DNA of 64,000 bases from positions 77,376,001-77,440,000 of the forward strand of contig OX597816.1 of assembly GCA_951406725.2 (NCBI GenBank), written 5' to 3'. The DNA is from Octopus vulgaris (lineage: Eukaryota). Each line of letters begins with the position of its first letter. The first letter of the stretch is position 1. A program made the position numbers and the translations under genes. The notes under the pieces are model-generated. The model did not search any database. It had not been told where the DNA came from and was given only the letters and a program-made list of their open reading frames with translations. Shown piece by piece: positions 1 to 64,000 of the stretch.

Positions 1-19
1 CCTTAAGACTCGTGCCTCT

Positions 20-160
20 CAATTACTTTTAGGATTTTTTCTTTATTAACTTCCACCCCCTTCATGTTTTTCTCAATATTTTCTTATCACCGTTTAATCA
101 TGGTATTGTGTAGTTCCAGTTTTAGATCAGGCTTTAGGTATTTCACGATTTCTCTCTCCT

Positions 161-228
<68 letters not shown>

Positions 229-1250
229 CTCTCTCTCTCTCTCTCTCTCTATTTATCTATCTATCTATCTTTCTCTCTCTTTCATAGCTATCAGTTATTC
301 TGCTTTGTATTTGTTAGCTTCCTTGAAGACAGAAGCAGGTTTTTTTATTTATTTTGTTCCTGTTTCATGGCTATTTGTGTAAATCTATCATGATTCTGTA
401 CTAGATATTCTACAGTGGACATTTTTTATATTTTGCTTTGTATTTGTAGTAAATATAGTCTTTCTATATCAAATTTTGGGTTGTGTATTCTAAATGCCGT
501 CATTATTTTCTATGTTTTCTTGTCAAGTCTTGCGAGTTCGTTTAGCGCCCAGATGAGAATGTTTAAAACTGTAGCTTATAGCTGGGTCATATAAAACATT
601 GATATATTTCCCTTTCTTTTTTTTTTTGTATTTAGGTCCGTTTTAAATATTAGTCTAATATGTCTATAATATTGCTTCCTTGTGTGTTTTTTCTTTCATT
701 TGTGCGTGTTCCGCCTTATCTAGTTCATATATTCCCAAAATATTTGTATATCTGCAATTGATCTAATTCCCTTATCTTAGTTCCTTATTAGTATAGTATT
801 AGTGTCATTTATTTCCCTCTCTTCAAGGTCACCATGGCGCATTTTCCTAACCCAGATCTCATATTGATTTCTTTGCTAACTCCGTGCCCTGTCTGCTGTA
901 ACGTTTCTAGTTGCTTATCATTTGCAGCATCCCACTTTAGATAACCCATATACAGAAATCGTTGGTTTATTTTCCACTGGATTTGTACCCTCGTCCATTT
1001 CTGCTTAACATGTCAGTTAAAGATATCAATGCCAGTCAGAAAGGATTGGAAAGAGTAGGTCCTCTTGAAATATTCCTCTACTAATCAGGAAGATTTACTT
1101 CTTTATAATTCCGTCATTTGTCGGTAACTCAAAACAGTTTGTCGTTTACTCACGAGATATTTCATATATCTTCTTATTGCTGGTGCAATTTTACTCATGA
1201 CTAGTGTTTCCAGGATCCACAGTTTTTCGGATTTTTTGTGCAATAAGTTC
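20..1250 (-). mobile_element. Degenerate Dong/R4-like LINE reverse transcriptase relic
   Basis: Minus-strand translation gives RGIFQEDLL, FLYMGYLK (YMDDLK-like), NDKQLETL, MRSGLGKCA...KRGK and IYKYFG, with stops and frameshifts; interrupted by a (CT)n tract. Confidence 0.75.
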
Positions 1251-1515
1251 AAATTAAGCATTCCCCAATCAATAAACCTGAGCTAAAAAATACATTTATT
1301 TTACTTTTATTATTTGTTAATTTTTATCTCAGATGTGTGTGTGCGTTTGATGGTGAAGATAGAGAGAGAACCTGATGCTAATACGGACCGTGCTCCGATG
1401 GACTTGTATGTACGCGGAATAATAAAGTTGGATTTTGTAAACTTTTGTAATACATCCTTTATATTAGGGAGATATAAATAAATTTTTGAAAGTATTATTT
1501 ATGAAGTTATCTTAT

Positions 1516-1579
<64 letters not shown>

Positions 1580-2140
1580 GCACGTCGTTGTCGGCTCCTC
1601 CACGTTTCCGAGTATTTCTTTCTTCAGTGAAAAAATGCTCGTGGCGTGGTTGCCAGGAAGTGTCCCATGCACAGTGGTCTTGAAGATATCCTTTGCGGCA
1701 CATTTAAAATATGATATGCAGAACTATGATTGAAACTGGAATGTACTGTCAACAGCCCAGGTGTTGCTTGAGCTGCGCTTTCATAGTCGGTCCGTCGGTC
1801 CCTCTTCCGTAAGTTCACTCGTTGATATCATAAGTCTTCATCTGTCTCCTGCCATTGGAGATTTTGAGTATAGATTTTTTAAAGATATGCTCCTCTAAAT
1901 CTACTCAGCTCAGTGAGAGCAGACTATCTCTAAAACAGTTTTAGATAGGACGGTATTACTACTAAGTCGGGGTTTCCCTGAACACGATTGATCGTTTAGG
2001 AGTGTGAGGATCAGGGTCTAGAAAGAAGCCACATATTGCATATCACTACCTCTACACAACCTTTGAGCGTAATATATATGTATAAATCTATACATATATA
2101 TATGTATGTATACATATATATATGCCTGTAGATCGGTACG

Positions 2141-2214
<74 letters not shown>

Positions 2215-2649
2215 TGTATGTATGTATGTATGTATGTATGTATGTATGTATGTGTATATGCGTTCGGTGCGAACGGTTTTGTTATACGGCGCCGGATTTT
2301 ACAATCCTGTAAATAATAATAATGGTATTTATATAAGCCTAAAGCTTATAGCGATCACCGTGCAATGATTAACAAAAATTGGCTAATAGAGGCATATAAG
2401 CCCTCGACAGAAAAAAGTAGAGTTTCTTTTCTGCGTGATATATATATATGATCACAACTCTCCGGCGAGCAGTAATGTGAAATTAAGTTTGTAAAGAATT
2501 TTTATCGGCTTTAATAAAAAGCACATTGCTCCACCTTTGGTATTCGAGTATTAATCTTTTCCACCTTGTTTTGCAATAATGTACTTACTTCTTCTGTGTG
2601 AGCTCACAAAGAGAGAGAGGGGAGGGAGAGAGATGACATTTATAAAATT

Positions 2650-4110
2650 CTTGCGCAACATTAAACGTTGGAAGTAGATATGATAGAAAAACTACACTGT
2701 ACATTGCATATAAAAGCTTTATTTATACAGTTTCTATTCAATACAGCTGACATTGCTGACATTCAACGTGAACGCCATCTTTCATAAGACATCGTATAAA
2801 CCGGTTTTCCAACTCACTGACAGCATTCTTCAATTGGTTTTCCGTGATTTCATTGATTGCTTCTGTAACTCTGTGCCTATGTTCATCTTAAGAGTTGATG
2901 AAGGCGGCAAGCTGGTAGAAATGTTAGCACGCCGGGCGAAATGCTTTGCGGTATTTCGTCTGCCGCTACGTTCTGAGTTCAAATTCCGCCAAGGTCGACT
3001 TTGCCTTTCATCCTTTCGGGGTCGATTAAATAAGTACCAGTTACGCACTGGGGTCGATATAATCGACTTAATCCCTTTGTCTGTCCTTGTTTGTCCTCTC
3101 TGTGTTTAGCCTCTTGTGGGTAGTAAAGAAATAGGTATTTTGTCTGCCGCTACGTTCTGAGTTCAAATTCCACCGAGGTCGATTTTGCCTTTCATCCTTT
3201 CGGGTCGATAAAATAAATACCAGTTGTGCACTGGGGTCAATGTTATCGACTTGACCCCTTCCCCAAAATGTCTGCCCTTGTGGCAAAATTTGAAATCATC
3301 TTAAGAGTTGATAAGTAAACAGCAGTTATACCAAGACTTCATAAAAATAGTCACTTAGAACCATATCAAGCGAACGGGGTGACCAAGCAATTTGTCGAGC
3401 CCTATTACTCCATTTGTCTACATACATATCATTCAAAACCCGTCGGATATCTGAAACATAGTAGCATGCTACGCCGCCTTGCTGAATGATCTAATTATCA
3501 TAGCTCAGATGTGAGAGAATTCAGCAACATTAGAAGGTAACACTCACCATTCGCTGTTACTCCTTCAAATAAGAAGCGGCCGAAAGTGCATGACTTCTTG
3601 GTGGAGCGGTGGTTTACTTTTCCCCGAATTCAAGCAATGGCGGCGATACATTTTACCATTGAATCGAAAAGCTGCTTTTTCAGAAAATGTCAACAATCGG
3701 GAAGTGGTAATTTTGACAAAACCCATTCTTGCGCCGAAGTCTTCTTCCTTTAGCATTTCGACTATTTACACGTTGTGAGCAGGTTCATTTCGTTTCACTT
3801 TCAGAGTCTTCTGTCATCACTGCTGATGTGGTGGGATGTTTAGCATAACAGGTGCACGTTACGCTAATTTTATTGAATTTCTATAAAGTGTTTCCTGGAC
3901 TACGGTCACAGCCTCCTGTGCTAACAGTTGGCCATTCACTGGCACAGTTTTTTTTTTTTTTTTTTTTTTCAAACTGTTTCACCTAATTTTTAGCTAATTC
4001 TTGTGTGGTGCATCTTTCGTGTAATAAGTTCTGCTATTGTAATAAACGCTAATTCTGCTAGTCATAGCACTCTGTTGACCTTTTCTTCAAATGTTGCCAT
4101 TTACAAAACC
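2650..4110 (-). mobile_element. Degenerate Tc1/mariner (DUF4817-type) transposase relic, interrupted by a SINE dimer
   Basis: Minus-strand FSEKAAFRFNGK (FSDEAxFHLNG-like), FLFEGVTANGECY, QQGG and WSPRSLD (WPPRSPD-like); many stops. Confidence 0.7.
2901..3295 (+). mobile_element. SINE family B, dimeric copy with 17-bp TSD
   Basis: Head aaggcggc..gctgg, B-box-like gagttcaaattcc twice; TSD tcatcttaagagttgat at 2883-2899 and 3296-3312. Confidence 0.9.
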
Positions 4111-4262
4111 TAAAGTCGCAGAAGGATTCTATAAACACCTTGTATATCTTTGTTTACATGTGCACAAATTGAATGTATGTATGCATATTTGCGTGTATGT
4201 ACATTTGTGTATATGTGTATGTGTATGTGTATCTCTGACTGTTTTTAATGTATATTACAATG

Positions 4263-4327
<65 letters not shown>

Positions 4328-4599
4328 TGTATGTGTGTCTGTATGAGTGTATCTGTGTTTACAGGCTTCAGTCACTGAACTGCTGTTATGTTGGGAACCA
4401 CTTTAGTATATCCGTCATACCTATACCATGTTGTGTGTGTGTGTATGTGGAATATGGTGGAGTTTGTACGTTCTTGTGTTTAGGTTGTCTCGCAACAAAT
4501 AAAATTCAATAATTTAAGTACTATATATAAACATGTGTGTGTTTATGGATGGATGGATGGATGGATAGATGGATATAATTCCTTATAGGCTGAGAATAA

Positions 4600-6240
4600 T
4601 TACAGTAGCTGTTCAAATGCCAAGAGTTTCGTGTAAAAGCACTTCAGAAACTAACAAATCAAAACTCTCATTGCATTGACATCGAATGGTCAGTAAAATA
4701 CCGATTTGGTCATAATATTACAGAATATATACTTTTAGAACTCAAGATAGATGATCGAGAAGAATGTCTAGCAACCCGTTAACTACACATTATATTGAAG
4801 TACCACAAAATTAACTTCTTATCCGACCCTACTTTAATGAAGACACTGATTATTAAATGGTTTTGCAAAGTACACGATGCTCACAAATGCAAATGTTCGG
4901 GATGGAATTCAGCACTTCGTTAGTCAAACTTGTCTTACAATAAGCACTAGTTTTAGGCAGCAGATTGTTCCCTAATTAGTGTCATGGGCGCTGACGTGTT
5001 CTGCATGCTAGAAAGCCACTTCTTTTCTCTGATGACTAATTTGGGATCAAGCATAAAGACACAGAACTTTTTGACATTTCCATAGGGCGTTTTGATTGAG
5101 CTTTAATGTGTAATCTAATAGAATTATTTACTCTAAACTCATTACAGGCAAAATTTCACTCCCAAGACACAGAGCTTTAATAGACGATAGACTAATCACA
5201 TGACATCATTAAAGCGACTAACAGCTTGAAAGGTTTAGAAGAAAAGTCTAATTGAAATGTTCAAAGAATTAAACTTAGGAATCAACGTTAGGGCCAGCAT
5301 AAACATAGTTAATTTCTTAAACATAACTTTAAACTTAATCCCAGTAAAATCTAAAGAGATATTGTAATGCATAAATATTCCAACCATTCTTCTGCTACTT
5401 CAAAAGTCTAGCCTCGTAATATTAATAAACGGATCTCAGACATCATAGGATGAAGAATTTTTTAACCATACTGCAGAGTATTGCAATGATATAATGGAAC
5501 GTATTTAAAGAAAGAAAAAATTTGTAAGATCCTATGATTTAACCTACCTTTTAGCTTTAAATATCGATTCAAATATTATTTGATCTTTCTTAAACCTATG
5601 AAATAAAATCTTTCTTAAAACACTTAATTTCCTCAAAAATTTTCAATAGAAACAGTGTTATGAGTCATAGTTGTTTTTACGACTCTGCACACCTCTTTAG
5701 CGATAATCAATCTGGCAATAAACAAAATTCACTACCTTGATACAACTGCCTTTCATTAATATCTACCCGCTAGTCTTTTTCAATAAAACTTTTCAGTAAA
5801 ATGTAATGTACAAAACGAACATCTTTATTGGAAATAACAGCGACGCTAAAAAGGTTACAAGGGATTCACAGACAGAAAAGAAAGATATTATAAAAAAAGA
5901 TGCCTTTCTGACATTTTTCTGTCTTGCCAGAAAAATGTCAGAAAGACAGATCAGTTCCTCTCCAATTTTTTATAAATTCTTAAATATATTTCCTTCTGTG
6001 TAGATATATACTACCAAACAAACATGATTTTTATTGAACTCCTAATACTTTTTGTTGAATACTTTCTTAAATACTTTCTTGTAAACTGTTTTTAACATTT
6101 TCTTATTATTATCAAAGAATGTATAATTGTATTTTAATGCCTTTGTGACAACCAGTACTTAACACAACAAAGCTTATACAAAGCTTTACAGCTTACTTTT
6201 GATAAGCATTTTCTAAAAAGTGAAGCTGGTCAAGTCAATA
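4600..6240 (+). mobile_element. Highly degenerate Penelope-like element (Naiad-type RT plus GIY-YIG) with a decayed hammerhead-like motif at the 3' end
   Basis: Translations LIEMFKELNLGINVRASINIVNFLNITLNL, SNH...PRNINKRIS, KIFNRNSVMSHSC and NVMYKT..FIG match the PLE RT palm/thumb and GIY-YIG order; actt-TTGATAA..GAAGC-TGGTC-aagt near 6195-6235. Confidence 0.7.
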
Positions 6241-7078
6241 AACACCTTTACAATTGCATTTTCAAATCTTCTCTCATATATATATGTGTGTGTGTGTGTG
6301 TGTGTATGTATGTGTGTATGTGTGTATGTATGTATGTATGTATGTATGTATGTATGTATGTATGTATGTATGTATGTATAAATAGCTGCACATACATGCT
6401 TTTATGTATACATTCCTATTATTGACTCAGTAGGTCTGTATAAATATTTCATACACTTAGTTTTCTTCATCTTTTCCTCCCCAACACAATACACCCTTTC
6501 TTAAACACGCCACACTTCCACAATGCCACACGCATATTCTTATCACTCCCTCCAGAAATATGTTCTAATTTATGTAATACTATCATTCATAAACATATTT
6601 TTAAAATTTTCTATATATTTTATCTTATTTTATTCTACATATCTTAATGTACATATGCGTGAACATGCGTGTGTCTTTGTGTGTGTGAGTGTGTACATAA
6701 GTATGTATGTATGCATGCATGTATTATGCATGCATGCATGTATGTATGTATGTATGTATAGCCATCTATTTATCATGCTTAATGTAAATACATAGCTGAA
6801 GGGTAAATTTACTGCGGTGTTCGCCCATAGATAACATCTCTTGTGGGCATGCCGTTGTTAAAATACTATTTATCTCCGGAGGAAAATTAAAATCGTCCCT
6901 GCAACCATGATATATTTTCTATTACACTATTTTCTATTACACTGATTCTATTGCATATAATCGATACACACACAAACACACACATATATACATATATATA
7001 CATACATACATTCATATATACATACATACATACATACATACATACATACATACATACATACATACATACATACATACA

Positions 7079-7109
<31 letters not shown>

Positions 7110-7451
7110 GTGTGTGTGTGTGTATATATATATAGGAGAATTTATTGTTGAAAATGCACCTGAAATTGAAAAGCTTGTAATTGTTTTTAAATAAATTTAC
7201 TCACATACATACCAAATAAGTTTGTATGTATGTATGTATGTATTATATATGTATGTGTATATGTATGTATATACAATTTATTGCTATATTTAATAATTTA
7301 TAAATGTGTGTATGTGTGTGTGTGTGTCATTTATAGTTTTATTTAATATTTTAATCTATTTATCTCCTTAATTTTCTTGACCATAGCAATAGCTTATGTG
7401 ATATTGGCCGTCACGCACACACATACATACATACATACATACATACATACA

Positions 7452-7482
<31 letters not shown>

Positions 7483-8721
7483 CAAAACGTACAAAAATGA
7501 AAGCGCTTTGAGAACTTTATCATGGACAAAAGTAAAACAGTATTTACATTTTTATCAAAGTATGCTACCAACTTCACTTGCTTTAGAAAGATGATTTAGT
7601 CCTGCTGAAATGACAGGAAAAATAAACTGAAATAAATTAAATTAATCTTTCATGATATTAGTTCTGGAAGTTCATATGTTTTTCTTACAAAAACCATATG
7701 GCGCTGGTGTTTTGTTTCCTTCTGATTGCTGTTGGATCGTAGTGGTATTTGCAACATTACCAACATTCCTGCATTTTTTAAGCATTTACTTTTCTTTTTT
7801 GTGTTTTTTTTTAAACTTGTACTCGTGTGAAACCTTTTAATCATTTCAATATATATATTCCGTCAATAAATATATACGTTTTTCCCACGATGTCTCAAAA
7901 TATCACCCCCAATCCTATATGCGAAACTGGGCATCCCTTAAATTAATTTTGTACCCAACAGTGTATAGGCACTGCGAAACTGCAGCACCTCCTATTTCCA
8001 CTCGATATCATCGATAACATTGAATATAATAAGTCCTTTTTCTTTAATTCTTTCTATATACTTGTACATCACATAATCCTTAAGCTTAATGTCAGTAGCC
8101 AACCCCTAATTTACGAAAAGAATACAAAAATCATTGTATAGAATTGTACGTTTCACAGTTCCAGTAACGCGGTGTTTGGCTGTTGCGCACATGCTCACAT
8201 GTCCGAGATAGGAAGCGTCACGCTAAGGAAAAAGAGCACTGTGGTTCACGCAGTGCCGACTCTGGTGTGCTGGTGAAAGTTAGTGTTTCTTTTTGACTCC
8301 GCGTGTGTTGTGCTTAAAAACGTATTTATATTCTTGAATGTGATCAAGTGTAGAATTAGATTATTATCCTGCTTCCAGCTACAGTGTTGCTTCTAGGATT
8401 TGAAAAATAGAGCTGATTCCCACCACCTTATTTTGTGATTTAGGGGGAATGTTTGAAAAGCAAGGGGGAATTCGCGGCGGTGTTCAGTGAACAAATCAAA
8501 CACACTACCCGGCAGTGGCTAAAACGCGAACCGATCAGATTTATGTATAAATTTTCATTTTGTATGTTTGTTTCCTTTTACACAATATTAAAACAACGGC
8601 TAAAATTTTTCTGAAGCAGCACCCCAACTAATTTTATATATGAGCCGCCACCTGGACCTAACGTTCCTTACTTTCGTCTAATTATAATCCAGACTCACTC
8701 TTCTACCTAGTAATAATAATA

Positions 8722-8935
8722 ATCTTTTCTACACTAGGCACAAGGCCCGAAATTTTTGGAGAAGGGGCCAGTCCATTAGATAGACACCAGTATGCAAATG
8801 GTACTTAATTTATCGACCCCGGAAGGGTGAAAGGTAAAGTCGACCCCGGCGGAATTTAAACTTAGAATGTAAAGACAGACGAAATACCGCTTAACATTTC
8901 GCCCGGCGTGCTAATATTTCTGCCAGCTCGCCGAC
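8722..8935 (-). mobile_element. SINE family B monomer
   Basis: Reverse complement of the family-B head, body and short tail. Confidence 0.85.
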
Positions 8936-8949
8936 TTACTCTATAATAA

Positions 8950-9163
8950 TACATACATATGAGAGGGATGGCCACTATGTGGACAACCCTTATGCTAGAA
9001 GTAGATCCACTATGGTCTTACCACAAAGAAATGTTCTCAAGAAAATTTACAAACACCAGGACGTAAGCGAGTAAGACAAATGAAAAGTAACAAAAATATA
9101 TAGCGGATCTACTTCTAGCATAAGGGTTGTCCACATAGTGGTCATCCCTCTCATGTGTATGTA
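8950..9163. repeat. Fold-back element with about 64-bp inverted arms
   Basis: 8950-9013 is the reverse complement of 9100-9163 with few mismatches; the spacer is homologous to 13814-13890. Confidence 0.85.
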
Positions 9164-9656
9164 ATACAATTTACTGAACCTTCAGATTTTAATATGCTAG
9201 ACCACTGGTTTTAAATTGATGTTAATCAAATTAATATCCAATTTTCACCCTATAATAATAATATTTACTTACTTACGTCACAAGAATTTTAGAACTTTCA
9301 AGAACGGGAAATAACTATTTATTTGGATAGAAAAAAATTTAAACCCAATATTTACCCGTTATTATTTATAGCCTTATTTGATCGAGATTCACTCCTAAAA
9401 AAAAGAAATATTTGCTTAAACATTATTATTTGCAGTGTTATTACGCAACAAATAATAAAAATGCTTAAGCAAATAACGATGGACCGCCGACATTCGCCAG
9501 TACCAGTTGATCCATTGCGACTAAATAAGCTTTAAAACGTTCCTACAAAAAAAAATACTCAACTGGAAACCACAGAAAACGAGGCATAACTGACAGCAAA
9601 TGACGGTTATTGCAAAAAGCTATTGTAGGAAACATTAACATTCAGAGCATAAAGAA

Positions 9657-9726
9657 ATGTCCCTACCATACGAATTGGTAATCTTTACTGGTGAAAGAGC
9701 TCGATGCAATTACATGTGGAGAGTTA
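9657..9726 (+). CDS. Otop: Tentative first coding exon of the otopetrin gene (MSLPYELVIFTGERARCNYMWRV, phase 1)
   Basis: ATG at 9657 is open to a GTGAGT donor at 9727. The phase-1 end (a+tt=Ile) matches the next exon, and the summed CDS of 2049 nt is divisible by 3. An upstream acceptor (tttgcag) lies at 9435. No homology support; other phase-1 exons are possible. Confidence 0.35.
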
Positions 9727-10175
9727 GTGAGTACGTAAAGTAACCGAGTACGATCAGACTCCCTCCACAAAGGACGGCATTTATCAAGGTAAAATAATCA
9801 TGATCAGTTGCCAGTTCATTTACTTAGAATGCTTATCAGAGTTCCTTCTAATTTTTACTAGTGATGTACGCAAAAAAAAATGTGTAATATGCCTAATTTT
9901 TTTTATAAGGTTCAAAATGTGTACGGTATAGAGGCTAATGAAATTGGGATGAATCTCACACGGCAGTATGCTATTAAATATGGTAGTCTGTACACATTCG
10001 GAATTCAACCAAATCTAGAATTACAGATGTATATGTATATACACACATACTCACACAACCACACACACACACACAGCCACATACACTCACACACACAAAC
10101 ACAAACACTCACACTCACATACACACGCGCGCGCATGCACACACACACACATACACACACATAAACTTATATATA

Positions 10176-10386
10176 GGGAGAATTCACGAAAAAACAAAAG
10201 ACGAAGACAGGTGGTGTAGAAAGCAAACAGATGTGTTAGTATAACGCTCGGAAATTGAAAAAGTCTTTTACGTTTCGAGCCTACGCTCTTCCACAGAAAG
10301 GAACACAGAAACAATCAAGGAGAGAAACAAAGAGAGAAAAAATGTGTGTAGTGGCTACCGATCTATCATGACGATCTATCATGGCG
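10176..10386 (-). mobile_element. Short PLE-like insertion with a variant minimal hammerhead, 12-bp TSD
   Basis: Minus strand cttt-CTGTGGA-A-GAGC(gtag)GCTC-GAAAC-GTA-aaag at 10265-10300; direct repeat aacttatatata at 10164-10175 and 10387-10398. Confidence 0.65.
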
Positions 10387-10402
10387 AACTTATATATATA
10401 TA

Positions 10403-10802
10403 CTAGCAGTATCGCCCGGCGTTGCTCGGGTTTGTAAGGGAAACAACTATATAAGCATTTTTAGAGAGTTATAGCCAAAAAATAGCAAAAAAATGCATTA
10501 ATAAAGGAAAAAAAATTATGGTAAATTTTTTTTTTAAATCGTTGACTCATCGTAGACATTTTTAGAGTGTTACTTCCCTTATATAATAGCGAAAAAAATG
10601 CATTGAAATGGAAAAAAATGATGGTAAATTTTTTTTTAAATCGTAGACTCATCGTAGACGCGCGCTAATACCCAGAAGGGCTCGATATGAATCACGACTA
10701 TAAGATACCCGGTTTTGGTTAAACTGCACCGCAAAATGTGGGAATAGTTAGGAATCTAAATCGTAGGAGACAGACACACAACTTGACTTTTATATATAAA
10801 GA
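10403..10802 (-). mobile_element. Non-autonomous Helitron (400 bp)
   Basis: Minus strand starts TC and ends CTAG, inserted between A and T; subterminal GC hairpin cccgagcaacgccggg about 12 nt from the 3' end; internal direct repeats. Confidence 0.85.
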
Positions 10803-11458
10803 TATATATGAATAACAGAAAAATGGATCAAACGGCATTCTTTATTTCAATTGCGTTGTTTAAATCATTTTCTATTATTCATTTGTATATATAAATTCTA
10901 CGGATACTATGGAGTTTCTGGTGTGTATCCACTCACAAGAGCCTGTCTCACAGTATCATGACATCTGGTAGCTAATACCTACGGACGGGCTTTGCATCGC
11001 ATACCACAAGGATTTTATACAAATCTTATTTAAGTGTGTATGTGTGTGTGAATGTGTGTGAGTGCGTGTGTGTGTGCGCGTGTGTGTGAGTGTATGTGTG
11101 TGTGTATTTATGTACGGATGTATCTATGTATGAATGTACTTGTGTGTGTGTGTGTGTGTGTGAGTATGTGTGCGCGCGCGCATATGTGTGCGTGTGTGCA
11201 TGAATGAATGTATATATGTGTACACATATATACATAAATGTAAGCTTCTGCATAGTTTCTGCTTGCTAAAATCTTTTTACAAGATATTGGTAAACTCGAC
11301 GTTATTTTAGAAGACACTTGGCCAATATGCCGTGTAGTCGAATGGCTGCGATGAAACCTTTTAACTACACAGCCATGCTTGCACCTATATACACGTAAGT
11401 ATGTATGTATGCATGTATGTATGTATGTATGTATGTATGTATGTATGTATGTATGTAT

Positions 11459-11523
<65 letters not shown>

Positions 11524-12229
11524 TATAAACATATATGCTTTTGTATATATATCTATAGGTATATATAAATATATATACATATATGTGTGTGTGTACACAT
11601 ATATATATATATATATTCATACACATACATACATACTTACATGCATACATACATACATACATACATACATACATACATACATACATACATACAAACATAC
11701 ATACATACATACATACACACACACATTACCATTTTGATTCACAAATTTTCTGCTGTTTTTGTAAATGTCAATGAGGAAGTTATACCGGATGTGCAAGTGT
11801 GTTTCAAACTATTACTTTATAATCTATCGTATTTCGCAATCCGGTTACCAAATTCTGATTTAACTTTCTCAGTTGCATAAGTTGCATAAATATAATTTTT
11901 ATTTTATTTTTTCATTTTGTACTAAAAATCAGGTCTCAGAATTTGAGTGGATATTAGCCTGTATTGTAACTCACCCCGCCCTGCAAAACTCATTAGCAAA
12001 ATATGAAATCAAGAATTGGGTCTGAGACGCATTACCACTTTGATGGTGTTTACTACAAGTCAAAGATGGAGCTTCTGTGTAGTCGTTGAACCCGTTAAAA
12101 ATAGCAGCTAAATATGCATCAAATTATTACCTGCAGTCTTGAAATGGAGGTAACGTATTTGATACAGTCCTATATTCTCAAACCCGTAGAGAATGACTCT
12201 TTTAGTTATAGGTAGCCTCGATCTGCGCG

Positions 12230-12262
<33 letters not shown>

Positions 12263-13130
12263 GCACGCACACACACACACACACATGCACACACACACAT
12301 GCACACACACATGCACACGCACACGCTCACACTCACACACACACATTCTAGAGTCGTCAGCAGTCATAGACCGTCAAACCAAAATTTAACGACTCATTAA
12401 TTTTCTTGAGAAAAATACAGCAGTGTCTTTACTTTCTTTTCTATCGCTTTATCTACAATTTACTCCCATGTTCTCCCAAACTTACTGTGAGGCACAGAAC
12501 CTATTTAGCCCTTAAGCAGAGGACTGGTTAATGCAATATCAGGGCCTGCCTACATATTGCTGGGTCTGTATGCAACATGAATAGTAACCAACCCTCCTCT
12601 GACTTGTATATCCTCAGCTACAAAACCTTCTTCTACTAGTTAAACCAAGAGTCAGGAAACTTTTTAGTGCGGAGGACAAAAATTGCCAATGAAAAAGGAC
12701 TGCGGGCGGACCACAAGTTCTAATTCATATCTGTGTAAATATTTTATATATCTATGTATAATTCGATATCTATACATATAAATTTGACATGGGCGATTCT
12801 TTCTTATCTTGGGATTCACTGTCAAACGGCTGGGTGGAATTGCGCGAAAAATTACACAGATGTGTAGACTGATCCGGTAGTGTTGCTAGGCTTTGTATTT
12901 TTTCATAGCTCGCATGGTTACCGAGATAATCTACTATAATAATACTCTTGTTTTTATGAATGAGAAAGGAAGGGGTGATAGATGAAGAAGGAAGGAAGGA
13001 AGGAAGGAGTGATGTCATACTTGGTAGTGGGATGAGGAAAATTGTACGCTGAAAAAATAAATCAAACAGCGTCTCAACTCTGTGAATATATGTGTATGTA
13101 AAAGGGGGTATGTGAATGTGTGTGTGTACA

Positions 13131-13209
<79 letters not shown>

Positions 13210-13813
13210 ATGTGCGCGCGCAATGGAAGTGGAATGGTTAATCTTTGTTCGCTTAGTATTTGGGTTTATTTTTTGATTTGGTTGAATCTTGGTTGGTTTT
13301 TGTTTTTTTGGTTCAGTTACTTTTAGCGTTTTGATAGGAGAAAGTCATTCTAAAATTGCTTTTTCCCGTAAGTGTGCCCAAACAAGTCGAATGCTTACAC
13401 AGAGCAGGTTTTACAGCCACATCATCCAAACCGACTGGGTGAAACCAGGCTTAGCTGCTAGTACATTAATAAAGATAAGTTTAACACATTAAATTAACGC
13501 GTAACATCTTCATTAACATTGTCACTGAATTTAAGACGTTTATATTACTTATGCGGTATTCTATATTTTTCGGCTAGAGTGGAGTTGGGTCTCAAGGGTT
13601 TGATACAAACCTAGCAATATATGTTTTATAGTGAAAACAAAATTTTCATTCAAATGGCAATTACTGGGCGATTTCTGTTCGAGTCTAACCGTTTTAAGTC
13701 GTAGTGGAAACGCGACCTATGTCGCAAATAGGCTTGTGAATATTGCATAAATTTTATAATTGAAAAATTTATTATATTTTGTACATACGAGTATATCTGT
13801 CTGCAGGCACAAT

Positions 13814-14228
13814 TGACCACTAGGAAAAAATTGTTCTCAAGAAAATTCAGCAAAACGCCAGAACATAAGCGAGTAAGACAAATGAAAAGACAAATGAAAA
13901 GGACATCTGAAATATACCCCCAAATATAATTGATAGAACTATATGCATGTTCCCTATCTTGTGGACGTCCCGTGTATAGTTCTGCAAATTATATTTTCTA
14001 TGACGGTCGCACTGATGATTTGCGGACATTTACGTATGTAAATATGTAAAGGGTAACAATGAAATCTGGTATCTGACTAATCATTATATTTTGTATCTTT
14101 TCATTTGACTTGCTCGCTTACGTTCTGGTGTTTTGCTGAATTTTCTTGAGAACAATTTTTTCATAGTGGTCAGACCATATGGGAGTCTACATTTAGCATA
14201 TTGGATGTCCACCTAGTGGTCACTCATA
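13814..14228. repeat. Fold-back element related to 8950-9163
   Basis: 13814-13890 is inverted relative to 14095-14171; the right arm continues into sequence homologous to the 8950 arm. Confidence 0.75.
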
Positions 14229-15180
14229 CAGTGGATGGCATGCAAATACTTATGAATCGTATTTCTGCTTCTTGCAAGGCATTTGGACTCAGCATTAGCC
14301 TGGACAATTCTGTTGTAATGTTCCAGCCTGCACCAGGAAATCCATATGTGGAATCAGCTACCTTGGTTGAAGGAACAATTCTGAAAGTGGTAGACAAGTT
14401 TGTCTATCTGGGCAGCACACTCAGCCGTTCTTGCTCCCTAGATGATGAAATATCTTTCAGGCTGCAAAGAGCAACAAATTCCTTCCGGTCTCTTCAGTCT
14501 CGTGTCTGGTCCCAGCAGACATCACAAAGCAAACAAAATTTTCTGTGTACTGTGCATGTGTACTGACATCGTTCCTTTACCCATGTGAGACATGGACCCT
14601 TTACAAACGTCATGTAAAGGTCCTTGAACGCTTTCATCAGAGATGTCTCAGACTCATTCTGAATATTGGCTGGACCTTTAAACTCCAGACACAGGTCCTG
14701 AGGACAGCTGATATCTTGGGTATTGAGGTGATGGTGCACCAGCACCGGTTACGTTGGACTGGACACCCTATTAAAATGAAGGATAGCAGGATCCCTAAGC
14801 AGATATTATATGGGAACTTGTGAATGGAAAGAGACCCCGGCAGAAACCAAGGCTGCGATTTAAGGACTGTGTCAAGTTTTCATTAAAGGCCAGTGATATG
14901 CAGTAAACTAACGGGGAGAGCAATACCTATCATCGCCACAGATGGAGGAAGCAGGTTAAGGAGAGGGTCGACACTTTTGGGAGAGCACGTATTCTGCATG
15001 AAGAACTTAAGCGCACTGCTGGTGTAGTGAATGGGGAAAACTTGGTTTGCAATGTTTGCAGTCGTGTATGCTTGTCAAGAGCCGGGCTCATTAGCCACCA
15101 ACGGAACCGCAAATGCAAAATATACGTTAGTCATAGAGCGCACAATGTTCCTGAAGGTCAGCAATGATCTTCCCGATCAC
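14229..15180 (+). mobile_element. 5'-truncated RTE/BovB-like LINE fragment
   Basis: FGLSISL, VDKFVYLGSTLS, ETWTLY, ERFHQRCLR, RLRWTGH and a C-terminal CxxC..SRAGLISH zinc finger, with frameshifts. Confidence 0.9.
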
Positions 15181-15639
15181 GAATTTATACAATTTATAAA
15201 CAAGGGCAGGAATACTTTCACACAGTTCCACTCACAAGGCATTGATTGACCCGGGACTATCGTAGTGAGACTGAATCCGAAACTACTTGGATGCAAACGA
15301 AACATTAGCTGCATAAATAAACACTTGCATAAATGAAATGAAATAACTTCATCAGAGAATAGAGACCTAATTTTTTCAGTAGATATGACAAGGCTTTGCA
15401 TCTACTCTACGAAAAAAGGTTATATAATGAAACGAAATTATTATATGATGTACAAGGTAGTTCAAAAGTCTCTCCAACAATGTTATAAAGCGGCTGATAG
15501 CTGAGGTCAGTTCAGTTTCTCGACGTAGTGCTTGTCTCTTCCTCTCTCTATCACTCCCTCACATGTCCTACCTTACATACATCAATGTGTGTATATGTGT
15601 CTGTACGCGCACGCGTGTGTTTGTATGTATATATGTATG

Positions 15640-15696
<57 letters not shown>

Positions 15697-16048
15697 TTTA
15701 TAATTCTCTCTTACAGTATTTACATCTGCTCCATATGTCTATCGATCTGGTCTTCGATCGCCATGCTATATATCTAGATATCTTTGGTGTAGTCAGCAAA
15801 AACCTTGGAGGATACAAACCTTGGTATCTTCAGTTTAAAAATAAAATATTTTAGTTCGAATCCTATCTAAGACTATGTACGTTTCTAGGAGTAAAACTAC
15901 TGGTTAAAAATCGTAGATCAAACCGATGAAACGATGTGCGAATGTAAATTTTATTAAAAACATTTTTTTTCCCCCCTAAAAGAGGTTAATACGTTCGAAA
16001 TATTATGATCTTTCATTAATTAAGAATTATTTTATAATCATTTTCCAG

Positions 16049-16202
16049 TTGATGATGATGTCCAATCAACTAATGCTTTGAAAACTAACTTACGGAAAAG
16101 TGCTGCCAAGAAACGTCAGCGCAAGCAATCACCTCCAAACCAAACCAAACCAGACGACGAGAAGAATAAAAAGGACATAGAAGATAATAAAAAATCAGTT
16201 CG
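16049..16202 (+). CDS. Otop: Otopetrin exon, cytosolic N-terminus (DDDVQSTNALKTNLRKSAAKKRQRK...KKSVR)
   Basis: ttttccag acceptor and cg|gtatgg donor; open frame. The phase-2 end joins the phase-2 start of the TM1 exon (cg+t=Arg). Confidence 0.75.
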
Positions 16203-16216
16203 GTATGGAAATATAA

Positions 16217-16217
16217 T

Positions 16218-16282
<65 letters not shown>

Positions 16283-16316
16283 TAATAATAATAATAATAA
16301 TAATGATAATAATAAC

Positions 16317-16358
<42 letters not shown>
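16217..16358. repeat. (AAT)n microsatellite immediately after an exon donor
   Basis: About 47 AAT units with few interruptions. Confidence 0.98.
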
Positions 16359-16360
<2 letters not shown>

Positions 16361-16899
16361 CCCTGATGCAGTACCTGGCAGTGACCTTCATGGTTTCTCA
16401 TCCTAACTGATTGGAAGTTTTATCATGTACATTGTTTTGTCTTGGAGTAAAATATGGGCTATAGCAATTTTCAGTTGTTTGACCTTAACCAGTTGAGCTT
16501 GTCCCTTAGTGGATGACGATATGTGCATCTCTGATCATGAGAAGTAGTGGAGGAGCACCATGGCTATGTGTTGAGAGGGATTCTTTGGGGTTTGAATAAT
16601 TCACCGCTGGAAATATGAGTGTTTCGTTCAACATCCTTAAACAACCTTTATTCAAGGACCTTTTGAGTGGGATGGGCTACTCAACCTGAAGAAAATTCTA
16701 ACTGGGCCCCACCTGCAAGGTCATGTGCTGTTTATCTTGATATGAAATCACCATACCGCGCACATATGGTTGTGATGCATATGCCTAGTGTACCTTTATC
16801 AGACGGGTAGTCATGATGGGTATACTGGGCTTCGTATATTTTACCCCAGTGCCACTTTGATGGCATGCACTGCTCTCTCACACAATAATAATAATAATA
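16359..16899 (+). mobile_element. Interspersed retroelement-like insertion flanked by (AAT)n
   Basis: More GC-balanced segment of about 525 bp that begins in the (AAT)n tract and ends in an (AAT)n tail; no coding motif recognised. Confidence 0.5.
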
Positions 16900-16929
16900 T
16901 AAGTCATTTTTGACAAATATTGCTTGCTT

Positions 16930-17325
16930 CATGGTATTGCTTGATGAGGCTGGGGTCATCCCAAGTTAGTGGTCCCGGGGGTGCCATCGTGAGTAGTGCC
17001 GACCAGGTCTACCAGTGTCCTTCATCACTGGCGGTCCTTCAAGATGACGTAGAGCTTCTTGAGATATTCCTTAATCACGTCCAGCCATCTAGTTCGGAGC
17101 CTACTATGGGGTCTTTCATGGGCCTGCCATGGTGCCTGTTACAGTGCATGTCACAGTACCTGCCGTGGGGCCTCTTCCAGCCCGCAGTTACTGCGTCAAA
17201 TGATATTAAAGATCTGGTAAGATGATCTGGTGGGAGGCCGAGGACATGTCCGTACCAGCGCATGATGAATAGCTATGAAGTGAGAAGCTGCGAGGTGGTG
17301 CGTGCATGCACGCAGTTCTATGTTG
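16930..17325 (-). mobile_element. RTE-like LINE 3' fragment
   Basis: MRWYGHVLGLPPDH...GWKRPHGR matches the RxRWxGHVxR...WxRPRGRP C-terminal RT region. Confidence 0.75.
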
Positions 17326-17384
17326 ACAAATTTTACAAAAAATAAACGTTTTTTCTTAATTTGTTTCAGTTTGATTTTGCAAAG

Positions 17385-17429
<45 letters not shown>

Positions 17430-18104
17430 TGGACTGAGAAAATCCTAATGGCCACTGAGCGGTTCTTATAAATTTGATGCTCAGTTTTGCTTTTCATGGT
17501 ATTTGGTGGATTAGAGATGATTTACACTTGGTTCAGACGCCAGTCTTGTGGATATCATCAGACTCTTTGCTATGTATTCCCAACAACTTATGAGCAGTGA
17601 GACGTGTCAAGTCAAATGCACTACTGAAATACAATACATACATTAACAAATTTGAATCAAATTTCATCTGATCTAACTCGGCTGTTTTTCATTTTATGTC
17701 TGCAACAGTGGTTTTCAGATATTTTCGCAAATAAAAAATATATTGGTGTATTTTGAGAACACAGTTGAAAAATATAAAAATATTTTTATTTAAAGAAAGA
17801 AGTAATTCATAAATTTTAGCCTTTAAATATAAATAATGCTTTCTACTATAGGAACAAGGACTGAAATTTTGTAAGGGTAAGGTTAATCGATAACATTGAC
17901 CCCAGTCCTCAGCTAGTACTTATTTTACCGACTCCAATGAATAAAAGGCGAAGTCGACATCGGTGAAATTTGAACTCAAAATGCAAATACCGGAAAAGTT
18001 GCTGCTAAACATTCTTTTACTCAGTGCGGTAACTATTCTGCCAACTCGATACCCTCCTGTAAATAATAATATAAATTATAGGAGAGTATATAATATTCCT
18101 TTAT

Positions 18105-18316
18105 TCTTTTCTACTCTAGACACAAGGCCCGAAATTTTGGGGCAGGGGCAGTCGATTAAATCGACCCCAGTACGCAACTGGTACTTAATTTATCGACCCC
18201 GAAAGGACGAAAGGCAAAGTCAACCTCGGCGGAATTTGAACTCATAACGTAAAGACAGACGAAATACTGCTAAGCGTTTCGCCTAGCGTACTAACATTTC
18301 TGCTCGGCGCCGCCTT
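18105..18316 (-). mobile_element. SINE family B monomer
   Basis: Reverse complement of the family-B consensus seen elsewhere in the window. Confidence 0.85.
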
Positions 18317-18575
18317 ATAATACTTCTTTATTCAACGAATAAAACGTAAAATTTCACATTTTTTAAAAATATAGCAACTCCGTCATGCAGTACACTGGTG
18401 TGCCGCAACTCGCTGTACGAGAACGACTACCCCAAAGTTGTCCCATTACGATCTCTTTTCCTTTTCTCCTTTTCCTCTTTATATAATCTTAAAACCTTGC
18501 GTTTATGAAGGAAGGCAAAATAAGATGTTATTATACGCATGGTCCTTCAGTGAATACGTAAAATTTACATCGTAC

Positions 18576-18793
18576 AAGGCGGCGAGCTAGTAGAAACGTT
18601 AGCACGCCGGGCGAGATGCTTAGTAGTATTTCGTCTGTCTTTTCGTTCTGAGTTCAAATTCCACCGAGGTCGGCTTTGCCTTTCATCCTTTCGGGGGTCG
18701 ATAAATTAATTACCAGTTGCATACTGGGGTTGATCTACTCGACTGCCCCCACCTCCCCAAAAATTTTGGGCCTTGTGCCTAGAGTAGAAAAGA
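18576..18793 (+). mobile_element. SINE family B monomer
   Basis: Head, B-box-like motif, body and ccttgtgcctagagtagaaaaga tail. Confidence 0.88.
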
Positions 18794-19147
18794 AGAATTA
18801 TATTGAACAAATACATAACAAGGAGCTTGATTTTCCTGAAAGAGCAGCTAAATCTCCTTCCGATCCTACTGTCGTTTTAAAAAGGAATAGACATATTGGA
18901 TATTGTAATCTCATATGCAATATGTTTTAAAAACTTGTGATAGTCATAGGGTGAATATCTTTTCACCAAGAGTCTGTTCAAACAGGGAAAACTTTGGCGT
19001 AATAAACAAGAAATTGCTTTAATATGAAAAATTGAAGACGAACGTTTATGCACAACGTGATGTGCTAATGATATCATAATTACATAACATCATAATTATA
19101 TAATATCATGGCTATATAGGACTTGGCAGTGGGTGATAGAAAGGATT

Positions 19148-19750
19148 AAAGCGGCGAGCTAGCAGAAACGTTAGCACGCCGGACGAAATGCGTAGTCGTA
19201 TTTCGTCTGTCGTTACGTTGTGAGTTCAAATTCCGCCGAGGTCGACTTTACCTTTCATCCTTTCGGGGTCGATAAATTAAGTACCAGTTACGCACTGGGG
19301 TCGATGTAATCGACTTAATATCTATGTCTGTCCTTGTTTGTCCCCTCTATGTTTAGCCCCTCGTGGGTAATAAAGAAATAGGTATTTCGTCTGCCGTTAT
19401 GTTTTGAGTTCAAATTCCGCCGAGGTTGACTTTGCCTTTCATCCTTTCGGGGTCCATTAAATAAGTACCAGTTACGCACTGGGGTCGATATAATCGACTT
19501 AATCCGTTTGTCTGTTCTTGTTTGTCCTCTCTGTGTTTAGCCCCTTAGGGGTTGTAAAGAAATAGGTATTTCGCCTGCCGTTACGTTCTGAGTTCAAATT
19601 CTGCCGAGGTCGAGATTGCCTTTCATCCTTTCGGGATCGATAAATTAAGTACCAGTTACGCACTGGGGTCGATCTAATCGATTTAATCCCTTTGTCTATC
19701 CTTGTTTGCCCCCTCTATGTTTAGCCCTTTGTAGGCAATAAAGAAATAGG
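19148..19750 (+). mobile_element. SINE family B trimer (head plus 3 x 184-nt units), nested in an older family-B copy
   Basis: Unit starts at 19197, 19381 and 19565, ending about 19749; gaaaggat on both flanks. Confidence 0.9.
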
Positions 19751-20290
19751 AAAGGATAGAGCGTTGAATAAAATACTTTGACGTTTCGTTGTTATTCTAT
19801 ATTTTGAGTTTAAATCCTGCCTAGAAGATTTTGCCTTTCATCTTTCTGGTTTCGATTAACAATGTACCAATCCACTAACACTAGAACCTAGGGGATATGG
19901 CTGTAACTTTGACCGTAATACCCTTACATGGCCATTGTCCGTTGAAACTAGTAGAATAAAAATAATCATTCTTACGTTTGTAAATATCATTCTCAATCCT
20001 ACTTTAATAATATATCTCTCTTTTCTCTCTCTGTTCCTCTCCCTCTTCATTTTTCTCTTGACATAGAGAGAGGAGGAGAAGGGTGAAATCAACTTCATTA
20101 TACTTTAACAAACAAATTGAACTTTAAAGGAAAAATTATTTAAAAATTTAAAAATTTTAAGTCATAAATCGATATTATTGATAAATTGCTATGATTGAAA
20201 ACTGGCGAAAATTATAATTCTTTACTTTTTTTATATTTCTTTACTTTTTATAGTTTAAAACATTTATTTCGTCACTTCTTTGTTTTGCAG

Positions 20291-20405
20291 TGATGGTTTC
20301 TTCATCATACTCAGTGGAATGTACGGCCTACTACTGGTGGTGCTTGGTGCTGTGATACCAATTTCTGAAACTTTTGCAAATCTTGCGACCTTGTATTTCT
20401 TCGAT
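20291..20405 (+). CDS. Otop: Otopetrin exon, TM1 (DGFFIILSGMYGLLLVVLGAVIPISETF...)
   Basis: tgttttgcag acceptor and gat|gtatgt donor; LSGxYG motif typical of OTOP TM1; phases match neighbouring exons. Confidence 0.92.
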
Positions 20406-20810
20406 GTATGTATATTTTTATATCTTTAACATATATTTCAATCATCTTAGGTCTATGGCTGGTTGTATTTTCTTTCAGTGATATATTAGAATATTAAAAT
20501 ACCGTTTTGTTCATCAACTATAATTTCCTTTAAGATATGTTGTATTGTGCAAATGCTATTAAATCAATGTAAGGCGGTGAGCCGGCAGAAACGTTAGCCG
20601 GGCAAAAATACTTAGCGGTATTTCGTCTGCCGAGGTTGACTTTGCCTTTCATCCTTTCGGGGTCGATAAATTAAATAATAGTTGCGTACTGGGGTCGACC
20701 TAATTGACTGGCCCGCTCCACAAAAATTTGGGGCTTTGTGCCTAGATTAGAAAAGGTTATAAAACCAATGTACAAATATATCCAATATAGATAAAGAACA
20801 ATATTTGACC

Positions 20811-21170
20811 CAAGGTGGCAAACGGCAGATTCGTTACCGCGCCGGGCGAAATGCTTAACGGTACTTCGTCTGCCGCTACGTTCTGAGTTCACATTCCGCC
20901 GGGGTCGACTTTGCCGTTCATCCTTTCGGGGTCGATTAAATAAGTACCAGTTACGCACTGGGGTCGATATAATCGACTTAATCTGTTTTTCTGTCCTTGT
21001 TTGTTCTCTCTGTGCTTAGCCCCTTGTGGGTAGTAAAGAAATAGGTATTTCTTTTGTCTTTACGTTCAGAGTTCAAATACCGCCGATGTCGACTTTGCTT
21101 TCATCCTTTCGAAGTCGATAAAATATGTACCAGCTGAGCACTGGGGTGTAATCGACTTAGCCGCTTCCCC
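20811..21170 (+). mobile_element. SINE family B dimer
   Basis: Two bodies joined at aagaaata|ggtatttc. Confidence 0.85.
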
Positions 21171-21641
21171 GAAATTGCTTAATTTCCACCCCAACCCGCC
21201 CACTTTCAGAAAAGAAGAAAGTCATTGGATCTATCTCCTCTATCTTGTACATTTATTTTTAAAAACAAAGTTGAAACCGATATTTATTTGTCGCAGAGAG
21301 TAGTCAATTGGCCAGATCAGTAAAATAGTTGGCAAATTAATTACGATATATAGACAGAGCTCTTTATTTTCCTAATTCAAACCGAGTCAACTTTACCTTT
21401 CATTCTCCCAGGGTTGCTAAAACACCCTAGTTAAGTACTGGAGATCAACATATTGGACTACACGTTTTTCCCTACATATGAGGCCGTTTTAGGGAGAGGC
21501 GGAGAGTTTCGACAAAATTAGAAATGAATATATTATTTATTTCGTGCACAATTACGATAAATAGAGCCTGTTGTTTGACTTTCTACTGCCAAAAATATCC
21601 ATCAATGTGATATAGGATCTAGGGATTAAGAAAGTTGGGAA

Positions 21642-22045
21642 ATAGGTGCAGACGTGGCTGTGTGGTAAGAAGCTTACTTTCCAACCACATGGTACCGGGT
21701 TCAGTCCCACAGCATGGCACCTTGAACAAGTGTTTTCTACTATAGAGTCGGAACGACCATAGCCTCGTGAGTGGATTTGGTAGACGGTAACTGATAGAAG
21801 GCCGTCGTACATATATATATATATGTATGTATATCTATATGTGTGTGTGTGTCTTTGAGTCTGTGTTTGTCCACCACCATCGCTTGATAACTGGTGCTTG
21901 TGTGCTTACGTCCCTGTAACTTAACGGTTCGGTAAAAGAGACGGATAGAATAAGTACCAGGCTTAAAAATAACTACTGGAGTCGATTCATTCGACTAAAA
22001 ATTCTTCAAGGCCAGGCCCCACCATGGCCGCAGTCTAATGACTGT
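21642..22045 (+). mobile_element. SINE family A (tRNA-like head, internal TA/TG microsatellite)
   Basis: Box A-like tggctgtgtggt and box B-like ggttcagtccc; same body as 35975-36380. Confidence 0.88.
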
Positions 22046-22301
22046 AACAAGTAAAAGAAAAGAAATATATAGGAATTACGACGTTTATACATCTTATCGT
22101 ATTCTATTGATTCGCAGTTGATGTTTCACTTCACTTGAAATTGCTCGAGTTCCACCCCAACCCACCCACTTTCGGAAAAGAAGAAAGTCATTGGGTCTAT
22201 CTCCTCTGTCTTGTACATTTATTTTTCAAAACAAACAATATTCTTGTGGGCATTGCACTATGGGCATCTGTTGCTGTTATTGATGTGTGTATGTGTGAAT
22301 A

Positions 22302-22332
<31 letters not shown>

Positions 22333-22786
22333 AAGAGAGTGTGTGTGCCTGTGAGCATATGCGTGTGTGAGAGAGAGAGTGTGTGCCTGTGTGAATGTGT
22401 GTGTGTGTGTGTGTGTGTGTGTGATTATGTGTGTGAGCGTGTATGATGATAAATGAAAATTGATAGAGACACTGTTCAAATTATGTTAAGCATGTTTCCA
22501 TAGAATCGTTATTTATTTGGTCATTAATGTATTATTCTTTATTATTTTATTATTTTATTCTTTTTTGTGCCAGTCATTTGAATGCGGCCATGCTGGAGCA
22601 CCACCTTTAGTCGAACAAATCGACTTATTCTGTCGGTCTCTTTTGCCGAACCGCTAGTAGACACGCCACCATCGGATGTCAAGCGGACGGTTGATGTCTG
22701 TAGTTATTATCAGTGTATTTTGGCGATTTAAATAAAAGTTTTGACTGCTATTTTCAGCAGGTAGACATACTTAATATGTCCTTTGA

Positions 22787-22838
<52 letters not shown>

Positions 22839-22953
22839 CGGGCTTCTTTCAGTTTCCGTCTACCAAATCCACTCACAAGGCTTTGGTCGGCCCGAGGCTA
22901 TAGTAGAAAACACTTGCCCAGGTATCCTGGTATGACAGGTATCCTGATGTGTG

Positions 22954-22999
<46 letters not shown>

Positions 23000-23589
23000 T
23001 ACCTATATGTATATAAGTAATTTTTTGGACTTTGGGTATATATCTATTAGTATGCCGATAAAAGCATATTCACCGTTTGGGCTACCTGATGTCATCCACA
23101 GTTACAGTATAATTTTCATTGGATCTACGTCAGTTATCCCGCAGTGTTCGTTTAGTTTAGAACTGATGAGGGAAACAGAAAATGGGTTTGGTACGAAACA
23201 AGATTCGCAGCAAATACATGGTCAAATGTCTTCTACTATAGCCCTCGGGCCGACCAAAGCCTTGAGTGGATTTGGTAGACGGAAACTGAAAGAAGCCCAT
23301 CGTGTATATATATATATATTTATATATATATATAATCAAAGGAATGCTAAGTATGTCTACCTGCTGAAAATAACAGTCAAAACTCTTATTTAAATTGCCG
23401 AAATACACTGATAATAACTACAGAAATCAACCGTCCGAAGGCAAACGGGCTTAGAATTATCTCTCAGCATACATTCAAGTATTTCAAGTATTTTTAAATT
23501 GTTACACTAGATAATAATAGAGTCAATGATATCTTCGCAAATTATTTTTCCTCTCGAATTTTCTCGTGAAAAATGTGCTCCGTATGTGT

Positions 23590-23626
<37 letters not shown>

Positions 23627-23862
23627 TGTGTTTGTCCGACATCGCTTGACAACCGATGTTTGTATGTCTACGTCCCCTTAACTTAACGGTTCGGCAAAAG
23701 AGCACGATAGAATAAGTACTAGGCTTACAAAGAATAAGTCCGAGGGTCGATTCGTTCGACTAAAGGCGGTGCTCCAGCATGGCCGCAATCAACTGACTGA
23801 AACAGGTAAAGTAATAAAAGAAAGAATATATATATATTTACATACATATACGTATATATGTT

Positions 23863-23914
<52 letters not shown>

Positions 23915-23965
23915 ATTACATACATATATACATATATATGCATAAATATATATATATATCATATG

Positions 23966-24812
23966 TAATCCACTTTGGAAAAGAGGATGCCCTGAAACTC
24001 CCATACTCCCTTCCTTCAGGTGAAACTCTCGTGGCGTCCAACAACATCAGAGACTTGGGAGTAATTGTGGACAACAACATAAGCTGGGCCACTCATATAA
24101 ATACCAAAGTTGACATGGCCCGCAGAATGTGTTCCTGGATTCTCAGAACTTTCAAGTCGAGAGTTATCCACACCATTATCCTTCTCTTCTCCACTTTTGC
24201 CCGACCCCACCTTGAATACTGTTGTCCACTGTGGTCTCCCCACACAATACAAGGTATCATAAAAGTTGAAGCACCTCAAAGGGCAATCACAAAAAAGATA
24301 GATGGCATGACAGGCCCCGACTATCAGGGTCGACTAGAAAAGCTAAAACTCTATTCTCTCCAACGTCGTCGTGAGCGCTACATCATCTGCATGATGTGGA
24401 AAATATTCCATCAGCATTGCCCAAATGATGTTGGCATCACCTTTAAGGTACATCCAAGGCTTGGGCCCCGTGCCATCCGCCCAAAACAAAAATCGCACTC
24501 TCATCTCATAACAACAATACGGCACAATTATTTCACCTCAATTGAAACCCGCTCTCTTTAACATTACACCAAAACACATTAAAACAGAAACTGACCCTAT
24601 AGGGTTCAAGAAGTCTTTGGACAGATTCCTTCAAGAAATCCCGGATAAACCCCCTACACCCGGATATGTCTCTGTAAACAATAACTCTCTACTTGAGTGG
24701 GCCATAGTGCCCAAATTCTGACTTGAAAGACTTCACCAGGTGGTGCTATTAAGTTAGACATGGCCTGGGCCAATAATGGCCGAAACCTATCAAAGTATCA
24801 AAGTATCAAAGT
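23966..24812 (+). mobile_element. 5'-truncated CR1-clade LINE (RT C-terminus plus 3' UTR) in an otopetrin intron
   Basis: RDLGVIVD, RPHLEYCCPLWSPH, QRAITKKI and RLEKLKLYSLQRRRER; 3' octamer tail (tatcaaag)3. Confidence 0.92.
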
Positions 24813-24977
24813 ACATGTGTGCGTGTGTGTGTAAACTGTTTCTTTCATTTTAATTTTCATTCAAATTTTTTCTCGATAATTTAAAATTTTAAATCTCACC
24901 TATAGCTATGCCACGATCACCATGTTAGCTCCTGCTTTTATTTAATCCTAATCTGTTTCGTTTTGTTCTCTTCCCAG

Positions 24978-25242
24978 GCCTTCTACATATATCTGTATAT
25001 CGGAAGTTGCCTTTTCATACTTTATGTTTACACGTTCCTTCTACGACGCAACACAAAAACTATGGGCCATCGGTTCTCATTCTATCGCCAATGGTCACGC
25101 TCTCTAAATCGTTCTTGGTCGTTTGGAAAACGACCGGAGAAAAACGGAGAGAGAAATGACGGAAGACACCGTCGCAATTTCACAACAGACGTAGCCCCGC
25201 ATAATCCCAACGGAAGTTTTTACCTTCGACTCGGTGCTATTG
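24978..25242 (+). CDS. Otop: Otopetrin exon, TM2 to start of TM3 (AFYIYLYIGS...GSFYLRLGAI)
   Basis: ttcccag acceptor and g|gtgagt donor; FYxYLY and GSFYLRxGA are hallmark invertebrate otopetrin motifs. Confidence 0.95.
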
Positions 25243-25414
25243 GTGAGTTATTGCTTAAATTTTGAAAGTTTCCTGTCAGAAATATTGCTTGCTTACACAA
25301 GTCTTTAGACTAGTGGTTCTCAACCGGGGTCCATATGGCCCATGGGGATCCATAGAAGATTTTCTTGTTAAAATTTATGTGCAATAAATTGTTTATAATT
25401 CGACAATAAACAAA

Positions 25415-26288
25415 ATAGGCGCAGGAGTGGCTATGTGGTAAGTAGCTTGCTTACCAACCACATGTTTCCGGGTTCAGTCCCACTGCGTGGCACCTTGGGC
25501 AAGTGTCTTGTACTATAGTCTCGGGCCGACCAAAGCCTTGTGAGTGGATTTGGTAGACGGAAACTGAAAAGAGCCCGTCGTATGTATATATGTATATATA
25601 TATATATATATACAAAATGAGAAAATGGAGAAACATACCTAAATCAATCATCAACCATTAGATGATATCCACTCAATACTTTATTAAACCATTACACAAC
25701 AGCAATGACATTATACATAATATATTACAAATATAACTAGACATAGAAATAGAAGTATTTTCTATTTCTATTTCTATGTCTAGTTATATTTGTAATATAT
25801 TATGTATAATGTCATTGCTGTTGTGTAATGGTTTAATAAAGTATTGAGTGGGTATTATCTAATGGTTGATGATTGATTTAGGTATGTTTCTCCATTTTCT
25901 CATTTTGTATTATTAATTTACGGTAATAATTTTACCCTTGCCCACATAATACAGTAGATTAATTAATTGCATCGCAATTTTTAACATTTATGTATTAGTT
26001 TTGTTGGGTACCTCTCTAGCAGTATATTGGATATATGTTATCCCATGGAGGGTTGAATTTACAACCCCTATCTCATTTTATAACTATATATATATATATA
26101 TATCTAATGTAGGATAAAACTTTTTTCGAAAAAAAATTCGTTTCCCAAAAAAATTTTATCAATTTTTATCGACCTTTTTTCGAGTAGCGTGCGGATTGTG
26201 AAAAAATTAATGATTAATGGACAATATGTCCAATTTTTCGGCATATTTGGCATTAGAAATTTTTTCGTTTGCCCTTATTTATGAATTG

Positions 26289-26335
<47 letters not shown>

Positions 26336-26545
26336 GTATGTATATGTTTGTGTTTGTTTCCCCCCCCCCAACATCGCTTGACAACAGATGCTGGTGTGTT
26401 TATGTCCCTGTGACTTAGCGGTTCGGCAAAAGAGACTGATAGAATAAGTACTAGGCTTACAAAGAATAAGTCCTGGGGTCGATTTGCTCGACTAAAGGCG
26501 GTGCCCCAGCATGGCTGCTGTCAAATGACTGAAACAAGTTAAAAA
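25415..26545 (+). mobile_element. SINE family A split by insertions in its internal (TA)n
   Basis: Head at 25415-25580 and tail at about 26345-26545 match the intact copy at 35975. Confidence 0.88.
25611..26085. repeat. Near-perfect hairpin (arms about 145 bp) plus a unique tail of about 175 bp, inserted in (TA)n
   Basis: 25611-25755 is the reverse complement of about 25765-25910 with about 3 mismatches and a very short loop. Confidence 0.92.
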
Positions 26546-26776
26546 GTTAAAGATTAAAATATTTTAGCAATTTTTATACAGTTCTTAATAATATATAATT
26601 ATAAAAATATAATGAGATATTTTAAACATTGAGTGGCTAGGGATGAGTCTCTGTAGAGTAATATAGGAATCAAAAGGGTCGAGAGGCAAAAAATGGTTGC
26701 GTACCACTGGTTTAGACGGAAGAAGCAATCGATTATATTGATTCAAGAACTCGAATAAATATCATATCTCACACTC

Positions 26777-27077
26777 CATCAGTTACGACGACGAAGGTCC
26801 CAGTTGATCCGGAACAGCCTGCACGTGAAATTAACGTGCAAGTGGCTGAGCACTCCACAGAGACCGGTACCCTTAACGTAGTTCTCTGGAAGATTCGGCG
26901 TGACACAGAATGTAACAAGGCTGGCCTTTTGAAAAACAGGTACTACTCATTTTTGCCAGCTGAGTGGACTGGAGCAAAGTGAAATAAAGTGTCTTGCTCA
27001 AGGACACAGCGCGCTGCCAAGAATCGAACTCACGGTCGTGAGCCGAATACTCTAACTAGTAAGCCACGCGCCTTCAC
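26777..27077 (-). mobile_element. SINE family E (tRNA head, CORE-like segment)
   Basis: Minus strand gtgaaggcgcgtggctta...gagttcgattc...gtgtccttgagcaagacacttta; related fragments at 48.9-49.2, 55.5 and 56.6 kb. Confidence 0.75.
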
Positions 27078-27523
27078 AGTACTCGAATAATAATTTATTT
27101 TATTGACCTTAGATGGAGGGAAGTGGATTTCAACGGAATTTGAATTCAGAATGTGATATGGCTTAACTCTTTTTCATTTCCGGTAGGAATTTAGTACTTA
27201 GCATTTCCTTCACACAACCAATGCTGAAAGTGAGTGAGTGGGAGGGAAAGAGAGAGGGGTAGGAGAGAGAGTGCGGACAAAGAGAGGAATTGATCCCAGT
27301 ACTTAGGTGTTGTTTTGTTTATCGATTCTAGAAGTATTAATGACAAAGTTGACCTCGGAGCGATTTGAACTCAGAATGCCAAGAGCTAGAACAATTACTG
27401 CGAAGCATTTGTTCGACGCTCAAAGGTTCCTGGCAATCGACCCCCATCACGAACTTTTGAGATCAATTTAAATGAATTGTCACCAGCCCCTCCGTACGAG
27501 TGTTAGGAAGTATTGTTATTATT

Positions 27524-27851
27524 ACTTTCTACTCTAGGCACAAGACCCGAAATTGTGGGGGAGAGGGACAGTCGATTAGATCGACCCCAGTACGCAACTG
27601 GTACTTAATTTATCGACTTCGAAAGGGTGAAAGGCAAAGTCGACCTCGGCGGAATTTGAAAATAGAACGTAAAGACAGACAAAATACCTATTTCTTTACT
27701 ACCCACAAGGGGCTAAACACTGAGACGACAAACAAGGACAGACAAAGGGATTAAGTCGATTATATCGACCCCAGTGCGTAACTGGTACTTATTTAATCGA
27801 TCCCGAAAGGATGAAAGGCAAAGTCGACCTCGGCGGAATTTGAACTCAGAA
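27524..27851 (-). mobile_element. SINE family B dimer, head truncated
   Basis: Two bodies with the aaatacc|tatttc junction on the forward strand. Confidence 0.85.
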
Positions 27852-28708
27852 CATAAGTTCTATGTGCCACCAATATTTTTAGGCAAAAGCGAGAGTGGAA
27901 AAATACGTCATGCGTCGTGGATTTTAGTGTCTTTGTGCAACGAGAAAGTGAGAGGTAATCTTTGCTTGCAGATCTAGTTTCATTCGTCCAGGTGTTTGTC
28001 AGTAAAGCAACAAATAAAGTTAGTTCAAATGAAGAAAGTGTAAACCATTCACTTGACTTTAGTAACCTCATGTTTAGAAACCTGTTGCTAGTATTTTGAC
28101 ATTGGTAACACGATACCAGTAACACCGACAACATAATACCAAAAACCTGGTGCTAGCTTTAAGATGTGAACAACTGAAATACTGCTGCTGCTGGTGGTGT
28201 TGTTGTCTTTGTTGTTGTTATCGTCCTTATATTTGTTTACCTCCAGATCAACCCAGACAGGGCATACTTATGATTAAGGACATTCAAGTCATTGCCAACT
28301 TGTCTTGTTTATATATATCAGAGTCTATATTGTACAATATACCCTTTCCTTTTTAAAGAGTGCATTTTAAAGGAGATTTACATGCTATTTCTAACAGCAG
28401 AAGCTCTCTCGTTATCTCGTATTACAACTAAATGCTGTAGTTATTGTTGCTTAGTCCTATTTCTGATCAAGCAGACCTGGGAATAAAAACATCCTAACCA
28501 TGGCCATTAAGTCTTTTCAGACAATTTATCTCAGATTACATTATCCAATATGTCCATTTTTAAGCCGAGGACGTGTTTTCCAAGGAAATTTAGCTGCTAT
28601 TTCTAACAGATTGAACTGAGCTCTTAAGGTCTGTACGTTGATCTGCTGATGAAAATGAAAGTCAATAACATTACTGTAATATTTTTTCAAGATATAGTGT
28701 AGCTAGAA

Positions 28709-28905
28709 CTCGGAGGTGCTGAAAAGTTCCTGACTTTGGGTAACAGAAAATACAAGATCAGTTAATTATAATTTTATTCAACATATTCCCCTCTCAGCAG
28801 TTCTTCAGTTTTTCTAAGCCCTGTAAAAGAGCTCGAAAGGTTAGGCCTCCAACCAGGCCTTTCGCAACACCCTTAAAGCCAGGAACTTTTCAGCAACCCC
28901 TCATA
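28709..28905. mobile_element. Mariner-type MITE
   Basis: TIRs ggtgctgaaaagttcctgacttt / aaagccaggaacttttcagcaacc; other copies at about 47350-47523, 53895-53999 and 61328-61545. Confidence 0.8.
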
Positions 28906-29444
28906 TATTATCCAATGTGTTGGTAAGGTGAGATAGAGGTGGGGAGCTTTAACCGCTAGTTCCAGCTGTTCGATACACAGCGTAAAGGCTTCCTCGTTGG
29001 CTTTTCTTTTATGAATCAGCATTACATCAACAGTTAATATGCGACACGCCATCAACAACACTTGAGAATTAATTTGCTTGCTCAGCTTATTGTTCATGCT
29101 AAGTTAGCTGTTAGTAACCTTCTGTAATGTAAATTTTAATGACATAGTGTTTCTTTCGAATATCTGATTTTATTGCTCGAAAAGCGATATAGTTTGTTTT
29201 TTTTTTCTTTTTCGGGAAATAATATAATTCGCACTCACACATAGGAGCAAACACGTGCACGTACAGTTGCCAATTATGTCTACTTTTCGTAGCGAGGCTA
29301 AAACTAAGCTTATTAAACGAAATATTATGACTTTAAAATAATCATCTATGTATCCTGCTTAACGTAAATAAATCGTTGAAAGACAATTTACAGCGGTATT
29401 CGTCCAGAGATGGCGTCTCCTGTGGCCATGCAATACTTAAAAAC

Positions 29445-29479
<35 letters not shown>

Positions 29480-29481
<2 letters not shown>

Positions 29482-29790
29482 CACCAAGTAAGTTAGGTTG
29501 TTGTAGATCCAACCCACTAAGGGATAATACTTATCCAATATACTGTTGGTATAATACCCAAATTATTAATACACAAGTGTTTTTAATTGCAATGCAATTG
29601 ACTTACTTATTGTATTAAATGGGTGAAGGTAAAGAAATATTTTACCATTAATTTATAATACAAATAAGAAAATGGAGAAACAATTTAGTTCTCGTTTTGT
29701 TAAATAAATAAATAAATAAGTCAACATTCTAATATCCGAAAGCTGATGAACCAACTAAATTGTTTCTCCATTTTGTTATTTGTATTATAT
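29480..29790. repeat. Fold-back element of the same family as 25611-26085, opposite orientation, in (TA)n
   Basis: Tail followed by inverted arms atacaaataagaaaatggagaaacaatttagtt / aactaaattgtttctccattttgttatttgtat. Confidence 0.8.
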
Positions 29791-30315
29791 ATATACCGAA
29801 AACGCCAGATGCATTCCGACCTCGTTGAACTTTGTCAGTGGCATGTACACATGCTTAGTCCAAAATATATTCTGCTTTTAAACATACCACATCCATAAGA
29901 CAAGTTATAGCTGAACGAATGCCGTAGTAAATTGCCTTTCAACGCTGTATTTACATTAAATATGATACATAGATTACTATTTTAATTTAAAACTGCTTCT
30001 ATTGCATGTGGTGGATTGTAACTTTGGTTACAAATTAAATTTCAAGTACTCTCCGTGGGTGCTCCAGCTAATACGCACAGCCAGCATTGTATCGTTATAA
30101 AATCATCAAAATATAAGATTATGGCCCATAATATTATCAAAATGTAGTGACTAAAACCATTAAATGCAAGAATAAAAGAACTACACTTTCTTAGCAAGCA
30201 GAATTAATTAATCGAATCCTAATGGTGACCTTAACAAAAGCCGAAACTAAGTGATTAGTAGGTCATAATCTCAAGTCATTCGACTAAGAAAAGTTATGGG
30301 GACATAAACACACCG

Positions 30316-30382
<67 letters not shown>

Positions 30383-30732
30383 GGGCTTCTTTTAGTTTCC
30401 ATCTACCAAATCCACTCACAAGGCTTTGCTTGGCCCGAGGCTATAGTAGGTACCACTAGGTACCACGCAGTGGAACTGAACCAAAATCATGTAGTCAGGA
30501 AGCAAGCTTCTTACCACAGTCATGGCAGCACCGATATGTGGGGGGGGCGTGTGCGTGTATCTATACTCATACATACATACATACATACATACATACATAC
30601 ATACATACATACATACATACATACATACATACATACTTACAAGTATATTTCTCCGACTTGGTTTGTTCTTCAGTTTTTCCGACATTCCAGAATGATATCC
30701 AGTCAATCATTTATATCCTTGTATTTCACTAG

Positions 30733-30896
30733 GTTTTGGTATCGGTGGTATGATCCACAGTGGTCTACAACTGGGACAGCATTTGCAACTTATCGGTGGA
30801 TCGAATGACTGTGATGGTCTAATGCAAATTGTAAAGCCACTATTTCATCTGGTTTTTACTTTTGTCCAACTCTATTTTGTATTTCTCAACCCTAAG
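30733..30896 (+). CDS. Otop: Otopetrin exon, TM3-TM4 (FGIGGMIHSGLQLGQ...FTFVQLYFVFLNPK)
   Basis: tttcactag acceptor and aag|gtaa donor; FGxGxMI and FxQxYF motifs; phases 1 to 0 are consistent. Confidence 0.95.
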
Positions 30897-31130
30897 GTAA
30901 ACTATTTATATTTACAGATTTTTTTTCCATTTTTTATTTGGTCTACATGATTTTTTATGTGACACCGTGTGTTGAAACAGATTTTGTTTGATCCTGGGAA
31001 GGTCATTATGCCAATAATAAATCTGTAATTTTAAGGAAATCATCAGTTGAAGACATTTCATTCCACATACATCTTTGAAAATGCATGAACAAATTACTTT
31101 TCTCTAATTGTTTATTTTTGTTTACCACAG

Positions 31131-31458
31131 GTTTGCATCCATCGCTACAAGACATTGGCTCGTTTCGGATTAATGCATATGTGCGGCACAAATATCTGTG
31201 TCTGGTTTCGTAATATTGTAGTGGAAACACTGCATGAGATGCATTCTGGGATTGCTCACTCTTCCAACGGTCATGGCAGTCACGGTCTCAAACATCCGCT
31301 CGTTGAACATCACCAAAACAATCACACTACACATCCAAGCATTCATATGCATACCGTTCATCACGTTAAAGATACACATCATATAGAACATACTCACAAC
31401 TCGTCTCTTCAGCTCCATTCTCACCACAATGCAAATGTTTCTTCCAGGCTAATTGCAG
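31131..31458 (+). CDS. Otop: Otopetrin exon, TM5 plus His-rich loop (ARFGLMHMCGTNICVW...)
   Basis: tttaccacag acceptor and g|gtaatt donor; RFGLMHxxxTNxxxW is the conserved OTOP TM5 motif. Confidence 0.96.
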
Positions 31459-31617
31459 GTAATTGTGAACATTTTTTTTCCTTTTATTTTCCGTGAAAGA
31501 AGCACAGGCATGGTTGTGTGTTTAAGAAACTCACCACAGCATTTTGGGCATGTGACATCCGTTACAGCCTTGAGCGGTCAAACCTGTGTGTGTGAGTTTG
31601 GTAGAAGGAAAGCGCGC

Positions 31618-31653
<36 letters not shown>

Positions 31654-31753
31654 ATTTACTTATGCTTATATAATATATATAAATATATACATCGATTTTC
31701 TTTTAAAAATCCTGTCTGCATGAGCATTAATTTTTACATTGCACACACATTTC

Positions 31754-31832
<79 letters not shown>

Positions 31833-31849
31833 AATATATATATATATAT

Positions 31850-32203
31850 ACTCTTTTACTTGTTTCATTTGACTGCGGCCATGCTGGAGCACCGCTTTTA
31901 GTCGAGCTTATTCTTTGTAAGCCCAGTACTTATTCTATCGGTCTCTTTTGCCGAACCGCTGAGTGACGGGGACATAAACACACCAGCATCGGTTGTCAAG
32001 CAATGCTAGGGGGACAAACACACACACACATATATATACATACGGGCTTCTTTCAGTTTCCGTCAACCAAATCCACTCACAAGGCTTTGGTTGGCCCGAG
32101 GCTATAGCAGAAGACACTTGCCCAAGATGCCACGCAGTGGGACTGAACCCGGAACCATGTGGTTGGTAAGGAAGCTACTTACCACACAGCCACTCCTGCG
32201 CCT
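31850..32203 (-). mobile_element. SINE family A
   Basis: Reverse complement of the 35975 copy. Confidence 0.9.
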
Positions 32204-32264
32204 GTATATGTATGTATATATATTTATATATATAAATATATATTTATATATATAAATATATATT

Positions 32265-32315
<51 letters not shown>

Positions 32316-33510
32316 CCTGCGCATAATGTAAATAAGCGTTGATGCAGGCGTACAGGACATTTAAAAGAAAATCAAAAGTTAACAATGTAGAGGAGCGTAT
32401 TAATGTAATAGAATAACGTATGCGACGGGGTTACTAATGTACAAGCCTAGTGCGGAATATTATTATGACTTTTGGAATGCTTCCTATATTTCCATGTGTC
32501 TCTTAGATATTATTTTACGCTTCGTAGGTGAAATTTATCCCCTTGTTAACAGTTTGTTCGTTACTGCCGTTAGAGTTCAGTTGCAGCACTCTGACAGCGT
32601 TTTGATCAAAGAATTCTGAAAGCTTACTTACTCAGGATTACTTCTGATCTGAATACTGATTTGTAGTGAGTCGCGTATTTATTTCAACATTAACTATTTT
32701 CTTTGATTACCTTAGAATAAATAGGTTTTTACCAGTAAAGCGAGAGTAATGAATGGACAAATAACGACTATATTTATAGTCGTCTGCCTATTGTCTGTGA
32801 CCATTGAGGAGATAACTACTCCTAAATGCTAGCATCTCACAGTCTACGTAGATGGCGCTGCGAGCTGATCTCGGTGTATGCACACCATTTTTCAACAAGC
32901 GATATATATTCTCCATGACAAAACTCAGTGAGTAGCTTGTTCTCGAGTTCGAACGTGCATCAAGTATATTCGGACTGATAATAATATTGCAAGCTATATT
33001 TATATTGAAACGTCTTTGACTGTATAAGGAGTGTCGTCATAGTCGTGCGGTTAAGAATTTCGCTTTACAATTGTGTTGTTCTGCGTTCGATATCAGTGGA
33101 CGGTACCTTGAGCGTGTGTCTTCTCCCACAGCCTTCAGTCACCCCTGCCATTAAGAGTGAAATAGAATCAATGGAAACTGTACAAAAACCTATTGAAATG
33201 TACCTCTTCTTGAGTAGAAGATAATCTGTTGCCCAATTTAATACTACTACCTTTTTCTGTATGTGTGGTCATTCGTGGGATGGGGTCTGTTGCAAACATT
33301 CTGATGAAGCCTACACTTTAAAAATAACCCATGGACGGTTTATTCCTCCATTCCCTGTCGCTTGTTTTGAAGGATCTCCAAAGCCATGGGCACTACTCTT
33401 TCTCATCTAATTAAGCAATAAAATTATCAATAATTCCATTGTTGTACTGAATCTAATGATGTTTATTGTTTTGTTTTTTTGTTTTTTCCTTAATTAATTT
33501 TCTTCTACAG

Positions 33511-33663
33511 CGATGGTCAGTACTGTGAATTCTCATGAAACAAAGGCTTTGAAAACACTTCCTGATGTAAACTGCTACTGGAATAAAATGATGGGCAAAG
33601 TGGTGGAACAAGCAGGGCCTTATCTCTATCCTTGCAGTATTGAATACAGTCTTATTTGTGCCG
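33511..33663 (+). CDS. Otop: Otopetrin exon, end of loop and TM6 (…PYLYPCSIEYSLICA)
   Basis: ttctacag acceptor and g|gtaag donor; LYPxxIEYSL motif. Confidence 0.96.
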
Positions 33664-33988
33664 GTAAGACATTATGATCTATGAAAACCCTTAATCTTAA
33701 CTGAAACATTTGTTATCTCTTTATGTTAGATAGATCCATCGCCCGGTTTAATATACCACCTGTTTTTAGAATGCATTCATATCCTAATGTCCTTCATTTT
33801 TAAGATTGTAATTTATGATTTGAGGGGAATCTGGCTTCTATTTCTAGAGTCGAGCAACGGCGTAGATGCGCCTTTGTTAGCTCGATATTTTTATTAGACT
33901 AAATTTCAGTTTCAATACAAACCTGATAATTTATTAAGTAAATAAGAAATATTTAAGGAGTCTCCAATATCTTCATTTCTAATTTCAG

Positions 33989-34788
33989 GTATAATGTTTG
34001 TACTTTGGCAACAAGTTGGTCGAGGACCAAAACCCATTTTCACAAAAACCAACGGACAAAATGCTGATGATGACTTTCAGGAATCTCGCTCATATCGTTT
34101 GAGTGTTGACTGTGGTGGTTCAAGTCGAGGCCTTTTCCTCGGCATTCTTCTTTTCGTGGGTGCCGTTATAACAATGGTAGCTTTCTATGTTTTAGTTCAC
34201 AAAGAAAATATGACAATTACTGCCTTGGCTCTGGTTCATCTCTCTGAAATAATAATATACTTGTTGGGTTTAATTGCAACCATAACAGCCGCATGGCGCA
34301 TGCGTGGTCTGGCTTACAAACCTGGCCATGCATCCGTTCTCGAAAGCGTCCTTATATTGATATCCTTAACCGGTGTGTTTATTTTCTGCCTCTTTGGAAT
34401 CATTGCCGCTCTTTTCCACGAGGAAAGTGGTATAACGAACACTTTGTCAATTGCATCGAATCTCATGATGATTATTCAGTCCATAGTTCAAACTGTATTT
34501 ATGGCTGTTGGTGCTGAAATGCAAGCTTATACCCAAGCTCAAGAACGTCAAAAACCAGGACGAGAACTGGTCACATTTCTCATATTGTGCAATTTGTCCC
34601 TTTGGGGCATCAATACATTCGAAACACAGCGCGCTGAACATAATCCCATTCAAACGGATTTTTATGGACACATGGCTTGGGCAATACTTACACACATATC
34701 TGTACCCCTTGGAATATTTTTCCGATTTCATTCTACAGTTTGTCTATCAAATATCTGGAAAAACGCTTGGAAAATCAGACATCACTAA
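33989..34788 (+). CDS. Otop: Otopetrin terminal coding exon, TM7-TM12 (C-domain), stop TAA
   Basis: aatttcag acceptor; VDCxxSxRGLFLG, KPGRELVTFLxxCNxxLW and PLxIFFRFHS motifs; matches ORF 33994-34788. Confidence 0.97.
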
Positions 34789-35315
34789 TTATGATCTCCA
34801 AGTTATATTTATTAAATGTTTTTCATTGTTCTTCAAGTATTTTATTTTTCTCATCACTCACTTCAAATGCACTCTTCTTTACCTGACACTTGAAGGAATA
34901 ATCTCAAGTTGTTCAGCAGATAAAAAATACGTCGGAAACTCGGAGCGTAGGCAATTTTCATCTTCATACTAACATAGAACAAAAATTTTCTGTAATGGGG
35001 CATCGTTTTTGTTTTGTTTTATTTTGTTAACGACTTAATCACCAGAATTTAAAAGAAATCCATTTTACATCAAACATAATAGTTGAAAACATTTCACAAT
35101 TGATTACCTTGAGGAATTACGACCTAGATTACGGCAAAGATACGTTATCTACACAAGAAAAGATATCTGTAGTATTTATATTAACCATCTTACCTGAAGA
35201 TTACTTTTCGTTGTTATCTTCTGAAAAAAAAATTGACTTTTTTTTAAATTTCATCAATTCAAAAGACAGGATTTTTTTTCAACCTATATTGTACCAGAAA
35301 CCCTGTGAACGAAAA

Positions 35316-35770
35316 AATAAAAGTGCTAAGATCTTTGCAAATGTATACTCTTGGTTTTAACACTTATGAATCAACTTTGTGATTCAACTTAAAATTTTCT
35401 ATTCAGAAATTTTTCTATAACTTCTATCTAGAGAGAAATTCATTGTAAAACATATGGCCTTAGTTTTTAATATTGGATTAAAAAGAAACTTGGAAATATA
35501 AATATAAACTCTATAAATACCCAATCAGAAACAAACCGACGACAGAAGCTCTATACGGTCTTTCTACGTGCTAGAAATAGCAAGCAAATCTTCTTCACTT
35601 CACAAAAAGCCTTAAAAAGAAACGTTACATTAACTAACGTAGTACTAGATACACCATGTTTGAATAAAATACATGGAGCTCAATGGAGCTGAGATGACAG
35701 TTAAAAACAAATATAAAAGAACAATCACATCAAAATAAATATATATATATTTTTAATAATCAAGTAAATA
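35316..35770 (+). promoter_or_regulatory. Candidate polyadenylation signals of the otopetrin 3' UTR
   Basis: Several AATAAA hexamers (about 35316, 35663, 35734, 35766) in repeat-free sequence after the stop. AATAAA is common in AT-rich DNA, so this is weak. Confidence 0.3.
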
Positions 35771-35936
35771 AACTTTTTCATAATTCACAACTTCGTTAAT
35801 AATGTAATCTATACTCTAAATATTTTAAGTTCATACCAAAACACAGTAGCGTAGTTGACTCCTAACCACATCTTTACACTCCAGAATGAATCACTAAACT
35901 TTGTTCAGTATATATATATTTGTGTGTGTACGTGTG

Positions 35937-35974
<38 letters not shown>

Positions 35975-35979
<5 letters not shown>

Positions 35980-36380
35980 CGCAGGAGTGTCTGTGTGGTA
36001 AGTAGCTTGTTTACCAACCACATTGTTCCGGGTTCAGTCCCACTGCGTGGCACCTTGGGCAAGTGTCTTCTACTATAGCCTCGGGCCGACCAAAGCCTTG
36101 TGAGTGGATTTGGTAGACGGAAACTGAAAGAAGTCTGTCGTATATATGTAAATATATGTATATGCGTGTATGTTTGTGTGTCTGTGTTTGTCCCCCTAGC
36201 ATTGCTTGACAACCAATGCTGGTGTGTTTATGTCCCCGTCACTTAGCGGTTCGGCAAAAGAGACCGATAGTATAAGTACTGGGCTTACAAAGAATAAGTC
36301 CCGGGGACGAGTTGCTCGATTAAAGGCGGTGCTCCAGCATGGACACAGTCAAAATGACTGAAACAAGTAAAAAGAAAAAA
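35975..36380 (+). mobile_element. SINE family A, near full length
   Basis: ataggcgcaggagtg head, boxes A/B, body and A-rich tail. Confidence 0.9.
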
Positions 36381-36795
36381 AGAAAGAATATATATATATG
36401 TATGTATATAGACACACACACATATATACATGTATATACATATGTGTGTGTGTGTGTGCGTGTGTGTATGTGTGTGTATCTAGGTATCTTGAATGTATTT
36501 GCACATAGTCAGAAAAACATAAGTCAGAAAAACAGCCACGTGTATATTTGTCAATAGAGTGGCTCTGTGATTCTAATATCCGATGTGAAACCGATGAGTA
36601 AGATCGCATGTAATGGATCTATTATATTGTGTACTTTGACTAATGTGTATGCGTGTGTGTGTGTTTGTGGGTATACGTACGTATGTGTGTATATATATAT
36701 ATACATACACATATAACTGCAATTATATATATATATGTATATAAACATACATATACATACATACATATATATATGTATGTGTGTATATATATATG

Positions 36796-36850
<55 letters not shown>

Positions 36851-37361
36851 TGCAGTTATTACATTCCGCATTTAAATTGTTTTTCTATCATAATGTCACA
36901 AAAATCGAATTCATTTCCTGATCGAAGACAATCTGTGGTTTCTATTTAAGTTCTATATAAATCGTTCATGCTGTATATGGAAAATAGAATTGGTTATATT
37001 AATACAAAATGGAAAAAAAAACAAAAAAACTTCGGCTTTGTTTTCGTTCTTATTTTTTTTTTTTTTTACAACATTGTTTTGGCGCTGGAAATGTGCAGTC
37101 ACAACAACATCAACTCAAGGTCAACGAAAATACAGACTACCGTAATCATTTTACATTGTCTGCACCAGAAAAAAAAAATTTCTTTTTTTTTTACTTTTTC
37201 CTTTATTTATTTATCAATTTTTTTTTTCTAGATTGTCAATAATGTACTCAGTATCATATTTCAAAATATTCCACATAATCATGCCACCCTCCAACGGAGT
37301 ACACACACACACGCACATACATACACACACACATCCATACATATATATATATATATATATA

Positions 37362-37632
37362 TCACCGTGATCACCGTGACCGACCAGGCTATCAGATGTT
37401 GCTACACATCGCTGGTCACAATGCGCTTCGCACTGTTTTAGCCTTCAACTGACGCCACCCCCGCTGGCTAAGCGAGCAGGCCAACAGAAGAAAGAGTGAG
37501 AGAAAGTTGCGGCGAAAGAGTACAGCAGGGATCGCCACCACCGGAGCCTCGTGGAGCTTTAGGTGTTTTCGCTCAATAAACAATCACAACGCCCGGTCTG
37601 GGAATCGAAACCGCGAGTCCGCTGCCCTAACC
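37362..37632 (-). mobile_element. SINE family C (tRNA-Arg-like head; resembles octopus OR-type SINEs)
   Basis: Minus strand ggaggcgcaatgg..cagtggttagggcagcggactcgcgg..ttcgattccc; second copy at 46935-47229. Confidence 0.8.
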
Positions 37633-37657
37633 ACTGGACCATTGCGCCTCCATACAC

Positions 37658-37725
<68 letters not shown>

Positions 37726-37756
37726 GAAAGAATGGAGTCGAAGATGTTAACAAAAT

Positions 37757-37852
37757 TCCTTTACTCTCGACACATGTTTCGAAGACAGCATATTTTCATT
37801 CCGAAGGAATAAAGGGTGCATTATGCAATCTTCTCATCAGGAAAGAAAAGGA
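37757..37852 (-). ncRNA. Type I hammerhead ribozyme (minimal stem III)
   Basis: Minus strand: stem I tccttttctttc / gagagtaaagga, core CTGATGA, stem II gaagattgcata / tatgctgtcttc, GAAAC-ATGT-GTC. All conserved core nucleotides are present. Confidence 0.85.
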
Positions 37853-38508
37853 GCCTCTCTCGACAACAAGACAAAAAAAAAAAATTCCAATCCGTTAGAA
37901 GCATTGACGTCAATAAGGGCAGGAGATTTTGTAACATTTATAACTCTGAACTCTTCCATATTTTTTTCGCTAAGGTTCCCCTAGTAAACACACTCAGAAA
38001 AATCGTACAAATGTAAATATTGGCAGAAACACACTTTCTACTCATATAAATGATAACGATAGTCACTGTAATTTTAACAATTAGCTTCACGTCCACCCCA
38101 TTGCTATAGAGAAATTCTTTCCGAAGCCTTCGAACATTCTTTCAGTCAACGTACACTTCCCTCTCCACTTGCTCCCTACCTATTACTCCTTTATATCTTC
38201 CCTTACTACTACCTATCTTTGACGTCTGTCTCTCTCTCACACACACAATCACACACACATACACAAATGCAGTTATACACACACACACACAAACACACGC
38301 ATTCATTAACACAAGCACACACCCACACATTTCCATACATACACCAAACATACTGTCCCCTACCTATTTTTACTTCCTCCTACTATCCATTTTTGACGTC
38401 AATGCTTCTAACGGATTTTTTAAAAAAAACACTCATTATCGCTTTGGTTACCATGTAGGCAATCATCGGAATTTTTTTTTTTTTTTTTTTTGTCTTGTCG
38501 AGAGAGGT

Positions 38509-38604
38509 TCCTTTTCTTTCCTGATGAGAAGATTGCATAATGCACCCTTTATTCCTTCGGAATGAAAATATGCTGTCTTCGAAACATGTGTCAAGAGTAA
38601 AGGA
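38509..38604 (+). ncRNA. Type I hammerhead ribozyme, inverted twin of 37757-37852
   Basis: CTGATGA at 38521-38527, GAAAC at 38581-38585, GTC triplet at 38590-38592; the first pair of stem I is a C-A mismatch in this copy. Confidence 0.78.
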
Positions 38605-38799
38605 ATTTTGTTAACATCTTCGTTCGACTCCACTCTTTCATGTATTCATATACAACACACAAATTTCTACACATGAACACGGAGTTTCAACCCCTGACAG
38701 GTCGCTTCAACCGTGTTTTCTGACGTGAATTTGCTACCCATGTTTCGGTTAAACGAACTTTCCATGCTGACGATAAACATAGGATAATTCATTCACCTA

Positions 38800-38858
<59 letters not shown>

Positions 38859-41699
38859 GTAAAGTTAATCCAAACATGAAAACACAAACAGAAAACACAA
38901 CAACGCTAGGACGTGGAACAAGTATAGTATTATTGGACGCTCAGGAAAGAAGGATGATGAGAATAGGGGTTAATTTAGTTTTAAAATAATAAAATTCTGA
39001 GTGTATTTGCGTTGAAGAGAAGTAAGATCTAATGTTTTGGATTGTAACCTTCAGAGGAGAAAATGGCTCCTGAGATAAGAAAGGAGTCGTATCAATATTA
39101 CCTAATAACTGCTCTCTTTGCAACAGGCTACGTTACATTTACGTAAGATTTTAATCCTATACAGAGAGAATAGAAACTAAATACTGTAATATATTTAGTC
39201 CAGCAGACTATCATTTCGATCATTTCCATCTCTTTAGTCTGCTGAAGAGTGTGAGGACGGTTTAATCGATAGAGAACCGGAAAACGAAGGAACTCGTTAT
39301 ATACTGTCACTGACACCATTCTCTTGCATCCATGACCGATTCCATCGGCCTAACTAAATAGATTCTATTGTTCTGAAACCACTTACCGTTGATTTCATTG
39401 GTAGCTCGGTAAACATCATCATGTGTTGTGACAGCCTGTAGTGCTGAAGTCAAGTCTGGAGAAGACAACCGAGAAACCTCTTCCTTCCTTTCATCCAATA
39501 CATGAAGACAAAAGATATTTTAAGTGGTAATGTTACAGCTCATAATTGCTACAGGATAAACCAGGTCTGAAAATTTGTGGCGGGGTGGAACTAATCGATT
39601 TCATCGATCCCAGTGATCAACTGGTACTGAATTTATCGACTCCAAAACAATGAAATTCAAAGCTGACCTCGGTAGAATTTGAACTCAAAACCTAATTCCG
39701 AACATTGATGCAAAGTCATACAGTTTTGTGGTAAGACACCGCCAATGTAACCAACTTCAACATTTTACTGGTACTTGTTTTATAACTCTGTGGAGGAGAG
39801 AATATAACGATTACTTTGACAAGGTTTGAATTCGCAGCATGACTGAATATCGCCAGGGCTCATGCACCCCATTCTATCAATTCTGCTATCACGACCTCGC
39901 TCTCTTACAAATATTGACACTGTGCTTAAAAAGAGAAATCATTATGTTGTAATACAATTTCTGTCCTGCTGAGGTATACAGTTTATAGAAGAAGAAAGAA
40001 AATTTTGATTCATTCCGGAAAAAAACACTTTAATTCAATTTGTAGAGTAGTGATGGAGACACTATTCTAATTATGAATTCTTTGCACTTTAAAATTTTTT
40101 TCTGTAACCTAGAAATTTTTCCGGAAAATATCAAATTACAATATAATAGTTTATCAGTTAAGCTCAAAGCTAATGTTCAAGGGAGAGAGGTAAATTGATA
40201 GAGAGAGGAGGATATGGGTAAGTGACTAAAGAAATTTGAAAATTCTTTGCTGTAATACCAGTACTGGGATCAATTTAATCAACTGTACCCTTCAACCAAA
40301 GCTGTGAACGTTTACCAAAATTACAAATTAGTATTATCATCAACACGAGAGAACCAGTACAGTTCCGGACGAAGTACCTTGCGGTATTTGGTTATATCCC
40401 TTTTCTTTTAATTCAAAATCTTTAAGACGTATTTTGCCTTTCATCCTTTGAGTTGATGATTGCTAAAAGAAGAACCATTTAAGTACTGTAGACTATAGAT
40501 CGAACCGTCAATACACTTCTTATGCTAGAAATCAATATTTGATAGGGGATAGTGTATTCCACTGAACCAAACCAAATGAAATCCAAACGCATGTTTTATC
40601 GACTTAGTAGACGTGAAATATAAAATAGGCATTAATTACATTTGGATTGTCAACATAGTATAATAAACGCTATAGTATTTAGCATTTAGTAATTCGGTAT
40701 ACTGTGACTCCCGGCTTGCGACATCGTCATGATATTTTTGACACGAGCAATAAGATAAGATAATCAGCAGTTTAGCATAGTTTCGATAAAACGTCGTTAA
40801 AACTTATTTGATTGACCACAGAGGGATGAAAATAAAAATAGTAAATCCCGGCGGGATTTAAATTCAAAACGTTGATCGGAGTAACTGACTATCCACCACC
40901 CTAAATATCTGGTTAATACTGATAATGAGATTTTGATACGGATTACCTTCCAAATATCACTTAAGCATATAGTCTCTATATTTATGAGGATTGGGGCAAA
41001 GTGGGATGATGTGACGTTCAAAAACACGGGTATCGTGAATTAGGTGCATTTCTCTTTTTACTATATCTGCCTCTGGACATTAAAACTGCTCTGGCTACTG
41101 AAATTGTCGTGTGGTTTTCGATTTACCGGAACCTTGCCTCTCCTCTTCGTCTGTTGCTATAACAAAACTAGTAAAATATTACAAGTGAATAAGTGGGGAC
41201 AGGCGGTAGTGGGGGACAAACACAAAGATACACACATATACATATGTGCATGACGATCTTCCATGTTTCCGTCAACCAGATCCACTCACAAAGCTTAGGT
41301 CGACCCAAGGCGATAAGAGAAGACACTTGCCCAAGGTGCCACGCAGTGAAACTGGACCCGGAACCATATGGTTGAAAAGCAAAATTCTTACCACACAGCC
41401 ACGCCGGTTGGAATAATTAGAAACACGGAAGTATAGTAGAAAATATTCTTACACCACGATTCATTTTGATACGGAGCGAAGGTGTAAAGAAGAGTATATA
41501 TTAAAGATGTAAAACTGTACATAATAGAAAAGATATGAAAAGTGATTGACGAAGACTAAGAGCTAACATGACTCTCATACATGGTGACTGACATATAATC
41601 ATATTAATTTGTTACCACTTAAGCCTCACTTTAGGAAATATACTCTTCCTCTCTTTTTTTTATTTCCTCTGACTATTAAATGTTTTATCAGAATGGTAG

Positions 41700-43888
41700 G
41701 CTTATCCAACTAGCGTATCCGAATAATGTCTCATAAGAGAAGTGCTTGTATCACAAAGAAGCAAAAAAAATCTGGACGAAGAATCTCGTGCAATTTCAAG
41801 ACTCACATAGGAAAAGAAGACCTGTTCCTCTAGAAGAGCATTCTTTGAAAAACAATTTCAGGATACCAATGAAACTTCAAATTGTCGCTACCAGTTCCTT
41901 GGAGGTACCCTCAAAGGTAGGAAAGAAAGAACAAAGGAAATTTCGAAAGAACTAACTTTTTTATGGCAAAAGAAATTAAATTTCCATATTTATCAATTCA
42001 AAATGTACAAGAAAAAGTAGAAAAAATGCTGAATATCTACCATAAGTATGTAAAACGAAGAAAATACGATTCATTGAAAAAAAATTTTGACATCACAAAG
42101 GAAAACGGTGAATGGCTGTGCAGTGTGGACAGAAGATTATATCTTCAAATTGAAAGCAAAGGACAGGTTGAGTATGCAACTGGAAAGGGAGCCAGTTCCC
42201 AAAACTATCTATCCACCCAAAAGAAGAAAAGTGTCCTTAATGCCAACTTCAACCAGAGCAACTCCAGTGTCGTCGTCAACATCTGAAGCAGAGATTGAAA
42301 GTAAATATCTAGAAGAGTCCGAAAAATTAGATGAAGAACCCACACAAACAAGGAGAAAGTATAGCAAAACTGGAACTGCAACCAAGTTAGTAATATCTTC
42401 TTGTCGACAGTTATCTTAAGATGGAATCAATGTTGAGACTCCTTCCCAATCTGGTATTTACAGATCGACTATGAAAGAAGCTGTTAAACTAAAAAATAAA
42501 ATGAAGAAATCACTAAATTTAGAAAAATGGTCATTGCATTTTGATGGTAAACGTATTGATGACCAAGAATGCCAAGTGCTAATTTTAAAGAATGAACAGG
42601 GAGAAGTTAAGTTAGAAGCACTCCAATTACCAAAGGGAAAAGCTGATACTGTTGTGAAAGGAATAACAGCTGATTTAGGTGAATACAATTTATGGAACTG
42701 TGTAAAGATGATTGTCGCTGATACAACGAGTGTGAAATGGCATTGTCATTCAGTTGCAAACATTGTTTGCTCAAAAGGGTATGAAAGAACCGCAATTTAT
42801 TGGTTGTCAGCATCATATCCTTGATAGAGTTCTTCGTGTTGTAATGGATAACGAACTTGGTGAAAAAAAGTCATCTCCCAATATTGCATATACATTCATC
42901 CCAGAGCTTTTAAGTAATTACGAGAAACTCCAAGCTAATTTCAACAATAGTGAAGAAACGATTACTGAATCAGCAGGATGGCGAGATGACATGAAATTTC
43001 TATTTCATTTGACTAGAGTTTTCCGTTTATTTGAAGAAACCGGCAAATTTTTTACTGGACAGTTTCAAAAAATACCCAACTTAAGTAAGGCAAGATGGAA
43101 TTCTCGAGCAATACAAGCTCTTTTGGCATTTATTTTTCTACCAGAGAAAAGAGTTTTACTTCTCACTGCTTGTCGATTCATCTCTTACAGCTGAGCAGAT
43201 TTTTGGTTCAATGCACATAATTATCAGAAGTTATGTGGTGGCCTGCAAGTTCATAAAAAAGCATTGAACTCTGTAAAAAAATCTTTTGGAGTCGAGAGAC
43301 CATCAAAACTGATAATTCCCAGAACAAATCAGAGAGCAGAACGGGCAATCAAGTGCCTTCAAGATCTTTATGATGTTTGTAAAAAGAAGGAGAAACTTCA
43401 GCTTCGATTTATTTTATCTAACAAAAGATATTAATTCTTTGTTATGTTTAAAAATTTGCCAACATTCATCACACTTTTTCTTATACAGTTACTTAAAGTT
43501 TGGAATTAAACCTATACAGTTAAAAATATGTGTTATTTTTAATTTTGTATGTTATCGAATGCTTGAAGTGGCCTCTGTCTTAATTTCAATTTCAATTCAG
43601 TAATCTTAAAAATGTATAAATACACATCTTTCTTGAGTTTACAAGGATTTAGTCAGCGGGTGAATCTAGTACCACTTAGTGATTATAGTTTTAAAAGCTC
43701 ATAACTCCGAAATTACTTCGACTAGAGAGCTGAAATTTCAGATATACCATTTCTGCATTGCATTGAGTCAGCACACCAAGTTTGGTAAAAACAAATACAG
43801 CAAATAAATGTTAGTTTCCTAGCTTCTGTTAAATTATTCATCGAATTAAAGTATAGGGTCATCAGGTTGTGAAACAGTCATAACCCTA
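41700..43888 (+). mobile_element. Fragmented hATm-like DNA transposon (transposase pseudogene)
   Basis: Successive frames give LHFDGK, ADTTSV, GCQHHILD, ARWNSRA and TNQRAERAIK; frameshifts and stops; likely 3' end cataacccta at about 43888; left TIR not found. Confidence 0.8.
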
Positions 43889-43987
43889 GTATATATGTAG
43901 CTCAACACACAGTCAGAAAGTTTCGTGCTTGAATTACATAACTTGAAAATTCGCTACAGTAGCAGTTTATATTACAACTCGTAAGTC

Positions 43988-44840
43988 TTTCTACTACAGA
44001 CACAAGGCCTGAAATTTTGAGGGAGGAACCTAATCGATTATATCTTATTTTATTATAAGTTATTTTATCAAGCCCAAAAGGATGAAAGGCAAAGTCGAAC
44101 TCGGTAGAATTTGAACATAAAACGTAAAGCTGGAAGAAATGCCTCTAAGCATTGCGTCCGGTATGGTAACGATTCTGCCAGCTCGCCACTTTAATATTAG
44201 TTTAAAATTTTGGCACAAGGCCAACAATTTCGAGGAGAGAGTAAGTCGATTATATCGACCCCAGTGCTCGACTGGTGCTTATTTTATTGATCCCAAAAGG
44301 ATGAAAGACAAAGTCAGCCTCGGCGGAGTTTGAACTCGGAACATGAAGACGGACGAAATACCTATTTCTTTACTGCCCACAAGGGGCTAAACACAGACGG
44401 GACAAACAAGGACAGACAAACGGATTAAATCGATTATATCGACCCCAATGCGTAACTGGTACTTATTTAATGGACCCCGAAAGGATGAAAGGCAAAGTCG
44501 ACCTCGGCAGAATTTGAACTCAGAACGTAACGGCGGATGAAATACGGCTACGCATTTCGCCCGGCGTGCGAACGTTTCAGCCAGCTCGCCGCCCTTAAAC
44601 CAATGAAATACCTACTTCTTTATTACCTACAAGGGGATAAACATAGAGGGAACAAACAAGAACAGACAAAGGTATTAAGTCGATTACATCGACCCCAGTG
44701 CGTAACTGGTACTTAATTTATCTACCCCGAAAGGATGAAAGGTAAAGTCGACCTTGGCGGAATTTGAACTCAGAACGTAACGGCAGACGAAATACCGTTA
44801 AGCATTTCGCCCGTCGTGCCAACGATTCAGTCAGTTCTCC
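43988..44840 (-). mobile_element. Cluster of family-B SINEs (monomer, dimer, further unit)
   Basis: Four family-B bodies, all on the minus strand. Confidence 0.85.
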
Positions 44841-46934
44841 ACTGTTCGCTACCTTAATACAAATGATAATAAATCTACGAAAGCCTGAGACGGTATTAGC
44901 AAGCAGATAACAGAGTATTTAACAGATAAAGTCTCATCTATGACTCTACAGGATGTCTTGACCCATGACAACATTTAAAGTCTCCATCCATTCCATTTAA
45001 CTGCAAAAACACCCAAGGGTAACAACAATTAACCTCAACATTGTAAAAGTAAGTCTCTTCGGAGTATTTTATACAAAAAAAGCATTTAACATGTAGATAT
45101 AGTTTGTGAGGTCAACTCTGCCTTTTATCCTTTCGGAGTCGATGAAATAAAGTACCAGTCAATGTAATCCACTTGTCCCCACCCCTCAGAATTTCTGTTG
45201 TAATCTTAGTCACCTCTACGCCATGGAAATCGAGTAGCCGGCCTTATGATTCCAGGGACTCAAGAATAATTTTAATAGGATATAGTTTTCATTTTTTTTT
45301 TGCCTATTCAAACAGTAAATACAAAGTAAATGTTTTGATAATTGAAATACAAAATCAACAAATAAGGCATTAAACAGACGAAAGTTTTTTTAGGTTTTTT
45401 TTTCTGTATTTTTCCAACACTACCCGGAAGCTTGAGTCATATTTATAAAATGAAAATAAATGAAAACCTCAAAAATACAATAACTCTATAGTTTTGTTTT
45501 TTCGCCTTTTTTCATATATCTTTTGAATTCACGTCATTAGAATTTATGAACGTCAAATAAATTCTTTTTTTGAACGCTGGATCTCCAAACAGATAAAAGC
45601 TAGATAATCCTAGTATATGCACAAAGCCTGAATTTTTGGTGAAGGCTAGTCAATAGCATCAACCCCAGTGTTCAACTGGTGCTTATTTCATCGATCTCCG
45701 AAAGGATGAAAAGCAAAGTCGACCTTGGTGGAATTTAAACTCAGAATGTAAAAGCCGGAAGAATTGCGCACTAACGATTCTGCCAGCTCGCCGCCTTGAT
45801 AATAGTGTAAATATTGGGTTTTAGTAAATATTGGATTTTAGAGTAAATATTGGGTTTTGAAATATATATATTATACTGGAGATGTGGGTTCGAGTACCAC
45901 GGGCTACTTTCGACTTTTTCTATCCAAAGGGTTTTTAACTCAGTATTTACACGTTATTATCTATCTGCTTCGAAAACTTTGGGACTGTCCAAGTCTAAAA
46001 CATTTATAATGTTTTATAAACATTACAGCTAGCGCCGTTCCATAAATGTGAATATTTTGTCTCCGAGAAAACTTCGCAAAGGAACTTACATAGGACTCGC
46101 TTATTCGTAGAGGAACTTACGATTTAAAAAATATTGGATTCGCTTAGCATATCAGTAGATCGCCCACTCCCGGACATTTTAAGCTACACTAAAAATATTC
46201 ATTCAGATCAAGAAATTGGCAAACAAAATATTCACTGATTTGTGCAAATACTAACCATGTTGGAATTAAATTAATATACGCGCTTGAAATAAGATTAGAT
46301 TAAAACATCGGAGTGTATAACAATGTATACACAAACGGTATTTTAATGAAATTTTGTTTCAAGTGCGTACATTAAAATAAAACACTGATACAAAATGTTT
46401 ATCATGCATTGTAGTACAGCCATAATGGTTTTAAATTTTGGTGAGAAGGGATTCATCAATTACATCGATCCCAGTGATCAACTGGAACTTTATTTTATCG
46501 ACCCCGAAAGAAATATAATGAAAGCCTATCCCGACAGAATTTGAACTCATAAAGTAAGGAACCGAATGTAAATTCGATAAACATTTTACCTGAGAAACTA
46601 GTGATTCTGTCGGCTCGCTACCTTTTCGTAGTCGAGTCATAATAACCATTTAAAACATATCACATACATCTTGATATTCCCATTCGTTTTATTTTGTCAT
46701 AGTATTCTATATTATTATGAAAAAAAAATTAGTTGTACATCTAAAGAACTGGTCACATCTAAGTCTAAACTGCTTGGTTGTAGTTGAGATAATTTATGTA
46801 AATATATAGCTCAGGTGTGACTGCGTGGTAAGAAGTTTGCTTTCCAACCACATAGATCTGGGTATTACTATTCTACTATGGTAGAAGATTTGTTTGACCG
46901 AAACTGAAAGAAGTCCATCGTATGTATATGTATA

Positions 46935-47229
46935 TCACCGTGATCACCGTGACCGACCAGGCTATCAGATGTTGCTACACATCGCTGGTCACAATGCGCT
47001 TCGCATTGTTTTAGCCTTCAAATGACTCCACCCCGCTGGCTAAGCGAGCAAGTGAGAGAAAGTTGTGACGAAAGAGTACAGCAGGGTTCGCCACCACCCC
47101 CTGCCGGAGCTTTGTGGAGCTTTAGGTGTTTTCGTTCAATAAACACTCACAACACCCGGTCTGGGAATCGAAACCGCCATCCTACGACCGCGAGTCCGCT
47201 GCCCTAACCATTGGGCCATTGCGCCTCCA
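46935..47229 (-). mobile_element. SINE family C
   Basis: Close match to 37362-37632. Confidence 0.85.
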
Positions 47230-47268
47230 CGTATATGTATATACATGTATATACACATATGTATATAC

Positions 47269-47352
<84 letters not shown>

Positions 47353-47543
47353 GTGGGTGTTTTAATTAGGATTTTACTCAACATATTCCCCTCTCAAATT
47401 CACACACATAACGCAGCAGCCCTTCAGTTTTTTAAGCCCTGTAAGAAAAGAACTCCAAAGGTTGAGCCCCTAACCAGGCCTTTCGCCACACCCTTAAACT
47501 GAGAACTTTTCAGCACCCCCTCTTGTGTGTACACGCACACGCA

Positions 47544-47645
<102 letters not shown>

Positions 47646-47759
47646 CACGCACGCACACACACAGAAGCAAATCTAAGAACGAAAAAGATATCAGGAAAAA
47701 ACAACGAAAGGCAGTTGAACGTACACAGAGAATATACTAGTTTGACGCTCAGTGAAAAT

Positions 47760-48325
47760 ATTGTCCATATGCTTACATTTGATAAGAATTTTGGCTCTGG
47801 AATTAAGTAGGGTGGTGGAATTCTTGAACCTAAAAGGAATGTGCGAGGAAACCATAAATACAGGGAGATTTTTAATAGGCGCTTGATATAAATGTCATAC
47901 TGTTTCTGCTCCAATATGAAGGACATTGTCACTCGCAAGCCTCACCAAAAGCCCATTCCTAGTTGCAACTGTCGTGATCCTGAAGCTTTCCCCCTAGACC
48001 TGGCGTGCTTGATAGAGTCAGTCGACTAAGAGTGCTTCAGAGTAATATAATTGAAAACTAAAATTCTGACGGTTTGTGTGAAGTTAACTTTAAAAAACGT
48101 TATACAAAGCGCTAGTCTTCTTTCCGACAAATCGATACCAATAATGCCAGAAAATTGGCTAGCTGCGTATGGAGTCTGAAGACCAACCGCACATCACTTA
48201 CAATCAAGTGGGAAATCGTGGAGAAATCTATGTCATATGTAAATGGATCAATGAGATGCGACTTATGTGCAGCTGAAAGATCACACATCCCTTTTAGATC
48301 CAAGAGTTCTAAATTCCAAGTAAAT
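47760..48325 (+). mobile_element. Naiad-type PLE GIY-YIG endonuclease relic
   Basis: EIFNRR..MSYC, CNCRDPEAFPLDLACL, GLCEVNFKKRY, SSFR, VWSLK, IKWEIV and RCDLCAAE, interrupted by TAA/TAG stops. Confidence 0.85.
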
Positions 48326-48920
48326 TAGAGAGAGAGAGAAAAGTGAGAAAGAGAGAGATACATAATACATACATGCATACATACATAGAGCGAGAGAGAA
48401 AGAGGGAGAGAGAGAGGTGTTTGTGTTTGTGTTTATCTTCCACTACTGATTGTCAACTAGTGTTGGCTTGTTTAGAGACCCATGGAATAACTACCAGGAT
48501 AAAAAAAAGTATAAATACTGGGATCGGTTCGTTCGACTAGAAAATCTCAAGGTGGTGTCCTAGCATGGGCGCAGCCCAATAACTGAAGCAAATAGAAGAT
48601 AAAAGATATTCAAATGAGTTCACTGAAACATTTCTAAATTGTTCGTTTCATGTGATACAAGATGCATGCGGTGCACACAGGTGTCATATGTGATAACATT
48701 CAAAGGATATGATCCACATTCTTAATGATTACCAGAAAAGCGGGTGAAGGTGGTGGAGTCCTTATGATGTATGACGTCAGAGGAAAAAACTCGTACAATA
48801 CAAATTTCATAGTATTGCCTTGATAATATGCGCAAGCATAGCTGTGTAGTTAGGAAGTCTACTTCGCAACCAAGTGGTTCCGGATTCTATCTTGATGCGA
48901 GTTTAGTGAAATGAAGTGCT

Positions 48921-49256
48921 TTGCTCAAGAACACAGTGTTACCTGATCCGAGAATCGAACCCACGTTACAACAGTCGTGAACCCATATCTGAACCATAAC
49001 ACCACGCGCCTTCACTAAGACATATTACTCGAAGCGTTACAATTTTGTCGTTAATATTGACATTTCATTAAGGTGTCGATCTGGCAGAATCGTTGCTCAA
49101 GAACACAGTGTTACCTGATCCGAGAATCGAACCCACGTTACAACAGTCGTGGACCCATATCTGAACCATAACACCACGCGCCTTCACTAAGACATATTAC
49201 TCGAAGCGTTACAATTTTGTCATTAATATTGACATTTCATTAAGGTGTCGATCTGG
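48921..49256. repeat. Tandem duplication, 172-bp period
   Basis: 48921-49092 is repeated from 49093 with only a few differences. Confidence 0.95.
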
Positions 49257-49868
49257 AATTTAAAAACAAAAAATGAAGTGGATTATCGTTGAAGTCTCAA
49301 ACCAACTTTAAACATCACTTCTGAAATAAATAGAAAAGAGGGTATGTAAGACAGCTAATAAGGCACACACATACACACGCGTACACACAAACAGGCGCAT
49401 ACATATACGCACACAAGCACGCTCTTATTGTTTATGATTTTCTGCTGGTTTCGGCAATTAGGATTCAATTGTTTGACCCGCTAAATTACCGGCTCATAGA
49501 ATTAACATATAAATGGCTAATTATTTCACAAACATTTGAACCCTTAATGTAATTTTCACGCAGAATCAGCGTTAGACGGAATATAACAAAGCTATATCTC
49601 TGAGTTACAAGTGCAATCCATAGAACGGGCTTCTATACACTTTCCGTCCATTCGTTTTTTCATTCACATGATGTCAGATGACCCGAATCTTTTGAAAATG
49701 AAACTTGTCCAAAATATCATACAGTGAGATCGAGGTTGTGAAACGAACTTCTTAACCATTCGATGATGTTGCGCCTACTCACATATACTCTCTCTCTCTC
49801 TCTCTCTCTCTTTATATATATATATATATATTAATGCCGTTAAACGCAGGTGTTATTTGAATTTTTTT

Positions 49869-49956
49869 ACTTCCGACATGTTTCAAAGAAAACATTGGTA
49901 TTATTCCAGAAGGAATATAATGATGTAAAAAAATACAATCTTCTCATCAGAGAAAC
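49869..49956 (-). ncRNA. Diverged hammerhead related to the 37.8/38.5 kb pair
   Basis: Minus strand gtttct-CTGATGA-gaagattg...attccttctggaat...tcttt-GAAAC-AT-GTC-ggaagt; about 40 nt from a (TA)n tract. Confidence 0.65.
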
Positions 49957-51334
49957 AAAGAAACTAAACACATCAATAAGATATTTTAACAGAATGTGAT
50001 GACCGCGTATATGATAAAGGGAACGCTAGTAGATCAAAATTAGTTGACGCATACTATCATTCGGATTCTCGTGTTTATTGATCATTATTAAGGTGTAACA
50101 CATCGTATGCGTGATAATAAATAGATATCAATGTCCATATGATTCCTAACTTCATCAGATCAAGGCATTTAACTTTCAGATAGCTAATTTCACATAGCCG
50201 TAAATAGAAACCATAGAGTAAGAGAAATGATCCGCTTTAATTAATGACAACATCGTAAAAACTGAGGAGTATTTCGATGGTTTACAATGCAGAATTCAAA
50301 TTTTCTAGTAGAGGATGTAACAAAGAAAGAAGAAGGGAAGAAAGGCTTTGGCAAGCTAACGCATATAGTTATTGAAAATAAGTCAATGGGAAGTCTTTAT
50401 GTAGTCGTCAATTTGCTAGAAATAGCAAGCTAACTTCCTTACCTTACGTATGGACGAACACATTGGGTAGTGTGCTTCTAAACGTAGTGTCACTGAAAAA
50501 GGGCAACATTGTCATCAAATAATTAAAGCAGAGATGATTAAAATAAATCTGTGTACATTTACAATTAACAGGTTCGTGTACACTAAAACGTGGAAAGATC
50601 TTCGTTGAGAAATTTTCCTTAAGACAGTCCGATGATGTCGCTCACAAATCTCCTTGGTATGTTTTCACACGCATTGTCTATGAAGAGAATTTCCTCTTCA
50701 GAGACAACTACCGTACTGAAGGTTTTGTCAGCACTAGAATCCCTTAGGTTATACATATGTTTAAGCAACAATCAGTAATGTTCTTTCTCTTCATTGACTA
50801 ATCATAGCATACTGCACAGTTATCATTTCAACTTAATGTTTGTAAAGTGAGACGGCATTAACCTAAAAGCCAATGAGTTAACCTGTAAGCAATCGCTCGA
50901 TATTCTAGAAATATAAAAACCTTTCTCAGATATCACCTACTACACGTCATTTGTTCTGGGGTTTGTGACCCGTTGCTCCCTCCCTCCATCTTCTGCTGCT
51001 TAACCCCCCCGCCCTTTCTGTTGTTTTTTTTTTTTTGTTTCCTTGTAATTAAATTGTGATAAGTATAAATATAAAGATAATCTTTCTAGATACATTCGAT
51101 GTAGATACAATATTTCTGGGAATAAGCCACGGTAGTCGCAGTTTGAAAACCTTTGATCATAGATCATCATGACTGTGATTGATCTGGAGGTTAAACAACA
51201 AAACCGAAATATATAGAAGTAAACCAGCAAATTTAGTTGTGGTGTAAGCTGTCCAATGTATTGGTTTGACGTAAACTTCAATGTTTGATCTGTTTGAAGG
51301 TTTGTTTTTCGAAGATACAGTATTGGAAACGTTT

Positions 51335-51632
51335 GTTTGTTTTGTTCCTTCTCGATCCATGCCAAGCTCATAAGGGCTGGTTTCCCGGTTTCCTTGGCGT
51401 ATAGATTCTCCACCTGGTGGGGACGCCAGTCCGTCGCAGGTGACCTGCATGATGCAGGAGGAAAGAGTGAGAGAAAGTTGTGGCGAAAGAGTCAGCAGAA
51501 GTCCGCTATTACCTTCTGCCGGAACCGCGTGGAGCTAAGGGGCTTCGCTAATAAACACACACATCGCCCGGTCTGAGATTCGAACCCACAATCCCTCGAC
51601 CGCTGCTCTAACCACTAGGCCATGTGCCTCCA
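51335..51632 (-). mobile_element. SINE family D (shares its head with family C, different 3' part)
   Basis: ggaggcacatggcctagtggttagagcagcgg head; plus-strand copy at 62799-63110. Confidence 0.8.
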
Positions 51633-52721
51633 CAAACGTTTGTTTAACATCCTTAAACCTAAATTTTCCAGGCGTTGAACCAAATTTTCCACAATTAGAT
51701 TTTACTGTATGCTTCTATTGTATATATATATAAACACACACAAACACGCACTCATGCATATACATTCACATACACACTAACTCACACACACACACAGACA
51801 TACATCTATACATGATGATCAGAAAATGTACTAACCACTAATCGAATATCAGTATTTTTAACAGAAACATTTAATTCAATAACCAACTCGTCTCAGCAGT
51901 ATTATAAGCCCCGCTTCCGAGCAAAGCCATGCGTCGGACCCTATAATATTTATTGACACCAAACTGCACCATTCACAGATTAGAATTGGGCCCCTAGGCT
52001 CATGGGGCCTCCGGGCAACAGTCAGTTATGCCCATATCTTAAGACGGCACTAATTAATAGTTAGAACAATTTAAACGATTCTTACAAAAGACCAATTCAG
52101 AAATTTAGAAATAGAGTTAATTGAGCGATAATTCTTTCGCTGATTTGAAAAGCTAACATAAAAAGACGACAGGTGGGTAAAATAAGAAATTTCTTGTTTG
52201 CATTTTACCCTATTCTAAAGTAGTAAACATGGTCGGTGTTGAGCAGCTATTCGATAAAGTTACGGCCGTAGTAAGATCAACGTTCTTTATATCAGGTGTC
52301 AGGAAACTTAACAAGGATGGTAGATATTTCCCATCGCAGATATTCGAGCTCGACCTTATTAAGAAGTGCAATGATATATAGTATTTAATACTAACGCCTC
52401 TCGTGTTACAGTATAGCTTTCTGGTTTCTCTTCAGTTACTTTAACTTCGTTTGAGATCCGAAAACAGTTCTCTTATGTTTCTACCAATCCTTTGTCTGTT
52501 TCGGGGGGGGGGGGGTATTTGTTTCAGACATTGGACTACGCCCATATTGGGGCACCGCCTCGTAGAGATCTACTCGCAATACTTATTTTTTTAAAGTCGG
52601 GTACTTATTCTATCGGTCCCTTTTGCTGAACTGCTAAGTTTCGGGAACGTAAACAAACCAACATGCATGAAGTGGTGAAGGCAACAAGCACAAAGACACA
52701 CACATACACACACACACACAG

Positions 52722-52802
<81 letters not shown>

Positions 52803-53026
52803 TAAATGCATACATACATGCATGTATACATACATACATATATGCATGTATGCATACATACATACGAATATATATATATATACAAATAAGAAAATGGAGG
52901 AACAGATTCCTTTCAATCATCAACTTACAGATAATACCAATTCATATTATTTATTAACTACTTAAATAGGAACATCCAAATCCAACAGAATAAAACAGAA
53001 TAAAACAATATACATCAATAAGTAAG

Positions 53027-53115
<89 letters not shown>

Positions 53116-53344
53116 GAGGCCTTCCACACAGTTTTTGTCTATCGAATTCACTCACAAGACATTGGTCGGCCTTGGAATAAGCTGACGTGTAGTGGGGATG
53201 AACGAAAGACCGCGTGGTTACAAAGGGAACGTCTTAACCGCACAGCCATGTCTACGCCGGTGCGTTTATATATTTACGTTTGTCCGTATGTATGTATGTA
53301 TGTATGTATGTATGTATGTATGTATGTATGTATGTATGTATGTA

Positions 53345-53790
53345 TGTGGATGTTTATTGGACACCCTGCGGGATGAAAAACAAAACCCGTCAAAGGGCGG
53401 AGGAACTCTTGAGAGTCAACGGCCATCCAATAAATGTCTTAAGGCTGTATCATGCGCGGGGACATAGAAATAATCGGACTGAATACCCGATCGCGCGGTT
53501 AAACCATTGGGAGTGAAGGACTCCTAGCCTTTGTTAGGGCATCCTTCTAGGAGAAGGTAACTCAGGTAACTGGGATAACTCCGACATAAAACCTGCGGCT
53601 CAGTGGTTACCGATGATGTTGACTTGTTCTTCTTTTCGGATTATGGCTACTGTTGCTTAGTGAGTGGGATTGACTCAGTGCACACCCTTTACTCACTTTT
53701 AAAAAAATCTTCTTGCACAGGCATGTACGATAACAACATTGATTAAGCTTCGTACATTGGCCATACTCGATAACGAGGGGGCAGCCACCA
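53345..53790 (+). mobile_element. GC-richer insertion between (ATGT)n tracts, resembling an RTE 5'-UTR derivative
   Basis: agggcatccttctaggagaaggtaactc resembles a motif I recall from RTE 5' UTRs; no ORF. Confidence 0.45.
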
Positions 53791-53828
53791 TGTATGTATG
53801 TATGTATGTATGTATGTATGTATGTATG

Positions 53829-53859
<31 letters not shown>

Positions 53860-54017
53860 GTATGCCTGTATGTATGAGGATGTAAGTATGCCTGTATGTA
53901 AAAAGTTCCTGGCTTTAAGGCTGTCTCGAAATGCCTGTTTGGCGGTCCAACCTTCCGAATTCTTTTACAGGGCCTCAAACTTTTCAGCACTCCCGCGTAT
54001 ATATGCATGCATATATG

Positions 54018-54051
<34 letters not shown>

Positions 54052-54594
54052 TGTATGTATGTATGTATGTATGTATGTATGTATGCATGTATATACGGGT
54101 GGTAGCTGGAGGTGTTGACGAGGGTAGCCAAAATTTCAGCAAGTTCTTAAGCTCACTATTAAAATGGACCTACCGTTAACCGTCTAATTTACGAATTACA
54201 TAATTAAAATAAATATTACATAAAATTTTTGTTTACACAGTGCTGTGGTGGGGTTTCGACCGAACCTGTCAAACCACCTCTGGTTACAGGGTTGTGTGTG
54301 CTCTGATTTTATTTTAATTAATTTTATACTAACAGAGAATGAGCTGGTTTCCAACTGAGAAACAACTTTCATTGGAATGTAGACGTCAATTGATAGTCAT
54401 AGCTATGTTATGTATGTATGTATGCATGTATGCATGTATGTATGTATGCATGCATGTATGTATGAATGCATGCATGTATGTATGTATGTATGTATGTATG
54501 TATGTATGTATGTATGTATGTATGTATGTATTGCATGTCATATCCTTTAATCTTATGTGTATGTATGTGTGTATATATATATATACATACGAAC

Positions 54595-54625
<31 letters not shown>

Positions 54626-54646
54626 CACACGCATATATATATATAT

Positions 54647-54739
<93 letters not shown>

Positions 54740-54778
54740 ATAAGTGTAGATCTTTTTTATAAATATATATATATATAT

Positions 54779-55187
54779 TATTTCTTCACTGCCCACAAGG
54801 GGCTACACACAGAGGGGACAAACAAAGACCGACAAACGGATTAAGTCAGTTATATCGACCCCAGTGCGTAACTCGTACTTATTTAATCGACCCAGAAAGG
54901 ATGAAAGGCAAAGTCGACCTCGGCGGAATTTAAACTCGGAACGTAGCGGCAGACGAAATACCTATTTCTTTACTACCCACAAGGGGCTAAACACAGAGGG
55001 GACAAACTAGGACAGACAAACGGATTAAGTCGATTATATCGACCCCAGTGCCTATCTAGTACTTATTTAATCGACCCCGAAAGGATGAAAGGCAAAGTCG
55101 ACCTCGGCGGAATTTGAACTCAGAACGTTGCGGCAGACGAAATACCTCTAAGCATTTCGCCCAGCGTGCTAATGTTTCTGCCAGCTC

Positions 55188-55192
<5 letters not shown>
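54779..55192 (-). mobile_element. SINE family B dimer
   Basis: Head plus two 184-nt units, both with the long tail. Confidence 0.9.
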
Positions 55193-55271
<79 letters not shown>

Positions 55272-55629
55272 TGTATGTATGTATGTATGTATGTATATAT
55301 GTATGTATAAATATATATATATAAATATATATATATATACTTGCGTGCGTGCATGCATAACACGTGGTCGCATGATCTACCAGAATATTGCATGTCGTAA
55401 TACGTCGCTAGTCACAATGCGCTTTGCAGCGCTCTAACTTTCAAACGCTGCCACCCCACTGGCTAGGCGAGCGGGCTAGCATTCTTTCTAATCGGAGGAC
55501 TAGTCCGTCTCAGAGTTATCCATTTACAGCCGAGTGAACTGGAGCGACATGAAATGAAATGTTTTGCTCAAAAACACAACGCACCGACATGTGATTCTGA
55601 AATTCCTATCTCACGACCCGCTTGCCTCA

Positions 55630-55984
55630 CAGAGTTTCTTCAACTCTGACAATACATTTCTCGCCTGCTCTTAATTTGTGGAGCTCATCTATGTCTGTGG
55701 TCTTCCGAGACGTTTCTTGTGGACATTTTGAACAGTTCTGTCAGCATCAAACTTATCTCTAATTTGAGTGATAGTAAGCCGCGTAGGTTGATCTATTCAA
55801 AACTCCCTCTTAAACTATCTTTGCACTTCAAAAGGATTTTCAAATTTCCAGTAGCACTCAAGGACAAATTTCTTTTGTTCAGAGTTTACTCTGCCTTCCT
55901 TCATTATTTCTAATGGGTTAAATTTAAAAAGAAATGAAAATTGAGTTATCAGTTGTTAAATTATGTATACAGGGAACACCTTGT
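55630..55984 (-). mobile_element. Tc1/mariner (DUF4817-type) transposase N-terminal relic
   Basis: EQKKFVLECYWKFEN..EVQR*F..PTRLTITQIRDKFDA..TVQNVHKKRLGRP; TIR-like start tacaaggtg. Confidence 0.75.
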
Positions 55985-56649
55985 ACATGCGCACGCGCGT
56001 GCGTGTGTGTATGTTCTCGTCTTCTTAACCAAGTGCCACATATTAGAGCAGGCTCTAATTTTAAAAAATGATAAAAACATACAATCAATGAAGAGACAAA
56101 AGAAACAGTAAGATGATACACGTTGATTTTATTAGGTATTTCTGTTTATTTAGAAACCTACAATGAAATTAGGTATTTTTGTTTATTTAAGAAACCTACA
56201 ATGAACAGGTGAGACTCTAAACTATAAATTTCACAGGGTACAACCTTAAAGTTCGCATCGCTCCGCTAAACGCAGAAAATTTCTGTCTCGCCATTGATTA
56301 AAAATACCCAGTTTTTTCGATTTTTAAACCTCTGTAACTTCTTTCTCCAGTTTTTTTCTCCACAACATCATACCTTCAAATTAATGAGACCGGAAGGCTA
56401 CATTATTATAGCCGATTTTCAGATTTTTTACTTCCTTTTAAAAAATGCATATTTTGCGAATGAAAAAAACTAGATCCAAATTTTGTAACTCTCAACTGAA
56501 TGCTGGTCTATCGCTGGATTGCAACATTTTGTCAGCTGATTTGATTAGAGCAACATGAAATGAAATGTTTTATCAAGAACACAACACATCGACCTGTACA
56601 GGATTCGAACACAAAATGTCATTACGATCATGAGTGCAACACCCCAACC

Positions 56650-56703
<54 letters not shown>

Positions 56704-56858
56704 CAAAACTGTCCGAAGAACGGGAACGTGAAACTCTGAGTAACAGTTTTTGTGAAATTTTGGGTACTTTATATATATATACACACACACACACATACAT
56801 ACATACGTGTGTGTGTGTGTGTGTGTAGTATGTATGTATGTATGTATGTATGTATGCA

Positions 56859-56911
<53 letters not shown>

Positions 56912-57340
56912 GGGTGGGTAATAATAATTAAAATTATTTTTTCTGAATTTATATTTAGTCTAGTCAGGTGGACGATGTGTGTAGTGTCTTCAGTCTGTGT
57001 AAACCCTTCCAGAATTAAATTTTATACTGGGACCATATTGGACAACGTTATATCATCTTGCTAAGGTATTGCCCTTCCGTGATGTTTTGGGACTACACTT
57101 CTTTATTTAAGACGGTAGGGTGTTATTTGAGGGAAATTTAGTTTCTATATCTAGAAGTTAGAGAGATCAGACAGAGGATACCCTGCTGTTTCGTTGGCGT
57201 ATGTGAGCAAGCTGATGTATGATGAATGCATTGAGGCCCATACGCACATGACCACACACATGCATCCACGCGCGCGCGCACACACACACACACTTTCACT
57301 AAAACGTAATGGATATCAATTACATTATACATATACTCAT

Positions 57341-57377
<37 letters not shown>

Positions 57378-57619
57378 TGCACGCAGACAAACAACCATAC
57401 ATCTTAACAAATAACCCATTCTTATCTTACATACAAGATAAAATGGTCAGCTGAAGTCCAATCCTTTGTTGACCTCATTCCTACTCTGACGTCATTCTAA
57501 TCAAACCCGATCAGATGGCCAACAATAAAGCGTGGCCTTTCTCTTGACCTTAATTCACCTGAAGAGATCTCAGCTGTATGATTGAAAGCTTTCTTGTCAT
57601 CTTGTCACCGTCACATTCA

Positions 57620-57665
<46 letters not shown>

Positions 57666-58539
57666 TAGTTCATTCACATATTCTTTCTATTATAGGCACA
57701 CGATCTAAGGTTTGTGAAGAGGATTCTAGTCGCTTACACCGACCCCAGTGCTCGTCTGGTACTTAATTTTTTTGATCCCGAAAGGGTGAAATGCAAAGTC
57801 GACCTCGACTGAATTTGAACTCAGAACGTAAACGGCCGGTAGAAATGCTGCTAGGCATTTTGACCGACGCGCTAAAGATTCTGCCAGTTCGCCGCCCTAA
57901 CTCAACAGCACACACACACATACATAGCGCTGCCAAAATTTGAAACATTATCATTTTTATTATTAGCATTAGTATAAAGGCATTAAGCCCGCAGAATCGT
58001 TAGCATGCTGGGTAAAATGCTTAGCGGTATTTGTTACGTTCTGGGTTCAAATTCCGACTTTAATATTTAAATGGCTTAAGACGGCGAGCTAGCAGAATCG
58101 TTAGAACGTCGGGCAAAATACTTAGCAGTATTACGTCCGTCTTTACGTTCTGAGTTCAAATTCTGCCGAGGTCCCCTCCCCTAAAATTTCAGGCCTTATG
58201 CCTTTAATAGAAAGAATTATTAGTATTAGTATAAAGGTGGTGAGCTTGTAGGATTGTTAGCACGCCTGGCAAAATGCTTCGCGACAGTTCGTTCGACTTT
58301 ACGTTCTGAGTTCAAGCTCCACCGGGGTCGAATTTGTCTTTCATCATTTCGGGCTTGATAAAAATAAGTACCAGTCGAACACTGATTTTGATGTAATCGA
58401 TTAGCCCCTCCCACAAAATTTAAAACCATTATTACTAATATATCTGAATAGGTGTGACATTAGTAACAACTTTTGTCTGAATGTAATTTACACTTTAGAA
58501 TTCTTTTGAGTTTCTCTTTTTTTTTTTTTTAAATCTTAC

Positions 58540-58675
58540 TTTCTTTATTTTTGTCTATAAGATCTGGTCTGAATTCTTCTAAGTTCTCAAGATGTGGGAA
58601 ATTGAAAGATCTGATACTGAACTTTTCTTGTGTGGATTTATCATCATTTCCTTTTTCATAGATGTATGCCTTACA
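58540..58675 (-). CDS. Possible isolated exon of an unidentified minus-strand gene
   Basis: aatttcctcag acceptor, AA|GTAAGA donor, one open frame (CKAYIYEKGNDD...DKNKE); no partner exons or homology recognised. Confidence 0.25.
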
Positions 58676-59933
58676 CTGAGGAAATTTAATTAAATCTTCT
58701 ATTTCGGGATTCGTTATTATATGTGCCGCTATCTTATACATACATACATAATACATACATACATACATACATACATACATACATACATACATACATACAT
58801 ACATACATACATACATACATACGTTCTTAGCGACGAAAACGCTATCAATTCAAATTAGCAAACTGTATATCATATTTAAGGCATGTATACTGTTGAAAGC
58901 TTTCTAATCTGCGGTGGCCGTGAATAGTTGCTATTGATAAGGCTCACAAAAACAGAAATTGGAATTTAACAATGCCACCACCGTAGTGGGCGAGTTTGCT
59001 TGCTGCTGCTATGTTTCTGTGTTTTTCTTTTACCATTATACATCTATAATAGATACTTTCTCTAGAGAAAAATCGAAGTTTAGAAGGCTTTCAACATTAT
59101 ATATATCTTAAGCATGATATAGAAATCGTTAATATAGACGAATACTGCCCCACTTCGCTAATATTGGATTTTTATTCTGCCTGCCGGCTAAATGCTACAT
59201 GACTATTTCAATTAGCAGCTACTGAAGATGCTTCAAAAAGCAGAAGTCAAGATTTAGCAATGCCACCGCCACTGTTAGGCGATTTTCACTTAATGCTTAC
59301 ATATTTCTGCGTCATTTAACACTTACCGTCTATAAGAGATACTTTCTCGAGACAAATGCCCCAGTTTAGGAGGCTTTCAACAGTATTTATATTTTAAGCA
59401 TGATATTCGGGTCACTAATTTATGCGTGCATACATACTCACGTACATAAATGTCACTGGCCACTCTGAGTTATAGTGCCTCCGATCATAGGCCTGTTCAA
59501 AAATCAACAATGTATCCTTTTGAATACGTTGCCAGTCTATCACGAATTATATTTCTTGATGATGCAGCCCCTATTTTCGACATCCAGATATACTGAGGCA
59601 ATGTAGAGCAAATCATACAAACCTAAAATCACAGTGAAGCACATATGGCTGACATGAACTTGTTTCTTGTTCAGATTACCCTGCACGAGCCTTTGAGCAA
59701 ATGTTTTCTATCAATGTCTCAATGATTAGAATCTATAGAAGGAGATCGCACGAGAGTCATATATGTATGTGCACATGTGTGTGCACGTGTGCATATCTAA
59801 TACAGAGAGCGATTTTGTGTGCACATGCACGTGTGTTCGCATGTGCGTATGTATTCGTATGTGTACGTATACGCACGCGTATATGTCACAAAGAGAAACA
59901 GAGTGCTTGTGTGTATGTGTGTATGTATGTGTG

Positions 59934-59985
<52 letters not shown>

Positions 59986-60081
59986 TCATCGACCGATATA
60001 GTCGGAAAATGCATATGTTACGGCGAAAACTGATAACCAGGTTCTTTCCAACAAAAACACCCCGTAGTATTTGTTCTTTCT

Positions 60082-60648
60082 AAGGCGGCGAGCTGGCAGA
60101 AACGTTAGCACGCCAGGCGAAATGATTAGCGGTATTTCGTCTGCCGCTACGTTCTGACTTCAAATTCCGCCGAGGTCGACTTTGCCTTTCATCCTTTCGG
60201 GGTTGATTAAATAAGTACCAGTTACGCACTGGGGTCGATATAATCGACTAAATCCGTTTGTCTGTCCTTGTTTCTCTCCTCTGTGTTTAGCCCCTTGTGG
60301 GTAGTAAAGAAATAGGTATTTCGTCTGTCTTTACGTTCTGAGTTCAAATTCTGCATGGTCGACTTTGCCTTTCATCCTTTCGGGGTCGATAAATTAAATA
60401 ACAGTTACGCACTTGGGTCGATGTAATCGACTTAATTCATCTGTCTGTGTGTAGCCCCTTGTTAGTAGTAAAGAAATAGGTATTCCGTTTGCCTTTACGT
60501 TCTGAGTTCAAATTCCGCCGAGGTCGACTTTGCCTTTCATCCTTTCGGGGTCGATAAATTAAGTACCAGCTGCGTACTGGGGATCGATCTAATCGACTTC
60601 CCGCCCCCTTCCCCAAAAATTTCGGTCTTTGTGCCTAGAATAGAAAAC
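60082..60648 (+). mobile_element. SINE family B trimer with 16-bp TSD
   Basis: Units start at 60131, 60315 and 60479; TSD agtatttgttctttct (60066-60081) and agcatttgttcttcct (60649-60664). Confidence 0.9.
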
Positions 60649-60792
60649 AGCATTTGTTCTTCCTTAACTGCATAGACACTTCCTTTTCATTTTCACCATT
60701 GTAAAATATATAAATCAGGAATTACTCCATTAAAAACCTGTAAGAAATTATTCCAGTGTCCACAAGATGTGATATAAGATAAGTATTTTGGG

Positions 60793-60793
<1 letters not shown>

Positions 60794-60879
<86 letters not shown>

Positions 60880-61073
60880 ATATATATATATAGATATATA
60901 TGTATATATATATATATGTGTATATATATATAGATGTATATATATAGATGTATATATATATATGTGTATATATATATGTATATATATAGATGTATATATA
61001 TATATATGTGTATATATATATGTATATATATAGATGTATATATATATATATGTATATATATATGTATATATAT

Positions 61074-61152
<79 letters not shown>
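60794..61152. repeat. Compound (TA)n/(TG)n microsatellite and minisatellite
   Basis: Seen directly; representative of dozens of (TA)n, (CA)n and (ATGT)n tracts in the window. Confidence 0.97.
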
Positions 61153-61157
<5 letters not shown>

Positions 61158-61169
61158 TAAATCAGTAAC

Positions 61170-61745
61170 CATATGCATGGCTGTGTCGGTAAGAAGTTTG
61201 CTTCCCAGCTACGTGCTTCCGGTTTCAGTCCCACTGCGCGAAACCTTGGGCAACTGTCTTCTACTATAGCCCTAGCTCTACTAATTCATTGTGAGTGAAT
61301 TTGGTAGACAGAAACTTTATGGAAGCCCGAAGGGGTGCTGAAAAGTTCCCAGCTTGGGTAAAAGAAAATACAGTAGGATCAGTTAATTATGATTTTGTTC
61401 AACATATTCCCCTCTCAGATTCACACACTTATTGCATTGGTTCTTCTGTTATTCTAAGCCCTATAAAACAACTTAGAAAGTTGGGCCTCCAACCGAGCCT
61501 TTCGCAACACCCTTAAAGCCAGGAACTTTTCAGTACTACTTCGTATGTGTATGCATGTGTGTGTGTCTATGTCTGTGTTTGTCCCTAATGTTATTACAAT
61601 AACTTAGCAGTTCGACAAAAGAGACTGATAGAATGAGTACCAAACTTTTTTTTAAATGCTTAAGTCCTGGGATCGATCTGTTCGACTAAAACCCTTCAAG
61701 GTGGTGCCCCGACATGGCCGTAGCTTAACGACTGAAACAAGAGAT
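61170..61745 (+). mobile_element. Diverged SINE family A containing a mariner MITE (61328-61545)
   Basis: Family-A head and tail are separated by a TIR-bounded MITE. Confidence 0.8.
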
Positions 61746-62156
61746 TAAAAACTATAAAGATGCCCTCGGCGACTCAGCTATTTCGTTTCTACGCCTTCAG
61801 TATTAGTCAGAAGATATCACCATTTCAACTGAGACCATATTGAAAGCTGATACAGAAAAATGAACACCTGTAGTAACTGGGTGATTAGGGAATTGAATGA
61901 CAAGAAACGGCAAATCATTCAATAGAAAGATGAGAGCGACACAGCAATAGTAACATGAACAAGGCTTTGATTGTACCCTAATATTTGTTCTTACCGCTAT
62001 AGTTATTGTTGTAGTTGTTGCTTTGGTCTACTGGTCTCTTTGTTACTTGAACTACTGACAGATTTACTGTAAATAATGATCACTGCTATTGACTCAAGCT
62101 CACACATTTTAGGAGAGGAGTGGAGTCGATTTAATCCACACCAGTATTACTTTACG

Positions 62157-62189
<33 letters not shown>

Positions 62190-62798
62190 ACACATGTATA
62201 TACATACAACTACATATAGGCATGTATGCATATATGTACATATATATTTATGCATAGTAGTAGTAGTAGTAGAGAAAGATCTGGCTGCAATTTCTTAGAG
62301 ATCTAGCAACCAAGTACAAGCTTCCTCGCTGTCTTAATGTGTGTGTGTATGTTGTGTGTGTGTACATACATATACATGTACATGTGTGTATTGTGTGTGT
62401 TGTGTGTGTGTACATACATATAGATGTGTGTGCGTGCGCGCATATATCAGAGGGGTTGAATAGCTTACTATTTTCATAGTTGAGATCACTTTTTGGGGAT
62501 GGGGGTGTTTTTGTTTTGTTTTGTTTTTATAGGGGAGGGGGTCAGATTCACAACTGATTGCCTGTATGGGGTGAGTGTGACAGGCTTCTGCATAGTTTCC
62601 GTCTCACAAATTCCACTCACAACGGAATTCGTCGGCATGGAGTTAAGCTACAAGAAACATACCTAAAGTGTCCTGCAGTGGAATCGAACCAGGAGCGATA
62701 TATTTGCAAAATGAAGTTGTTAACAATGCAGCTATTCTAACAGTCAAAGTATTTTATTTTATCAGCTCCAAAATAATTCTTTCTAATTTTGATGCAAG

Positions 62799-63110
62799 TG
62801 GAGGCACATGGCCTAGTATTTAGAGCAGCGGATTCGCGGTCGAGGGATCGCAGGTTCGAATCTCTGACCGGCGATATGTGTGTTTATATGCGAAACACTT
62901 ATGTTCCACTCGGCTCCGGCAGAAGGTAATGGCGAGCTTCTACTGACTCTTTAGCCACAACTTTCTCTCACTCTTTCGTCCTGTATCTAGCAGTTCACCT
63001 GTGACGGACCGACGTCCTGTCCAGGTGGGGAACCTATACACCAATGAAACCGGGAAACCTGCACTTATGAGCTAGGCTCGGCTCGAGAAGGAGCAAACAG
63101 CAACAACAAC
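62799..63110 (+). mobile_element. SINE family D
   Basis: tRNA-like head and (aac)n tail; homologous to 51335-51632. Confidence 0.8.
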
Positions 63111-63635
63111 ACAACAATTTTGACGGAAGGCCAACAATTTTGAGAGGGTACTTTAGTTTCTCGACCCCGAAAATGAAAGACAAAGTTGACCTCGGCCGTA
63201 TTTGAAATGCTGTAAAGTATTTTGTATGATGCCCTAACGATTCTGCCAGCTGTGTTCTTAGCAATAACCCTTTCAACTATAAGTACAAGGGCTGAAAGTG
63301 GGAGTGGGGTGGAGTGTTAATCCATGTGTTGAGTGCATGTGTGTGAGAGTGAGTATCTGAGTTTGTGGGTATAACTTTGGACCAAAGGCTTGTGAGAGGA
63401 CTTAGGGAAACTGAAAGAAGACCGTCCGGGTGTCTGTATGTGTGTCTCTGTGTTAGTTTCGTCTTTGTCCCTCACCACCGCTTGACAACCGGTGTTGGTA
63501 TGTTTATATCCGCATAACTTAGCAGTTTTCAAAATAGTCCGATAGAATGAGCACCAGACTTAAAGGTATGGCCTGGCGTCGATTTTTGTCGACTAAAATC
63601 TTCAAGCGGTGCTCCAACATGGCCGCAGTCCAATG

Positions 63636-63684
<49 letters not shown>

Positions 63685-63877
63685 AGATAGATTCTTTGTT
63701 TCAGTCATTGGGCTGCGGCCATCTTGGAGCACCGTTTGTCGGCAACATTCATCAAATTCTTTAAGATGGGGTCATAACCCCGAAATATTGGCTACAAGGT
63801 AAGTTTACATTAATTCACATATTTGATTTCTTGAGATTTACTTCACATTGTTTTGGCCTTACCCACGATCTTTTATG

Positions 63878-63975
<98 letters not shown>

Positions 63976-64000
63976 GTATGTATGTATGTATAATCATATA

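What the first reader, a model, noticed from the sequence alone, without database searches (positions are those of the whole stretch)
31232..31426. Otopetrin with a 21-histidine extracellular TM5-TM6 loop
Seen: directly after TM5 the exon encodes HEMHSGIAHSSNGHGSHGLKHPLVEHHQNNHTTHPSIHMHTVHHVKDTHHIEHTHNSSLQLHSHH, 21 His in 65 aa. It is non-repetitive at DNA level, so not a microsatellite artefact. N-glycosylation sequons in and just after it (NHT, NSS, NVS) fit an extracellular location. Known: OTOPs are proton channels. In vertebrate OTOP1/OTOP3, a few His and acidic residues in the TM5-6 and TM11-12 linkers have been implicated in pH gating and Zn2+ potentiation. Inference: this loop may be an expanded proton-collecting antenna, pH sensor or Zn/Cu-binding module, relevant to acid chemosensation, statolith mineralisation or acid-base control in seawater.
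Basis: partly seen in the sequence, partly recalled or inferred. Interest (0 to 1): 0.75.

Follow-up and report, generated by a model that had tools for sequence, protein, structure and literature searches.

The report
Histidine-rich outer loop of octopus otopetrin
An octopus otopetrin (proton-channel family) gene has a spliced exon that puts 21 histidines into the channel's outer gating loop; similar loops recur in many snails and shrimps and likely tune the channel's response to acid and to zinc or copper, which is untested.

Summary
Contigs from 4 of 4 runs (4 studies) carry the whole exon spliced to its neighbours. The gene is an otopetrin with the proton-transfer Glu and His intact. The tract starts at the His conserved in vertebrate channels, on a predicted TM5 helix extension, then turns disordered. 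It is not unique to octopus: 29 of 205 invertebrate TM5-6 loops have 12 or more His (coleoids, one gastropod paralogue clade, a chiton, shrimps, a fly, a tardigrade, a spider), and they are not one clade. This one is the densest. The genome's two other otopetrins have 1-3 His. His is kept better than neighbouring residues against Argonauta (16 of 21 vs 22 of 44; p 0.007-0.06). Best reading: a tethered module binding protons and Zn/Cu that tunes gating (about 45%). A tolerated linker is the main rival. Freshwater and land species carry it too, so a seawater-specific role is unlikely. No description in print (10 searches) or in this scan's earlier notes.

The parts
31233..31427 (+). His-rich tract, 21 His in 65 residues, N-terminal part of the 114-residue extracellular TM5-TM6 loop
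31233..31235 (+). First His of the tract; aligns with the His after TM5 in mouse OTOP2 (H194), zebrafish Otop1 and chicken Otop3; inferred equivalent of mouse OTOP3 H234
   Evidence: PMC10101688
31131..31458 (+). Exon with TM5 and the His tract (AG/GT ends, phase-1 donor), included whole in transcript contigs
   Evidence: Pfam PF03189 52.6 bits
31320..31442 (+). Three N-glycosylation sequons (31320, 31398, 31434)
31446..31457 (+). Basic-x-hydrophobic motif after the last sequon, a layout shared with many His-rich loops; role unknown
33511..33663 (+). Exon with the rest of the loop, its single Cys (33573) and TM6 with the proton-transfer Glu (33642)
33989..34788 (+). Last coding exon, TM7-TM12, with the TM12 His (34729); transcript contigs run on to at least 35300
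30733..30896 (+). Exon with TM3 end, loop-3 Cys (30810) and TM4
24978..25242 (+). Exon with TM2, the cytosolic TM2-3 loop and the TM3 start
20291..20405 (+).
16049..16202 (+). The first coding exon lies outside the window at L019:1151-3023, giving about 1283 aa in all

Best explanation
This is a spliced exon of an otopetrin gene whose extracellular TM5-TM6 loop carries 21 histidines that likely act as a tethered module binding protons and Zn2+/Cu2+ and so tune when the channel opens. Shown: the exon, its splicing, family membership and the recurrence of His-rich loops in the same place across invertebrates. Predicted: the first four His sit on a helical extension of TM5 and the rest is disordered and glycosylated. 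Inferred: the loop's net charge swings from about 0 at pH 8.1-7.4 to about +14 at pH 6; protonation or metal binding of the imidazoles changes the order or pull of the TM5 extension, which in other otopetrins contacts the TM11-12 linker; protons and metal would compete for the same His. Gene duplicates would thus give each animal a His-rich, more strongly modulated channel beside a His-poor one.
For: Position: the tract begins at the His that aligns with the post-TM5 His of solved otopetrins. Mutating that region reduces Zn potentiation in mouse OTOP3 (PMC10101688, passages); replacing the loop abolishes current in human OTOP1 (PMC9585144, section 6); the post-TM5 segment of C. elegans OTOP8 is helical at pH 8 and disordered at pH 5 (PMC11343839, passages). 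Model of the Argonauta orthologue: TM5 helix runs to residue 229 and covers His 216, 219, 224 and 229, all four kept in this gene; pLDDT is under 50 over most of 241-298. Selective retention: 16 of 21 His but 22 of 44 other residues are identical in Argonauta (Fisher p 0.06; p 0.007 against the LG expectation at matched distance). Composition outlasts sequence: coleoid-gastropod loop identity 0.29 against 0.26 shuffled over 18 pairs, core identity 0.56. His is the most enriched residue of loops over N-tails: 3.25-fold in all rows, 2.4-fold in the representative set. 11 of 144 representative loops have 12 or more His against 0.1-0.6 expected. His-rich loops are not one clade (AU p 5e-30). In 13 of 13 genera that I paired, one paralogue has 9-22 His and another 0-7. 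Charge calculation with His pKa 6.3.
Against: No functional or binding data exist for any His-rich otopetrin loop. The mouse OTOP3 zinc site is not kept as such: the E238 position is Ser, H531 is Gln, E535 is His. His positions are not alignable beyond close relatives, so there is no fixed metal site. The retention test is borderline (p 0.09 without the first two His), rests on one pair and ignores rate variation along the loop. His patches also occur on the cytosolic side: 5 of 103 N-tails have 10 or more His in 65 residues (max 21), this protein's own tail reaches 10, and 19 of 192 cytosolic TM6-7 loops are 12% His or more, against 56 of 196 TM5-6 loops and 2 of 190 TM2-3 loops. Loop 5 is known to vary freely in length (PMC2268672, passages), and some homologues fill it with Ser/Thr instead. 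The sample is seeded by this gene, the rows are related, and the 13 paralogue pairs come mostly from two clades. The link between a His-rich loop and the conserved post-TM5 His (28 of 29) is not significant over 11 independent pairs (p 0.25). Free Zn and Cu in seawater and haemolymph are low (own knowledge).
Confidence: 0.45

Rival explanations
1. The loop is a tolerated low-complexity, glycosylated spacer. Only the first one or two His matter, as in vertebrate channels, and the rest reflects drift in a loop that accepts expansions.
For: Loop 5 length is highly variable across phyla (PMC2268672, passages). The tract is predicted disordered and unalignable between classes. Other homologues have Ser/Thr-rich or His-poor long loops (35 of 63 loops of 80 aa or more are not His-rich). 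His patches occur in cytosolic tails too. Two paralogues in this genome do without it.
Against: His is the most enriched residue in this loop, recurs in separate lineages, is kept across gastropods and coleoids without alignable sequence, is retained better than neighbouring residues against Argonauta, and is not explained by base composition or CA repeats.
Confidence: 0.27
2. The tract is a kinetic proton antenna or local buffer: it captures or releases protons near the TM6 glutamate and raises flux where protons are scarce, without changing the gating set-point.
For: The loop ends just before the TM6 Glu that is protonated from outside (PMC11343839, passages). About 20 titratable groups near pKa 6-6.5 are tethered there; His density is highest next to TM5 (39% in the first fifth of the loop). 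The sea urchin channel works at alkaline pH (PMC13000164, section 13).
Against: At pH 7.4-8.1 the His are almost all neutral. This tract has few carboxylates (4 in 65), which known antennas use (own knowledge). Mobile bicarbonate buffer already supplies protons in seawater and haemolymph (own knowledge). Freshwater and land species carry it too.
Confidence: 0.15
3. The loop serves maturation or attachment, not gating: His residues sense the pH of the secretory pathway or bind matrix or mineral, and the basic motif after the sequon is a convertase site.
For: A sequon followed within 10 residues by [RK]-x-[LIV] is in 25 of 42 loops with 9 or more His, against 2.4 in shuffles (max 7 of 300); R-x-x-R is in 24 of 205 loops against 13.4. 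The likeness to S1P and furin sites is recalled, not tested.
Against: The motif is short, rows are related, and it does not track His richness over 11 independent pairs (3.6 same way, 2.0 opposite, p 0.69). This gene has no dibasic site. A search for otopetrin cleavage returned 2 papers, neither on this by its listing.
Confidence: 0.13

Closest known systems
Vertebrate OTOP1/OTOP3 TM5-6 linker (PMC10101688, PMC9585144)
   Same: Same loop, same side, same His directly after TM5; the loop is unresolved in structures and needed for proton sensing and zinc potentiation.
   Different: Vertebrate loop is about 48 residues (PMC2268672) with a few His (4 in the 21 residues of mouse OTOP2 shown); here 114 residues and 22 His. 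E238 and H531 positions are Ser and Gln, E535 is His.
C. elegans OTOP8 (PDB 8ug4/8ug5; PMC11343839)
   Same: Best sequence and fold match among solved structures; a post-TM5 segment that changes order with pH.
   Different: Its extension is basic and Ser-rich, not His-rich, in the alignment.
Sea urchin Otop2l (PMC13000164)
   Same: Marine invertebrate otopetrin gated by outside pH and divalent cations.
   Different: Activated by alkali, Ca and Mg in calcifying cells; the paper has no mention of 'histidine', 'zinc' or 'loop'; its loop was not examined here.
Unstudied mollusc and crustacean 'OtopLc-like' proteins (Argonauta P0001, Aplysia P0011, Babylonia P0018, Liolophura P0047, Palaemon P0098)
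   Same: 17-21 His in the same loop, one Cys, sequons.
   Different: Mostly richer in Asp/Glu; sequences not alignable to this one except Argonauta; none found characterised.
His-rich loops of ZIP zinc transporters and histidine-rich glycoprotein (recalled, not tested)
   Same: Disordered multi-His segments that bind Zn/Cu in a pH-dependent way.
   Different: No homology; here the tract hangs on a proton channel's gating linker.

Membership tests
Otopetrin proton channels (PF03189) | Match to the family profile above its cut-off | tested here: met
   260 bits for the last exon and 52.6 bits for the His exon; cut-off 27.8
Otopetrin proton channels (PF03189) | Twelve-helix double-barrel fold | tested here: met
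   Model of the Argonauta orthologue (93% identical over 447 core columns), pLDDT 82; all 12 Foldseek hits at E<=0.001 are otopetrins. The window protein itself was not folded.
Otopetrin proton channels (PF03189) | TM6 Glu and TM12 His of the proton path | tested here: met
   Glu at 33642, His at 34729; defined in PMC11343839 and PMC6483595
Otopetrin proton channels (PF03189) | N-barrel Gln-Asn-Tyr triad | tested here: met
   Q, N, Y present
Otopetrin proton channels (PF03189) | C-barrel Gln-Asn-Tyr triad and FYR box | tested here: inconclusive
   Q, N, F and R present; Tyr is Phe here and in 58 of 196 homologues. The consensus figure of PMC2268672 was not visible.
Otopetrin proton channels (PF03189) | TM9 acid paired with the TM12 His | tested here: met
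   Glu in place of Asp, as in 84 of 196 homologues
Otopetrin proton channels (PF03189) | Proton-selective current | not testable with these tools
   needs electrophysiology
Mouse OTOP3-type zinc activation site | His after TM5 (H234) | tested here: met
   His at 31233 aligns with mouse OTOP2 H194; equivalence to H234 inferred from PMC10101688
Mouse OTOP3-type zinc activation site | Glu four residues later (E238) | tested here: not met
   Ser; Glu at +1 and His at +3 instead
Mouse OTOP3-type zinc activation site | H531 and E535 in the TM11-12 linker | tested here: not met
   Gln and His, by alignment through mouse OTOP2 R517 and S521
His-rich metal-binding segments | Measured Zn/Cu binding | not testable with these tools
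   Only spacing counted: 4 HH, 3 HxH, 6 HxxH, 5 HxxxH

The most novel reading that the evidence does not exclude
His-rich TM5-6 loops mark a repeatedly evolved, undescribed subtype of invertebrate otopetrin in which Zn/Cu binding, not pH alone, is the physiological gate: a transition-metal-sensing proton channel kept as one paralogue per animal in cephalopods, snails and shrimps.
Probability: 0.2. Interest if true: 0.8.

Novelty: new variant of a known kind. Interest (0 to 1): 0.5.

Why it matters
How otopetrins sense outside pH and why zinc and copper potentiate them is open, and the TM5-6 loop is the part that structures do not resolve. His-rich and His-poor paralogues in the same animal, with conserved cores, give a ready swap experiment. 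If the loop tunes gating, it would give molluscs and crustaceans a way to couple proton flux to trace metals or to small pH shifts. If it is neutral, it removes a tempting false lead.

Tried and rejected
Microsatellite or base-composition artefact: rejected. Assembly error: rejected, two runs with intron-spanning contigs match. Earlier donor removing the tract: in-phase GT sites exist (31210, 31270, 31279, 31285), but no listed joint uses them; the joint table was cut (99 rows not shown) and contigs drop rare forms. His-to-Arg RNA editing: no difference in the exon in 4 of 4 contigs; rare editing cannot be seen in contigs. Expression site: no RNA holder on record and no tissue labels. Octopus-only or seawater-only feature: rejected. 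Single origin of all His-rich loops: rejected on a 43-row subset that I chose; a single origin for coleoid, gastropod and Solemya loops is not rejected (p 0.14), with chitons added it is (p 0.0009); gain and loss cannot be told apart. More cephalopod orthologues: three searches found only two. Co-occurrence of His richness with the post-TM5 His, a basic motif or loop length: not significant over 11 independent pairs. A fourth otopetrin at C2 (28.9 bits, stops inside) gave no tblastn hit with five queries. Literature: 10 searches; none listed a paper on His-rich otopetrin loops or on a cephalopod otopetrin; and one search were too loose to be informative; the library lacks most subscription papers and no supplements were read (the alignments in PMC11343839 Supplementary Fig. 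4 and PMC2268672 Additional file 1 may show such loops). Earlier scan notes: 0 with all words. No complex prediction was run.

Full report
Observation. The quoted peptide is real. It reads from 31233 to 31427 on the + strand, one base later than stated, and has 21 His in 65 residues. The DNA is not a tandem repeat. His is confined to the coding frame (21 against 0-2 in the other five) and exceeds every base shuffle (max 11 of 5000) and dinucleotide shuffle (max 17 of 2000). The three sequons are present.

Gene. The tract lies in exon 31131-31458 of a gene with seven coding exons in the window (16049-34788). All splice sites are AG/GT and the frame is open to one stop. The first coding exon is about 19 kb upstream of the window (L019:1151-3023), for about 1283 aa in all. 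In 4 of 4 runs from 4 studies one contig joins exons 24978, 30733, 31131, 33511 and 33989 and holds the His exon whole with no differences. A further run confirms the 31458-33511 joint. The run kinds are guesses by the tool and tissues are not given. The genome is an octopus by inference: the core is 93% identical to Argonauta and a paralogue matches an Octopus bimaculoides protein.

Family. Pfam, solved-structure search and the fold of the Argonauta orthologue all give otopetrin. The TM6 Glu, TM12 His and N-barrel triad are intact. The FYR tyrosine is Phe and the TM9 Asp is Glu, both common among homologues. The genome has three otopetrins. The C13 copy has 3 His in this loop (via P0057) and the C16 copy 1 in the exon ends read.

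Anatomy of the loop. The 114-residue loop runs: conserved post-TM5 His, His tract, sequon, basic-hydrophobic motif, spacer, single Cys, short helix, TM6. In the model, TM5 continues as a helix over the first four His; the rest is low-confidence coil. One Cys is found in 178 of 196 loops and probably pairs with the loop-3 Cys (inference). With a His pKa of 6.3 the loop's charge is -0.7 at pH 8.1, +0.6 at 7.4, +7.5 at 6.5 and +13.8 at 6.0.

Distribution. Of 217 proteins held at that point (216 search hits plus this one), 209 had both anchors. Four were dropped (two truncated, two with apparent read-through), leaving 205 loops: 42 have 9 or more His and 29 have 12 or more. This gene has the densest 65-residue window (21; next 17). 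Rich loops occur in the two other cephalopod-clade orthologues, a gastropod clade that includes freshwater and land snails, a chiton, decapods and an amphipod, a fly, a tardigrade and a spider. Among the 150 best representatives at 50% identity, which depend less on my query, 11 of 144 measurable loops have 12 or more His against 0.1-0.6 expected. Vertebrates and echinoderms were not sampled beyond the solved structures. On a tree of 196 cores built without the loop (9 of 205 dropped by filters), the trait needs 11 changes against 27 for shuffled labels. It is therefore inherited in blocks but scattered. One clade for all rich rows is rejected; one clade for the coleoid, gastropod and Solemya rows is not.

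Is it selected? For: against Argonauta 16 of 21 His but 22 of 44 other residues are kept (Fisher p 0.06; p 0.007 under LG). Coleoid and gastropod loops share composition but not sequence. His is the most enriched residue of loops over tails. Against: the tests are borderline or on related rows. His patches also occur in cytosolic tails and in the TM6-7 loop. Loop 5 is known to tolerate large changes in length (PMC2268672; part 1 of 4 of the text and passages read).

Mechanism. In vertebrate channels this linker is part of the gate. H234 and E238 with H531 and E535 form the proposed Zn site of mouse OTOP3, Cu potentiates too, and metal competes with protons (PMC10101688, passages). In human OTOP1, H229 affects proton sensing and replacing the loop abolishes current (PMC9585144, passages and section 6). 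The post-TM5 segment of C. elegans OTOP8 orders and disorders with pH and leans on the TM11-12 loop (PMC11343839, passages). The simplest reading is that the tract extends this modulatory site into a multivalent, pH-switchable module that binds protons and Zn/Cu. This step is inferred, not shown, and the vertebrate four-residue site is only partly present. Rivals are a tolerated spacer, a kinetic antenna, and a role in maturation or attachment.

Novelty. The gene is an ordinary otopetrin. The His-rich loop, and its recurrence in one paralogue of many invertebrates, was not found in 10 literature searches or in the scan's notes. Other papers seen: PMC6483595 (passages) and PMC13000164 (passages and section 13); the rest only as search listings. 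Supplements were not read. The likeness to ZIP loops, histidine-rich glycoprotein and convertase sites is recalled.

Verdict. Real, expressed, apparently undescribed and directly testable, but shared with many invertebrates and without functional evidence. New variant of a known kind; interest 0.5.

Noticed in passing
window:31434-31457 and homologues P0003-P0020, P0089-P0121: A sequon followed by a basic-x-hydrophobic motif recurs in otherwise unalignable mollusc loops (25 of 42 loops with 9 or more His vs 2.4 shuffled); many arthropod loops carry R-x-x-R or dibasic sites. Possible convertase sites (recalled consensus); not linked to His richness once relatedness is counted.
   Followed up: partly
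window:34720-34722: The Tyr of the FYR box (C-barrel triad) is Phe in this gene, in Argonauta and in 58 of 196 homologues.
   Followed up: partly
homologues, cytosolic TM6-7 loop: His-enriched in some otopetrins (5.4% overall; 19 of 192 at 12% or more; visible in mouse OTOP2 and chicken Otop3), but not in this gene.
   Followed up: partly
L019:1151-3023: A single 1.9-kb exon encodes a 625-residue low-complexity cytosolic N-tail (acidic run, Ser run, small His/Gln patch), 38% identical to Argonauta.
   Followed up: partly
P0092, P0094, P0116: Some OtopL-type proteins have 237-271-residue Ser/Thr-rich, mucin-like TM5-6 loops instead of His-rich ones.
   Followed up: no
window:14150-15164, 23965-24718, 41921-43431: Broken reading frames that look like LINE reverse-transcriptase remnants and a DNA-transposon remnant (by eye); four of them gave no Pfam hit.
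   Followed up: partly
window:19198-19750, 44355-44834, 54779-55147: Tandem copies (184-250 nt period) of an abundant short interspersed element that also occurs singly throughout the window.
   Followed up: no
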